NCBI RefSeq assembly: GCF_036588685.1
Contig: NC_086373.1
Span: forward strand, 96,100,001-96,164,000
Origin: Mytilus trossulus
Lineage: Eukaryota
Length of the DNA stretch: 64,000 bases
Direction of reading: 5' to 3'
The notes beneath the pieces were generated by a model. That model saw only the letters and a list, made by a program, of their open reading frames with translations. It did not search any database and was not told the origin of the DNA. The translations under genes and the position numbers were made by a program. Positions 1-64,000 of the stretch are shown piece after piece. Positions within the stretch are counted from its first letter, which is position 1. The number at the start of each line of letters is the position of its first letter.

Positions 1-520
1 AAATGAGGTCAAGGACATTGGTCATGTGACTGACGAAAACTTCATAACATGAGGCATCCATATACAAAGTATGAAGCATCCAGGTCTCCCACCTTCTAAG
101 ATATAAAGCTTTTAAGAAGTGAGCTAACACCGCCGCCGCCGGATCACTATCCCTATGTTGAGCTTTCTGCGACAAAAGTCGCAGGCTCGACAAAAACTAG
201 CTGTTCATCTGAAATCATAATTCTTTCCTCAATTTATAAATGTGAACCTGATAGGTATGCAAGACTTTTACTGTCCTCATTCTTTTATGATTATGGTATG
301 AGAAATGGTCTAAAATAATGTCCAAGTATGTACTCAATTTGATGCAATCTATGATTTCATATCAGCTCCTATATTAACTATATCTGGTCTATAATATAGT
401 CAGTTGCACATTATTTTCTGGTAGAGGTTGTTTGTTCTCATTTTCATGGTTCAATACTCCATCATTAGTTTTATCGGAAAGTTTTCACATACATGTACTT
501 AAAGTCAACTATATTTTGTA

Positions 521-743
521 TACTGTAAATTCAGAAATTATTGCGAGGTTTTTATTATTGCGAAAAATGCGATAGAGTTGGAAACGCAATAATTTAAACT
601 CGCATTTTGGAATGTTTTATACATGTTACATGAATTAAACAGATTTTTTCTCAAAATCGTATTTTATAATTAAAATCGCATTTAAATCTAAAATGACAAA
701 ATCGCAATAATAAATACACGCAATAATTTCTGAATTTACAGTA
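521..743. mobile_element. MITE with TA flanks (Tc1/mariner-like)
   Basis: Perfect 25-bp inverted ends tactgtaaattcagaaattattgcg / cgcaataatttctgaatttacagta. Confidence 0.8.
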
Positions 744-3276
744 TACACTAGTCAGAACAACTGGTTTTACTTGATTTTGATCTCATTTTTCATGTTCAGC
801 AAGAGAGCAAATGCTAAAATGTCTTGCCTGCTGTACTCCAGACTGAATTTATGTTGTATGTCTGTAATATGAAGGTTTTATGACAAGTCAAGCGTGGCAT
901 AAACCTGTTAACGAGGTCATGGTCAGATTAACCCTGCCAGACAGATATGTCCACTTTACAATGACACATTTACTATGCACCAAATATAGTTTGCTGTTGC
1001 CTGATGTTTGAGAAAAACAAACTTATTAGAAACAGGAAGTTGTCAGGTTCCCTGCGTACCAGTTTTTTCTGCATGAAAATCCAGACCCATAAACAGGATT
1101 AATTTAAAATTGATTGTAAGGTTCAGCACTTGTAAGGCCAAAGTCAATCAAAATATAGTTTTTTTCTACTTAAATGTCTACAACTACCCGACGACTAAAA
1201 TCATGAAAATCAAACTTTATCTTCATTTAGTCACAGGAACAACATGTCAAAATTTGAAACGATTTCGTCAAGTGTTTTCATGTATTTGTAGTGACAGTTT
1301 GCAGCTGCCTCTATGCTGTACAATTAATCACTGATATTTTACTATAGCATTCTGGTTAAATATGAAAAATTTACTGTTGAACGATTAAAATGAGGTCAAG
1401 GTAAGATAAACCTGCAAGACATGTACACCATGCAATGATTCCATACACCAAATACAGATGACCTATTGCTTATAGAATATGAATATCAGATTTTATCACG
1501 AAAATTTAACATTCATTAATAAACCATTAAAATGAGGTCAGGGTCAGATAAAACTTGCCAGACTTATATGTATACCCAACTATCATTTTCATACACCTAA
1601 AAATAGTGGCCCAATGGCTTATGGTATATGATAATGTGACCAAACTTGAAATCTTAGCATTATTAAAGGAACATTGAAAAAAATGACAACCACTTGAACT
1701 GGACTGGGATCAGTGATCCATGAAGTGAGGTAGACTTTAGGTGAACCCTAACCGACAGACTTGTAGACTTTGCATAGATCAGATTTACCAAATGTATGTA
1801 TCATTTTACTCATCATATATGAGTATTTCACATGACAAAGAACATATTTTGTTTCACACAGTTGCTGAACCCCCCAAAAAATAGTTCAAGAACCAAGGGC
1901 AGACAGAAACATAGTTACATCAGGCATCTGCATACAAGGTATGGATCAAGTCTTCTAACTTCTGAAATATGAAGCTTTATACAAATAGCTTTCACAATTG
2001 TCATGACAACTGTTACAATTGTCTGTCACAATCCTATACCCATCTTCTCTTTTGAAGATGACCAATGAATAACCCTAGATGACCTAATTATGTTCAGCAG
2101 AAATTACTTCGTTTCTGCATGAATTTGAGATCTGTTCCAGTTTTGGTGATATCATTCATTCTTCTCAGTCAAGCTTTTTTTTTTGGTTTTCACCATGATT
2201 TTTTGGTTACTGTTCAATTTATGCTCTTTTTCTGCTCCATTTTTTACACAAATAAAGAGAGCTATACATGCTATGAAATTCTTACAAATCTTGTCAACTA
2301 CTGTATTGTACTTATTCACAAATATTTATACTGTGAACATCAAGGTTTTTGAGCAAGTATTTATAGTAACTGTTTTCACTTTTCAGAACCATTTAAAGTA
2401 AACTTTCTCTAAGTATGTGCTTGTCCCTAGTCAGGAGCTTGTAATTCAGTAGTTGTTGTTTGTTGATGTGTTACATATATTTTTTTTGTTAATTTTTTGT
2501 ACATAAATTAGGTTGTTAGTTTTCTCATTTGAATTGTTTTACATTTGTCATTTCATGGCCTTTTATTGCTGACTATGTGATATGGGCTTTGCTCATTGTT
2601 AAAGGCTATACAATGACCTATAGTTGTTAATTTCTGTGTTATTTGGTCTCTTGTGGAGAGTTGGCAATCATACAACATCTTTTTATATATTCATTCACGC
2701 CGGGTTTGTTGGCTCAAATTAAGCAGCAATAGGTAGTAATATTTTCTATAACCACACCTTTAATTAAGAATTTATGGAATGCTGTTAAATAACTAGCTAC
2801 TTCTGATGGTCTGACCTAAAAGCATAATATTAGCGCTATCAGCTAGTATTATGTTCTTAAAATTCTATGGTGTAGTTTTCGTTTTACTGAAGAAAATTGA
2901 GTTTTCGATGCCTAATTTATACAAAATCTGCCATTTTTTGTTTTGCACAATCTATAACGTGAAAATGAGCCATGTGACCCATTCTTCTTTATATCATTTT
3001 TATTTTAAAACATGATATAAACTACATTTTGACAAATTGTTAAAAAATTCTATGGATTTTAACTTAGACACCCATGTACCTTTAACAAGAATATATTGCA
3101 ATCAACAAAAAATAACTGCCGTATATTTTAATGCAGCAGACATCAATCTTAGATTTTAGCCACAACTCTGTTTTACAGCAGCACTAATGTGTATCCTAAA
3201 ACTCAATCTCCAATTTAAGGGATTATTCTGGTAAGGGGAGGTAATTACAAGACAACATAATCAATTGCACTTTATT

Positions 3277-6200
3277 TTAACTAGAAGATGATACACCTTC
3301 GTCAGTCTTTGACTTTGACTTCAACACCTGTGGAGAAAAATATAAAACTGTATAAGTGACATAAACAAAATGTAACTTCTTTAAACATAAACATCTCATA
3401 TAAATGTTAACTTTTACAAACTGTCTGAAGATGATACCGTTAATCAAATGAATGCAGATTTCTTTGTCTTAAAGAAGTAATTGCAAAATTTAGCTTCTAC
3501 ATGTCATTCAAAATTTTTAAAAACTTGGGTAAAATTCAATAAGACATCAAGCAAACAAAAACGCCAACCTATATTTGTAAAATCTGAATATCTTTGTTTC
3601 TGTCTTAACAAACTCTATCACTTCTAAACTGTATAGCTTGAGGTTCAGTGTTGAAACCTGTTCTTTGACCTATAATGGTTAACTTTTTTAAACATTGTGA
3701 CTTGAATGGAGAGTTGTCTCTATGGCACTCATAACACATCTTTTCATTTCTATTTAGTTAAGACCAACCTCTTCAACAAGTCCAGCAGCAATAGTATGGC
3801 CACTATATCTTAACATAAATCTTCCTAAATCTTTATAGTCTTTGTATAATTCTAAACATATAGGTCGGTCAAATTCTAACTCAACAACTGCACTCATATT
3901 CTTCACTAAGCACCTGAAATATAAATATTTTGGACTATAGGACAATCAAATCCAAACTTCATTGAAGGAATCTTTTATATATATACATGAAATTGATATA
4001 TTAAAACTATTCTGTAACAGAGGTCTTCTAAATTCTTCTAAAACAACATCACAACTGTCATGTCCTTTCACAGAAAGTTAACTTATAGATTGATAAAAGT
4101 TCAAATCAACCGGTCTGGTATCAGTTAGTAAATCCATTGCACATTAGTTAATTTCAACTAGCCATAACTGACCTTTATCCTATAAATATTCAAGAAATTC
4201 AATAAAAAAAAAAAAAAAATCAATGATATAAAGAATAAACTCATCATAGATACCAGGACTAAATTTAGTATATATGCCAGACACGCGTTTCGTCTACAAA
4301 AGACTCATCAGTGACACTTGAATCCAAAAAAGTTAAAAAAAGCCAAATAAAGTACGAAGTTGAAGAGCATTGAGAACCAAAATTTCTAAAAGTTTTGCCA
4401 AATACAAGTGGCGCTAAGCATATATTAATTAATTTATTTTATTATATTTTCAAGTTACCATATCAAACTTTAATTGGTTAAAACAAGGGGATACATTCTT
4501 TTCTACTCCCTTACCCTTCACAGTGATGCTGGTTTGTTATTTACAGTGTTTCTATGAAAATGACGTCTTACTTTATAACTTTCAATTTAAAAATTAAAAG
4601 ACAATAATAGACAACTTTCAAGTTCAATGCATTTCTGTCTAAAACTTTGATTTTAGTAAATATCATTCATGCTTTAAGGGGCATCAATACTTTCATTCCA
4701 TTTTGAGAAAGTGGGTGGAAAACTATAATGCTACATTGCACAAATTATTTTCAAACTGAATTCTCATAATTGGCAATCAGCACTGCTGTCATTGGAGAAT
4801 TGTGATAAAGCACATACAGAACAAACAGTATTTCTAGTTATACTGCACAAAGATGATCACTTAAGATGCTTGATGAATGTTAACAGTGCAGAGATACAAA
4901 TGATCCCCTCTATCTGGTAAATGACGTCATAAAGGCATGCATAATTGACGAGTTTTTTCGGGTGAAGGACAAACTTGAAAGTAGTCTATTAACACAGCAT
5001 TCAGTATAATTATAATTAAAATAAATAAATCAAAGCTGAGAGCAAATTGTAACCACAAGAAAACATTGTAAACCTAGTGGAATTAATACTTACTTTGGTT
5101 TATTTTTTATAACTTCTCCTGTACTTTTATTAAGTTGACTGTTGAGTCTTTTTATCACAGCAGGTTCAGTAATGGACTGATAATGAAATACAACCTAAAA
5201 TAAAAAATAAAGGTAAAATTAATTACCAAGTTCTGTTTAACTAGATTGGAGCCTACATTACTCACTTATGTCTTATTGCTTACCAAGAACTAAAACCAAT
5301 GGTTTAAATTTATAACTACAGACCAATTATTCCAATTAGCAGTTAGTATCATTTCTGACTTGTATTCTATACCTTTTTGGATGAAAAAAAAAATCATTTT
5401 AAGTCTCAATGTATAATTCATAAAACATAACATATTTAGAACAATAAATCCAGTAGATAGGCTGTAAAGTATATCAACAAAGATTAAAGACCTTAGTTTT
5501 ATGCAATGATTCGTCTGGAGTGCAGTAGCACTGGCCTAATATAAGTTATCAGAAATTTTTTTCTAAGCACACTGGCACTGGCCTAATATCAGTTATCAGA
5601 TTTTTCTTCTAAGTGCAGTGGCACTGGCCTAATATGAGTTATCAGATTAAAATCTCCATTCCAGCTGACACAGTGAAATAGATGCCCCCTCACCATTGGC
5701 TCTATTGAAAATAGATGAAGTTTCACCATATTTTTCAACACCTGACACTCCTTCGAGGTATTAGAGAATTGAAGTGTACTGGTAATATAAAAAATATTTA
5801 AGAAATCCATTTTGTTTTATTCCAGATTTTTGTTTGTTTGAGTGCTTGAATATTTATATCGAACCATAAATCCTTTAGTTATAGGAATCTCCACATTAAA
5901 CAACACTATTTTAGCTTTTATTCTTGTAGCACTCTTCAATGGAGAGGTAGGATCACACAACATACTCCCTGCAAAAAATCATTTACAAACATAAAATGTG
6001 ATAGCAAATCAACAATAGCTTATTCTTACCAGCGTCATCAAAGTATTAAATATCATTGTTCTTTCTATATATGTTACCCAACCTATATGTCTGAAAACTT
6101 TTCTGATCACTTCATCAAAGATCTACTGCTTTATATATCTTGAAATTAAATTGCTTATTTTGCATCTATTATATCTGGTAGATGAATAATTTCTTGAATT

Positions 6201-9200
6201 TTTTCCAACAAATCAAACAATATATCCAATAAAAACTTTTTTAAACCTAATAATACTCTCAGTAGCAAAGTTTTATTAATGAAAATAAGTCAAAAGCCTA
6301 AAACTTGTATATTCCAGTAAAATTAAAAAGATATTGTTTAATAAAAATCATAATGCTACATTTGTATACTAACCAACATGAATGTTGTTCATATCCATGC
6401 CTGTAATAGTAACTGTCACATGATCACCAGCAAAAGCACATGGATAAGAGACATCATTGATAGCTAAACCTGAAAGTTGCATAATCAACAGATTATAGAA
6501 TTATATACATTAATGAAATAATGACAAACAAAAACCAGCTCATTAATTTACTGATCTGGTATTTCAGGATATAATTTGATTGAAATGCAGTGAAAATAAA
6601 AAAAAAATAATAGGAGGTAACTCTGTAATTTCCCATCATTCTAACATCATTCTAACCATAGCTATCTAGAGATTTCTCACATTACCAGACACTAAGAAAA
6701 AAAAGGCTGTTTTGTCTGAGGTTTTTCTTTTAACCATGTTTTAAAAATCTTTCAAAGCCTGGTGCCTAAATACAAATGTAAATGCAACAGGGACAGTAAT
6801 GCACATGTGAAGCCAAAGGTACTTACAGGATACAAATTCTCCTGTAAGTCTGTTTTGGATATTTTATATACCAAGTAATGTGACAAATAGAAAATTGACA
6901 CTTAAGAGAGTTGTCTTATTGGCAATTATACCACATCATCTTATTTCTATATAATTCTTTGTCATAATATTTTCATCCCCATTTCTTGTAAAACATAAAA
7001 ATAACATCCAAGGAATGAGGTTGTTGTCATATATTGTACATGCTAACCTTTAACTGCCACAGAATCCCCACTAGGAAGAACCAGTAATCTGTCTCCAGGT
7101 TGTACTGATCCTGTCACTATCCTCCCAGTAACACTGAATCCACTTCCCATACCCTTAAATATATCTCCAACACACAATCGGAATGGTTTGTCAATAGATC
7201 GAGTCACAACTTTAAACTTATCTGAAAAATAGAGGACAAAAAGTATCTGAAATTAATCATATAGCTGTAGAAGAAATTTCTGATTTTCAAGTGTATCCGT
7301 AATAAAATGTCAAAAATCCAGTTACAATCCTGTACTAAAAGTCAAACCAAATATATTTTAATGACTATTATATGTTATACAAGAAACAGAAAATAACAAA
7401 CTGATTGCATAGAATGTATGTTGCATCCTAATATAAAAGACAAATCCTAACTGTTAATGGAAATACCATCATCTTGGGGAACTATCCAGTGTTTATCATC
7501 TTCTGGTAAATTCATTGAAACCAAAGCCTTGGTATATCTACTTACCAATTTGTTCCTCAAGCGTACTGCCTTTATACCATGACTCAAGTTTAGGTTCTGG
7601 AATTCTCCCTGTTAAATTAACACCACTTATTCCACTACAGGGAATAAATGATATATCATTTTCTTTATATCCAACTTGTTTTAAAAACTGTCCTAATTTT
7701 TTGGTAATATCATTATATCTAGTTTCTAACCAATCAATAGTGTCCATTTTATTCACTGCAACAATTAGTTGTGTTACGCCTGAAAAATATATAATCTTTT
7801 GTGAATACTCTAGTAAATATGAAACAAAGCAGATCTAATAAATACTGTGCTCTTTCCAGTTTTGACATTCATAAAATGAAGTTCATCCGATGCAGTGAAA
7901 AGGATATTTGCTAGATCCAAAATGACTCCAGCAATGCTTCCAACACATCATTGTAACTGTACATGTACTCATAAAATGGTTACAATAAATTATTATTTTA
8001 ACTCTTGTCACCTTGAAATTGAGTGCAGATGTCATCCAATATAAAGTAATGTTACAGGTCTTAATGGAATTGCATTAAAATTTGACAGTTTCTGACTTTA
8101 TACAGATTCTCTTTACTTAATTAAATTGTCCGTTTGGTATTTTTTCGCCACTCTGTTAATGTAAATCATTGCCTGTCCTCTGAGTTGTAATTTTACAAAC
8201 ATAGAATCTGTCAGTTCTCAATTCTGTCCAGCTTTCCCCAAGCTCAATTATCTAGTCACAGGTCCCAATTAAAACCCTGGTTTTTTTCTTACCTAAGGAT
8301 CTGGCTAAAATAGCATGTTCTCTAGTTTGGCCCCCAAGTTCAAATCCTGTTTCAAATTCTCCTTTAGTGGCATTAACTACCAGTATGGCTACATCTGCTT
8401 GTGCTGTTCCTGATTAAAAGATAAATATAACAATCTTTCATCTGATGTACATGAGATACAATACATGGAATGTTCTCAAATTTGAATTAATGGAGATGTT
8501 AGCTTTACAAATCAATGGCAAATCAAAATGACATTAAGTTTATAATGCCAGACCAATTAAAGATACTTCATTTATAACAATAATAATAAAAAAATATCAT
8601 TTAAGGTGGTACCCAACACTTTCACTAAAATTAATTTGGCTCGTTTAATTTTCATGAAATTTTGACAAAGTGTTAACTTTGACCCTTTAACCAAAATTTT
8701 GAACCAACCATTTTATCAGAAAAATTACACTGGTTATATAGCAGTTTGTCAAACACCAATTTAATAATTGAGAAGCTTAGTATTCCCTTTACAACACAAC
8801 GTAATTAAAACTTTTAACTGATTTTACAGAGTTATCTCCCTGTAGTGTTAGGTACCACCTTAAAAGAAACACTCCACTTTATCATCACATGTATTAACTT
8901 TGTTAGAGGCATGATTTGGAAATCTGAGTGAAATTAATCAGTTGTCAGATGACAAAAAAATAATCTAATCTCTGAGCTTCATACCCATTATCATATTTGG
9001 TATAAAATCATATAGAATTTTTATATATTTTTATAAACATGCTATAATATTACCTGTTATCATATTTGGTATAAAATCTTTGTGTCCAGGAGCATCTAGT
9101 AAGGTTATAACCTTCTTTGGAGTCTCAAATCTGGACTGAGCAATATCCATAGTAACACCCCGAGCACTGCCAAATATATGACAAATGAAAATAGCAAATA

Positions 9201-12200
9201 ATTTTAAACAAATCATAAAGAATAAATCTTAATCGTACATTTATAAAGCAACACACTTTATTCACTAAACTCGTTAGTTAATTAAAGCTGTTTATATGTG
9301 AATAATGTACTGAAATAGCAAACTTGAATATAATTTTAGGTAACATCCAAGAAACTTTTTACTCTGGGGAGTTAACATATTAAGTGCTATTGATTGTTGC
9401 TTGAATAACATACAGTGGTAATCTTTTGTGAACTGTATGTAGAGGTTTACATGAGTTTATCCTTAGAAATATGTGTGTGAGCAAGGTTTGTCTATAATTT
9501 TACCAGATACTTTTTTATTGGTTAATCAGCAATACAGCAGTCATAGTTTTGAAAACAACCACCAGGACAAAATAAAACTTTTAAACCTTATATTAACACT
9601 TACCGTTCCTCCTCAGTTTCATCAAGAACCCAGGCGAAGGCAAATGATCCTTTGCCTAACTTCTTAGATTCCTGTTCATATTTATGCATGATTCGTTGGT
9701 TTATCTCCCCTAGCTGGTACAACAGATGACCCATTAGAGTACTCTTTCCAGCATCTACATGTCCTATATAACAACAAAGTGATTTAAAAACTATAATAAA
9801 ATTTATACATTATTCACTTTTTACATTATAGCATAAGCTTTCTTCAGAAAAAGTTCATAAGAAGAAAATACTTAACAGTAAAGCTGTATGTCTGTCAATT
9901 TCAAGATGGTAGAAAGCTAGGACACTTATAACAATAATTTCCTGCAGAATATATTTACCTATAACAACCATATTTAATTGATCCTTTTCTGCAAGTCTTT
10001 TGTCATATTCTTCCTTCATTTTTGCTGGATCTAATAACAACTTGGCTCTACAAGAAATTTTAATATTATTTTTTTCTTCAAAATGTAAATATTTTTCTCT
10101 TCAAATCATTAATGATAATAATTTCAAAATTTCTTTTATTATTTGATTACACTGATGTGGCATTTAGTGTTGATGTCTTGTGAATAGTTTTTCAATTCTA
10201 TATCTGAATGACTTTTAAGTTATGGGATGAAAATTACTTATCTAGGAACATGCCTTGTTGACCATAATCACAAATTGTTGAACTGTTTAGATGTTTGTGT
10301 GTACCTCAAACTTAGTCCTATGTACTTGGTTTGATTCAAAGATTTACATCTGGTATGGAGATATGCGTCAATGATTTCAGTAAAACGTTTTGAAGATGAT
10401 CAATGCTGAGTGATGAAAATAGCTCATATGTTGTTTTGTTTTTTTACATTAACAAGGCTGTTGATGATTTTTTAAATTGTTTCACATTTGCCATGTCACA
10501 GCTTTGTATAGCTTACCATACAGTATAGATTTTGCTCATTGTTGAATACTGAACAATGACCTATAAATGTTTACATCCAGGTCCTTTGGTCAGGTAGACA
10601 TTTTATTTTCATACCACATGTCTATATTTGTACACATCTGTTATATCTGACATAATTTGAACTTACTTAGAAGCACTCCTCGGAATAGCTCCAAGAGATG
10701 GGTCTTTTTTAGGGGTCAAGAAACTGTCAGTTTTAGACTCCACTTTTAGAGTATCCCCTTTAGAATCAGATTTCACTGTCAGTACACCACTATCTGTTTT
10801 TAAATCGTTTTTTCCTGTCCGTAAATTACTGTCTTCAGAATTACTAGCTGCTATCCTTCCTTTATCACTGTCAATATTTAGACTAGTTTTCACATTATTA
10901 GATAATGTTTGAGACTTTTGCAAAGATTCACTTTTATCTGAATTTAATTGACTGTTTGTGGCTTGATCACTACTGTTTAGTGTCTTTTCAGGACTTTTAG
11001 AAGATTGTCTCCCCTTCGGTGGTACTTTCAATATCACTGTTGGTGGGGCTGTGGCAAATGCTACAATGTCAGCAAATAAAACATTAATTCTGAAAGTAAA
11101 ATGTTAATGCAAGCTAAACCTAAGTAGAAACAGTTCATGAAAATATAATGAAGTCTAGTCATTTTTTACTATTTTTTAATGTTACTTGCAAAATATGGGA
11201 AAATGAAAGAAATATGATTTCAAAGTTACCTCTGGATACTGCGTTTTGATCATAAAGAAGCTTCTGTAAAATTTTCATAAAATTCTATGATGTTTGACAA
11301 ACTTATTGATGTGTAAAAAAAACTTTTAACTACAGTCTGAACCATCTTCGCTAGCCAAGGGTTACAATCCCCTCCCCTCCTCTCCACCCTAGGCAGATTG
11401 AGATGGAATTTCAGAGACACAAGGTAATGATTCTTATTGTTTGCAGTCATAACTGGATGCATCCAATCTAAAATCACCTATAACATGATCAAGTGTAAAT
11501 GTAAGTAAACAATTGCCACATGCTGATTGTGCAACAAGTCTGTACAGCAGAACACACACAGACAATATTAAGGTAGATCACAGGTATATATTTTTTGAGA
11601 CAGAATTTTTTGCCGAAAATTTGCCGAAATGAAGATTTTACTATGCTCTTTTCAAAAATTTAATGAAAAGTATGGTTCACCGTGCTATTTTTCAAGCAGT
11701 GAGTCGTTGAAAATTGCCAAAATTTGGTTAGTTTGTTCATGAAAAAACACATTAGTGTGCATAAAAAAAATTCTATGAGATAGAATTTTGAAATAAATTG
11801 TGAGAAGAAAGATTTCATAATATGTCTTAAGAAAATAAAAAGAAAGCATGGTGTCACCGAATTTGTTTTCCTGCTACAAGTAAAAATAAAAAAAATCCCT
11901 ATAAGTCCAGTGTAAATTTTGTACTAAAAGAGTTATCTCCCCTTAAATGGCTCATTTGAAAAAAATGATTTTCACACCAAAAAAAATGATATTTGTTAAA
12001 ATATTTTGTATAATACGATGAATTAACAAGTTATTTTCAAATAGAAAAAAACAGTCTTACTATTGAATTGCAAATATGTCTCTAAATTTGCTGATTTAGG
12101 CAAATAACTAGACCTATTTTGTACTGTGATTGTATAATCCAAGATGGCGATATACCATCAATCTACCTTAAGTGACAATTTAAATGTTTATTTAACTATT

Positions 12201-15200
12201 AGAAGTTCCTGTGTATGTTTCTTGCACAAATGTTGTAATGTCAATCAATATATATTTTCTTTTTCTGCTTCACCAAGTGTGTAGACTCTAGAAGCTATCA
12301 TGTTTTCCTCTTCACTAAAGAGTGTTCAAGTGCTACTATTTGTCAAGAATAATGTATCTGCCAAAGATGGAGAGAAGGGAAGTGGATCATATTCCTTGAA
12401 TAGTGAAGATGATACAATTGCACATAAAATATCATTGACTTACCATTACTGGTTCATTAAAAACTGACATTAATAGTTTGTTATTAATTGTGCTGTTAGA
12501 TTTCTGGTTTGAATTGCTTCACATTTTTCATAGCAGACTACTTTTACTCATTTTTTAAGGCCCTACAGTGGCTGATTGCTACCACTTTATTTGAACATTG
12601 GTAGATAGTTGTGCAATTACATCATTTTTTTAAAGTCCATGGACCATAAATAAGGGGGCAGAACCAAATAATCTCCACGAATATGAGATGAGCCAATGCT
12701 GATACAACAGGGGCCTTGTCAAGTTAATGCCGTCTTAGGATTAAAATGGTCGATTCGAAAGATGTTGATATTGTTTACAAATATAGACTTTTAGACTGAT
12801 GATTCTAGAACATTGTAGAAAATTTCAAAATAAATGTGCTGGGCTGACTAAAAGATCCCATGCCATTCCCGTCTCATTATAAATTGTCGGGTTTTTTTGT
12901 GTTGCTCATGTAAGTTTTTCATTTCTTCAGATTTTTTCAATGTTCTTTGATGGTCAGTATTTGAAACTATGACCCTTGTGCAGATACTATCCCATGTCTT
13001 CTTCTAAAAGTTATTTGTCATCACATGTACCGGTAATAAGTTGGTGAATAAAATCCCCTATGCTTATTTACCACAGCAAACAGAATTTGTATTTTAGGTT
13101 CAGATTTTTTTTCTGTTATTATACTCATACTAATTCTATACATGTAATGAGATTAGTATTACCAGTATGTAAAAACTTTAAATATATATATAAAGATTTA
13201 AGAATTCCCTTTGAAGGGCACCAATCATTCCCATCTACCAGGGTTCACGTGGATAGGCATGTATATTTCCCAGTTATCAGGTCCCCATTGATAGGTATGA
13301 AACATTTACAGTAAACAGGGTCCCCATTGATATAATAATAATAATAATAAATTATAACCAGATGCTCCGCAGGGCGTAGCTTTATACGACCGCAGAGGTT
13401 GAACCCTGAACGGTTGGGGCAAGTATGGACACAACATTCAAGCTGGATTCAGCTCTAAATTTGGATTGTGATTAAATAGTTGACACAGCATAGGTTTCTG
13501 ACACAGAATGAATGTGTTCTAATGAACTTAATTTTTTTTGTTTTCTCTTAGAGCAATTCACTATGCTGTTGAATATTAATCCTCTCAAAAAAATGTTTGA
13601 AGAAATTTTCTTTTTTAAATGAGAAAAATTGAACCCAATTTTTTAACCACATCCCCCTTTCCCTTATTCCAAAACTAATCTCAATTAAAATATTCTAATG
13701 GAGTTTGCAACAATAACTACTCATTTAAATACATCATAAAATATTAAGATGTAAAAAAAACAGCTTGTTATCACTGAATAGTAAAGATTATTTAAATTTA
13801 TCAGTGGGTAGTAAAAAGTGAATATACATTGTATATTGTATATAACAAAGATTTAAGTTGATTCTGGAAAAAGAAAGATAACTCCAATTAAAAAAAAATC
13901 TTGCTATTGCACAATATTGTGCAATAAGATATTTCTTGCTTACTATTCTGGACAAAGAAAGATAACTCTAATTAAAAAAAAATTTGCTATTTCACAATAT
14001 TGTGCAATTAGATATTTCTTGCCATTGCGCAATACTGTGCAATTGAAAAGACTTGCTATTGCACAATACTTAATATAATAATTTTAGATCCTGATTTGGA
14101 CTAACTTGAAAACTGGGCCCATAATCAAAAATCTAAGTACATGTTTAGATTCAGCATATCAAAGAGGCCCAAGAATTCAACTTTTGTTAAAATCAAACTT
14201 AGTTTAATTTTGGACCCTTTGGACTTTAATGTAGACCAATTTGAAAACAGAACCAAAAATGAAGAATCTGCATACACAGTTATATTTGGCATATCAAAGA
14301 ACCCCATTTATTCAATTGTTGATGAAATCAAACAAAGTTTAATTTTGGACCCCGATTTGGACCAACTTGAAAACTGGGCCAAAAATCAAGAATCTAAGTA
14401 AATTTTTAGATTCAACATATCAAAGAACCCAACCGATTCATTTTTTTGTCAAAATCAAACTAAGTTTAATTTTGGACCCTTTGGACCTTAATGTAGACCA
14501 ATTTGAAAAGGGAACCAAAAGTTAAGAATCTACATACACAGTTAGATTCGGCATATCAAAGAACCCCAATTATTCAATTTTGATGAAATCAAACAAAGTT
14601 TAATTTTGGACCCTTTGGGCCCCTTTTTCCTAAACTGTTGGGACCAAAACTCCCAAAATCAATACCAACCTTCCTTTTGTGGTTTTAAACATTGTGTTTA
14701 AATTTCATTGATTTCCATTTACTTATACTAAAGTTATTGTGCGAAAACCAAGAATAATGCTTATTTGGGCCCTTTTTTGGCCCCTAATTCCTAAACTGTT
14801 GAAACCAAAACTCCCAAAATCAATCCCAACCTTTCTTTTAGGGGTCATAAAACTTGTGTCAAAATTTCATAGATTTCTATTAACTTAAACTAAAGTTATA
14901 GTGCAAAAACCAAGAAAATGCTTATTTGGGCCCTTTTTGGCCCCTAATTCCTAAAATGTTGGGACCAAAACTCCCAAAATCAATACCAACCTTCCTTTTA
15001 TGGTCAGAAACCTTGTGTTAACATTTCATAGATTTCTATTCACTTTTACTAAAGTTAGAGTGCGAAAACTAAAAGTATTCGGACGACGACGACGACGACA
15101 ATGACGACGCAGATGACGATGCCAACGTGATAGCAATATACGACGAAATTTTTTTCAAAATTTGCGGTCGTATAATAATAATAAATTCTTTATTTAAAGA

Positions 15201-18200
15201 GGGTAGTTACAATAACTAATCTTACCTGAGGCCCTCAAAATGTCAAAGATTGCACATCTTCATGCTTCTCACCTTCATATATTCAGTATTTGCAGCAGTG
15301 TATAAATGTCAAATGATAGGCAAGTATTGTTTTCAGATACTAACCTATCATCCCATGTCTTCTACTTCAAATTATTTTTCACCACAAGGGGCCCTAATAA
15401 CTGGAATTAAGTCATGCCCATCATGATTTTCAAAACATTTACCGTATGTTATATCTTCAGTATGTGTTACTGATGCCATTATAGTCTATTTAATTGCAAT
15501 TGTGTTCATAAGTGTATGCGCATGTGTGTGTAGTTTTACAAAAGATAATATATTTATATAACACCATAAAAATTTATTAACCAATGGAAAAATATTCAAA
15601 AAATACAAAATCTACATAACAATATCATATTTGTTAGTACATATAAATACAATTAATCATGAAGGTGGGAGCATCAAATTAAAGTGAGCTTTTAAAAAAC
15701 TGTACAAAATGACCATATTACTTAATAATATGTCTTCAATTTTTTTAAATCTATGTATTTTATACCATAATATCTTTTCAACATACCAACATACATCATA
15801 TAATCCTATTTACCATGCAAAATAAATGGCACAGTATTTTAATTCATTTAATTGCCTCATCATGGAAACATTTGTATACAATAATACGATTTAATATGAT
15901 AGAATTGATGTAGTTCTTATTTCATTGTTGCAAACTCTAGAAAGAAATTATCACATATCTCTGTCTAAAATTTAATTTTACCATCAATTATTGGTTTATT
16001 TAACATAGTTAAACAATTTCAAATACATTTTTTTAGCTATGCAGATAATCAAACAAAATTACAAGTTGCATTTACCATCACAATTCATTCTAACAACATC
16101 ATTTATTTAAAATATCATTGTTCACTCAAACTATACAAAGTTTTGTTGTTAATTACATTTCTAAACTTACTATTGCGTACTGTGTCATATTGCACATAAT
16201 TATAACATGACAAGAGCAAACTGAATTTATATGAATGAAAAGTTTACTTAAGGAATGTTTACCTTAGAAAAAGCAATTAAACACCAAAATTGTACAACTA
16301 TTACGTCATATATTCAGTATTTCAGCAGTGTATATATGTCAATAGATATCGTAATTACAGTATTTCCAGGAGTGTACAAAGAATCAAATGTAATGTGACA
16401 GCCAAGTCAGTGAATTTATAATAGATAATATCATATTCTTATTTAAAAGTATTAAGCATTGAGTCAAATAATTAAAATAAAAATCAATACTCCATCAACC
16501 TCTGACAGTATGAATTTATATGTAGATATTATGATACAGATGCTATATTTCCAAAATTATAAACACTTTTTTTTTTAAATTCCTATTTTTCATGTAGAAT
16601 GATAGCTATTATGGTCAAAATAGGATTATAATGTGACATAGACCAAGCCACTGCAAATGTGATATGTAAGTAAAGCGATAAAAATTTATTTCAAATTTTT
16701 ATAAATTGTGTACAGCATAACATTTCATCAAGAATCAACATAGTGGGTCTCATTGGGGTCTAAGCGTGATGTGGAATTGCCGATTTTTGAAAGTCGAATT
16801 ATTGTGGCGTGAAAACAGGAAATGAGGTCTTGCAGGACCCGGGAAATGACAAAAAAATTAGAATTGCTTACGCACATAGTGTAAGTGGGATACAGGAATC
16901 TAACAAAACAGTAAGCGGGATCCGGGATCAGAACCCCCCAATGAGACCCCCAACATAAGTGTCTATATTTCCTGAATCTTTATCTACTGTGTTAGACTTT
17001 GTATGCCTTCAGCTGTTATCTGCTCTTGGTCACATTAGCGTTGTTGTCTCTTTCACACATTACCCGTTTTCATTCTCAATTTCATTTATTAGTTTACAAA
17101 TGAAAAGTTAGTCCTAGTGATATTTAATGCTGCCAATATTATGCTACTGAGATGATGAACAAAAGAGAGAAATTGTAAATGAAACATGTAATATCATAAA
17201 TTATAGCACTTAAAATTAAATATTGCTTACATAATTATGTCCTGTGCCAAAATTGAAAGGGAACATTTTGTTCTAGCAGCTGAGATCAAACATCATAAAT
17301 ACATGTATATACAATAATCAAATAAATAACAATAATACATAATTATAAAAACATTAATAAATATGAATGCATATCCTACTATGAAACATGTGAAGAAAAT
17401 AAACTCATTATAGATACCAGGATTGAAATTTTGTATTAACGCCTAATGTGATTTTGTCTTCAAAAGACTCATCAGTGACGCTTGAATCAAAAAAATAAAA
17501 AAGGCAAAAAAAGTATGAAGTTGATGTGCATTGAGAACCAAAAATTCCTAAACTTCTACCTTACTTATTTCAGATATCAGAATTCTATTGAAATATTTCT
17601 ATAGATTTATGCAAGTCAGATACAGGAACAAGATGTATAATCAACAAAAGTTGTGGCAAAGGACTTTCTAAATTTATTGATGAGAAGTATATGTCATCTA
17701 ACAGCAACATAAACCCTTAGGTAGTAACAAGTCAGTATACAGACTTAAACAAAAGTTAAAATTGTATGCTATTCCTTTGCAGAGTTCCCAGTTAAGTTAG
17801 TTTATATAATTTCTTTTAAAGGTGGCCCCCTTGAATTACTGCCATTCATTTTGCAATAAGGTTTTCCCAAAGTAATATCATTTCTATATACATTCCTATC
17901 AACATTCTTAATTTAGCAAATAACAAAAAATACTATATTTATAATACAAATATTAAACACATTCATGTATGAGAATATTTACAAAAGAACAATTTAGTAC
18001 TTTATGACTGATTCTGTGTGTGCCAAAAAAATATACAAACATTTTGTTTACTGTATACATGTATAATATATATATATGCAATTTTTCTTGGATTTTCCTG
18101 AGGAAATATTTCATTCAATTTACACTTTCGCTGGATTTTATTTCATACAAATTTAGTCTCTTCCAAAGTTAAAACAAGAATGTGTCCCCAGTACACAGAT

Positions 18201-21200
18201 GCCCCACTCGCACGATCATTTTCTATGTTCAGTGGACCTTGAAATTGGGGTCAGAACTTTAATTTGACATTAAAATTAAAAAAGATCATATCATAAGGAA
18301 CATATATACTAAGTTTCAGGTTGATTGGACTTCAACTTCATCAAAAACTACCTCGACCAAAAACTTTAACCTGAAACTTGACAGACAAACGAACAGACAG
18401 ATGAACAGACGCACAGTCCAGAAAACATAATGCCCCTCTACTATTGTAGGTGGGGCATAAAAAATAAATCTTTTTCTTAAAATCAGTTTAAGCAAATTCC
18501 AAATCTCATAATATCAGTATGGCACACACAGAATGATTTTGTTATCAGCTTCTTTATTTATAGTACATGTGCCAGGTTCTTCCCTTTAAAACACATTCCA
18601 TTTCATTCTGTCTACCTCTACCATTCTATCTGTCTTGTCTCTATTTTCTCTGCTTCAACACAGGATATTCATTGTTTATCAACAGTTTTAGTACTTGGTG
18701 TTCTTTCTGGTAAAGCTGCCGTTTTAGTATTCTATCTACCTCTTTCTCATAATCATACAATAGCTGTTGTCTAATAATCATGTCTGCTTAAAAATGGATT
18801 TTGGATGTTCATTTTTTCTCACCAGTTCTAGTAAATGCTGCTTTCTGTTTAGATCTGACAATATCATCAGGTGACGGAGTAGTAAAATCAAATGGAATAA
18901 TCTCATTCATAATGTTACATGACCTTTTAATATTCTTCATTTGATGAGTATAAGAAAATTGACCGTATTTCCTTTTCTTATTTATCTTATAATTACAATC
19001 ATAAAGACATAAAACCTGTCCAAGAAATGAGGCCTGAAATTTCACAAAGTCACATTGAACAGTATTAATAGTCTCTTCAGAAAAGGTTGGAAGTAGCACT
19101 TCATGGTCATGACCTTCAACTGATTCTTGTGCAATAAATTGTTTCTTTTCTTTTTTAACAGTTTGAGAAACTTTTGGAACAGACTTGACAATTTTCTTCC
19201 CAGCCAAATCAGTCAGTGAAATATTGGACTCCTTTTTCAAATTAGATATCTTTAAACCATCTAAATTGTATACTAATTTATCTCCTTGACTAGGTTTAAC
19301 TTCATTAGATGATGTTTTTGACAAAGCTGCCAGTGATGTCATACTTTTCCCTGAGTTCTGACTATCGGTAGATTGTGTAGAGGAATTAACATGTGTTCCT
19401 GGTTGATCTGAAGACTGAGTTAAGCGTTTGCTAGGAAGTTGTTTTGATGGTAAAGCTAAATCTGACAATGATAATTGTTTAGCTGTATTATGTTTAACAT
19501 TGGCTAATTCTGCCAAAGATGGTTGTGTTGACGTTCTTGTAGACTGAGAACTAGCCAGTTCTGCCAAAGATGGTTGTTTTGAAACTCCTACAGACCTAGA
19601 ATTAGTCAGTTCTGCTAAAGAAGGTTGCCTTACTTGGATAGAAGAATCTTTAGCTATTTCTGCTAAGGAAAATTGCTTCCCTGTACCAGAAGGAAGTATT
19701 TTGGTCAAATCAGTTAACTTGCTTTTCAAGGTATCATGACCAATTTCAACACCAGATAATTTACTCTCCAATTCAGTCACCTGGTATTGGTTATCAGTTG
19801 TTTTATCTTTGTTCAAATTTGACACCCCTTTCTGACTGGCCAATGCAGACAAAGATGGCTGTTTGGAGGATGGTGTATTCTGACTGGTCAACTTAGACAC
19901 TGATGGCTGCTGTTTGGATGATGCATTCTGATTGGTCAGCTCTGATAATGAAAGCTTCTTTGATAAATTTAGTCCAGATAAATCAGATAATGATGGTTGC
20001 TTAGCAGATGTTCTCTGGTTGGCCAATTGAGATAAAGATGGTTGCTTTGAAGACAAGTTTTGAGTAGCCAGTTGAGATAAAGGTGTATTTTGCTTTGCAA
20101 AATGTGATAAGGACGACTGCTGACTACATGATGAGTTCTGTTTAGCTAACTCTGATAAAGATGGCTGCCCTTTGCACTTTACATTCTGACCTGTTAATTC
20201 TGATAATGGTATCTGCTTTCTAGAAGAAACATTTTGTTTAGCCAATTCAGACAATGACTTATCTTTTGTAGAAACTGCTGATTGGTTTGCAACATTTATC
20301 AGAGCAGGCTGTTTGGAAGATAATGAATTCTGATTGGCTAGCTCTATAACTGATGGTTCATCAGGTGTACATGACAAATAATCAGAAGATCCAGTGGATG
20401 GATACTTTTCTCTTTTTCTAATGCCTGATTCTTGACCATCAGGTGTTGTGGAAAGACATTCTGATGAACCGGCGGAGGAATAATTAATAATTTTAGCTTT
20501 TAATGCAGTATTTGATATATTTTCTAATGAACTCTCAGAAGACCAGCTACCGCCATATTTCAGTATCCCTAAGGACTGTTTTAAATTATGAGAGAAATTA
20601 ATTTTAGGGGAATTAGTATCAAGGGATTGTAAAAAGTCATCAAAATCATCATCATAATCTCCTTACCTTACAGATGCCAATTTTAATCCAATCACAATTG
20701 TTGTTATTAATATTTGTAATTGACCAATCAGATGTAGAGTTGTTTCAATGAATCACCATGCAGGAACAGGAAGAAATGAAAAAGAAAGAAAAGGCATGAT
20801 GTTAGGCAAGATATATAGTAGCTAAATTCTGCATTACATAAAATAAACTTTCTGTTCTATAACTTGTTACAGCTGTTCTATGTATGATTTTAATCACTAT
20901 TTTCTCAAACTTTCCTTCGATCTTTCTGTTTAATAATTTTCAGAATCGCACAACTTTACAGTTATGGTTTATACTCAGAAGTGTAGAAATAGTGTATAAA
21001 GTCATAAACCAACATAATTGACATTGCTTATTAAAATACAAATATAGCTATTGGTCTTTCAAACTTAAGGATTTTTCTCAGCTGCATCTCAGGGCTATTG
21101 CTCATTGATGATATTGCAACTTAAAAACTCCCTCTGGTTTAATCATCTATGATGATTGATATTTTACATCAATATTTGGCAAGTCATAAAATTATATTAT

Positions 21201-24200
21201 TCCTTTATCACTTAAAAAGTATATTTAAATTAAACTGTAGACTCAATATCAAAAAAAATTATAAACAACAATGTTTTCTTAAAAATGTTTTCTTTCAATT
21301 AGACCAAAATAACATCAATGTTTTATAAACATTCAAATGTGGAAGCTTTATTTACATAGTAAGTTCCAATTGTGTTGGAAAATTTGATGGTTTATTGGTT
21401 GATATCCACCTAGTGGCAATTATCTATATAGAATAAATAAATAGATGCAATGAATACCTTTGTCATGCTATTACAGCAGAATGCATCAGGTGTGTAGGAA
21501 AAGGTAATATCTTTAGTTAGCTTGCTTGCTAGCTGAATCATGAAGTCATTATAAGGTTAGGTAAACTACCTTCTTTTAAGAGTTAGCTAGTCCGTAGATT
21601 ACCAAGGCTTAAATTAAAATATCGTTTGTTTGCCCTTTACCGACCGACCCTTTAAATTCGTTCCGCCTGAAAATCTTTTATTTGCATTTTCCAGCAAGAT
21701 TTTATTTTATTTTATTTTTTCGTTCCTATCAAAAATCTTATATTTGAATTTGCCGCTCAAACCTTTTTACTGGAATCCTCGGGTTTTACATTTGTCGTAT
21801 AACGTCTAGTCCGTTTGGTATCACGTGAGCGTTTGACATGAACACTTGCATTTAGAGTTTCAAAGCATTTGTTTGAAATCGATATTGAACAGTACGTTAC
21901 TCTGTATCTTTATACTTGATGAGAAGGGTTCATTTACAAAACTATCAACGTGTGTACAAACTATTTTGTAAACGGACGTTGTATTCTATGTAGGGATGGC
22001 CTTTTCAAGGACGTATAACTAGCATACGTCCTTGGCCTTTTTGTGATCCGTAGATCAGGATGATTATGTTAACGATGCCTTCGACCAGTATTGCTATATT
22101 CATTATATCTGACATGAACCAAAGGTGACAAACGCCTTTAAAGTGGAGAGTATTTGGCAGTAAAATCGCCTAAGTTTTCCATACAGATCATTTTATAAAT
22201 GCGATGTAAAATATGTGACAATTGAGTTTCAACTTTCAAGTCTCATTGCATTTTAATTAGCAACATAGGCACAAACGAAAATTTAAACACTCTAGGGACT
22301 TTTTCTACTAGTAATGTATGTCTGCCTGGGCATATTTTACCAGGACAATATTAAACCTTATAGAAAACCTTTAGGTAGAGGTAAGCAAACAATGTACGTA
22401 GTACAGAATATTAGTGCAAGTTAAAACTCTTCAAAGTTCAAGGCATATAAACATTGAAAATATGCGACACAGCTCTATATTTTGATATTTGAAAACAAAA
22501 TAGTAGTGCATATGAATTAACTTCACATTCTACATGACATTTTTTTTTCAAAACTTCCTTGGACTATGATACAACTTGGAACAGTATATCTAACAATATG
22601 TATGTTCCTGGATACAAATAGTCCCACAAACTTTTTAGCAAAAGCAAAACAGACAAAATGACATTATGAAGATTTTTTATCTATAAAATAAAATATTATA
22701 CCTACCTGCCTACCAATGACAAAAAATATACCGACCCAAGTTATTTTTTTGGGGAAAAAATAAAATATTTTACCTTCCTACCTACCCTGTTTCAAAACAT
22801 AGGGTCGGAAAAGGGCAAACAAACAATATTTTAATTTAGGCCCAATACATGTATATCTGTAGAACTAGACTACTCAATAAGGAGAGTAGTAAACCTAACC
22901 TAATAATGACTTTACAGTTCAGCTAACAAGCAAGCTAACCAAAGATTATTCTTCGACCTATGCACTCATTGCATTCTGGTGTAAAGTCTTAAGCTGTATT
23001 ACCACAGTAATATTTGATCATAACTTTGGAGTATATTAGATGCATACCTTGTGATCTGTTCCTTCGTGAATCTCGAGGCTGTCTCTGTGGCTTTGGTGCA
23101 TCTAAAAAGGAAAACCATCTTGTTCAATCTTATTTGGGTGATTACAGATTGTACAATTGTATTTATTATAAGCTTGGCTGTTAGGTTTGGAATTTCAGTC
23201 AGTGCAGATTGAACATTGTATTTATTCAAGCTCAGCTCACTAGGTCTCGGAATTCATTTCGAACAGATTGAACATTGTATTTATCTATGTTCATTAGGTC
23301 TAAGAATTCATTCAGTGCAGATTGTAAATTGTATTTATCTAAGCTTGGCTGTTAGATTACATTGTACATGTTGTATTGATTTAAGTTAGGCTAATCGGTC
23401 TTGGAATTAATTCAGTGCATATATTCTATGTTGCATTTATTTAAGCTTGGCTGATATTTAATCTGGCTTATATGATTTCTAAATCCTTATAATGTCGGTT
23501 TAATGTTGATGTTATAACACTTGCATATGATGTTATACAAAAAATTAGTGGTGTCAGACTTTAATAAAATATTTTAGTTATTATCAGAGTAGATTTTATT
23601 ACACTTGTCTGTTTGATTCAGTTATTATTAGTGTAGATTTTATTTTGCAATTATTTAAGCTTGACTGATATTTAATCTGGCTTATTTGATTTCTAAACCC
23701 TTTTAATGTCGGTTTAATGTTGATGTTTTTACACTTGCTTGAATGATTTAGTAATTTTATCAGAGTAGATTTTATGTTGCAGTTATTCAATTTGCATGTT
23801 TGATTCAGTTATTATTAGTGTAGATTTTATGTTGCAGTTATTAAACTTGTCTGTTTGATTCAGTTATTATTAGTGTAGATTTTATGTTGCAGTTATTAAA
23901 CTTGCCTGTTTGATTTAGTAATTATCAGTGTAGATTTTATGTTGCAGTTATTCAACTTGCCTGTTTGATTCAGTTATTATTAGTGTAGATTTTATGTTGC
24001 AGTTATTAAACTTGCCTGTTTTATTAAGTAATTATCAGAGTAGATTTTATTAAACTTGCCTGTTCCTGTTTGGTTAAGTAATTCGTTCAGCGTAGATTGT
24101 ATGTTGTAGTTATGTTTGACAATGGTTTGAGCCATTATATGTTCAGGACAGGATTCTCCCAAGACATTTCTAACTTCATCCAGGCAAGAATTCAACTTGG

Positions 24201-26968
24201 CTAAAAAACAAATAAATATGATTAAAAAAAAGATTTCAGAATCATTTTTTGATGAGAGCATCTTGACAATTATGATTAAAAATTTACTATGATAATAGGG
24301 ATATCAAATGAATGCATGATAATTTTATCGTGTCAGTCATTTTTCTAATATATTTTACACAAATACATGAATTATTTTTATATTAGTAGATAAAGCTGGG
24401 TGTTTTAGGAATTCTAATGATGCCATTATCTGGCACCCAAGTCAGAAGACTCTTCTGAAATCTCAGCATCACCTTTTTTTTCAATGATCAAGGACTTTTT
24501 TTTATACCAAATTTCACACCTACACCTTACCTTGGTCTGTTTCATTTAACTGTAACCTAGGTGTTCCTGCAGAATGATTGAGAATTGTATCCTCATCACT
24601 CTCTCCTTCATCCTCTTCAGGAATATTCTCTTCCACATAAGATGACAAGTTAACATTTCTTTCTCCTCTATTGAAAGTGAACTGTGCAGCTGTAAATATA
24701 ACAACTTCTTGTTTATAATTAAATGTATAAGCTAACACATGAAACCTAATCAAGGAAATGCCTAAGAATTTCTATTAACCCTTACCATGTTGGGGCTGTT
24801 ATCTTATGGATGAACCCAGAATACCATTATTTTAGCTCCAATTGCTCTCCATACCTTTTGGCGGTCAACTTTATTAGTATGACATTTATTTCGTAGTGTA
24901 TATATATGTTATCTCAATCTGAAACCATTTAAAGTCATGATTCTCAGTTTTAATGTTCATTTTGAGCTAAAAATACGGACATTGAAAATTGAAATCTGAT
25001 AAAACTGGGTGTTTTCTTTAGGTGCGGACTTCCCTTCGATGTCTAACACACGAAGTTCAGAGGCCTAAAACTTCAACAAACAGTGTTAACCCACAGGCAT
25101 ATAACAACTGCTCTTGTTTATTATTGAAATATGCCTAGGAAACAACTACTTCCAGGTGCAGGTTAACATGGTCCAGTTCAAGTAAAAATTCAGAAAAAGT
25201 TTTGAATTTTTTGTCAAAATTACCTTCTTTAGACACGTTAGATTTTATTGAATCAGTTTTACTACTTGGTTTTAAATTTCAGGTGGCATCATATGGTAGA
25301 TGTACCACTATGGATTACCATAAAATGCAAAATCAATTCAATTGTACATGTATTTGATTTTTTTAAACTAAAACTGCACAAGTTCGTGGTTGTTTACAGT
25401 TTCATCCTACATTGAACCTTACCTTCGAAAGAGATACATGTATACATTAAATGTCCTCATGACTATAATATTACCTGTCCCTGGGGAGATACAATAGTTA
25501 TCCTCTACTGAATGGCCAAGGTAATCATCATCTTCCAAAAAATCTGAAGAAAAAACAATAACAAATTTGTTTGATTGGTATTTATGGTATTTTTATTTCA
25601 TGTTAATGTTAACTAATTAGAAAACCAGGCCAAAAACCTAGATAAAATGTACATAGTAAGATTCAACGTATCAAAACCCCATATATATTTAATTTTATTG
25701 AAAACAAACAAAGTTGTTTGGTCATTACTGTGGATCACTTTGAAAATGGGGTTGAAGTTTTTAAATCTTCATACACGGTCAGATTTAGCATTACATTGAA
25801 TTAAACCCCATTAAAATTGGTCAAGAAATATGCAATTAATACAAAGAAATAGAAGGATATTGTTATAGGATTCTTTTTCCTAGCAACTCCCTAAAACTAT
25901 TCCAACCTTCTTTTTTATATGTGGAACCTTGTGGTACATTTTCAAAGTGATCTATAGACTTATACTCAATTATTGTCTGACAATAAGGAACTCCTTGTAT
26001 AATTGTTCATAACTCCTGTCATAACTGCTAAAAAAAACATTCTTTTTAAGCTATGGACCCTTTTGGTATAATTTCACAGAAATACATTCACTTTTATATT
26101 CACAAGTTATTGTCCTGAAGTGAAACTACAAAAACGATTGGGTGTGGGCCCTTATGGTCCCCAATTCTTAAACAGGTGGGACAATAATGGCCTGGCACAA
26201 TCAAACCAAAACTTTCATTTGTGGTATGACCCCTGTGGCTGTGGTATAATTTCATTGAGATACATACACTTTTATTCAATTATATGTCTCGAAACGACAT
26301 TATATGAATGTAAAAAAAAACTGATACAAACGTAGACATGATAGGACTCAAAATACATCTCATGATGTTGGAGTGGCATGTATATATACATTGAATAGTG
26401 TGCTTTAATGTTTGTGATTTTTATTTTTATTTCATTTACTTGGTTGATTTGTAAAAAAACACCCATAGCCTTTTAGATCTTCTAAACTGTTGTGCATTGT
26501 TCCTCTAACATATGACGTAAATTTGCTTTGTCAATCTAGACTGGTTCTACACTGGACAAAATGGTTTTGCCAAAATATAAAGATTACTAACATTACACAT
26601 AGGTAAACTTGCTTTTTCTGCTAGCTCTCCATTGTAAATAAAAGTAAGATTAGGTTGTTTGAAAGTGGGGCAAGTTGGTAAAATAATGGGGTGATTTTGG
26701 CAACAAACCAAGCATGTTCTTAATTTTTAACAGGTCTGATGAAAAAAAACCGGACAAGCTTCAAAATCCAAGAAAATAATGGTCACTAAATTAAATAACT
26801 GCTTTATATCGAATAAACTACCGTACTACGTTTTTAAATTATTTCCCCCCAAATTTTTTAAATCATACAGTAAGAGAGGGTTTAATACTAGATTCATTTT
26901 TTAAGTTAGATGAATTTCGTTATACCTTCTTCATAGTTCATAGATCTGACATTCCTGTGTCGTGACAT
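3277..26968 (-). CDS. HBS1L: HBS1-like translational GTPase (Pelota/Dom34 partner), long isoform, about 747 aa, 17 coding exons
   Basis: Phase-consistent exons: 26968-26926 ([14 protein letters not shown]), 25543-25475 ([19 protein letters not shown]), 24689-24531, 24200-24060 ([15 protein letters not shown] donor), 23101-23048, 11060-10667, 10047-9959, 9763-9604 ([10 protein letters not shown]1), 9166-9054 (RGVTMD; DAPGH, G3), 8409-8293, 7779-7546 (NKMD, G4), 7221-7048, 6469-6374, 5968-5865, 5194-5094, 3913-3769 ([16 protein letters not shown]), 3327-3277 (stop TAA, followed by AATAAA). Sum 2244 nt. The N-terminus is typical of HBS1L rather than eRF3 or eEF1A. Confidence 0.96.
4236..4405 (+). 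repeat. Dispersed repeat family A (further copies at about 17400, 38675, 53700, 55055, 62120-62410 reverse, 63627-63937)
   Basis: Shared aaactcatcatagataccagga...gccagacgcgcgtttcgtctacaaaagactcatcagtgacgct. Confidence 0.85.
8601..8863. mobile_element. MITE with TTAA flanks (Kolobok-like)
   Basis: ttaaggtggtacccaacact ... agtgttaggtaccaccttaa. Confidence 0.75.
11568..12171. mobile_element. MITE with TTAA flanks (Kolobok-like)
   Basis: ttaaggtagatcacaggtat ... ataccatcaatctaccttaa. Confidence 0.65.
13356..15175. mobile_element. Helentron/HINE-like element with internal tandem repeats
   Basis: Subterminal inverted repeats tatacgaccgca / tgcggtcgtata, a (gac)n microsatellite near one end, and internal tandem units (tttggaccc..., aaaactcccaaaatcaat...). 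The element is inserted in an (aat)n tract. Confidence 0.7.
16745..16950. mobile_element. MITE
   Basis: Inverted ends gggtctcattgggg / ccccaatgagaccc with caacata on both flanks. Confidence 0.6.
18171..18462 (-). mobile_element. Short HINE-like element
   Basis: aaaacaagaatgtgtcc...gccccact ... (acag)n ... gtggggcataaaaa; same architecture as the other HINE-like elements, in opposite orientation. Confidence 0.55.
18809..20661 (-). CDS. HBS1L: Alternative terminal exon of HBS1L encoding a SKI7-like (HBS1L-V3/HBS1L3) short isoform lacking the GTPase domain; full isoform about 772 aa
   Basis: The frame of the 522-aa ORF is open upstream to 20662. Phase-1 acceptors AAG|GAG| (exon start 20661 or 20658) match the phase of exon 5. 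The C-terminus [10 protein letters not shown]...QFSY..Q...[25 protein letters not shown] matches the conserved end of metazoan HBS1L short isoforms. Candidate AATAAA at 18553-18558. Confidence 0.9.
20667..20822 (-). promoter_or_regulatory. Distant branch point, polypyrimidine tract and AG-exclusion zone upstream of the SKI7-like exon
   Basis: Minus strand CCTAAC (20806-20801) is followed by CCTTTTCTTTCTTTTTCATTTCTTCCTGTTCC. No AG dinucleotide occurs from about 20821 to 20669. Confidence 0.6.
21606..22842. mobile_element. Non-autonomous TIR element (about 40-bp TIRs, 3-bp caa flanks; Harbinger-like)
   Basis: ggcttaaattaaaatatcgtttgtttgccctttaccgacc ... ggtcggaaaagggcaaacaaacaatattttaatttaggcc. 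Confidence 0.8.
23120..24059. repeat. 55-bp tandem array (plus older degenerate copies) derived from the 3' end and donor site of HBS1L exon 4
   Basis: Unit cttgcctgtttgattcagttattattagtgtagattttatgttgcagttattaaa starts at 23791, 23846, 23901, 23956 and 24011. Degenerate copies extend down to about 23120. Confidence 0.9.
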
Positions 26969-27815
26969 TGTGATCTCTCTTCGTTTATTTGTCTATTTTT
27001 CGTGTATCAAACATGTATTTTGACAGAAGCATATTGCCACATAAAGACGAAATGAACGACCTTGACCTAAAAGGCCTAGCTTTACTTGATATATTTTATT
27101 TTACCTTTTCCGATACAAAAAAAGTGGGACCAAAAAATAAATCAACAAATCAAAATAATTTCAAGATAAATTCTACGACATATTCTCAAAATTTTGAATA
27201 TAAAAACAAAAAAGTTCGAAATTTTTATCAGAAAGACTAAATTAAAGGTGTGTAAATCCGAACTAGACACCCAGATCGGTAAAAATAAAATCAAACATTT
27301 TAACCATGATTTCAATAATATAAAACCCCCAATTAAAATTATATATATTTGTTTCATTATATACACAACAATGCACTCTGACGCTTTATTTGAATAACAA
27401 TAAAAAAAATCTCTCAGAATACCAATTTTCGGTATTTGTACAGATCTGAGCTTAAAATATTGCGGGAAACGTGCTAAAGGAAAGTAGATGCAACGTACTC
27501 TGTTTACTGGTATAAAGGTGATCAAATATATTTCATGTTTATTTAACCAATTGACTTACCAATCAGATAAAAAAAAAAAAGGGAAGTTAAGGCAAAATTA
27601 ATATGATGAACAGTAATAATATTTGTAATTTCATGATAATTTTTCAATTTATATATATATGTAATATTATTATCTTTGCTGTCTATGTAAAGTCATTCTA
27701 GTTTGCAGTTCATTTTTTGACTCTCCAATAGTTATCAAAGGTAGGTACATAGAATTCCTCACAATTTGAACCTGAGACTACTATAACACATAGTAGTCTC
27801 AGTTTGAACATATAA

Positions 27816-29779
27816 GGGTACAAGTCAAATCGGCACCTGTTCAAATCGGCACCCATAGAAAAAGTCAAATCGGCACCTGGTTAATGCAGGGTTCACACAT
27901 TGCCGATTATTGCTCCCGTTTGAGATCAGACAGCAATACGATATGAAAAGTGAAAAAGTCGGATTGGTATCCTCAATTATCTGGAATGTCCTATCATTGT
28001 CTGAATGCATTCGTTTTAGTTCGTAACAGATTCCTACGGATGGGGAAGGGTCCGAATAGTTCGGCAAAGCATCCCGACAGTTAGGTGCGTCCCGTAACAT
28101 TCGGGGCAACTCAGCCGATTTTGTCTAATCGGATTACAATCGTGGCTATGTCGTGACAGATTCTGCTGTATCGGATCGAATTCCGAACAATGTCTTGTGT
28201 ATTCTGGACGGTGTCCTGTGGAACGGGAATGATCCGGAGTAATTTTTCGTAGCTGTTTTCCTGCTGATTGAGTCCAGATTTCATCCAGATCTTGTCGATT
28301 GCGAACGTTTTTTTGCCGAAACCATTCCGAAACAGTCCTGTTATTAATACGAAATTCGTCAATGGAACCCACGTCAGAGTCCCGACAACTACAGAATACA
28401 ATACGACTGAGACCAGACAAAGCCGTTTGCAATGAGATAGAGCGGAACGTAATAGGATTACGTTCCGACAGTACCTGATTATCCCGAATATGCCGACAGT
28501 TTTCGAACAAATAACTTCCGTCAGCGTCGGTTCACTGTCTGGTCACTGTCTGATCTCAATCGGATTACATTCGGTAGAGTCGGGACGCAGTCGTGACAGA
28601 CTCGGTCGAATTTTACCTGGCGAAAAATAGAAATCTGAGTAAAAGCGGATCCAGAACGGGATTATCGGCACTTATTCGCTTAGAAATGGTTGAATATCGG
28701 TGCTTCCTGAACACTATCTGATTGTTGTCGTGATCAAATGTTTTTTTTTTAAATTCTAATTTAAGTTTGAATTTCCATCCACGATTCACAGGATCTTGAT
28801 CAGACTTTTAATAAATTTTAATCGGGAATGGTCCTGTCAAGAATAGTCTCATTGGCACTCACACCACATCTTCCTATATCTAGTAAAAATCGTGAATGTG
28901 TGACCCCAGCTTAAATCGGCACCTGTTCAAATCGGCACTCAGTATAGTCAAATCGGCATCCAAAAATATTTGATATTATATATGTATAAATAATTTTAAA
29001 ATATATAAATTCATGATCTATTTTGGGGTTTGGATTTAATTATGCATAACATCACTAAAAAGCATCAAGCAGTTAGAAAACATAGGTTAATTATTTAAAG
29101 TTTTCCCAACATTCTATGACTGATGTTTTGATAAGTTTTCTTTTCAATTAATGTTAATAACTTTAATGAAGTACATAGTTAATATGTTTGTGGTTTTAAC
29201 TCAACAGTAGAATGTTAAAGGTATTTATTAATGTTTTATTCTTCAAAAACTTCATAAGAAACAAAGAAGCCCTTACACAATCTAATGTTTAACAATGAGA
29301 CAATTAGAAGCATAATTAAAAAAAGTGGAAAATTATGAGTCCCTTTCAATAATTCAAACTTTCATGCAAAATAATTAGCAATTCAAGGTGTTTTTCAGTA
29401 GAGTTTAAATAGCATTAAACCAACAATGTTGCAAAATGTTCAACTGTTAAAAAGTGCATAAAAAATATCCAGTACCGTACCTCATATATCATTGCAAGGA
29501 TTTGTATAGTGAAAATATAGTACAAATCCTTGATCATTGTATATATATATAACTAATACGCCTTAGATAAGAGAAAAATAACCCCTTCCTTATTTTTACT
29601 GTTTTTGCTGAAATTACTGTTAAAATATGTATATAAAACAAATCTAACATGGGTGCCGAATTGACTATATAAAGTGCCGATTTAACCAGGTGCCAATTTG
29701 ACTAGGTGCCGATTTGACTATACTGAGTGCCGATTTGACCGGGTGCCGATTTAACCAGGTGCCGATTTGACTAGAATTC
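27816..29779. mobile_element. Non-autonomous Mutator-like/foldback element with 9-bp TSD
   Basis: TSD aacatataa at 27807-27815 and 29780-29788. Inverted ends built of repeated gtcaaatcggcacc / ggtgccgatttgac motifs. The superfamily is inferred from TSD length. Confidence 0.8.
27885..28911. mobile_element. PIF/Harbinger-like non-autonomous element nested in the left arm of the foldback element
   Basis: Imperfect TIRs tgcagggttcacacattgccgatt / aatcgtgaatgtgtgaccccagct with TAA on both sides. Removing it restores the host motif ctggttaaatcggc. Confidence 0.75.
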
Positions 29780-29870
29780 AACATATAAGGCAGCAACCAT
29801 AAAATCAATACACACGCAAGACACCAGTTTCTACGTTATGCATTTATCGGTGAGTTCGTTAATACCAATG

Positions 29871-30642
29871 GCATCACTGAAGAGACATGTATTGTCGAAA
29901 TGCACATCTGGTGCAAGAAAATTGGTACCGTTAATTTTATTACTACCACTGGGTCGATGCCTCTGCTTGTGGACTATTAGTCCCCGAGGGTATCACCAGC
30001 CCAGTAGCCAGTTCTACGGTACTGGCATGAAAATACAGATATTTTTGTGTTATTAAAATTTGCTGTTACAAAATATTAGAAATTATTAAAAAATTAAGGA
30101 ATGTATCTCCCTCATGCAAAGCTCTGATTCCTTTTACGGATTTGGCTATACTTTTTGGACCTTTTGGATTATAGCTCTTCATCTTTTATATAAGCTTTGG
30201 ATTTCAAATATTTTGGCCATGAGCATCACTGAAGAGACATGTATTGTCGAAATGTGCATCTGGTGCAAGGAAATTGGTACCGTTAATTTTATTACTACCA
30301 CTGGGTCGATGCCTCTACTGGTGGACTATTAGTTCCAGAGGGTATCACCAGCCCAGTAGCCAGTACTACGGTACTGGCATGAAAATACGGATATTTTTGT
30401 GTTATTAAAATTTACTGTTACAAAATATTAGAAATTATTAAAAAATTAAGGAATGTATCTCCCTCATGCAAAGCTCTGTTTCTTTTTCCGGATTTGGCTA
30501 TACTTTTTGGACCTTTTGGATTATAGCTCTTCTTCTTTTATATAAGCTTTGGATTTCAAATATTTTGGCCACGAGCATCAGTGAGGAGACATGTATTCGA
30601 AATGCGCATCTGGTGCAAGAAAATTGGTACCGTTAGTTTTAT
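29871..30642. repeat. About 352-bp unit in tandem (2.2 copies), related to a dispersed repeat family
   Basis: gcatcactgaagagacatgtattgtcgaaatg starts at about 29871, 30223 and 30575. Related sequence lies near 52790 and 63890. Confidence 0.85.
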
Positions 30643-30644
30643 TT

Positions 30645-30960
30645 CTGAGGGTCCTGAGTTTGATTCTCACTCAGAAGGGTAATTTTCATCCTCTCACACA
30701 CTAATCTCTGGTACCCAGACCGGAGTATAAACTAGAATAGGTAATTTGGGGGCCTCGGTTGGTCAAAGTTGTCCCCTACTTTGACCTGCAGATCAATCTT
30801 TTGATATTTCTCGGGTTTGTCTGTTTCCACTGAGTGGCCTGATGGTTTTCTCCAAGTACTTAGGCTTCCTCCACCATAATAACAGACTTCCCGGTGTCCT
30901 AGCACTCCCTTTGTGTTGAGTGCACGTGGGGTTTGATTGTCCTTGTGAAAATAATTGTCT
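30645..30960 (+). mobile_element. Degenerate SINE fragment (V-domain-like)
   Basis: B-box-like gagtttgattctc and ggttttctccaagtacttaggcttcctcc, which resembles the V-SINE core. Confidence 0.45.
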
Positions 30961-33325
30961 AAGTCTTGAGCATTATATTAGAAACAATTGATTGCAATAG
31001 ATTATGTCAATATACGTATATAGTGTCTTGAAATAGGAAATTTATTTGTATGAGGCTTAGAAACGGGAAAATGGGAGCATTTTCCTGTTTCGTGCCGAAT
31101 ACAAATAAATTTCATATTTCAAGACACTATACATATATTGTCTTTATACTGAAATAAAAAAAAGTATTTTAAAATGAAAAAAAATATAAACAATTGTTAA
31201 AATAAGTGTTTGGAATTTACCTCTTGGGTTACCATTTTGGGGTATTTCCCTATGAGCTTAGTCCAGGCGGTAAGACATTGACATATTAAGGAATTAGAAA
31301 GGGAAAATGAACTTAATTAATAACATTTGATAAATATGGTATATAAATAACCAATTGTTTAAATTCATAAAAGTTTGACCATTGTTACTTTACGTTGTCA
31401 TGGTGGGGATGTGACGTTGTTGATGAAATACAGTAGTTCCGGTAAGGAGGCGGGGCTTATATGTTAGTTGAGGTCATCGACATATAAAGCTAACGTTTAT
31501 ACATATAGCTTTATCTGTATAGTAAAAAAGCTGATTGCAGTGTAAAAATTAGCATCAACTTTGTTAACTCCATAACAATTGTAATCACTAGATTTTAACA
31601 ATAGTCATGAGTATCTATTGTGAGTTTTGAATACAAACAAAAGAGTAGTTGAGTGAATTGATCAGCTATTGAATGGCTTTAAAGTTGATCAATATTGTAA
31701 GGGTTGAGTAGGATTGATACTTCAATGTATCAAATACCCTTGAAAGAAGTAGGTCCTGTTTCAGGTTCATCTAAAGAAAGATTTTGGACACTTTTTAAAC
31801 ACTGAAGTGCCTATTTCAATTCATTCAATTAGTTTATGTGAAAGTTTTTAACTGATTTAGTCATTAAAACGCTCCAAATCAAGATTAAATATGAAAAATC
31901 TATCAAATATGCCAAAAAACGTCACTTTTCAGATGGCTTTTGTCAAAAATGAAAGTGGCAGCATCAGTGTTCATCTTCAACTTTTATATATGTTATGTAT
32001 TATCATCTAATACAACTTGAATTTCAATATTATGAACAAACACAAATGCGGCCATTTTCATTTAAGACGGAAACCGTCTAAAATTTAACTGAAATGCTAA
32101 AATTGTGAAGATTTCAGTAATTTAGCATGACTTACCCAATTTATGTGCATTGTATTGTAAAAAAAAGCCCATATGTATATACATGTAGCAGAAGCATTCT
32201 ACCTTCAAGTAAATAGCTAAGGGTGCTATAAACAGTTTCGTATAAAAAACATGGGGTTATTCCCCCGACTAAAAATAACCATGGGAGGAAACCCCTGTTT
32301 ATTTACTTAATTGGGGGGAAAAGTATAATGTTTTTTGTATTTGATTGTAAAAATTTGTTAATTAGCTTTCTATTAAAACAGGTTGAATGATTGAAATAAT
32401 TTTAAAATACATGTTTTGAGGGGAGACAACACTGTAAACATCCTGTTTTTTTTGGCAGTGAAAATTGAAAACTTATTTGCAGTCGCTGTAGCTCTTTTCA
32501 GAGCAGGTAACTGAAACAAGATTTCATACAGTTTTGATTACAAAAATGTGCATGGATCATGTCTACATGGGTGTGCACATGACCTGATTTCATTTTTTTA
32601 CGTTCAAATTAGGCTTGTTTTTTTACTGTGTTCTTTGGATGGAATTTTTTTAATATATTAAAAGTACACTTTATTTTTATTTCATTATAAACTAGAGAAA
32701 ATTATGATTTCAGTGTTATCTAGTTTTATACAAGTATCTTTATTAATCATTCAACCACTAAGGGTCACTTATGCATGGTCCCTCAAAATATGACGTCATA
32801 GAAAAAAACTTGATTGCACCCTAAAAGATTACATTTTCACAAGTTTGTAAAACTGCTATATTTTAGGGCCAAAAAGGGTCTTACTGGACCTTCTCTTTTA
32901 CATGAGACAGTTGATATTCTTACATAATTGTAACAATTAAATATAATCGATATGATCATGAGTCTTAAACAGATAATACCAAAAACATTGGGCTCCAAGA
33001 AAAGATCAAATGGAAAGTTTGTAATCAAATGGCAAAAATCAAAAGCTCAAACACATTAAAACAAATGTAGAACAAGTGTCATATTCCTGACTTCTTATGC
33101 AGGAAAATGGTTTTATAATTTTATAAATTTGTTTTATAGCTAGCTAAACCTCTCACTTGTCATACTTGTGATTTTACCCACATTTTGTTGGTCAAAACCT
33201 TCAGACTTCCACTTTTTGAGATCTTTACCTTAGCTCAAGTAAATATAGAATATACCAATCTATCAAACTATAAAACAAGGCATGACTATATGTTTTAGGT
33301 TTACTCCAGAATTTATAAAAGATAT

Positions 33326-36197
33326 ATGATGGCCAGCACGAAACAACCTATTACTCTTGTTACTGGAAATAAGAAAAAGCTTGAAGAATTTGTTGCTATT
33401 TTAGGAAAAGATTTTCCTTTTGAGGTATGTGTTGAATTTTGTACATGTAGCTTTCATGATAAAGATATATTTAAGGTATTTATTTACATGCTAAGGATAT
33501 GATAAATAATGAACGTTATGAGTTTTATACAAATAAAAAAAGAAGATGTGGTATGATTGCCAATGTGACAACTCTCCACAAGAGATCAAAATGATACAGA
33601 AATTAAAAACTATAGGTCACTGTATGGCCTTCAACAATTGGTAAAGCCCATAGCGCACAGTCAGCTTTAAAAAGCCTGAAATGACAATGTAAAACAATTC
33701 AACAAGACTGGCTTCCTAACTTTTTCTACAAACATTTTTTTAAATCCTGGTAGTTATTTGTGAATGTGTGTTCTTCAAAAACACATTTACTTAATTATGA
33801 TACAACCTATTTCCCCAATGTCTTTAATATTTAAAGGCCTTACAGTTTGACATACATTACAGGCCCGTAGCCAGGAATTTCAAAAGGGGGGTTTGTTTGA
33901 CTCACAAACTCGACTTTAACAGTCACAATTCGAACAGAACATTGCCTTTAACAGTGCTTATTTGTTTTCAAGGGGGGTTCGTCCGAACCCCCCCTGGCTA
34001 CGGGTATGCATTATGAAATAAAGAGATTTGGTATGATTTCCAATGAGACAACTATCCCAAGTCATTACCATACAGCTTTCTACAATGAGAATAACCCATA
34101 CCTCATAACAAACTCTTAAAGTCCCTGACATGACAAAATGTGAAACAATTCAAACAAGAAAACCAATGATCTGATTTATGTATGAAAGAAATATTATATA
34201 CAGCAGCAAACTTGTAGAACTATCTGTTTATGATTTGTTTACCAGAAGATAAAAAGACTAGTGGTCACTTTTGCACTGTACAATTAACTGAAAAAAAGGT
34301 AATAGAGTCATCAAACTTTTGTGTAAATGTTTAACCGAAAATAAAAGAAAAAGAGTTTTGCCCCTTTGAATATTATTTATACGGAAAATTTCATTGTTAG
34401 CTATCTCATGTTTATAATTCTTGCAAGATTTTATTCATACTTTTTATCAGCAGTGCCTCAGACATTAGTACATTTTTTCTTGAAACATGAATATACTGAA
34501 TTGGAGGGGAGTTACTTCATGATGTTTGATACTTAAATTTTTAACCGGATTTTTGGGACAAAAATGTCGGTTATTGACTTGGGGATGTACGGCGGGCGGC
34601 CAGGCGACAATCAATGTTGTCCATGCATTAACTCATGAACCGTTCAACCAAATCTTTTAAAATTTCAATACATTGTTACTGACAACTAAATGAAGGTCAA
34701 GATCAATAATGGCGATTTTGACTTTTAACGTTTAGGAGTTATGGTTCTTGAAAGATGGAAAAATGGAGTTTCCAGACGTGTCCGTGTTTTTACGCATGAA
34801 CTGTTCTACCAAATCTTCCCAAATTTTTATATGTTGTTACTGTTGACAAAATAGAGGTAATGTTAAATTATGACGATTTTGACTTTTACCGTTCAGGAGT
34901 TATGGTTCTTGAAAGATCGTAAAATGGCATTTCCATTCAAGTTGTTGCATTTACTCATGAACCATTCAATCTAAGCTTTTCAAATTTTAATATGTTGATA
35001 CTGATGACAAGGTTGAGGTCAAATTTGATATTGACAATTTTTACTTTCACCGTTCATCAGTTATGGTTCTTGTGATATTGGCAGGACACAAATAAATGTT
35101 AATAAATCCGGTTTGCTGTCGTTGTGACAGCCTCTTGTTAGATATATCCCTTCAGGTACCTCTTATTTCAAATGTTCTTTATAAACATGTTATTTGGAGT
35201 GTTTTAGTGAGTTCAGATTCTTATTTAACTAATTTACTGTTATTTATATTAGGTGATTAGTAATGATGTAGATTTACCAGAATACCAGGGGGAGCCAGAT
35301 GAGGTAGCCAGATCTAAGTGTGAATTAGCATCATCACAAATCAAAGGTCCAGTGATTACTGAGGATACATGTTTATGTTTTAATGCTCTAGGTGGCATGC
35401 CTGGTCCTTATATCAAATGGTTTTTAGCAAAGATAGGTCCAGAAGGTAAGAAAAAGCATTACCGGTACATATACTGCAAGTAGGGATAAAAGAACTCGGA
35501 AAAATAGTAGAAACATTCTTATATTTGAATAATGGATTACATAATTTACATTTTATTACAAATTTTCTGCGAAGCAGTTCAGATCAAAATGGCTTAATTT
35601 TAGTTAGTTCATGCATTAGTTAAATTGATTTTTTATAAGACTTAAAATCACCCCTTTTGTTTTTGTGTATTTTCCTAAATGTGTTGGACCTTATGTACCT
35701 TGGATCTGAATGTGACTTAAATTTGTATGAGCTGCGCCTAATATATTGCATTAGTTGAAACATCTGAAAATATCAATTCAAAGTTAAAAGTATGCTAACA
35801 GACTGAAAAGTGGGTTTTTTTTTTTTTTTTTATTAAAATGGGCACAACTAATAATTATAAAAACACATTATAAATGAGTTAACACAAACATTTTGTAATT
35901 TCAGGTTTACATAAGATGTTAAATGGATTTGAAGATAAAACAGCATATGCCTTATGTACATTAGCTTATCATTCTGGCCTTGAAGGATCAGAGGTTATCT
36001 TATTTAGAGGTCAGACAGACGGTCAAATTGTCTCGCCTAAAGGACCAAGAGACTTTGGTTGGGATCCATGTTTCCAACCTGATAAGTTTACAGAGACCTA
36101 TGCAGAAATGCCAAAAGATGTAAAAAATACAATTTCACACAGATACAAAGCTGTGACAGCGTTGAGAGAACATTTTATAAAACTTGCAAAGTCATAA
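33326..36197 (+). CDS. ITPA: Inosine triphosphate pyrophosphatase (HAM1 family), 194 aa, 3 coding exons
   Basis: Exons 33326-33424 ([14 protein letters not shown]), 35253-35445 (DLPEYQG; [21 protein letters not shown]), 35905-36197 (FGWDPCFQP; KNTISHR). GT-AG introns, phases consistent, 585 nt. Confidence 0.97.
33860..34008. mobile_element. MITE with 5-bp direct flanks (catta)
   Basis: caggcccgtagccagg ... cctggctacgggtatg. Confidence 0.65.
34540..35139 (+). mobile_element. HINE-like element, copy 1 (ITPA intron 1)
   Basis: ttttaaccggatttt...ggcgggcgg...internal tandem units...aaatccggtttgctgtcgttgtgacagcctcttgtt. Subterminal IR aaccggattt/aaatccggtt and a 3' hairpin. Confidence 0.75.
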
Positions 36198-36229
36198 CAA
36201 TATAAATCTTTTATAGTCATTTGTCTTCA

Positions 36230-36820
36230 TTTTTAACCGGATTTTTGTGACAAAAATGTTGGTTATTGATTTGGGGATGTACAGCGGGCGGTTGGGTGGG
36301 CGCCAACCAAATGTTGTCAGTGCATTTACTCATGAACTGTTCAACCAAAGCTTTAAAAAAAAAATGATATGTTGTAACTGACAACAAAATGACCGTCAAG
36401 TTCAAGAATGACGATTTTGACTTTTACCGTTCAGGAGTTATGGTTCTTGAAAGATTGAAAAATGTAGTGTCCGTGCATTTACTCACGAACTTTTCATCCA
36501 AAGCTTTTCAGATTTTAATATGTTGTTACTGATGACAAAATGGAGGTCAAGTTCAATAATGTTGATTTTGACTTTTACCGTTCAGGAGTTATGGTTTTTG
36601 AAAGATAAAAAAATGGTGTTTTCATTCATTTTGTTGCATATACTCATGAACCTAAGCTCTTTCAATTTTGATATGTTGATACTGATGACAAAATGGAGGT
36701 CAAATTTGAAATCGATGATTTTCACTTTCACCGTTCATCATTTATGGTTCTTGTGATATTGCCAAGACACAAATAAATATTGATAAATCCGGTTTGCTGT
36801 CGTTGTGACAGCCTCTTGTT
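36230..36820 (+). mobile_element. HINE-like element, copy 2 (just 3' of the ITPA stop codon)
   Basis: Same termini and internal sequence as 34540-35139. Confidence 0.75.
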
Positions 36821-37285
36821 ATAAATTATGAATCTGAATTATTTGTCTACCAATTCATTAATAGGAAAGGTATATTTATATTATACTTTTGTACTAGCTA
36901 ACCCTATTGAAAGCTAGTGTGAGCTATAGCCATCCGTCCTTTCATCCTTTTCACTGTCCATCTGAAATATGCTTTTAAATCCTGCCCTTAAACCTCAAAA
37001 CTAATGGAAGCTAACTTTTCCATCCTTCTTATGGTGCAGTGGCTAGTTTCAAAAAGGGTGCTGATGTCCCTTTCATTTAACCAATATAAAGAAGAGCATA
37101 GGGCAAAACATGCTATATTTTCATTTCACCACTTACATATAAAGTTTTAAAAAGGATGGGTTTAGATCTTCAAAAAAAAATTCTAAAACCTGATGACCAA
37201 ATGGTCTTTGTTGGGAATTTGTATTTTTTTTCTCTCAGTGATGTTTTTCATCGAAGTGGTAAGTGACAAAACTAAGCATATTTTC

Positions 37286-37569
37286 TGTTGTAAACGTAGA
37301 ATTCCCAGCGTTCATAAGTTTATAACTTAACACCATTTTTGTAGAAAATAATAGTCAGGATTTATTCACACTACATGTATATACAAACATTACATAAAAT
37401 ACAAAATACACGGCATACACTCCAACAGTACAAACATTCAGCCATCTTGTTCATCTGGCAACCATCTCTCCCTCCCACGTCACTATCACACAACGTCAAA
37501 AATACGGGGACTAACGTTAACACTGTTTCGCGACATTACGGACATCAAGACAAAGTCATATTCACAACA
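37286..37569. mobile_element. Putative solo LTR
   Basis: Begins TGTTGT and ends ACAACA, 284 bp, with an internal minus-strand AATAAA. Flanked by a long direct duplication. Confidence 0.5.
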
Positions 37570-39298
37570 AAAAGGATGGGTTTAGATCTTCAAAAATTTT
37601 TTCTAAACCTTACCAAATGGTCTTTGTTGGGAATTTGTATTTTTTTCTCTCTGATGTTTTTCATCGAAGTGCTAGTGACGAAACTAAGCATATTTTCTAT
37701 CCTTACATTACTTCAATTTTTCTTTTGGGCTGCTATCAAAGAATGGCTTGGTACATCTAGGGATATTTTATTGTAATGAGTCATTGAAAAAGTATATTTA
37801 AACAAGTGAGTATTGCTTTTATAAAATGTCTTCTGTATTTCTAAAAAATCTGACATCAGTTACAATTAAAACATGTAAAATCAGTAGAGTATATGTGAAT
37901 GCACAATATGTTGTCTATAAATTTCCATGGGTGATAATCACAAATCATTTACAACCCCTCCCCCTTTTTGATTAGAAATATTGATCTTATCTCCCTTCAA
38001 ATCTTCACGAGAACATATTCAAACTAAAAGTATAATCAACCAAATATTTTAGTTTTGAGTTTGAAAACAGCTGTGTAGAAGGCATGGCAAAAGTAATTTT
38101 TGCAGAAATAAATCAGAATCTAGAATTTTACATTATTTAGCAATTCTAATATTACTACCTTACCTTTCTGAATGTTTCATATGACTTATTGCAATAAATA
38201 TGTGACTGCATACACATTTTATAGTTACTATGAAGTGGTATTCAAGTATTCAAGGATGGTAAATATGCTTTATCTAATCACTTTACACAATGAAAGACCT
38301 ATGCTTTTTTTCTTCAAAACAAGTAGCATCTTCACCAAATATTTTGATAACTAAAACAGGAATACTATAAATCAAGAAGCCATTGAGAAATGTAAGCCAA
38401 GTTACAATTAGAGAATGCTTGTTTTACCTTTGTAAAAATGATAAATTATATTTCATAAAGATAATCATTCAATAGAGCTTCTATGGGTAGTTCTAGACTT
38501 CTATAACATTAAAGATCTTCTGATATAGTAATGCATATCTTGGACTAAACCCATAGTTAACACTAATTGATGTGTCTTTATAAAAAAATAATCATCAAAA
38601 AGAGTTTCTATATGTAGACATAGAATTCTATATAAAGAAACATCTGATATTGTAATGTAAAGCTTGGACCAAATAAACTCATCATAGATATCAGGATTGA
38701 AATTTGGTATTTGAGCAAGATGTGTTTTGTCTAACCCATAGTAAACACTAATTGATATCTAAGATGTATAGATGGATAATGCATGACCATACTTCATAGT
38801 TATAGTTATTGTGTTTGCCTTGTAGCATCCAGCTGTAGTTATACAGGGCTCTTCTGATATTTTGTGTTTGCCTTGTAGTATCCAGCTGTAGTTATACAGC
38901 ACACTTCTGATATTTTTGCAATGCTTTTGTTTGTGTCATTGTACCAAGTCAGGCATAATATGACAGTTGTCCATTGGTTTGATGTGTTTTGTCATTTGAT
39001 TTTACCATTTGATTAGGGACTTTCCAATTGAATTTTCCTCGGAGTTCAGTACTTTTGTGATTTTACTTATTGTTAATCAGCAACTCCTTGAAAACGTATT
39101 TTCTGAATTCCACCAAACTAGCACAGATTCTACAACAATAAATAACATTGTGTGGCTACTATTATGGAGTTATCAGAGTGGTTTCATTGGGTTGACCATA
39201 AATATGGACAGTCATTTCCACTTACATCTATCTATATACATTTTCCTTAGGAGACTCCCATAAATTTAATTCATGTCTCAATTATTTTTGTGCGGTTA

Positions 39299-40466
39299 TT
39301 ATTAGCTCACCTGGCCTAAAAGGCCATGTGAGCCTTTCTCATCACTTTGCGTCCGTCGTCGTCTTCGTCGTCGTCTGTCGTCGTTTTAGAGCAAATCTGA
39401 CATGGGTAAAAATGTTCATTAGGTCAATATCTATCAGCCCTGAAATTTTTAGATGAATCAAACAACTCATTTTTGGGTTGCTGGTACTTAATTGGTAATT
39501 TTAAGGAAATTTTGCAGTTTTTGGTCATTATCTTGAATATTATTATAGATAAAGATAAACTATAAACAGCAAAAATGACCAGCAAAGTAAGATCTACAAA
39601 TAAGTTAAATATGACCAAAATTGTCAATTGACCCCTTAAGGGGTTATTGTCCTTTAATGACAATTTTTCACAATTTGTTCATCATATTTGCCAACTTTAA
39701 AAAATCTTCTCCTCTAAAACTACTCAACCAAATTCAACCAAACTTCAACTGAATGATCAGTAGGGTGTATAAAATAAAGTTTGTGCTTTATTTTTTATTT
39801 CGTCCAAAAACATGGCCGTCATGGCTAAAAATAGAACACAGGGTAAAATGCAGTTTTTGGCTTATATCTCATAAACTCCAGCATTTAGAGCAAATAAGAA
39901 AAGAAGTTAAAGTATTTATTAGGTCAAGGTCTACCTATCCTGAAATTTTCAGTCGAATTGGGTAACTGGTTTTTCAGGTATAATGCCCCTGAATTGATGA
40001 TTTTAAAGAAATTTTGCAGTTTTTGGTTATTATCTAGATACAGATAAACTGTTAATAACAAAAATGTTAAGCAAAGTCAGATCTACAAATATGTCAATTT
40101 GACCAAAATTGTCAATTGAACCCTTAAGGAGTTATTGCCCTTTAAAGACTTTTTTCACAATTTGTTCATCATTACTTTAAAAAATCTTCTCCTTTGAAAC
40201 TGCTGTATCAATTTCAGCCAAACTAAGGCTAAATGAGTTTCAGAGTATCTAGTATCAATTTTATATTTCATTTCCTTGTATGTCAAGAAACATAGCTCCT
40301 ATGGCCAAAATAGAACATAGGAGAAAATGATTTATATTTGCTTTTGAAGAAAATAGGACGATTCAAAGAACATTTAAATAAATTGAAAAGCCAAAATAAT
40401 CATTGATTAGAGATTTAACCAAAAAAATTAAGGTGAGCGATTCAGGCTCTTGAGAGCCTCTTGTTT
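39299..40466 (+). mobile_element. HINE-like element
   Basis: ttagctcacctggcctaaaaggccatgtgagc, (gtc)n microsatellite, internal duplication, end aggtgagcgattcaggctcttgagagcctcttgtt (subTIR gctcacct/aggtgagc plus hairpin). Confidence 0.75.
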
Positions 40467-40796
40467 AAACTACATGATTATAAAAAGATAACACGATAAC
40501 ACTATATAGAAGCTGATTTAATTTGGAAAATCCACACATTTGCAAAAAAAGAATTACTTTCCAATATATTTTTAATCATAGTTAAAAGATATTTATACAT
40601 GTGAATGTCTACAAACACAATATGTTTTCATGGCAACATTAAAAGTTGCTAAAAAAAGGTTTTCTGTGGCATTCAGTTAGATGTGTGTAGAAAAGTCAAA
40701 GTTTTCTAAAAAAAAAAATTAACATGTATAAAATCTAAAAATGATATAAAATGGCAAGTGACTAAATGGTCCTTAAACTAGATTAAAATCATAAAA

Positions 40797-43700
40797 TCAA
40801 TCCTTTCCAGAAAGTCTTAACAATAATTTCCTATAATCTCCATAAGTGTCCTCCTCTATGGCTAACGCTAACCCTTTCTTGTACAGTTCCATATATTTAT
40901 CAGCAATATCTTTCAGGTCAACCTGGAAATAAATGATAAGTTAACATTCAGGCATATTTTTCACTTTCAATCTTTTATATCCGGGCGTCACTGGTGAGTT
41001 TTGTTTGGACGAGGCGCGTTTTTGGTGTATTTAATTTTAGAACTGATGCCTTTTGTTATCTATTAATCATGTGTTTCTTTGTCTAGTACGTTCCACTATT
41101 TATCTGTATTGTAGTCCTGTAATATTATGTTGTCATTTAAATGTTATATTTAACATTGCCATTAAAGTGCGAGGTTTGTCATGCCACAAAACCAAATGTC
41201 CTGTACCAAGTCAGGAACATGGCCATTGTTATAGCCTAGTTCGTTTCTGTGTGTGTGTAACATTTTAAAGTTGTGTCGTTTGTTTTCTCTTATAATTGAG
41301 TGTGAATTCACATTACTATAAGACGTGTAACATTTTAAAGTTGTGTCGTTTGTTTTCTCTTATAATTGAGTGTGAATTCACATTACTATAAGACATGTCA
41401 CGGTACTTTTCTATCCCAAATTCATGTTTTTGGTTTTGATATTATATTTGTTATTCTCTTCGGATTTTGTCTAATGCTTAGTCCGTTTCTGTGTGTTACA
41501 TTTTAATGTTGTGTCGTTGTTCTCCTCTTATGTTTAATGCGTTTCCCTCAGTTTTAGTTTGTTACCCCAATTTTGTTTTTTGTCCATAGATTTTACCAGT
41601 TTTATACAGCGGTATAATACTGTTGCCTTTATTGATACTTCTGAACCAGGATCTTGACCAATGACCACCAATCTCCATTTCTTAGCAAAATTTACAGGAC
41701 TTGGAAATTAAATCATACAAAAACAATTATTTTTCTATACGCTCAGCAGTGTTGTGATATAAGTTTGAATAACGCTACAATATTGAATACATTTTTTCTC
41801 AATGACAGAGCTTCAGCTGTTTCTTAAGGTAATAAAAAAATATAATTTATACTACTGCGCAAGTATTCATGATTTAATATTAACTACGAGTCATTAAGAT
41901 CTGCATCCAATACAATGTAGATTTCATTGAGATGAACCTTAATCACTTTCCCATTCTCAATTCGATGCAAAAAGTAAAATAACAAAATTCCGAACTGCGA
42001 GTAAACTTCAAAACAGAATTTCTTTAATCTAATGTTAAAATCAAAACCCAAAACACATCAAACGAATGGACAACAACTGTCATATTCCTGACTTGGTGTA
42101 AACATTTTCTACGTAGTTTTTATAACTACCTTTAACCTCTCACTTTTTTGACAGTCGCATACATTCCATGGTATATTGACAACAATGTGTGAAGAAAACA
42201 AATAGACATAATAGGCAAAGATATCAGAATTAGGGGTACAGTAGTCAGCATTGTGTTATCATCATAATTACTATAAACAAAAAAATATTAACAAAAAACG
42301 CAGATTGCATAGTTGATAAGTATATTGACTCAGTTAAGCTCGAATTTTTCATCCGAAAGTTTTGCAATGCTTGATCATGTTGGTAGTAGTCGTGTTAGTT
42401 CAGGGAAAATGGTAGGATTACACGATGGTATATGATAACAAAACAAGGGTGCATGTTTCATCAGAATCATATATATAGATTTGTATAAAGCCTGTGTTCA
42501 ATTTCAATATAAGAGGCAACGCTTCTGATAAGTGATCAAGCAATAATGAAACGTAATATGCAGCAATTTGAGCTGTGAAATAAACACTAGGCATAGAAGA
42601 TGTTTTCAATAAAAGATAATTCAAATTAGTTCACTACATAATCATGATAGACAACTGATGGTAAAATGGAGTCTATTTACCTTTACCCAACTTGGAACAT
42701 TTGAAGACAAAAAAATCAAATCAAAGAAAGAAATGAATAAAAGGTGAAAACATGCATGACAAGGTCAAGTTCGAAAAGCAGGCAAACACCTCTTTACATC
42801 GGAAAGCAAGTATACTTAGAGCGGGTCAAATATATAACGAATGTTTTATCATTGCAAATTTCTTTTTTTTTATCAGCAGACATTACCTGTCAATTGTCAG
42901 GGGTGCTCGCTATGCAATAAAAGAAAAGGATTGAGACGCAATATACTTTCAAAAGGTGCTTGACTCTACCATAAAGTACAGCAGATGTTAAGAAGCCCAA
43001 GTTACAAACTATAAGACATAAATGATTTTAGAAAGTATCCATTTTGAAAAAAACCCCATTGAAATGAAGAATAAAAAGATATTCCATCATTGCAATGCAT
43101 TTATTGGTTAGATAACCAAATTCAGACAACGTTTTGAAAAAAAATAGATATTTAAAGATAAAATTTAGTGAAAAGTGAACAAATTAAGCAGAACGTTTCT
43201 TGAAATACTTCTTGAGAACTTGTTTTTATTCATACCTCACAGTGAGCAACTACTAGTTGCATCAGACGTTCATCCTCTGTCCCTGGACCACACATGGTCT
43301 CATGGAAACAACTAGCAAAGTATTCTAGAGGATCCTTAATAAACCTCACTGAAATAAAACAAATATATATATACTAAAAATCTAATTTTAATTTTGCGTC
43401 TGGCATCACTAATAATATGATTTTTGTCATAACCTTTGAACATAATAATAAAGAAAGTACTAAGTAATTGAATATTCATGTAGTGTATAGAACTAATACT
43501 TTAATCTTATCGTCAGTCTAAATAATTCTTTGGCGACATGTTGAAAAGTTTTAGTTTGAAATGTAGAATCAGTCACATTTAACCAATGAATTATAAAAGC
43601 TTTGTTCATTATCAATTTTGCCTAATTTCATGCACATGTATTTGTTAAATAATCCTCTGAACAATTATTTTAACATAAAACTAATTACCAACAGCAAGAA

Positions 43701-46700
43701 ATGCTGTGCTCAAATTTCCACTCATCTCATCTGCAACTACAGTTTCTATGTCTTTCTGTTCATCAGATCTATATGCTTCAAAAACAGCCTTCAAATGTGA
43801 CAAACTTCGTTTTGCTAATATTTTGTTGAATACAGATTCGTCAGTTCCAAACATAAGTTTAGTTCCAGCCTGCAATGTATGTTAAAAAGTTGGACATGTC
43901 TGCATTTACAACTTCATTCATTTGGGTTTTCTGAGTTTCAGTTAGTTTCCCAAATATAACATATCTTAGCTATTGTCATTATGCTCACTAGCATAAAAAG
44001 AATAGTCTAAAAACCATAAGCATTTTTAGTGTTTTTGTGCACCATAGTGTCATTTCATATTTTATAGTTTGTTTTTATTATTATTTAATATTCTGTTTTA
44101 TATGAGGTACGTTTCTTTTTCTCTTTTTTGCAAAGGGTGGGGGGAATAGCCTGATTCCTGGTGGAATTATTAAATGATTATGAACTCCTTTTAATGAAGT
44201 TATCAATTGGTTAGGGAAGATAAAACTAAATAAATTTCGTGCGTCAGAAGCAGTTTTCTGGACTGACCTCCATCATGAACGCTCAAACCCAAACATTTGA
44301 AAACCAGGGGTGTATGGAAATGGTCAAACGTTGGGAGCTAAATTACCACAAGAACTTAGTAAAGGTTTTTCTATATTTCATTCTGAACTTAACCTTAATC
44401 GGAAATATTTTTATCATAAAAAAGAAAAGACAGAACTACATCAACCTTAGTTTATCATGCATTCAATGTCATGAAACATCCTTTCCATTTACCATTAATG
44501 ATACCTAGACCAATTCAGTGGCGAATCCAGAAATTTTCATAAGTGGGGGGCCCACTGACTAACCCGCTCCAGTCATCCAGTCACGCTTCAGTGATTCCCT
44601 ATATAATCAACCGAATTTTTTTCCAAATCCGCCTCTGCAATTTACCATTCATTTCATCGTTAATTGTATATGAGATGCACCTATTCAAATTTACCATCTA
44701 TACTTATTTCTATAAATCAGGAATTCCGTTGTTTCATTAATGAAGTAAACAACAGACCTGTAACTTTTGATTTGACGGGTTTTGGAAAGGTATGGCTTGA
44801 CTGGCTGGTAAAAGTGTGTAGCATTATTTCATGCATCTATATAAATTTCTTTTGCCAATACTACACTATATAAAAAAGGAAGATGTGGTATGATTGCCAA
44901 TGAGACAACTATCCACAAAAGACCAAAATGACCCGGACATTAATATACCTGTTTTAATTCCTTAACATCTTCTTCTACTTCTTTTTGGTCCACAGTTTGA
45001 TTTTCGTCTCTGTTTCCCTGCAGCAAAGACACCAATATACGTTGGAAGTCCCCACTAGTCTCTTCTTTAATATCTTCCTCTAGATCTCTCTCATAAACTA
45101 TATAATAGCAAAACAATATTGAGATCCTGCTAAATATTTAGGAACTAAAACACATTCTGTTGGAATCAATGTCGAAATCTACCAGTGCAGCATGCATAGT
45201 AAGATCTTCTATCTCTTTGTGTTATTTTAAAGTTGTTCCGTTTCTTGACAACGTTTGATTTTGTCATCTTTTATCGACTCACCCTATTTGAATTTTCCTT
45301 GGAGTTCAGTATTTTTGTTATACGTTTTTTTTCTTTGTGTTTTATCACTTTGTTGAAAAAAGCTCTGTGTGTCCAAGCTTTTTATGTTCGATGGATGTTC
45401 TTTGAAGTGATTATCAAAATATACGAAAAGCCCCTGATGTAAAACACAGAAAGTAACACAATGTTTGACATACCTTTCCTGTAGTCTTCTTTAATGTTCT
45501 TAATTTCAGAGTTATTATGTGAACATAGAATTTCGATCAACGTAACCTCCTTTGTACCAATACCCTGCAAAACAAATTTCAAAAAATTGTATGCCGTGAT
45601 TTTGTCATGCAAAGAATAATTCAACTTTTATAATGATATTGCAATAAAACATATACTCATATCAGTGTATATAGATAAATTGTTCACAGTGATGTCTCAT
45701 CTGTAATTATATACATAAATGTTTAATTCAAAAAATTGAAACTAAAATTGTCAATGTGTTTACATTAACTCATAGATATAGAAGATGTGGTATGAGTGCC
45801 AATGAGACAATTCTCCATCCAAGTAACAATTAAAAAGTAAACCATTATAATAGGCCTTCAACACGGAACTTTTGCTCACACCGGACAGCAAGCTATAAAG
45901 GGCATACACAATTACTGGTGTAAAACCGTACAAACGGGAAAAGCAACGGTCTAGTCTATGCCCACTGGTGGCCGTCCGCTGTTTACTGATTTGATCAGAC
46001 TGTTGTCTCTTCTGACACACTCAATTTTATGATAAACTATATGACAATAAAGTATAGGCAATGACTAAAGGTGTCGAGACAAATAATTTCATAGGATTCA
46101 ATCTAAAGAAATTTAAAGAAAGCTTAAAACATGTATGCAATGCGATTTATCTATTGCGGCTAATCACATGTTTACGTTATACATCTTACCTTCATAGCTT
46201 TACGAAGACATTTAGCATCAAATTCAGTGGACGGTGTTAGTCTGTATATACAAAGGCTTTCAAAATGTCCCGATAGCTCACTTCTCAGGTCCTCTTCTAA
46301 GTCCTATAATGTAAGTTATTTGCATAGAATCAATGTCATGACGAACTAGGCAAACTTGTTATTTTAAAATTTAAAAAATAATTTAAGTAGGCATTTTGAT
46401 AGATTCATAGACATGTAGCCAGAAATAATGTTTCAAATGAATAAGATGAAAGTATTCGTTTTAGAATGAAAAGATGAATTTTGGCTGTATGTCAAGTTTC
46501 AAAACATTTATGATTAAATCTAATAACCTTGCATACCTTTATTATTTTTTCTCTTTAGTTGACTGTCGTATTATGCTGCTTTCAATAACAAAAAACTAAG
46601 CATATTTACCCTTCCATATAAAGTCTTGTAAGTAGATTTAACAGTCTGTAATTGTGTGTTAGTATGCGAAGACAACGCTTCAATTATCACCTTTTCATCA

Positions 46701-49098
46701 GTACCTGTAGCAAGCATACAAAGAGAATAATGTTAAAATGCAAATGTGGTAAAGTTGTTTTGGAGTTTTAATTTCTTTTGAATTAAACCAGTATCCGAGT
46801 AAATTCCATTTACATTTGTAAATTAATACAGACTTTATGAATTTCAAAAAAATTGAAATGCATTTCTGGATTAACCTTCACCAGGAACGGTCAAAATACA
46901 AATGTTTGAAAGTCAGGAATGTATAAATACGAAGAAACGGTAGAAACAAGCTATTTGACCAAAAAGAGTCTACAGTGTAGACAAATTCAAAAACTTTGTC
47001 TTAGGGACTTGGGACATAAGTTTATTATGAACTTCTTCGCAACACATATTATGTTGGTCGCCGAACAACTATGTGAACATGATTTTCCTTAACAACTTCA
47101 ATCAAGTGAGGGTACACATTAAAAAGGGAACACATACTAAATGTAATATAAAAAAATGTTCATATATTTCGGGCTTTAATGTATTAGAGAGACAACAATG
47201 GTTAGTGAGAGCCGTGGTGTAGTGGTTAGCGCATCGGACTACTAACACAAAGGTTCCTGGTTCGATTCCCGTTTGGGATGAAAATTTCAGGAACTCAATT
47301 TTCGGCTCTCCCTTGACACCATTTGCGAGTATGGTCTTGAGGAAACGATGATAGTCCGTCGGACGGGGACGATAAATGGCTGACCCGTGTTAAGAGAGAG
47401 CCATATCTCTTGCACGTTAAAGACACCCTTGTAGATTTCGAAAAAGAGTAGGCTAATGCCGCTACAAGGCAGCACTCGCACCCGCAAAGGGATTAATATA
47501 AGTTGTAAAACTTGGTCCCAATCCACTATAAATAAATATGTTTAAACTAAGTTTACAATGATTAACCTTTGCAATATTGATCTCCACTACTTTAAAAATA
47601 AATATTTCGGGATTCACCTACCCAGTCCTTTCATAGCTTTCCGTAAACGTTCTGATATTTTCTCTTGATCCCCATTCGTGAAATCACTCTCTCCTTTCCC
47701 CTTAACTGTGCCCTGATATAAAATTTAAAAAAAATTAGTTTACATTGACAACTTGAACTAAATATATTACACTATTTATATATGATAAGATAATATAAGT
47801 TATATTTTATTTCCAATTAACGGCCCACAAGGGTCATATATAGAATACAAGTATAAGCAAAAAGAACACTGATTAGTATAGATACATAGAATTTACATAC
47901 ACACTCACTATACAATTAGACTGTAAGTAATAAAACTGTTGGTTTACAATATATAATATATTTATATGAGCAGTTAATACATCTAACTCCTATTGACTTG
48001 AATAAATTTTCCAAAATAATTAAGAACCTGATTGTCTTCACAACTTAATAAATAAATAAATGTTTGCTGATTGTCTACAGTAAAGTTGTGTATTTTATGG
48101 CAATCAAAGTCAAAGAGATCATCTCTATCAGACTTAAATTTTGCACATGAAGTTAACAAATATATTTCATTGCATTGTTGAGTCAGTTAATACGATTTAC
48201 AGACATGTGACCCCTAAGTTTTAACAATTCAAAGATAACAGTTTTATATAAAAAATGTGTATATCATATTTTTTCAAAATCTTCTGAAAAATGATTTGTT
48301 TTCTCTTATGAAATGACATACACATGGAACATACCGATTGAAATTCGGCAACCGCTTTGAGCAATTGCGAATGCAAAACCGGTGATTGAAAAACTAAAAC
48401 TTCGGTACCATATGAAACTTCGTCGAAACATGGGTTGTGGGTTTGAACCAACGTAGGGTCTTCCAAAGAAACAAGTTCTGCTATCATGCCACGTAAGTTC
48501 TATATAAAATTCTCCTGTTTGTTCGTTGCTGATACATTCTTGGGTCAATACTGCTCACATTGCGTAGCTTTTTATCATTGAATGAATAATTTGATGGAAT
48601 TCGAAAACCGCAAAATATAAAAGAAAAAATGAGATAGGAAAGGGTTTAATATCAGAAGATTTTTTTATAATTTACAAAAGGTAGATGTTATTTGATAAAT
48701 CTTGGAATTATATTTGTAACACTGAAGTAAACAAACTGCTTTGACCTTTATAATCAGGGTTTAATACATGGTTTGTGATTTTATGGATGTTCACGAACCA
48801 TGCATGCTTTTACAGAAACACCATTTTATCAATCTAAACAAAAGAGTACTTTATCCGTAAATAAGCAATTGAATAACATAAACATAACGATATTGATTTG
48901 AAGCTGTCAAATGTTTACATTGGATACCGTTAATGCGCTAATTCCTTCACATCAATTCAAAGTATAATTAAGTCATAAATATTTTAGATAATTAAATAGA
49001 TTTTAATTACATATGATGACAAGTTAATTAGATAATGAATGGATTACTTAACGTATATATGGATTAAGTAATGTTACCTCATGATAACAAGCCGCCAT
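40797..49098 (-). CDS. Annexin (four annexin repeats, short N-terminus), about 326 aa, 9 coding exons
   Basis: Exons 49098-49078, 47712-47622 (LRKAMKGLG), 46704-46610 (TDEKVIIE), 46303-46190 (DLRSELSGHFE..LRKAMK), 45564-45474 (GIGTKEVTLIEIL), 45097-44949 (EETSGDFQRILVSLLQG), 43869-43689 (FGTDESVFNKIL), 43348-43236 (GPGTEDERL), 40922-40797 (DTYGDYRKLLL). 981 nt in frame. The first micro-exon is the least certain. Confidence 0.93.
47207..47550 (+). mobile_element. tRNA-derived SINE in an annexin intron (central domain resembling Deu/Nin-type SINEs)
   Basis: A box TGGTGTAGTGG and B box GGTTCGATTCC, but no acceptor stem. About 340-bp body with an AT-rich tail. Candidate TSD acaatggtta (47195-47204) / acaatgatta (47555-47564). 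Confidence 0.8.
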
Positions 49099-49699
49099 TC
49101 TGCTTCACAAGTTATTTACACTGACAACGGATGAAGAGTATTGAATGAAACGATGCATAAAAAAGTGATCAATAAGTCAATCTACCGAAAAATATATATA
49201 AACTTTTAACTTTCAGCGACAACATTACAAGCAATACGTTTTGATAATGTCAATGTGGCTGGGAGTTTAAATTGTATGAACTTTTTTCAACAATGCATAT
49301 TTACATAAAATACGATATTGCCTGATCCTTAAGCAGACTTGCACTTAAAAACATTTATATACATTTATGTTTATCTAATGAATTAATTATTGAGGCAAAT
49401 TATTTATATGTTATCAAGGTTTCAAAAGCAATGTTTATTTCAATGTATATTTTTATGGGTCTGCAGTGGTACAAGTTCCGACGATCGCAATTGTTTTAAT
49501 TGGTAGTTAACGTTGGTTTAAGTTTACTGCCAGTAGTACAATTTGACTTAGTACGAACATGTGATAGAATGAACGGACATGTTTCCGTGGAAAGAAAACT
49601 GAGTTTGTGTCCTATAGTAAAAAAGCTATGAGACACGAATCAGACATATGTTCACTGCAACAGGGTTCAAAGGTTAGGTCTGAATACCCATAGTAAATG

Positions 49700-50690
49700 T
49701 AAATGATTTGTTATTTTGCCCCATACATGAATATTTATGGTTTAAGGGTGGGGATCTGGACGGTTTAAAGTTCTCAACAGGAAGGGGTAGGATGACCCCA
49801 TGGACTTCCCCTACATTACATCTGATTTGTTATATTGTCCCATACATGAATATATATGGTTTAGGGGTGGGGATCTCATCGGTTTTCAAGTTCTCAAACA
49901 GGAGGGGTAGGGTGATCCCAGGGACTCCCCTATATTTCATTTAATTAGTTATATTGACCCATACTTGAATATATAGTGTTTAGGGGTGGGAATCTCGACC
50001 GTTTCCAAGTTCTCAAACAGGAGGGCAGGGGTTACAACAAGGACTCCTCCTATATTTCATTTGATTCGTTATATTGTCACATACCTGAGAATATATGGTT
50101 TAGGGGTGGGGATCTCGATTGTTTCCAAATTCTTAAACGGGAGGGTAGGGGTGACCCCCAGCGACTCTCCCTATATTTCATTTGCTTTTTCATATAGTCC
50201 TATTCATGAATATCTATGGTTAAGGGATGGGGATCTCGACCATTCTCAAGTTTTCAATTTTGCAGCTGCAACTGCAGGGACTCCCTATATATATCATTTG
50301 ATTGATTATAAATTGTCCCATACTTGAATATATATTGTGTTTATTGGCGGGGATCTCGACCGTTTCATATGTTCCCAAACAGGAAAGGGTGGGTGACTCC
50401 CGGCCCAGGCCTGAGGAACTCCCCCTTTATTTCATTTGATTAGTTATATTGTCCCATACATGAGTATGTATGGTTTAGGGTTTGGAATATCATCAGTTTC
50501 TAAGTTATCAAACAGGTGGGGTTAGGGGAAACACAGGGAATCCCCTTATATTTCATTTGATTTGTTACATAGTACAATAAATGAGTATATATGGTTAAGG
50601 GGTGGGGATCTCGGCCATTTCAAATTTATCAACAGGAGAGGGTAGAGTGGCACAAAGGACGCCACCTATATGCCATATGATTTGCTTACA
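49700..50690. repeat. G-rich tandem satellite, about 120-130-bp unit, about 8 diverged copies
   Basis: Recurring tatattgtcccatacatgaatatatatggtttaggggtggggatctcgac...ttctcaaacaggaggggtagggtgacccc...ctcccctatatttcatttg. Confidence 0.9.
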
Positions 50691-52303
50691 CTCAGGTTTT
50701 ATATAATAAAATTGCAGTATTTGTGAAAATAAAGCTGTAAGAAACTTCCAGCTACTTTCATTGTCCCTTTGAGAAATTGAGAAAGATATCCGTTCAAAAT
50801 TGCAGTAATATGTTTACACTTTAAAAGCATCTTACATGCATTATCATCATTTATTACTGATAACGAAAAATTAAACTGTGACCATGAACATATATATTGT
50901 TAGATATACTGTTCCCATCTGTCACATTGGATTGAGCTGTATTGAATTTTGACATTAAAATTTGTCAAAAAGTAATTTTGAGTTTCTGTTTAAAATATTT
51001 TCTGCTTTTTCTTTCTTTTACATATATCTTTTGGTTTTCAATTCTAGTGTGTATATTCATTTACCATGCATAGATTTATTTTGTAACCTGCCTGGATTTT
51101 TTTTTTAAGTTGATCGCCAAAACCCAGAATCACCCTTATCCGCTTCCGGAATCGTATCCGATATTGTATTTTTTTTTCTTCACGGCAGCCATTGTTTACA
51201 ATGGAGTTTTTGTCAGTCAGATACGATTTCACTCGAATTTACACATTATTTGTCGTCGATTTTCCGTTTAAAGCTAGCGGTTGAACAAAATGAACATCGC
51301 TGTCATGCATAATAATGATGAAAAGAAGTTTGAGATCGTTTATTTGGAGACTTTGGTAAAAAATTTGCAAAGACCAAAGTATTTTTTTTTTAATTTTCAA
51401 GTGGACGGTGACTACGTCGGGCGTAGCTAGAAAACAAGTCCAAATTCCGCTTGCAAACGTGAAAGTTCGCGGACCTCGGACCACCGCTAATTTGAACCTC
51501 TGCCTCCAAATTGAAAAGATACAAAATTTTGTCTTCTAATTTGAAATTGCCGCCCAACAGCATGAACAATTGAACTTATTAGATATTTATGACGTAGTTG
51601 TACTACGTATTGATGACTTTTGCCATTTGGGAAATCTAAACTACTTGTCTTATTGACATATTTCATACAATTGTTCTTTGAAACCATAGCCAAAAGCACA
51701 GGCCATAATAAACTACACAAGGATTCCTAATAAGCACTAATTTCTATGTGCAACTCCAAAACTTTTGGATGATTCTACGATCATTTAAGTTTTTTTTGGT
51801 CATATTTTTTGTAATCCCGAATTTAAAGTATAAAAAAGGTTTCCAATTAGTAATATATAACTATATAACAGTAGCTATCTAGATAATACAATGGCAAGTA
51901 TTTTAGCATTTATTGGGTAGAACACAAATCTAAGGTGCTCGCATAATGCAGCTTAACAGCATAAAAAATGGTAAAATGATTATGAAAAACAACAATTGTG
52001 GTTTCAACTGCCCCAGGCAAAGTTGATATTATACGCTTTTTTAACTCAGTTTTGATAAATTACTCAACTTTCTGTTTTTTTTTACACATTCTTGACTTTT
52101 CAATGGGTTGGATTAAGCATTCATATTGACGGTAAACCAAGGGAAGGGTTACGGACTCACGCAATTCCTAAAAAGTTATTTTTTGAAATTATTGACATTT
52201 AAAAAATAGTAATTGCTAATCTTAAATCTACATAATGAAGGCTATTTTCGCCTTATCACAAACCCTATTGTTGTAAGGTATGAAGTAAAAATAATACACT
52301 CAC

Positions 52304-55300
52304 TTTGATATAAGGGGTTATAGAAACAACCATAAAATGCCCTGGTAGTGAACATTTACAAACAGTCTGAATTTCATCTGTTCTTGAAATAGTACATTGG
52401 TCATTAGTCCAACGACCAAACTGGGGTTCTCTATAATTAAAAACAATATATAGATATATATACATTTCTGTAACAAAGAAGTTGCTTATTTTCATTTTAC
52501 AATCTGAATTGATTATGTTTCAATGATTTCAAATGTATCAATCATGAGCAATAATTCATAGAAGAACATATTACTAATGCAAAAGCAAAAGAAACAAAGC
52601 GCGCTGTGTAAAAACCGTAGGGTCGTATTTATTTCATATTATATGACAAGTGTACGTCATTTGAAAAAAAATGAACTATTAGACGCTTGTAAACAACACT
52701 ATTTATACTACTAGTAGTAGAAAAATGAAAAATAATTTTCGAACCTTTTTTATTATTCATTCTTATAATGTATCGACGTAAAGCCGCATCTGGTGTAAAA
52801 GAAATTGATACCGTTAATATTAATACTACTACTGAGTCGATACATCTGTTTGTGGACTGTTAATTCCCGAGGTTATCCCTAGATATATAGCCAGAACATT
52901 GGTTCTGGCATTGACTCATGGCATTGTGTTACTAAAACTTATCGTTACAATTTTGGAAATTACAGGAAATTAAAGGTACCAGTCTTGTATTACAACTCCA
53001 GTTTCCGGTACATGTCAAAACAAAATATTCCATTTTTTCTGAATTTTTTTTTAACTCAATATTTTCTGTTTGATTATAGGTTTATGCTGCATTTAAATAC
53101 ATATATAGATTTAAAAAAAATCTTGCATCTTTTTGGGGATATTCATCCAGGAAATTGGAAGGATATCTTGTTTACTGGAGGTGGTGCTGTAAAAACAGCA
53201 AAAAGAAAGTAGAAAAAAATGTTTTGACTTCAGGGTTACGTAACTTTTTATTCTTCGTGGCATGACCCACTTTTTTTTGGATTAAATCACAATTTCACAT
53301 TAAAACATACATGACATGAACATCAATTTTTTTTCTATGATCAGATTTTTTGCATGTAAGCCTATGGAACAGTCAATTACAAGACTGCAACCTAAAGAAT
53401 ATGTCTTACTCTTGCACATATACTTGTTTTTCTACTGTTATAGTTCTGTGTTGTCAGTTCTACCAGTCTCAATGTTGGTAAAACTTCTGATACAAAAACC
53501 AAATAACAGTATGGCAAAGATATTAAAGCTTACCGTTGATCAAATCAAACTCCCATGAAACACAGACTGTTTGATTATATTTATTTGTGGATGAATGCAA
53601 AATAAAGGGATATTATGAAAATGTAAGGAATCAGGTAAGGAAAACATCAAGAAAAAACATTAATGTCATTAAAAGTTTACTAACGTTATATAATAGTAAA
53701 TAAAATCATCAGAAATACCAGGATTAAAATTTCATATTTACCCAAGACGCGCGTTTCGTCTACAGAGGACTCATCGGTGATGCTCGAATCCCAAATTGTT
53801 GAAAAGGCCAAAAAAGGTGTGAAAAGTCGAAGAGCATTGAGGTAAAAAAAATGTTTGAAAAGTATAAAGCATTGTAACACACTCTTTTGCATCTAGTATC
53901 TTGCTGAACACAATAGTACCACACAAGGAAAACTTTATTTACCTGTCTTTTTATTCAAGATAACTTACCTGAGAAGTATGTTTGATTGGAATGTAAGCCG
54001 TGAAATTCTCTGGATGAGGACTGCTGCCTTGCATATGGAATATCGAATGGACATCGGAGATGGGAGACAGGAATTTGATGCTGTAATAATTTAAAGTGAT
54101 CACACTTTCAATGCTTTATTACTAATGTTAAATAGACTGTGTCTTAGTCAGGGCAAAATAAAATAAAATATGTATGGCGAAGTATATGAATATCGTGCAA
54201 TTCCCACTGTTTAAAATAATAAACTTTTTGTCGGTTTTAAATCAGAGCTTTTTACATCAACTGAATATAAATCTAGATCCTTTCACATTATATACAAAAA
54301 AGAACCACTAAGATGTAAAAAAAAAAGTGTTTATTACTACCATAAAAGCAAGTTACTGCTTTTATTGATATCACCTTTAGCAGTTGAACTGGAGAAAATG
54401 TTTTACAAGAAGTGAGAACAAATATGTTATTCAAGTGTATATTTTATGTACCTTTTTAAGCTGAAAATTGTAACAGGGTTCATTTTTGAAGGCTTATAGT
54501 ATTCCAAAGCTTATAATATAGATTCAGGTTCATGATGAACATGTATACTATATCTGGCACATTAATCTCATTCGGTTGGTGTACTATTTGCGTGTATATA
54601 GATATACCCATAAATTGTGCTAAGATTTATATTGACAATATTTGAACATCCGAATGTTCTTATTCACAAAATTTTTTGTAATCATTTATAAAAGTTAAAA
54701 AATATTACAAACCTTGGATTTAGTTCTTTTGCTGAAAGCATAGACACAATAGCTTTGTTTTTAAATGAGAAAACCTGCAGTTTCTCCATGTCTGAAAAGA
54801 AATTTTAATAAACTGATTATTTGTCTGCACTTTCTCAAACCTTTCAACTGCATATTGTGTTTATCATTTACAAGAACTAGTTAATCAAGATCAAATTATT
54901 TATTGAAATCCACATATTTTAGACAAAATGTATGTTCTACAAGGGTCTCGATGGTCATAGCTTGGATAACAAACACTGACTGAGTATTTAGTAACAAATG
55001 CCACTTAAATAAAATTGACAAATTTACCATTTTGATAATCGAGACATGTAGATAAACTCATCATAGATACCAGGACTAAATTTAGTATATACGCCAGACG
55101 CGCGTTTTGTCTTCAAAAGAGTCATCAGTGACGCTCGAATCCAAAAAAGTTAAAAAGGCCAAAAAAAGTACGAATTTGAAGAGCATTTGTAGAACCTATA
55201 TTGAGACTCTTACTTAATACATAGATTAAACGAGGTCAAAGTGTCCTGCTTGTGAAGTTTCCTCTTTAAACTTTCGTCTTTAATTCCTTGTCGGTAATAA

Positions 55301-58300
55301 TTTTTGAGAGGCTCGGTCTTATAAAAAGTAGGTATTTTCTGTCAAAAAGAATCAATTTGTAATGGTCTCCATTTCATATCAGATAACGGAACTCAATTGG
55401 GAGTTGAAAAAATCTTTCAAATTTAGACAGCGTCTTGCAAAAAAGCATTATCCTCCCGGCAGCTTTTTTTGCATTCGAAGCAATACTTTTGGTGTCTTTA
55501 TTACATTTTGGCGCTCTATAGCCTTTTAAAACCAGGCTTAATTAACCATTTTCTACATTAGAAGATGTCTGTACCAAGTTCAGAATACGAGACTTGTTAT
55601 CCATCCGTTTGATGTTTCAGAGCTTTTGATTTTGTCATTTGATAAGGGACTTTCTTTTTTGAAATTTCATCTGAGTTCAGTATTTTTGTCATTTCACTTT
55701 TTTTTTCTTGTATTAAAAAAAACTTTGTTGGAAAAAAAGGTTATTATTTTCTGCCAATGTCAGTTTTTACTGGTTAAATGATGTAATATCCAAGAAGTAT
55801 TATAACGAAACTTATCAAAGATACCAGGATTAAAATTGTATACCCCTGACGAGTGTTTCGTCTATCAATGTCGTCCAGTCAAAAACCTTAAAAAAGAGTT
55901 ATATTAACATACAAAACTACAACCTACCAGTGAAGTATTCTGGTTCTGCTGATTCTGTAGAATTAGCAATACTTGTGTTTGAATTATTTCCAGTGTCGAA
56001 TTGTACAGGTAATAAATCTGTTTTTACATCTGTAAATAGCCACATTTCAAACTAAACAACAAAATTATAAGACAAACGTGCTTTGTTCTTAGATTTCGAT
56101 GACAAATTAGTAAAAACAAAATCAATGAAAAAGTAACCTTCAAAGAGTTTTTTGAAATTTAAATATGTCACTAGTTTCGAACTATGAGCACCTGGGTGCT
56201 CAATTATAGATAATATTGGACGCTCAACTCTTTTAATACTTGAGAAAGGGAAATAATATATGTAGTAATAAATTTTAAATCAGACAATGTAGAGATAATT
56301 ATGGTCTATTCATCCGTTCTTTTAATTCTTCTAATTACATATATAAAACTTAAATATCTTCTTGTTCTTTTTTATCACCATTCTTTTAATGATGTTGTGT
56401 GCACAGCAACATTTGCTTTGTTCTCAACATTGTAGGTAGTCACGAGATTAATGGCATTTACATACTGCATATATGTATATGTTGAAGATACACATTTGTC
56501 TAATTGTTACCCGATTGATTTTCCCCCGATCGTTTTGTTTTAAGTAAACTGGTGGTGTGTGTGGTCTCCGTTCTTTATTAGTCAAAGTGCAATTCCTTCC
56601 TTTTGCTAGATTTCTTATCGTGACGTCCCCAAAATACAGATTTGTTGGGATTAATTTCATTAGAAAAACAGATTCAGTCACAGAAACTTGGCAATTCGGT
56701 ATTTCTCTACACATGACAGTTGAATTTGATAATACTAAAAAAGGAAAACAAGCTATCGTATCACCTTGATGTAGTGATATACTCTATATATATCTTACCT
56801 ATCGACTCTGTAGTATACTTGAAATCAGGTTCCATGTACAGAACACTTGAGATGCTTCTTGATATAATCTGATTTATTTTCAAGAACTATGGTGCTGCCT
56901 TCATATCCTAATCATAACATATAATGCATATCGATCACCAAATTATAATTGAGCATAGATTCTTATAAGTCTACATCTATGTATTAATTTTTAGTTGTAT
57001 CTCAATGTTAATTATAATTACTTTTCGCTATAGAATTATCAAAGATTTGATGAAAAATCCTGCAAAATGCAAATACAATAAAGTAAGATTTGTAAATTTA
57101 CATAAGTATATTGCATGATTTGGCATGCCGTGGAGAGAAAAATTATCAATAAGGAATATTACAATATGAAGAATATTCAATCTTATATAAATATAGGAAG
57201 ATGTGGTGTGAGTGCCAATGAGACAACTCTCCATCCAATAACAATTTCAAAAAAGTAAACCATTATAGGTCAATGTTATGTATTAGTTAATGCAGTAATA
57301 TTTCGTTTCATTAAGGGAGATGCATACAGGTTCATATGATATGCACACACATTGGTACTTTTCAGCAGGGTGGTACATTTATTTATTTCACTAATTGTAA
57401 TTTCGTGGAATGTTTTGAAATATTTAATTTCACCTGTTTTTCTTCCCATGTTGATTGGTTGGCTGCGAACAACAGCACGTTCATCAGATCTATGAGGGAC
57501 TGAAATAAACAACATCATGTTCATTATATCTATAAGTGACGGAAATAAATTATTATATAATAAGTAAGTGTTTTGTTTTGTAAGACACAGTAAACAACAT
57601 CACGTTCATTAGATCTATAAGTGACTGAAATAAATAATTATATAATAAGTAAGTGTTTTGTTTTGTAAGACACAGTAAATAACATCACGTTCATTAGACC
57701 TATAAGTGACTGAAATAAATAATTATATAATAAGTAAGTGTTTTGTTTTGTAAGACACAGTAAATAACATCACGTTCATTAGACCTATAAGTGACTGAAA
57801 TAAATAATTATATAATAAGTAAGTGTTTTGTTTTGTAAGACGCAGTAAACAACATCACAATGAACATATTGAAATAATAACAATATAATTAGTATAATGT
57901 CTTAAAAGATTAAAAACGTACGACAATAATTAGGGACACTAAAAAAATAATGTAGTTATCTCGAATAAAAGCCTGTTTCCTCTTGACAAAAAGATAAGTG
58001 TAATGATGATATAATTTCACCAGAAGTGTCAAATACTAGTATTGAAAACTCTCAAGTTAAGAGTCCGCCTGAGTGCACAAATGATCTAAAATATAACGTA
58101 CTTTAAATACTATACATAATTCTAATGCAATTTGGATGTAAAAAAAAATTTCATTGGCTCAAAGTGGCCGTCAAATCCACAGTTGACCAGGCGTAACTAA
58201 GGAGGGACCCGCCATTTTGAATTGATGAATCAACAAATGTTCGATTACTACTATATAATCAAAAATAAAACAACACCTACCTCGAATTCGCCGTTTTAAT

Positions 58301-60214
58301 GTAATTTTATCCGAATTTGAAGCGTACAGGTAACGTAACAACCTCCAGTTTGTAAGTTTTCATTTGTATTACGTCACGTTTAGCCATGACGTCTTTGTGC
58401 CAAACTCATACATGAAGTTTCGCGGATTTTTTTTTATTTGACAAATTTAGACATTTTTTCAAGTTTTATCGTATTTTTTCATTTTTGTAATGCATAAGAA
58501 TCAGAATAACAGTACTGTAGTTAAAGAGTTGCCATCGTCAATTTTGATTTGACGGTCGCAAATCTACGTTTTACTGTCTCAGCTACGCGCGCCAGTAAAA
58601 CTGCATTTGCGACCGTCAAATCTACAATTGACGGTGGCAACTCTTCAACTACAGTACTGTTATTCCTTAATTTCCTGCGACTGCTATCAAACAGTCATAA
58701 AAAGTATCTAATATTCAGTGACTGCCCAATTATCAGAGAAACATAACAAATAAGGAACCAATGTGAATTTTGGATTCACTTTATTCTGCCTATTAACCTT
58801 TTTCAAATTTAGAGTCACCGATGAGTCTATTGAAGACAATGTCTAACGTACAAAATTATACACCTGGCATTTTTAATGATTTTTTTTTTAATTATACATC
58901 TGGTATTTTTAATGAGTTTTTTTTATGTGGGACCAAAAACACCACCAAATAATACATGTGGTCACCTATAATTGGTTCTAGAAGTTTATCTGCAGAATAA
59001 ACTCCTTGCACGATAGGAAATCAAAATGTAAACACTCTTTTAATGTAACGATGAAATGAAGATGCATATATCTTGCATGGTTCTTCTTTTTCAAAGAGAT
59101 TCGAAATTCCTTACAGGTACATGTATATGTACATGTAAAGTTTTCAAGTTATGGTGGATATTATTTTATTTAAGAAAATTATAATATACAGGACTAAGTA
59201 ACTATCAACCTTCAAGGTAAAATTGTCACGTTATGGTGGATATTTGCTTATTTAAGAATATTATAATATACAGGACTAAGTACACAACCAACTTTCAAAG
59301 TAATCTTGTCATCGCGGGCTGACAATTGTGGGTATTGTTCCAAATGTCTCAGTAACGAACGAAGAATGCTAACAGCTAAATCAACATCGCCAGAATATAA
59401 GTGGTTATTATTTCTTCTTATGATAAACTCACATAATTGATCGTATACGTACTTAATGGTTGTTTGCTGATAGCCAAGCCGAAGCATCTCAAGCTGGAAG
59501 ATAATACAGTAGTATAAGTAATAGTATATCATTATATCACCAGGATAATTATAACATCGATCGAGTGTAAACGGATTTTTAACGGATTTCCACTAAAGCA
59601 AAAAGCAAATATCTGCATGTGTACAAACCTGTCTTGTTTAAAGCAAATATTCAGAATATAAGAATTGCTTTTATCTAATATGTTTAATTGTGCACAATTA
59701 TGTCTTTTTTAAACTTTCTTTTATTTACGAAAATGAAAATTAACAAATATATCAAACTCCAACGTTAATTGAAAAAAGAGGAAGTTCATCAAACCTAATA
59801 AAACACAATGCTTGGCTATATCAACTAAAAGAACAAATAGAAACGAACTGTCACATACTGGACTTGACACAAACATTTTTCGAACAATGGTGGATTGAAT
59901 CTGCTTTTATTCCTAGATAAACCTTCAACTTTATGACAGTTGTCCAAAGATCCGTCATTTTGAAAAAAATTGTGGGAGCAACCCAAACAAGACATTTTTG
60001 GTTTAAGTTTCAATAAACGAAAAATACCCTTTGCTGTTATTTTAAACCAATGGAAGTGGTCCCAATTGAAAGTAGAACTTACCAGGGAGTTAAATTATAT
60101 TGCTTACCTTGTCATAAACCTCATAGACTAAGTATACAGACTGACATTTTGCATAGTTTGGTTCAGCCCAGGTACAAGTCTCACCTGTGCACACACATTG
60201 TCTTGTAGCATATC
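52304..60214 (-). CDS. Partial adhesion-GPCR-like gene: HRM domain, GAIN domain and GPS motif; possibly truncated or pseudogenised
   Basis: Exons 60214-60108 (GYATRQC..CTWAEPNYAKC, HRM), 59493-59293 (GDVDLAVSIL), 57499-57434 (SLIDLMNVLLFAANQSTW), about 56907/56886-56799, 56734-about 56511, 56029-55928, 54791-54713, 54080-53969 (FLSPISDV..IPIKH), 52430-52304 (GRWTNDQC..TVCKCSLPGHF, GPS). Two junctions are not phase-resolved. The 5' end and the 7TM were not found. Confidence 0.65.
57511..57858. repeat. 85-bp tandem array (about 4 copies) containing a copy of the neighbouring exon start and acceptor
   Basis: aacatc unit starts at 57511, 57596, 57681, 57766 and 57851. The first 40 bp match 57471-57510. 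Confidence 0.9.
58504..58665. repeat. Long near-perfect palindrome (about 70-bp arms)
   Basis: gaataacagtactgtagttaaagagttgccatcgtcaatt... versus ...aattgacggtggcaactcttcaactacagtactgttattc. Confidence 0.85.
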
Positions 60215-61194
60215 CTACAAATCAAATATAATATTCAGATGAAAATATAAAAGAATGAATATTATTGGAACACGTTGATATATAAAAAGAACAACATATA
60301 TTTACACAGATTAATTCGTAGTGCACTATGTATTAATTCAACTGATTTTGAATTAATCGCTGTACATATCTGTACATCAAACTAATAAACTAAACTGGGT
60401 TATCGGCCATTGTTACAAACAAAATTGTAAATGAAGAAATTAGTTGCTGGTGACTTATCGGTTTGTAATGATTTCACATCGTGCTTCTTGAATTTTGTTA
60501 AACTGGAAACAATAAAACAGTCATCACAGAAAACCATTTAACTAAACCTAAGGAAAACAATATAATATTAACAACAAAGACATTTTAGTTTTTGTTAAAA
60601 CTGCAGTATTGCAATTAAAACGGTATTTATATAAGGTTTTTTTTAACAAAACACAGATATCGACGGTGACTTAACCAAACATAGCATTCAAGTTTTAAGC
60701 TTAACCTCTGAATAACTCTGTTTTTTTTTAATTGTATGTCATGTAAATAAAGGCAACAGTAGTATACCGCTGTTCAAAACTCATAAATCCATGGACAAAA
60801 AACAAAATCGGGGTTACAAACCAAAACCGAGCGAAACGCATTAAATATAAGAGGAGAACAACGACACAACACCGAAACGCAACACACACAGAAACAAATG
60901 ATATTACTTCGTACGGACCAATGGTTGCTTTGGGGTGGAATAACCTCCATAATTGTGCATGAATTGTTTTAAGAAGCGCCAAAAGTATACTACAATCTGT
61001 CGATACCTGTAACTTGGCTTTGCACAATGTCATGTTTTTCTCTGGCTGTTTATGACGTCTTTACACTAAATCCATTGGATGTTGGATGTGTACGGATTGA
61101 TTGTTTAGTCTTAGATGCATGATTTTTTTATTAGTTGTTAGAGACTTTGAACTAGCTGTTTGATAACTGCATGTACTCTCAGATCTGTTAATTT

Positions 61195-61660
61195 TGTCTT
61201 TTTGTGTCGGGACGTATAAGTACCCGGCCACGTCGACTTGTATTTTTTGTCCATCTAATGAGTTAAGCCTTTTTCAACTGATTTTTATAGTTCGTTCTTA
61301 TGTTGTACTGTTATACCACTGTCCCAGGTTAGGGGAGGGTTGGGATCCCGCTAATATGTTTAACCCCGCCTCATTATTTATGTATGTGCCTGTTCCAAGT
61401 CAGGAGCCTGTAATTCAGTGGTTGTCGTTTGTTTATGTGTTACATATTTCTTTTTCGTTCATATTTTTACATAAATAAGGCCGTTAGTTTTCTCATTTGA
61501 ATTGTTTTACATTGTCTTATCGGGGCCTTTTATAGCTGACTATGCGGTATGGGCTTTGCTCATTGTTGAAGGCCGTACGGTGACCTATAGTTGTTAATGT
61601 TTGTGTCAATTTGGTCTTTTTTTGGATAGTTGTCTCATTGTCAATCATATTTCTTTTTTA
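61195..61660. repeat. Dispersed repeat family B (copies at about 2415-2690 and 3650-3750; reverse copies at 33540, 34020, 44878, 45780, 57197)
   Basis: Shared caagtcaggagcctgtaattcagtggttgtcg...gttgtctcattggcaatcataccacatctt. Confidence 0.8.
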
Positions 61661-64000
61661 TATATAACATTTCATACTGATAAACCTTAACTTAACCTTT
61701 TGGTAACTAGCCATAGTTAGAGTTTAATATCGATAAACTTAGCCTGAATACACGAGCCTATGTGAACTTCGCTGAGGAAATAATTAACAAATCAAAAATG
61801 TATTTGTTATTTATCTAAATTCTAAACGAAGAGTATATTACAGCTGCTATTTGAAAGGGTCCTTCATCAGATAAAAAAAAATATCGAGATCTAATGAAAC
61901 TTGCCGAAGAAAATGTTGTCGATGTATATCGCAATGTTGAATGCCTTGGTTAAAATATCAGATATACAACATACAACATAATTCATGGGAAAGATATCGA
62001 AGAAACGTCGAATCTAACCAAAATTACCAAAAAGACTGGACAAGTGTTTTATTGTTCTTCATAAAGTCCAGGTATGGATAATTTTAATTAATTCTAATAG
62101 TATCACTATTTTATCACAAGCCCAGTAGTCAGCACTTTCGCGCTGACATGAATTATTATTGATATGTTTATATTAATAAACTAACTGTTTACAAAATTTA
62201 GAATTTTTTTAAATACTAAGGCTTTTTTACCTCAGGCATAGATTACCTTAGCTGTATTTGGCAAAACTTTTAGGAATTTTGGTCCTCAATGCACTTCAAC
62301 TTCGTTTTTTATTTGGCCTTTTAAACTTTTTTTGGATTCGAACGTCACTGATGAGTCTTTTGTAGACGAAACGGGCGTCTGGCGTATATACGAAATTTAT
62401 CTATGATGAGTTTTTTTAAAAAGCCAATGGTAAAACGAACTGTACCTATCTTGAATGGAAAAGACTCTTTAAAACTTTTTTACAAATCGATTGATTGTTT
62501 AACAACTGAGGTAATGGTGTATTAATTGTGAGAATCGCACCTTTACACATACACAGTCATGTTAATTTGGTTTCAACGTCACAAGACTCTATGTTACATT
62601 TCAATTACCAAACTGCAATACAGGAAGAGTTCACTTGTATACACAATTCACTTGATTTGAATTTTTTAGAACATAAAGATATCCTGTTAACACCAAACCA
62701 AGATTATAATTAGAGACTATATATAAATATGTGGAATTTCCGTTCTCACTCTAATACTCGATACTCTTTGATAGAATATTGTAATAATTAACACCGACTG
62801 AAAACAGTCAAATATATTTTGGGTTATTGTCAATTTTTTCTTTGAATATACAAACAGTTTCAAACTTAACCCTTCATAAAGTTAAAAAGATTGATATAAT
62901 TGATGGAAAAAAATAATGTTTATATTTTAATATATTCTGTGTATTTTCCTGGATACTCAGAAAGTATTTCACAGGGATATTTTATTACAATGAAGGAAAG
63001 TTGTAACAAGCAATTTGAAGAATAAAGAATATTTATTTATTGTTAAAAAAAAAGTTTCAAACTTAACCATGCATCAGTTTACAAATACATACAACGATAT
63101 AACATTTATTGGTTGAATTTATCAACTCGCAGTTAACTGCGACTACAATACAAATATGTGAGGACTATGAAAAAAGGACTTAGTATTGAAGTCATTTCAA
63201 CTACATTTTTGTAATCATTATGATTACTAAAACATCAAATTTGTTACTTCAGAATTTGACTAATAGTTTAAGCTGATTTCACAACGAAAGAAATTCCTAA
63301 TCCAAAGCAATTTGTGAAATAGTGGGTATAGATTAGAACCATAGCCGTTTAATTGAAATAAGTTCAAACAAATGAATTTACAACTCCAAGAACAATTCAT
63401 AAAGAAAGTTAATAAATGCATATGTTTACGCACATTCAAAATTGGAATTATAAAAAAACAAAAAAAAACCTATGTAAACAAAAATATAAACTTCCGTTTG
63501 CAAATAACAATACAAAGGAATAGTTATCAAAATTTTAATTCAAGTATCATTTTTTCGTTTTAATAAAATTATGGTTAAATCATATTAGGAATGTTTAATA
63601 ATTAGCACTATTAATAGTTATCAAAAGTACCAGGATTATAATTAAGTACGCCAGACGCGCGTTTCGTCTACATAAGACTCATCAGTGACGCTCATATCAA
63701 AATATTTAAAAAGCCAAACAATTGCAAAGTTGAACAGTATTGAGGATCCAAAATTCCAAAAAGTTGTACCAAATACGGCTAAAGTTATCTATGCCTGGGA
63801 TAAGAAAATCCTTAGTTTTTCGAAAAAGTTTTGAAAACAGGAAATTTATAAAAATTACCACATTATTGATATTCATGTCAACACCGAAGTGTTGACTACT
63901 GGGCTGGTGATACCCTCGAGGACGAAACGTCCACCAGTATTTAAACGTTTTTCGCGAGCAAACCAAGAAAAAGAAAATTCATTTCCATTAAGCTTCACTT

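Follow-up and report, generated by a model that had tools for sequence, protein, structure and literature searches.

A conserved acceptor–donor–acceptor element at the Ski7-type last exon of the Mytilus HBS1/SKI7 gene and its possible role as a splicing toggle

The split between Hbs1 and Ski7 by alternative splicing is already known across eukaryotes, and SKI7-like proteins of molluscs have been reported as well (PMC6143672, PMC5389692, PMC7924785, PMC8075583; here and below, papers given by archive number are cited from excerpts of their text). The closest described system is the HBS1L/SKI7 last exon (human exon 5a, or HBS1LV3; zebrafish ski7 exon 5), where, as in the locus studied here, one gene yields Hbs1 and a GTPase-less Ski7 via an alternative last exon with a Patch 4-like motif. 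The amount of Ski7 is under developmental control (>10-fold in zebrafish eggs; PMC7924785), and no cis-element for the Hbs1/Ski7 choice in animals is given in the excerpted literature. The excerpts of the four papers on HBS1L/SKI7 named above describe no acceptor design, tandem GTAAG, out-of-frame sister acceptor or re-splicing. In fungi (Lachancea, Aspergillus, Saitoella; PMC3597508), the choice of the 3′ splice site also sets Ski7 versus Hbs1, but there each site has its own branch point, the sites lie far apart and in frame, and an embedded donor is not described in the excerpts.

Recursive splice sites and RS-exons (Drosophila ratchet points, Ubx m1/m2; human RS-exons repressed by the EJC) likewise combine an adjacent acceptor and donor, rebuild a 5′ splice site at the junction, are highly conserved, and leave an out-of-frame product when retained. 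There the competing outcome is a downstream donor, whereas in the mussel gene it is a second acceptor 5 nt on, which deletes the donor and opens the last exon; moreover, the mussel acceptors are weak AAGs with a distant tract, and the intron can be as short as 159 nt (in locus L007, see below). Distant-branch-point exons (Gooding et al., 2006; PTB exon 11) have an AG-free zone of at least 150 nt, as does the mussel exon, with an upstream branch consensus and tract, and are alternatively used, but here the zone ends in an acceptor–donor–acceptor tandem. Finally, in the nuclear RNA degradation code, known from human cells, a 5′ splice site acts jointly with a poly(A) junction through PAXT; polyadenylated RNA spliced to the first acceptor of the mussel exon would carry both signals, known here as sequence features, but ~2 kb apart and in a conserved regulated isoform.

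HBS1L is absent from the supplementary tables of PMC6224609 (five files) and PMC1431707 (two files), and supplementary file 11 of PMC6110456 contains a single site from human HBS1L, at chr6:135296173 within an intron of 9,340 nt. In the literature on recursive splicing and HBS1/SKI7 we found no description of the element reported below; its novelty is provisional, the literature on metazoan Ski7 splicing being covered in part. The human site chr6:135296173 presumably lies near the 3′ end of HBS1L, and not at exon 5a. The mussel splice element is real, conserved and apparently undescribed, and it is situated at a known isoform switch.

The window analyzed here is a 64,000-nt stretch of the Mytilus trossulus genome, and all positions refer to it. 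Its minus strand carries the Mytilus HBS1/SKI7 gene, alternatively spliced in the known arrangement. The encoded protein is identical to M. trossulus XP_063408361.1 over the searched region (residues 520–617 of P0001). The shared exons encode the HBS1_N domain (PF08938, E 5.6e-15 on P0009), the Ski7-type last exon has a C-terminal match to human HBS1L isoform 2 in an exosome–ribosome structure (PDB 9G8M, chain E; E 2.9e-7), and the best PDB match of the downstream GTPase exons is Hbs1l (E 1.6e-23). Both isoforms are present in run X1, where exon 5 is joined to 11060 (Hbs1) and to 20661 (Ski7); the whole intron from exon 5 to Hbs1 exon 6 is 11,987 nt long. The relevant parts of the gene are as follows.

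23048–23101, minus strand: shared exon 5, with phase-1 donor AAG/GTATGC, 6/9 to the donor consensus
18809–20661, minus strand: coding part of the Ski7-type alternative last exon, 617 codons, the C-terminus matching 9G8M
18857–18895, minus strand: Patch 4-like motif, 13 residues (consensus from PMC6143672)
18553–18558, minus strand: candidate poly(A) signal, the first AATAAA after the Ski7 stop, from sequence only
10667–11060, minus strand: Hbs1 exon 6, the alternative acceptor for exon 5; a loose end at 23048 in X1 equals its first 16 letters, and a joint 10047–10667 is seen

In addition, the Ski7 exon encodes many QPSLxxLA repeats (around 19400–20300, minus strand), and similar SLxxLA repeats are found in other invertebrate Ski7 exons.

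At the acceptor of the Ski7-type exon, three AGs (AG1, AG2, AG3) follow one another closely, preceded by a long region free of AG. L007 and L021 are the distant invertebrate loci introduced below.

20801–20806, minus strand: predicted distant branch point CCTAAC, branch A at 20802, ~135 nt above AG1; unchanged in contigs X14 and X20 of a close relative
20768–20792, minus strand: polypyrimidine tract, 24 of 25 letters being pyrimidines; ends 101 nt above AG1
20669–20821, minus strand: AG-free zone, 153 nt; no AG is created by the substitutions of the close relative
20676–20680, minus strand: TTGGC element, 4 nt above the tandem GTAAG; invariant in the window, L007 and L021
20662–20671, minus strand: tandem GTAAG/GTAAG, with AG1 at 20668–67, the embedded donor at 20666–61, and AG2 at 20663–62
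20659–20660, minus strand: AG3 (GAG), in frame; no use seen and not conserved
20581–20583, minus strand: premature stop after AG1 splicing, reached after 28 codons

This anatomy had largely been read from the sequence in a preliminary description of the locus, which placed CCTAAC and a strong tract ~140 nt upstream of the exon (found at 20806–20801 and 20792–20768, respectively) within an AG-free zone of ~150 nt (153 nt by measurement, from 20821 to 20669), and whose three predicted junction coordinates, 20666, 20661 and 20658, are all correct. Its statement that only the first of the clustered AGs is out of frame with an early stop is borne out by translation: from the phase-1 donor at 23048, AG1 leads to a stop after 28 codons, and AG2 and AG3 open frames of 617 and 616 codons, respectively. 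As also described there, a good donor consensus stands immediately behind the first AG: AG1 joining rebuilds AAG/GTAAGG, 7/9 to the consensus, compared with 6/9 for the native exon 5 donor. AG1 and AG2 are two equally weak AAG acceptors, 5 nt apart, with a donor sequence between them. Proximal pyrimidines make up 9–11 of 17 positions in the three loci carrying the element, and AAG is present in 3/3, so that none has a strong YAG. An upstream in-frame extension or a non-AG acceptor is ruled out by the TAA at 20665–63.

Among the gaps between the window's 6,392 AGs on both strands, only one is longer than this 153-nt stretch; taken alone, however, it is only moderately unusual, as a first-order simulation expects 0.5 such gaps per strand. 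At the 11 other measured acceptors of the gene, four of them with coordinates off by one base, AG-free zones span ~13–67 nt, and, out of 184 CTRAC sites in the window, the one at the Ski7 acceptor is the only one followed by a tract with at least 21/25 pyrimidines. That the zone persists in the close relative carries no significance (P 0.33 that 8 substitutions make no new AG), and its divergence there is borderline lower (7/155 vs. 25/227, P 0.025; worst case 0.10, with 32 of the 34 differences visible). No conserved RNA fold was found (z-scores 0.77, 0.90, -0.11 and 0.02), and Rfam gave a single chance-level match (E 0.42). TGCATG, an RBFOX-type motif, lies directly past the pyrimidine tract (20762–20757, minus strand); no variant is listed for it in the close relative, and it is absent from L007 and L021.

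Transcript evidence is available from seven of the 24 listed runs; the contig runs are not recorded as RNA, yet hold spliced joints or junctions, except X20, which has none. Junctions into the Ski7 exon are carried by four runs (X1, X2, X3 and X14) at the contig level, at which rare forms may drop out; the raw-read runs X24 and X21 have no depth over 20646–21229. In X2 and X3 the exon 5 letters continue beyond 20664, as expected of AG2, and in X1 the alignment ends at 20664 and is followed by another 11 letters, which agrees with AG2. The protein sequence SQ-GDYDDD, which corresponds to AG2, is found in 5/5 RefSeq proteins from four Mytilus species; a sixth protein, the GenBank-predicted model P0004, enters the exon further down.

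The junction from 23048 to 20666, proposed for AG1 in the preliminary description, does exist, in one of the four junction-bearing runs. X14, from a close relative and another study, has a loose end at 20669 with 24 exon 5 letters, and a second X14 contig begins exactly at 20669, the meeting point of the intron contig and the junction contig, being identical to the window over 20580–20669. The depth of the AG1 junction contig is ~19 (arithmetic on bins), against 7.7 for the unspliced intron and ~50 for the second contig. Thus, ~23 of the ~50 are unaccounted for, and an AG2 path may have been dropped by the assembly; likewise, AG1 paths may have been dropped in X1–X3, the three runs closest to the window, whose contigs lack the AG1 junction.

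The later AGs had been suggested to form an in-frame NAGNAG that commits the transcript to Ski7. This holds for AG2, which is joined in frame in X1, X2 and X3; AG3 is used in 0/4 junction contigs and missing in L007, and, as no contig uses it, the NAGNAG looks incidental. One apparent AG3 junction in X3 (alignment end 20660) was rejected, the same 577-nt contig extending to 20664 and thus to AG2. A 255-nt loose end at 20639 in X3 disappears on re-alignment and is probably a chance short match.

To examine conservation, metagenome contigs were scanned with the Patch 4-like motif, which yielded 26 loci; the related-locus search of metagenome contigs gave no match, viral contigs none, and genome contigs one, in a bacterial MAG (L027). 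Two loci are informative: L007 is a whole compact HBS1/SKI7 gene, and L021 comprises the Ski7 exon together with GTPase exons downstream of it. L007 is distant, its shared N-terminus being only 49% identical to that of Mytilus, compared with 62% for oyster and 56% for abalone. The conservation check suggested in the preliminary description turned out positive, with the core GTAAGGTAAG and, in addition, an upstream TTGGC that had gone unnoticed: TTGGC-N4-GTAAGGTAAG is identical at the Ski7 acceptors of the window, L007 and L021, each time past a displaced pyrimidine tract. It occurs three times in 377,528 nt (window and 26 loci, both strands), each time at a Ski7 acceptor; calculated post hoc, the eight extra GTAAG letters have a rough per-locus chance of 2e-5, and TTGGC one of 9e-4.

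The reading frames are conserved as well. AG1 is out of frame in 3/3 loci (28 codons in the window, 78 in L007, 56 in L021), and AG2 is in frame in 3/3 (617, 395 and 556 codons, respectively); the phase-1 junction is shown in L007 and assumed in L021, where the upstream exon is off the contig. AG3 is present in L021 and missing in L007. The length of the AG-free zone differs between the window (153 nt), L021 (124 nt) and L007 (65 nt), and thus the zone is not the conserved core. L007 accommodates everything from exon 5 to exon 6 in ~1.5 kb; its intron to AG1 measures 159 nt, and its native donor scores 8/9, above the 7/9 of the rebuilt donor. The Hbs1 exon acceptor of L007 (7126–7183) lies only ~57 nt past the Ski7 stop, and a candidate poly(A) signal, AATACA at 7163, adjoins its pyrimidine tract; therefore 3′ end formation and splicing may compete directly there.

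Downstream Hbs1 GTPase exons were found in two of the 26 loci, precisely those with the motif. One related group of 21 loci (L001, L002, L004, L006, L008–L020, L022–L024, L026; 20 assigned by pattern, L001 by eye) has no motif and ordinary pyrimidine–YAG acceptors; L005 and L025, which appear to end before the exon start, and L003 were left out. Members of the group begin the Ski7-type ORF with an ATG of their own (MIKSTFSR), 39–49 nt into the exon and in varying frames; the phase-1 frame was seen in 0/16 loci where the script picked the evident acceptor (in four more it picked a wrong AG), and no Hbs1 exon was found in the 21 contigs, most of which are short. Judging from these sequences, the group may represent a Ski7 lacking the N-terminus of HBS1, possibly encoded by a gene of its own.

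With slightly less than even confidence, we propose that the doubled acceptor is a toggle, such that AG1 products would be re-spliced to the Hbs1 exon, while AG2 removes the donor and commits the transcript to Ski7. When the branch point is distant, scanning to the first AG selects the acceptor, and AGs lying close together compete. Under this scanning model, U2 would use the distant CCTAAC for branching, and scanning by the spliceosome would then pass through the AG-free zone to two equally weak AAGs. Joining of exon 5 to AG2 produces an in-frame 772-aa Ski7 isoform from which the embedded donor is deleted. Joining to AG1, the junction found in one run of a relative, produces a frameshifted exon5-AAG/GTAAGG with the donor kept; this rebuilt donor would then be spliced to exon 6, giving an Hbs1 mRNA identical to the direct product, and AG1 products polyadenylated before re-splicing would be degraded. 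Since the choice between AG1 and AG2 decides whether the donor is kept or lost, it would thus help to set the Hbs1:Ski7 ratio. Re-splicing to exon 6 is indistinguishable from direct splicing, as the same mRNA results.

The toggle is supported by detection of both AG1 and AG2 junctions and by conservation of a GT donor after an out-of-frame AG, which, by the definition of tandem acceptor–donor sites, is a requirement for re-splicing (PMC8605326). Several observations speak against it. An A is found at position -3 of AG1 in 3/3 loci, whereas human recursive sites have a pyrimidine there in 86.7% of cases (PMC13622621). RS-exons have a downstream donor within ~100 nt (PMC6224609), and the Ski7 acceptor has none: donors scoring at least 7/9 first occur at 471, 1134 and 1635 nt in the three exons, and, as no such donor lies within 470 nt in any of them, there is no RS-exon of the usual kind. 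Neither the removal of a long intron nor a very distant branch point is constant, given the 159-nt intron and the 65-nt AG-free zone of L007. The conserved first GTA and TTGGC are left unexplained by re-splicing, AG1 is used in one of four junction-bearing runs, 21 other loci have ordinary acceptors, and ~19 of ~50 in depth is much for a short-lived intermediate. Of the ratchet point that the preliminary description had suggested for the first AG, the AG1 junction and the rebuilt donor stand, but, with its weak AAG acceptors, no nearby downstream donor and the 159-nt intron of L007, the site is not a classic ratchet point.

The AG1 contig in X14 is fairly deep, which speaks for a self-destructing isoform; we consider this unlikely, though the strongest of the alternatives. 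Here, AG1 splicing followed by polyadenylation would leave an early stop and an unused donor in the last exon, and the RNA would be destroyed by the nuclear exosome/PAXT or by long-3′UTR NMD; with little re-splicing, this would throttle Ski7, itself an exosome cofactor, possibly as feedback. AG1 is indeed out of frame in all three loci, AG2 removes the donor exactly, and in human cells a 5′ splice site combined with a poly(A) junction sends RNA to decay by PAXT/exosome (bioRxiv 2024.07.23.604837), which would explain why the donor is conserved. However, the donor lies ~2.1 kb from the first AATAAA, compared with 68 nt in the pulldown construct of that study, whose excerpts leave distance dependence open; a good acceptor, that of exon 6, lies downstream; and one might expect RNA targeted for decay to be rare.

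The A at -3 and the tandem repeat, not needed by re-splicing, are better explained than by the toggle if the element acts before splicing, which on the whole seems to us slightly less likely still than decay. U1 recruited to the pre-mRNA by AAG/GTAAGR would either serve, together with the distant branch point, to define an AG-less pseudo-exon, or mask AG2 while suppressing the poly(A) site of Ski7; joining to AG1 would be a by-product. The 7/9 site is present in unspliced RNA of all three loci, the first GTAAG forms a second register (5–6/9), the tract-to-site distances of 25–101 nt correspond to the size of small exons, and the last exon, of 1.2–1.9 kb, has no donor of its own. Cross-exon definition has a lower limit of ~50 nt, and the L007 spacing of 25 nt is short for it. 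Such a U1 role is also compatible with re-splicing, as AG1 joining rebuilds the same site; the toggle, decay and U1 readings are not mutually exclusive.

It is very improbable that a cryptic upstream exon, with its acceptor near 20829 or 20822, uses AG/GTAAG as its donor for splicing to exon 6, since, although AGGT sites acting as both donor and acceptor are common (PMC10809524) and the AG at 20823–22 is kept in the relative, there is no joint or loose end at 20667 among the matches listed, the cryptic exon would by eye hold stops, and the upstream distance varies (153, 124, 65 nt). An upstream AG can determine the use of a downstream one. We give equally little credence to a functionless donor in an ordinary distant-branch-point acceptor, where AG1 would merely steer the second step to AG2 and AG1 junctions would be noise: AG2 dominates and a donor is rebuilt by chance in 3.6% of human exons (PMC6224609), but 15 invariant letters across three distant lineages would stay unexplained.

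Returning to the toggle, a broader version combining several of these elements is possible, but, taken as one joint statement, we regard it as doubtful. An ancient acceptor–donor–acceptor toggle would balance ribosome rescue (Hbs1) against exosome recruitment (Ski7) across invertebrates through a 5-nt shift of the second-step AG: with the donor kept, the last exon would be re-spliced away or destroyed by the very exosome it serves, and with the donor lost, the transcript would be committed; U1 would also provide the distant branch point with an AG-less pseudo-exon, and a regulator would bind UUGGC. If re-splicing is true, recursive splicing would serve to switch between isoforms at an alternative last exon, in introns down to 159 nt, and not to cut long introns. 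The finding itself supplies a 15-letter conserved element with precise, mutable positions.

Other introns of the gene show further splice-site features. The intron at 24059–23102 (minus strand) is of the GC–AG type (joint CT..GC), and just below its donor a 55-nt tandem repeat (6.1 copies, 23713–24050) has units that repeat the donor ACAG/GCAAGT. Upstream, RefSeq isoforms P0002 (QGKL) and P0009 (QAKL) differ by a 5-nt shift of both the donor (AAG GTAAG GT, 24531–24526, minus strand) and the acceptor (TAG CCAAG, 24200–24196, minus strand) of one intron, and the observed joint supports the QAKL form.

Follow-up and report, generated by a model that had tools for sequence, protein, structure and literature searches.

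SKI7 is an adaptor protein that links the exosome, which degrades RNA, to its helicase complex (SKI). An earlier note on a 64,000-nucleotide stretch of the Mytilus trossulus genome (the window) described, from the letters alone, a SKI7-like exon in which a short leucine-rich motif is repeated about 20 times. What are so many copies of one motif doing in an exosome adaptor? For human SKI7, the structural answer to how the SKI helicase is coupled to the cytoplasmic exosome was a single short helix. Should that helix belong to a repeated motif, a simple grammar underlies a region that has been described as poorly conserved. SKI7s that occur naturally with one copy and with 15-20 copies would then form a ready series for the study of valency in co-translational mRNA decay.

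The SKI7 exon and its motif array

As far as the available parts of the literature go, the SKI7 exon, its two C-terminal motifs (PMC5389692, PMC6143672, PMC7924785), the UBA-like domain (PMC13232801) and one SKI3-binding helix are known. The mussel exon is the metazoan SKI7 (HBS1LV3-type) isoform of HBS1L. A 617-codon open frame (20662-18812, minus strand) contains every motif peptide listed previously, both the 12 closely spaced copies and the later ones that include ISLTDLAG. Its product is 100% identical to the C-terminal portion of P0001, a 772-aa Mytilus trossulus protein. The proposed SKI7 identity is supported by the exon mapping of P0001, by a splice joint and by the match of the exon end to human HBS1L isoform 2 (PDB 9G8M chain E, E 1e-5). 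We identified the following parts of the gene.

18809..20661, minus strand: SKI7 (HBS1LV3-type) alternative last exon of HBS1L, from the exact exon mapping of P0001 and a splice joint; contains codons 157-772 and the stop of the 772-aa isoform
18833..18895, minus strand: Patch-4-like motif, from the match to PDB 9G8M chain E (E 1e-5)
19004..19039, minus strand: region of the 'SKI7-like' exosome (RRP43)-binding motif, a degenerate form of the human RxxxFxxxL
23046..26968, minus strand: span of five shared 5' exons (26968-26927, 25544-25476, 24690-24526, 24195-24061, 23102-23046)
7541..11060, minus strand: downstream exons, mapped in part, of the long HBS1L GTPase isoform, from splice joints and a GTP_EFTU match at 7541-7834

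The shared 5' exons encode an acidic N-terminus and the HBS1_N/UBAh domain. In contigs assembled from public runs, whose status as RNA is a guess, the long isoform skips the SKI7 exon (joint 11060/23048, in 3/4 runs). The joint into the SKI7 exon (20663/23045, with CT..AC ends) was found in one run of four, X14, with 24 letters on its short side, and the contigs of the other three (X1-X3) stop at 20660-20664, the 5' edge of the exon. P0001 is without the GTPase domain: HBS1_N is the sole domain detected, the stop lies at 18809-18811 and the GTPase exon is downstream. Pfam has no family for the SKI7 exon.

The C-terminal Patch-4-like motif, PFDFxxxSPDDIV, is present in the mussel exon. For the other exosome-binding motif, RxxxFxxxL, the aligned block is QASFLGQVL; it is without the Arg, Leu replaces the Phe, and it is kept in relatives. 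The motifs are defined in PMC5389692 and PMC6143672, and the available text of the latter notes that the R, F and L of the SKI7-like motif are not universal.

Several minor features of the gene were apparent. The intron at 23102-24060 has a GC donor (GC-AG), seen in 4/4 runs. At 18804-18853, contigs of 3/4 runs jump back by 50 nt and gain 5 letters at the joint. This looks like a tandem duplicate of the final codons together with the stop; it lies after the stop and leaves the protein unchanged. Very high contig depth indicates high-copy repeated DNA in the introns at about 13100-15500, 16700-18500 and 21500-23000. Gene models P0003 and P0007 begin the SKI7 exon ~63 codons later. Upstream of the repeats, Ser-rich blocks at about 20360-20560 (P0001 aa 190-255) are strongly kept in P0008-P0012, relatives that are otherwise 38-40% identical.

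The linker of the exon contains 16-20 copies of S-L-[SA]-[EDQ]-L-[AT], the count depending on the pattern used, which bears out the roughly 20-fold repeat first described. A loose pattern finds 20 (12 in one cluster, 5 in another and three scattered), a tighter one 17 (5000 shuffles of the protein give a mean of 0.09 and at most 3), and a matrix trained without Mytilus 16. Applied to all six frames of the window, the Mytilus-free matrix gives 17 matches, 16 of them inside the SKI7 exon. The copies are arranged as follows.

19829..20356, minus strand: first cluster, 12 copies (aa 258-433), with a period of about 14-16 aa (42-48 nt)
19703..19720, minus strand: degenerate copy KLTDLT (aa 470-475; in KLTDLTK), absent from the list in the earlier note
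19451..19672, minus strand: second cluster, 5 copies (FSLAEIAK, three alike units, LSLSDLAL), with a 48-51-nt period
19319..19336, minus strand: copy SLAALS (aa 598-603; in TSLAALSK)
19202..19219, minus strand: last copy, SLTDLA (aa 637-642; in ISLTDLAG), aligned in related mytilid-like proteins

In the first cluster, the first Ser is at 20353, the last copy is at 19855 and the copies lie 10-16 aa apart; those of the second cluster are spaced by 16-17 aa. The DNA retains periods of 48 and 51 nt, with units that are 60-81% alike. The second cluster is one 17-aa unit longer in M. galloprovincialis and M. californianus than in M. trossulus, and run X14 contains a 51-nt back-joint (19578/19528) inside the same cluster. 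The mussel copies arose by tandem duplication and still vary in number; the high number comes from local duplication of 42-51-nt units, as the DNA periods and the unit gained or lost among Mytilus show.

The array covers about 390 residues. Its earlier description as a disordered linker agrees with prediction: AlphaFold2 (with a 60-sequence alignment) gives pLDDT of 40-50 over the array and almost no helix in the free array, and the UBA-like domain and the last helix alone folded with confidence. A folded repeat domain is unlikely because almost the whole array has a pLDDT below 50. A protein atlas search with the repeat region returned no usable match. The motif had also been called amphipathic, which is true to a weak degree, as the mean hydrophobic moment of the copies is 0.29 and that of all windows of the region is 0.24; the primate SKI3-binding copy has 0.39.

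Copies of the motif in other SKI7 proteins

We searched for orthologues with a repeat-free profile of the C-terminal 82 positions, which returned 257 representatives, 150 of them listed. In total 159 proteins were examined, and 38 shorter than 400 aa were set aside as probable fragments, leaving 121, of which 114 are not from Mytilus. Among the matches listed, the strict pattern has a median of 5 copies in the 121 proteins (shuffle mean 0.12; 3 proteins are without any), and in the 114 the Mytilus-free matrix has a median of 6 (90th percentile 11). By this matrix the motif is conserved in orthologues, as the earlier note anticipated, with at least one copy in 112 of these 114 non-Mytilus proteins against 0.1 in shuffles.

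Copy number ranges from 0 to 17 among the matches listed. The highest counts there are those of P0036 (17), P0050 and M. trossulus (16 each), and P0111, P0039, Ruditapes and other Mytilus (15 each). Lower numbers were found in Ostrea (10), Mya and Ylistrum (8 each), Patiria (7), Protopterus (6), the chimpanzee (5), Scleropages (3), and Branchiostoma and Myxine (2 each). The copy number in the mussel had been judged to be expanded. With 16 copies against a median of 6 it is high in the range but not unique, because other lineages among the matches listed reach 15-17. A claim that Mytilus has the most copies came from Mytilus-tuned patterns and did not survive the count with the Mytilus-free matrix.

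The usual form among the matches listed is a dispersed, non-tandem array of 5-10 copies. Large tandem expansions recur with different unit sequences (P0036, P0050, P0039, P0103, Ruditapes). In 38 full-length proteins we counted 0 copies in aa 1-140 and 221 beyond, and none in the part shared with HBS1L. A search with the array of P0039 (55-480) as query returned 8 proteins, all either known matches of the C-terminal profile or Patch-4-ended, and thus at that sensitivity no carrier other than SKI7.

The protein of Patiria miniata (P0155, 1344 aa) has a SKI7 exon with 7 copies and the Patch-4 motif (671-760). The model is labelled with a translational GTPase domain, which would be a fungal- or plant-like architecture in an animal.

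The SKI3-docking helix and the putative role of the copies

The available text of PMC11540850 places human SKI7 451-464 (helix H2) in the SKI3 TPR29/30 cleft via L454 and I458, as seen by cryo-EM. A pull-down with the L454D/I458D double mutant validated the human SKI7-SKI3 model, and a predicted second helix (H1, within human 430-465) is reported there to make no substantial contribution to binding. In primates the peptide 451-464 is NLSLSELIAETIDV (632-aa chimpanzee XP_009450320.4; same peptide and offset in PDB 9G8M). It contains a copy of the motif, SLSELIA at 453-459, in which L454 is the first Leu and I458 is position +5. Human H1 also spans a copy, SLSSLAF. The chimpanzee protein has five more copies, starting at 223, 375, 393, 414 and 434, and a degenerate one at 491; the human fragment 372-546 contains four or five copies besides H2.

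Human H2 and the mussel copies share the exon, the place between the shared N-terminus and the exosome-binding block, and the S-L-S-E-L core. However, H2 has been published, in the text available, as one binding helix with a non-contributing H1 rather than as a repeat, primates have 5-7 copies and the mussel 16-20, and Ile at +5 is replaced in the mussel by Ala, Thr or Ser. At the L454 position, 18/20 mussel copies have Leu and 2/20 have Val. None of the 20 has I, L or V at the I458 position (A 13, T 5, S 2), where Ala is the commonest residue (65%) outside vertebrate-type sequences. The docking to the SKI complex that was proposed earlier is better founded as to the motif, because the motif includes the human SKI3-binding helix among its copies, and less so as to the second contact residue, which no mussel copy resembles.

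From these sequence comparisons, we consider it probable, if not strongly so, that the mussel repeats are redundant SKI3-docking helices. The array is likely a redundant, many-handed tether because its motif matches the human SKI3-docking helix and recurs in animal SKI7s. The shared N-terminus would bind 40S or ubiquitin, as published for mammals, and binding to the exosome would fall to the two C-terminal motifs (SKI7-like and Patch-4), as published for human and zebrafish. The copies are likely low-affinity, redundant handles for grooves on the SKI3 TPR superhelix, and likely fold into two-turn helices on contact. The leucines of any S-L-x-x-L-A copy would fit between TPR B-helices of SKI3 in its open state, and one to three copies may be engaged at a time, as is the case for yeast Ski7 with its three helices. 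A high copy number is probably tolerated or mildly favoured, because many weak copies would raise the capture rate and buffer the loss of one. Counter-evidence comes from the absence of an I458 equivalent in any mussel copy and from the spare human copies, which apparently do not replace H2. The near lack of helix in the free array, the distribution of the His-ending copy and the weak constraint on plentiful copies (see below) also count against it.

We found no description of the SKI3-binding helix as a repeated motif, or of variation in its copy number, in the available parts of the literature, and published Ski7 alignments or Extended Data may show repeats. Marshall et al. reportedly aligned Ski7 across eukaryotes in 2018. 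One supplement of the human SLiM atlas has no entry for HBS1L, SKIC3 or TTC37. Fungal Dcp2 has helical leucine-rich motifs (HLMs), which are repeated short helical Leu motifs of variable copy number in a disordered tail. These belong to a different pathway (decapping) and have Edc3 and Pat1 as receptors, and are an analogy only.

Similar short Leu-x-x-Leu helices occur in disordered regions of fungal Ski7. According to the parts of the reports that are available, yeast Ski7 places three helices in three Ski3 grooves (PMC10659929), and a fungal motif S1, S-K-L-[SA]-x-L-[LA], is duplicated as S1' in Schizosaccharomyces (PMC3597508). In post-duplication Ski7, S1 occupies the extreme N-terminus, the site of yeast helix H1, which binds Ski3 (PMC3597508, PMC10659929). 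It differs from the mussel motif in the Lys that precedes its first Leu, in its basic tail and in its copy number of 1-2. Its likeness to S-x-L-[SA]-x-L-[LA] was seen by eye in the available part of the alignment in supplement 3 of PMC3597508. The link between S1 and the mussel motif remains one by eye because the yeast and human Ski3-Ski7 contacts are reported to have diverged (Kogel et al., in the portion available). Sparse similarity of HBS1L3 to the yeast Ski-binding domain has already been remarked (PMC4942675, available text).

The array could also be a true multivalent scaffold, in which one exosome-bound SKI7 gathers several SKI complexes (e.g., on queued ribosomes) or drives condensates. 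Twenty evenly spaced motifs over about 390 residues of predicted disorder would suit such a role, as would the engagement of collided ribosomes by SKI3 (PMC11540850, available text). However, a spacing of 14-17 aa appears too short for neighbours that each hold a whole SKI complex, and one copy is enough in the exon of one clade (see below). Because the array has 4 aromatics in 394 residues it has no usual self-sticker grammar, and nothing was found in favour of the condensate formation once suggested for it. We regard the scaffold as improbable, the least probable of the readings given here.

A copy that ends in His bears on which partner the motif binds. In human and primate sequences this copy is at 375-383 (P0087), with the consensus SLA[DE]LIQEH. 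It is the best-conserved copy of vertebrate-type SKI7, aligning in 34/35 sequences, and the SKI3-assigned copy at 453 aligns in 17/35; the 35 were chosen by a C-terminal pattern, not all are named, and alignment in disordered regions is uncertain. His at +8 is present in 45% of 515 copies and in 95/112 proteins, against a background of 2.6% (among the matches listed), and in 0/16 M. trossulus copies. No role or partner for the human 375-383 copy was found in the available parts of the SKI7 literature. By alignment, the conservation of 375 compared with 453 suggests that the SKI3 groove is taken by different copies in different lineages, or that there is a second site or partner.

The second of these options would mean that the repeats mostly serve something other than the known cleft, either a second SKI3 groove or a helical-repeat protein such as FOCAD/RST1, with human 451-464 as a specialised offshoot. 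The wide occurrence of the His-ending copy would fit, as would the in vitro result, in the available text, that the remaining human copies do not appear to replace H2. FOCAD is a candidate because its Arabidopsis relative RST1 co-purifies with SKI7 (PMC6711988, available text). We nevertheless consider this unlikely. A sequence that lacks the 453 copy has to contact SKI all the same, and one such motif is retained in single-copy exons; no animal FOCAD-SKI7 contact was found in the literature (among the matches listed), and the 35 sequences carry the selection and alignment uncertainties given above.

A wider proposal, which we find doubtful, is that the SKI-binding region of animal SKI7 is an array of one motif class rather than a single helix, [ILMVP]-S-L-[AS]-[DEQ]-L-[AI]-x-x-(H). 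The number, from 1 to about 20, would be tuned by tandem expansions and would set the strength or stoichiometry of exosome-SKI coupling, and the His-type copy (human 375-383) would bind a site or partner missed by the human structure.

Selection on single and plentiful copies

We return to SKI3 docking by redundant copies, which can be compared with the way selection acts on them. A metagenome scan found 28 loci, of which 17, from one animal clade, have a single A-type copy (PSLASLAQKL or LSLASLAQKL) in the exon frame, which is about 250-300 codons long; copies were counted within the exon only. Three near-duplicates were dropped, leaving 14 single-copy loci with a median protein identity of 54%. 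In these the motif is invariant over 9 columns and is the best-conserved 9-mer of the exon (window median 0.41, Patch-4 0.98). Its dN/dS is 0.03, compared with 0.50 for the linker and 0.36 for the C-terminal block (the pairs are not independent). A mussel-like A-type motif can be the only copy of an exon, because single-copy exons keep it invariant. Single-copy loci L006-L027 also have a second kept block, MIKSTFSR, ~22 aa before the motif, and KKPS before the motif, like the KQPS of the mussel.

No such constraint on the cores was seen where copies are many. For a pair of 14-copy loci (L004/L002), dN/dS is 0.43 in eight strict-pattern cores and 0.23 in the linker, on a small core count of 3 synonymous and 3 non-synonymous changes; a further pair (L013/L015) was too close for dN/dS. 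On these sequences, a lone motif is strongly conserved and the motif in multi-copy exons appears to be under relaxed constraint, which is what redundant sites would be expected to show.

The mussel copies are only weakly more constrained than the spacers. Better conservation as protein than as DNA, one of the original claims, holds among the copies, with pN/pS of 0.37 in the six core codons, 0.14 in the two Leu and 0.87 downstream, a comparison that is partly circular because the copies were chosen by protein pattern. The selection inferred from it stands where the motif is single, as strong purifying selection; within Mytilus, constraint per copy is not significantly above that of the spacers. 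Between congeners, core sites differ by 5-14% and spacers by 10-21%, a difference in the anticipated direction that is not significant in 4/4 comparisons (6/120 vs 28/269, p 0.12; 16/117 vs 57/272, p 0.12; two others, p about 0.47). Among the 22 exon variants listed, synonymous and non-synonymous changes number 5 and 1 in cores and 7 and 9 outside (p 0.16).

These results could also be read to mean that one or a few copies work and that the rest are nearly neutral products of slippage and unequal crossing-over; the length of the linker would then be of little importance. The absence of significant per-copy constraint, the decayed mussel copies (ALINVA, SVSKLT, SLSHFA), the units gained and lost among Mytilus and the range of 1 to 17 copies in SKI7 exons (among the matches listed) all point in this direction. 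However, expansions in unrelated sequence contexts always amplify this motif, dispersed non-tandem arrays are the norm, and Leu codons are scrambled between copies while Leu itself is kept. We consider this explanation quite unlikely, a little more so than service to another partner. The motif is real and selected, and the animal-wide array and the His-type copy are more interesting than the mussel count.

Elsewhere in the window, exons match Ham1/ITPA (35253-36194, plus strand), annexin (45385-45627, minus strand) and, below the cut-off, an adhesion-GPCR GPS motif (52268-52519, minus strand).

What the first reader, a model, noticed from the sequence alone, without database searches (positions are those of the whole stretch)
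18809..20661. Hidden SKI7-like exosome-adaptor isoform encoded by a giant alternative last exon of HBS1L
Seen: a 1.85-kb uninterrupted frame lies inside HBS1L intron 5, is phase-compatible with exon 5, and has its own stop and candidate poly(A) signal. It ends in SFLGQVLC...[23 protein letters not shown]. Established: many eukaryotes produce both Hbs1 (ribosome rescue) and Ski7 (SKI complex-exosome bridge) from one gene by alternative splicing, and the human short isoform ends in a similar PFDF..SPDDIV motif. Inference: this locus does the same in a probable mollusc. The ORF would easily be mis-annotated as a separate low-complexity hypothetical gene.
Basis: partly seen in the sequence, partly recalled or inferred. 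Interest (0 to 1): 0.85.

Follow-up and report, generated by a model that had tools for sequence, protein, structure and literature searches.

The report
Mussel HBS1L SKI7-like alternative last exon
The long open frame is real and is the alternative last exon that turns the mussel ribosome-rescue gene HBS1L into a SKI7-like adaptor for the RNA-degrading exosome, but this arrangement is already published for animals, molluscs included, and RefSeq already models this protein.

Summary
Observation confirmed. On the minus strand, 20662..18812 is a 617-codon open frame. The next longest frame in the window has 165 codons, and the longest in 200 shuffles had 190. It lies in the 12-kb intron between HBS1L exon 5 (23101-23048) and canonical exon 6 (from 11060). 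The genome is Mytilus trossulus.

RefSeq already holds this product: XP_063408361.1 and XP_063408360.1, 772 aa, named only "uncharacterized protein LOC134691824". Only one GT-AG junction (23048 to 20661, phase 1) reproduces that protein.

The last 65 residues match human HBS1L isoform 2 (SKI7, PDB 9g8m chain E) at E 5.6e-7. A family profile matches it at E 2e-25, covering both the SKI-binding and the exosome-binding regions. The first 440 codons of the exon hold no ATG, so an independent nested gene is very unlikely.

Brunkard & Baker (2018) already listed the Aplysia and scallop orthologues as SKI7-like. RefSeq shows the same isoform pair in more than ten mollusc species.

Two side leads remain untested. 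The roughly 15-20 SL(S/A)ELA repeats match the human SKI3-docking helix. An in-phase donor-like site sits four codons before the stop.

The parts
26926..26968 (-). HBS1L exon 1, coding part (ATG at 26968-26966), shared by both isoforms
   Evidence: tblastn of P0001 and P0016; donor AAG|gtataa
25475..25543 (-). HBS1L exon 2 (shared)
24526..24689 (-). HBS1L exon 3 (shared; boundary as in RefSeq isoform X2. X1 differs at residue 91, at the exon 3/4 junction)
24060..24195 (-). HBS1L exon 4 (shared; carries most of the HBS1_N domain PF08938); followed by a GC-AG intron (CAG|gcaagt)
23048..23101 (-). HBS1L exon 5, the last shared exon; donor AAG|gtatgc, phase 1. This is the branch point between the two isoforms
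18809..20661 (-). SKI7-like alternative terminal exon, coding part (616 codons plus a split Gly codon, stop TGA 18811-18809); acceptor AG at 20663-20662, tandem alternative AG at 20660-20659
20360..20661 (-). Acidic, Ser-rich module at the start of the exon (P0001 residues 156-256). It is 72-74% identical in distant mytilids where the repeats are only about 40%. Role unknown
19193..20359 (-). Array of 15 strict plus about 5 degenerate (P/L)SL(S/A)(E/D)LA motifs, mostly 14-17 aa apart (P0001 257-645). It is the counterpart of the human SKI7 SKI-binding region 372-546. The motif equals the human SKI3-docking helix LSLSELI (L454, I458)
   Evidence: PMC11540850
18998..19054 (-). SKI7-like motif region (P0001 692-710, ...[15 protein letters not shown]), aligned with human patch 1 helix 555-572 (RRP43-MTR3 cleft). 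In Mytilus, human R559 is replaced by Q, P560 by A and F563 by L
   Evidence: PMC11540850, PMC5389692
18935..18976 (-). [14 protein letters not shown], aligned with human patch 2 loop 582-593 (FSY..Q is nearly invariant in the family)
18872..18916 (-). Patch 4-like motif [10 protein letters not shown], aligned with human 602-616 (CSL4 contact)
18824..18871 (-). [16 protein letters not shown], aligned with the human terminal helix 617-632 (SKI2 RecA1 contact). AlphaFold2 predicts a helix here with pLDDT about 95
18817..18823 (-). Donor-like site CTG|gtgaga, 4 codons before the stop, in the phase that would continue into exon 6. Its use is not shown
18553..18558 (-). AATAAA candidate poly(A) signal, about 250 nt after the stop
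10666..11060 (-). Canonical HBS1L exon 6 (acceptor ...cattgtag|CAT, phase 1). It is followed by 11 further tblastn matches down to 3280 that encode the translational GTPase
   Evidence: precomputed Pfam domains of P0016

Best explanation
The frame is the alternative last exon of the Mytilus trossulus HBS1L gene.

Transcripts that splice exon 5 (donor at 23048) to the weak acceptor at 20661 and are polyadenylated after the AATAAA at 18558 encode a 772-aa protein. That protein keeps the shared N-terminal HBS1_N region and lacks the GTPase. It is the orthologue of human HBS1L isoform 2 (HBS1LV3/HBS1L3, called SKI7). Transcripts that skip this exon and splice 23048 to 11060 encode the canonical ribosome-rescue GTPase.

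By homology with the human protein, the C-terminal 80 residues wrap the outside of the exosome core, then contact the CSL4 cap protein, and end in a helix that touches the SKI2 helicase. The central SL(S/A)ELA repeat region docks on SKI3. The protein would therefore bridge the SKI helicase complex and the cytoplasmic exosome during co-translational 3'-5' mRNA decay.

Shown here: the open frame, the gene anatomy, the unique compatible splice junction, sequence homology to human SKI7 over both functional regions, and conservation across molluscs. Inferred: use of the junction and poly(A) site in M. trossulus RNA, and the binding activities.
For: Open frame of 617 codons against at most 190 in shuffles.

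P0001 (XP_063408361.1, 772 aa, carries PF08938) is 100% identical to the exon and maps to five upstream exons plus this exon. A single GT-AG solution exists, 23048->20661, phase 1.

Canonical exons lie downstream at 11060-3280. They match a 747-aa protein (P0016) whose longest contig is only 2,433 nt, which means a spliced mRNA from a close relative.

PDB search: the only significant hit of the C-terminal 143 aa is 9g8m_E, 'Isoform 2 of HBS1-like protein', E 5.6e-7. A profile of 31 family members hits it at E 2.1e-25 over chain residues 8-268, and hits canonical Hbs1l only over the shared N-terminus.

84 representative clusters match the C-terminal piece, almost all at their extreme C-terminus, in proteins of 350-790 aa.

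The isoform pair 'HBS1-like protein X1' plus 'uncharacterized protein X2' (PF08938 only) appears in Ylistrum, Mizuhopecten, Saccostrea, Mya, Ruditapes, Ostrea, Dreissena, Mercenaria, Haliotis and Aplysia. All the short forms end in the PFDF..SPDDIV motif.

The exon has no in-frame ATG before P0001 residue 596. The exon occurs once in the genome. The terminal helix is predicted with pLDDT about 95. The EXO-like region is 57-62% identical in distant mytilids, against 17-40% for the linker and repeats. The genome also encodes the RRP41 and RRP46 exosome subunits and a Ski2_N exon. Functional map of the human protein: PMC11540850 and PMC5389692.
Against: The junction therefore rests on RefSeq models, not on reads I inspected.

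The acceptor is poor: pyrimidine fraction 0.40 and longest run 3, the weakest in the gene.

The strict human exosome-binding motif RxxxFxxxL is not kept in Mytilus (Q for R559, A for P560, L for F563). In humans that helix is the main determinant of binding.

The match of the repeat region to the human SKI-binding region is not significant with the single sequence. It is carried by a low-complexity motif.

No M. trossulus canonical protein with the N-terminal domain came back from the database.
Confidence: 0.88

Rival explanations
1. The exon is also, or mainly, an internal cassette. The donor-like CTG|gtgaga at 18823|18822 would be spliced to exon 6, giving a protein of about 1,360 aa with SKI7 motifs plus the GTPase, as in fungi, plants and some lophotrochozoans. 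The short form would then arise when polyadenylation beats that donor (a composite terminal exon).
For: The exon holds only two GTRAG sites. This one sits 4 codons before the stop and is in the phase (1839 nt = 613 codons) that continues into phase-1 exon 6. Family conservation ends at the G of ...AFTRTG, and the tails after it vary in length and sequence. Lineus longissimus RefSeq isoform X2 (P0074, 1,312 aa) and a Lingula protein (P0096, 1,239 aa) carry the SKI7 motifs followed by the GTPase. A 1,111-aa Lingula protein is also in the 2018 SKI7 alignment.
Against: A search sized to admit proteins of 433-1,379 aa found no Mytilus protein that combines the exon with a GTPase. Among 84 representatives the motif is almost always C-terminal. 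The G is not conserved in heterobranch gastropods, Patella, Dreissena or human. One in-phase GTRAG could be chance.
Confidence: 0.12
2. It is an independent gene nested in HBS1L intron 5, with its own promoter and start codon, as the M. edulis and M. galloprovincialis community annotations suggest.
For: P0006 (567 aa, 'unnamed protein product') and P0004 (667 aa, 'Hypothetical predicted protein') are modelled without a proper HBS1_N domain. Logan ORFs from other mytilids start at an internal Met (P0008-P0012).
Against: In M. trossulus the first in-frame ATG of the exon is at P0001 residue 596, which is 440 codons into a frame that is conserved throughout. The frame opens exactly at an AG in the phase of exon 5. 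RefSeq models in 3 Mytilus species and more than ten other molluscs join it to the HBS1_N exons. P0098 (643 aa, HBS1_N plus the PFDF-type end) sits on a 3.1-kb contig, most simply a spliced mRNA. P0004 and P0006 themselves contain pieces of the N-terminal exons.
Confidence: 0.03
3. It is a chance or decaying open frame in low-complexity repeat DNA and has no function.
For: The product is rich in Ser, Leu, Lys and Gln (46% of residues) and has no Pfam domain. DNA-level tandem repeats lie inside it.
Against: Its length is far beyond the shuffles. The frame is kept open in Mytilus species at 81-91% identity and in distant mytilids at about 40%. The C-terminus matches a solved human protein.
Confidence: 0.02

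Closest known systems
Human HBS1L isoform 2 (HBS1LV3 / HBS1L3 / SKI7; UniProt isoform as in PDB 9g8m chain E; PMC5389692, PMC11540850)
   Same: It is made from the HBS1L gene by splicing the last shared N-terminal exon to a large alternative terminal exon that lies in the next intron. It shares the N-terminal domain and has no GTPase. It ends with a SKI7-like motif, FSY..Q, PFDF..SPDDIV and a terminal helix, at the same spacing (about 50 residues). The middle part holds SL.EL motifs, one of which is the human SKI3-docking helix.
   Different: Mytilus shares five coding exons rather than four. The protein is longer (772 aa against 632). Mytilus has 15-20 regular copies of the SL(S/A)ELA motif, where the human has a few degenerate ones. 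R559, P560 and F563 of the human RxxxFxxxL helix are Q, A and L. Five extra residues (TGEKK) follow the ...AFTR that ends the terminal helix, where human has a single final E.
Mollusc SKI7-like proteins listed by Brunkard & Baker 2018 (PMC6143672, Supplementary Data Sheet 3: Aplysia XP_005104902.1, Mizuhopecten XP_021367803.1)
   Same: They are direct orthologues with the same architecture and the same C-terminal motifs. They are the same proteins as P0083 and P0024 recovered here.
   Different: They come from different species. Mytilus was not in that list. The mytilid SKI7-like motif has Ala where most molluscs have Pro.
Yeast Ski7 (PDB 5jea chain K) and fungal or plant SKI7/HBS1 alternative splicing (PMC3597508, PMC6143672)
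   Same: They share the functional logic: one ancestral gene gives a ribosome-rescue factor and a SKI-exosome bridge, and the Patch 4 motif is shared.
   Different: Fungal and plant SKI7 forms keep a GTPase-like domain and arise through cassette exons or alternative splice sites, not an alternative last exon. Sequence similarity to yeast Ski7 is not significant here (profile E 0.15).

Membership tests
Metazoan SKI7-like short isoform of HBS1L (HBS1LV3/HBS1L3) | Encoded by the HBS1L locus and shares the N-terminal exons (HBS1_N) with the canonical GTPase isoform | tested here: met
   P0001 maps to exons 1-5 plus this exon, and P0016 maps to exons 1-5 plus exons 6 onward. PF08938 matches at E 2e-14. 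The phase-1 junction is unique. This is met at the gene-model level; reads were not inspected.
Metazoan SKI7-like short isoform of HBS1L (HBS1LV3/HBS1L3) | Large alternative terminal exon with its own stop and poly(A) signal; no GTPase domain | tested here: met
   Stop at 18811-18809 and AATAAA at 18558-18553. The exon product has no Pfam domain.
Metazoan SKI7-like short isoform of HBS1L (HBS1LV3/HBS1L3) | Patch 4-like motif, metazoan consensus IaPF[D/R]F[K/D][S/T]aSPDDIV+A (PFDFxxxSPDDIVKxNQ in human) | tested here: met
   [19 protein letters not shown] at P0001 743-761. It aligns with human 607-625.
Metazoan SKI7-like short isoform of HBS1L (HBS1LV3/HBS1L3) | SKI7-like motif (human RxxxFxxxL, R559/F563/L567; metazoan consensus A+PShFAahL) | tested here: inconclusive
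   Mytilus has [12 protein letters not shown] aligned with human ARPSAFASTLCL. S561, L567 and the CL after it are kept. R559 is Q, P560 is A and F563 is L, with an adjacent F. Other mytilids keep R or K at 559. A helix is predicted here at moderate pLDDT.
Metazoan SKI7-like short isoform of HBS1L (HBS1LV3/HBS1L3) | SKI-complex-binding region N-terminal to the exosome-binding region (human 372-546, SKI3-docking helix 451-464 with L454 and I458) | tested here: inconclusive
   The profile aligns family columns 401-646 with chain residues 8-268 at E 2.1e-25. The hexamer LSLSEL occurs both in the human helix and in Mytilus. The single-sequence match of this low-complexity region is not significant.
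Metazoan SKI7-like short isoform of HBS1L (HBS1LV3/HBS1L3) | The spliced mRNA is expressed | not testable with these tools
Metazoan SKI7-like short isoform of HBS1L (HBS1LV3/HBS1L3) | Binds the exosome core and the SKI2-SKI3-SKI8 complex | not testable with these tools
   The contact subunits (RRP43, MTR3, CSL4, SKI3) could not be obtained as whole proteins. Only RRP41-like and RRP46-like single open frames were found, and PF10447 gave no match. No complex prediction was run.
Yeast-type Ski7 (GTPase-like domain retained) | C-terminal translational-GTPase-like domain in the same polypeptide | tested here: not met
   The frame stops at 18809, and no GTPase domain is present in P0001. The profile against 5jea_K scores E 0.15.
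Canonical Hbs1/HBS1L ribosome-rescue GTPase | GTP_EFTU domain plus domains II and III | tested here: not met
   These domains are encoded by the other isoform's exons at 11060-3280 (Pfam domains of P0016), not by this exon.

The most novel reading that the evidence does not exclude
The mussel SKI7 exon may be a composite exon. A latent 5' splice site that is conserved in bivalves (CTG|gtgaga at 18823), four codons before the stop, would compete with the intronic poly(A) site. The same 613-codon exon could then also be included as a cassette, giving a third, ancestral-type SKI7-plus-GTPase protein like those modelled in a nemertean and a brachiopod. In that case the 15-20 SL(S/A)ELA motifs would act as a multivalent SKI3-docking array.
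Probability: 0.12. Interest if true: 0.45.

Novelty: new member of a known kind. Interest (0 to 1): 0.2.

Why it matters
It gives a functional name (SKI7-like exosome adaptor) to a RefSeq protein labelled 'uncharacterized' in Mytilus and many other molluscs. It also explains why community annotations of this locus are broken. Beyond that it adds little, because the HBS1/SKI7 dual-product gene is established from fungi to humans and had already been noted in molluscs.

Two features could help people who study the SKI-exosome bridge. First, mytilids carry natural substitutions at the human exosome-binding residues R559, P560 and F563. Second, the unusually regular array of motifs identical to the human SKI3-docking helix offers a natural test of whether SKI3 docking is multivalent.

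Tried and rejected
- **Pfam on the exon product:** no family matched.
- **Bacterial-type promoter and terminator scan of the intron upstream of the exon:** 16 sites against 13.5 expected. It is uninformative for a eukaryote.
- **Complex prediction with exosome subunits:** not run. The subunits that contact SKI7 (RRP43, MTR3, CSL4) are not available as whole proteins. The own-genome search gave only an RRP41-like exon and an intronless RRP46-like ORF, and PF10447 found nothing. Swiss-Prot references are offered only for prokaryotes and phages.
- **Search for a Mytilus SKI7-plus-GTPase fusion protein:** none found among proteins of 433-1,379 aa.
- **Fold search of the 143-aa model:** not run. 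With pTM 0.26 for a peptide that folds on binding, matches would be meaningless.
- **Spliced model:** I built no joined sequence from the window and sent none to a search. Exons were handled one by one by reference, and the whole-protein comparisons used the database protein P0001.
Full report
**1. The observation**

On the minus strand the frame is open from 20662 to 18812 and stops with TGA at 18811-18809, which makes 617 codons. This is far more than chance allows in a window with 32% G+C. The next longest stop-to-stop frame in all six frames of the 64 kb has 165 codons. In 200 shuffles the longest frame averaged 122 codons and never exceeded 190.

The frame is closed upstream by TAA at 20665-20663, which overlaps the acceptor AG at 20663-20662. 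The exon therefore starts at 20661 in phase 1. Together they form a NAGNAG tandem acceptor that would add or drop one glycine.

AATAAA lies at 18558-18553, about 250 nt after the stop, and is the only canonical signal within 540 nt.

**2. What surrounds it**

The exon product is 100% identical to residues 156-772 of a database protein, P0001. This is XP_063408361.1, [quoted passage not shown], 772 aa, with the HBS1_N domain PF08938. The window is therefore Mytilus trossulus.

P0001 maps to five upstream exons: 26968-26926, 25543-25475, 24689-24526, 24195-24060 and 23101-23048. I checked each junction codon by codon. For the last junction only one GT-AG pair reproduces the protein: AAG|gtatgc with last base 23048, joined to ...ctgtaaggtaag|GAG with first base 20661, phase 1.

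A canonical 747-aa HBS1L (P0016) has all the EF-Tu-type domains, and its longest contig is only 2,433 nt, so it is a spliced mRNA from a close relative. It maps to the same five exons and then to exon 6 at 11060, followed by 11 further matches down to 3280.

The exon occurs once in the 1.3-Gb genome.

I built no joined spliced sequence from the window and searched none. Exons were treated one by one, by reference.

**3. What the product is**

The last 143 residues have one significant match among all solved structures: 9g8m chain E, "Isoform 2 of HBS1-like protein", at E 5.6e-7. This is the human SKI7 construct (residues 369-632) in the exosome-ribosome supercomplex (PMC11540850).

A profile of 31 family members matches that chain at E 2.1e-25 over chain residues 8-268. 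That range covers both the SKI-binding and the exosome-binding regions. The same profile matches canonical Hbs1l (5lzw) only over the shared N-terminus, at E 3.6e-37.

From the position of PFDF, chain index equals human residue minus 364. With that offset the Mytilus residues line up as follows:

| Mytilus residues (P0001) | Sequence | Human counterpart |
|---|---|---|
| 692-710 | ...[15 protein letters not shown] | patch 1 helix 555-572, in the RRP43-MTR3 cleft |
| 718-731 | [14 protein letters not shown] | patch 2 loop 582-593 |
| 738-752 | [15 protein letters not shown] | patch 3, 602-616, on CSL4 |
| 753-768 | [16 protein letters not shown] | terminal helix 617-632, which touches SKI2 RecA1 |

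AlphaFold2 with the family alignment predicts helices at the first and last of these. The terminal helix has pLDDT about 95. The model as a whole is not globular (pTM 0.26), as expected for a peptide that folds on its partner.

The middle of the exon holds 15 strict and about 5 looser copies of (P/L)SL(S/A)(E/D)LA, mostly 14-17 residues apart. The family consensus shows the same SLAxLAxxH motif repeated. In the human chain, L454 and I458 are the two residues shown by mutagenesis to dock SKI7 on SKI3 (PMC11540850). They lie in NLSLSELIAETI, and the SKI-binding fragment begins with PSLTELFQEH. The Mytilus repeat is therefore the same short motif as the human SKI3-docking helix. This reading is at the level of the motif only. 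The single-sequence alignment of this low-complexity region is not significant.

**4. Is it translated from exon 1?**

The exon has no in-frame ATG until P0001 residue 596, which is 440 codons in. Yet the whole frame is conserved. Identity to M. galloprovincialis and M. californianus is 81-99% by region. In distant mytilids it is 72-74% for the first 100 residues, about 40% for the repeats and 57-62% for the exosome-binding-like end. A transcript starting inside the intron could not translate that frame.

RefSeq gives the same pair of products in Ylistrum, Mizuhopecten, Saccostrea, Mya, Ruditapes, Ostrea, Dreissena, Mercenaria, Haliotis and Aplysia: "HBS1-like protein" with the GTPase, and an "uncharacterized protein" with PF08938 only. 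All the short forms end in the PFDF..SPDDIV motif.

Among 84 representative clusters that match the C-terminal piece, the match is almost always at the very end of a protein of 350-790 aa.

**5. Mechanism**

*Shown:* one gene with two mutually exclusive 3' ends after exon 5.

*Inferred from the human and yeast work* (PMC5389692, PMC4942675, PMC11540850): the short product bridges the SKI2-SKI3-SKI8 helicase complex, through its repeat region, and the cytoplasmic exosome, through its C-terminal 80 residues. The long product rescues stalled ribosomes with Pelota.

The genome encodes the partners that I could look for: RRP41 and RRP46 orthologues and a Ski2_N exon.

The SKI7-exon acceptor has the poorest pyrimidine tract of the gene (0.40, longest run 3, against 0.65 for exon 6). 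This fits a minor or regulated isoform, but no ratio was measured.

**6. Where it departs from the human protein**

- The human RxxxFxxxL helix is necessary and sufficient for exosome binding in cells (PMC5389692). It is only partly kept in Mytilus: Q for R559, A for P560, L for F563, with S561 and L567 kept. Other mytilids keep R or K at 559, and most molluscs keep the proline.
- The repeats are far more numerous and regular than in the human protein.
- An acidic, Ser-rich module at the start of the exon is the best conserved part among mytilids and has no known role.

**7. A side lead**

Only two GTRAG sites occur in the exon. One, CTG|gtgaga at 18823|18822, lies four codons before the stop. 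It is in the phase (1839 nt, 613 codons) that would read on into exon 6.

Conservation in the family ends at that glycine, and the tails after it vary. A nemertean RefSeq model (P0074, 1,312 aa) and a Lingula protein (P0096, 1,239 aa) carry the SKI7 motifs followed by the GTPase. Against this, a search sized to admit such a fusion found none in Mytilus. I rate use of this donor in Mytilus at about 12%.

**8. Novelty**

The dual HBS1/SKI7 gene is established in fungi (PMC3597508), humans (PMC5389692), plants (PMC6143672) and zebrafish (PMC7924785). PMC6143672 states that SKI7-like orthologues were found in mollusks. Its supplement lists Aplysia XP_005104902.1 and Mizuhopecten XP_021367803.1, which are the very proteins I recovered as P0083 and P0024.

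RefSeq already models the M. trossulus isoform. X1 and X2 are both the short form and differ at one residue. What is added here is a functional name for an "uncharacterized" protein and a residue-level map onto the 2024 human structure. The finding is correct but ordinary.

**9. Earlier notes of this scan**

Other notes on this window concern the repeat motif (s1-826926) and the acceptor design (s1-827065). I measured both in passing and my results agree with what those notes observed.

Noticed in passing
window 18817-18823 (minus strand): Donor-like CTG|gtgaga four codons before the stop of the SKI7-like exon, in the phase that would continue into canonical exon 6. It is one of only two GTRAG sites in the exon. 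Family conservation ends at the Gly codon that contains the GT.
   Followed up: partly
P0074 (Lineus longissimus isoform X2, 1,312 aa), P0096 (1,239 aa, near-identical to Lingula anatina P0095), P0086 (Haliotis rubra, low quality): Protein models that carry the SKI7 motifs (SPDDIV at 720, 534 and 638) followed by the GTPase domain. The canonical Lingula model P0095 even begins its post-N-terminal part inside the Patch 4 motif (…FR|DDIVKEKQKGAF…). This suggests an alternative acceptor rather than an alternative last exon in brachiopods.
   Followed up: partly
window 24058-24060 (minus strand): Intron 4 of HBS1L has a GC donor (CAG|gcaagt), which makes it a GC-AG intron.
   Followed up: no
window 20659-20663 (minus strand): NAGNAG tandem acceptor (aAG|GAG|) at the start of the SKI7-like exon. 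Using the second AG would delete Gly156. The acceptor has the weakest pyrimidine tract of the gene.
   Followed up: partly
window 20360-20661 (minus strand; P0001 residues 156-256): Acidic, Ser-rich module (DYDDDFDDF…[11 protein letters not shown]…[15 protein letters not shown]…[11 protein letters not shown]). It is 72-74% identical in distant mytilids, better kept than the repeats or even the exosome-binding-like end. No known function.
   Followed up: no
window 24195/24526 junction; P0001 against P0180: RefSeq isoforms X1 and X2 of LOC134691824 are both the short SKI7-like form and differ only at residue 91 (Ala or Gly), at the exon 3/4 junction. No M. trossulus canonical HBS1L carrying the N-terminal domain came back from the protein database, so RefSeq may model the GTPase part separately.
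   Followed up: partly
window 23176-23226 (minus strand): A weak extra match (53% identity) of P0017 residues 120-136, the end of exon 4, lies inside intron 4. It sits within the stretch another reader noted as an intronic array of exon-end copies (s1-827388).
   Followed up: no
P0004, P0006, P0007 (M. galloprovincialis and M. edulis community annotations): Broken models of this locus. Parts of the N-terminal exons are fused to parts of the SKI7-like exon, with internal pieces skipped and, in P0006 and P0007, wrong C-termini.
   Followed up: partly
L003:1219-1890 (-) = G000 contig 7; L002:1414-2157 (+) = G000 contig 14: An apparently intronless 223-aa ORF is orthologous to exosome subunit RRP46/EXOSC5 (E 7e-65 to human). 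A single large exon covers residues 31-240 of RRP41/EXOSC4 (E 3e-94).
   Followed up: partly
window 27142-28542 (minus strand): Three open frames of 137-165 codons lie just upstream of HBS1L exon 1. They are the longest in the window after the SKI7-like exon. Not examined.
   Followed up: no
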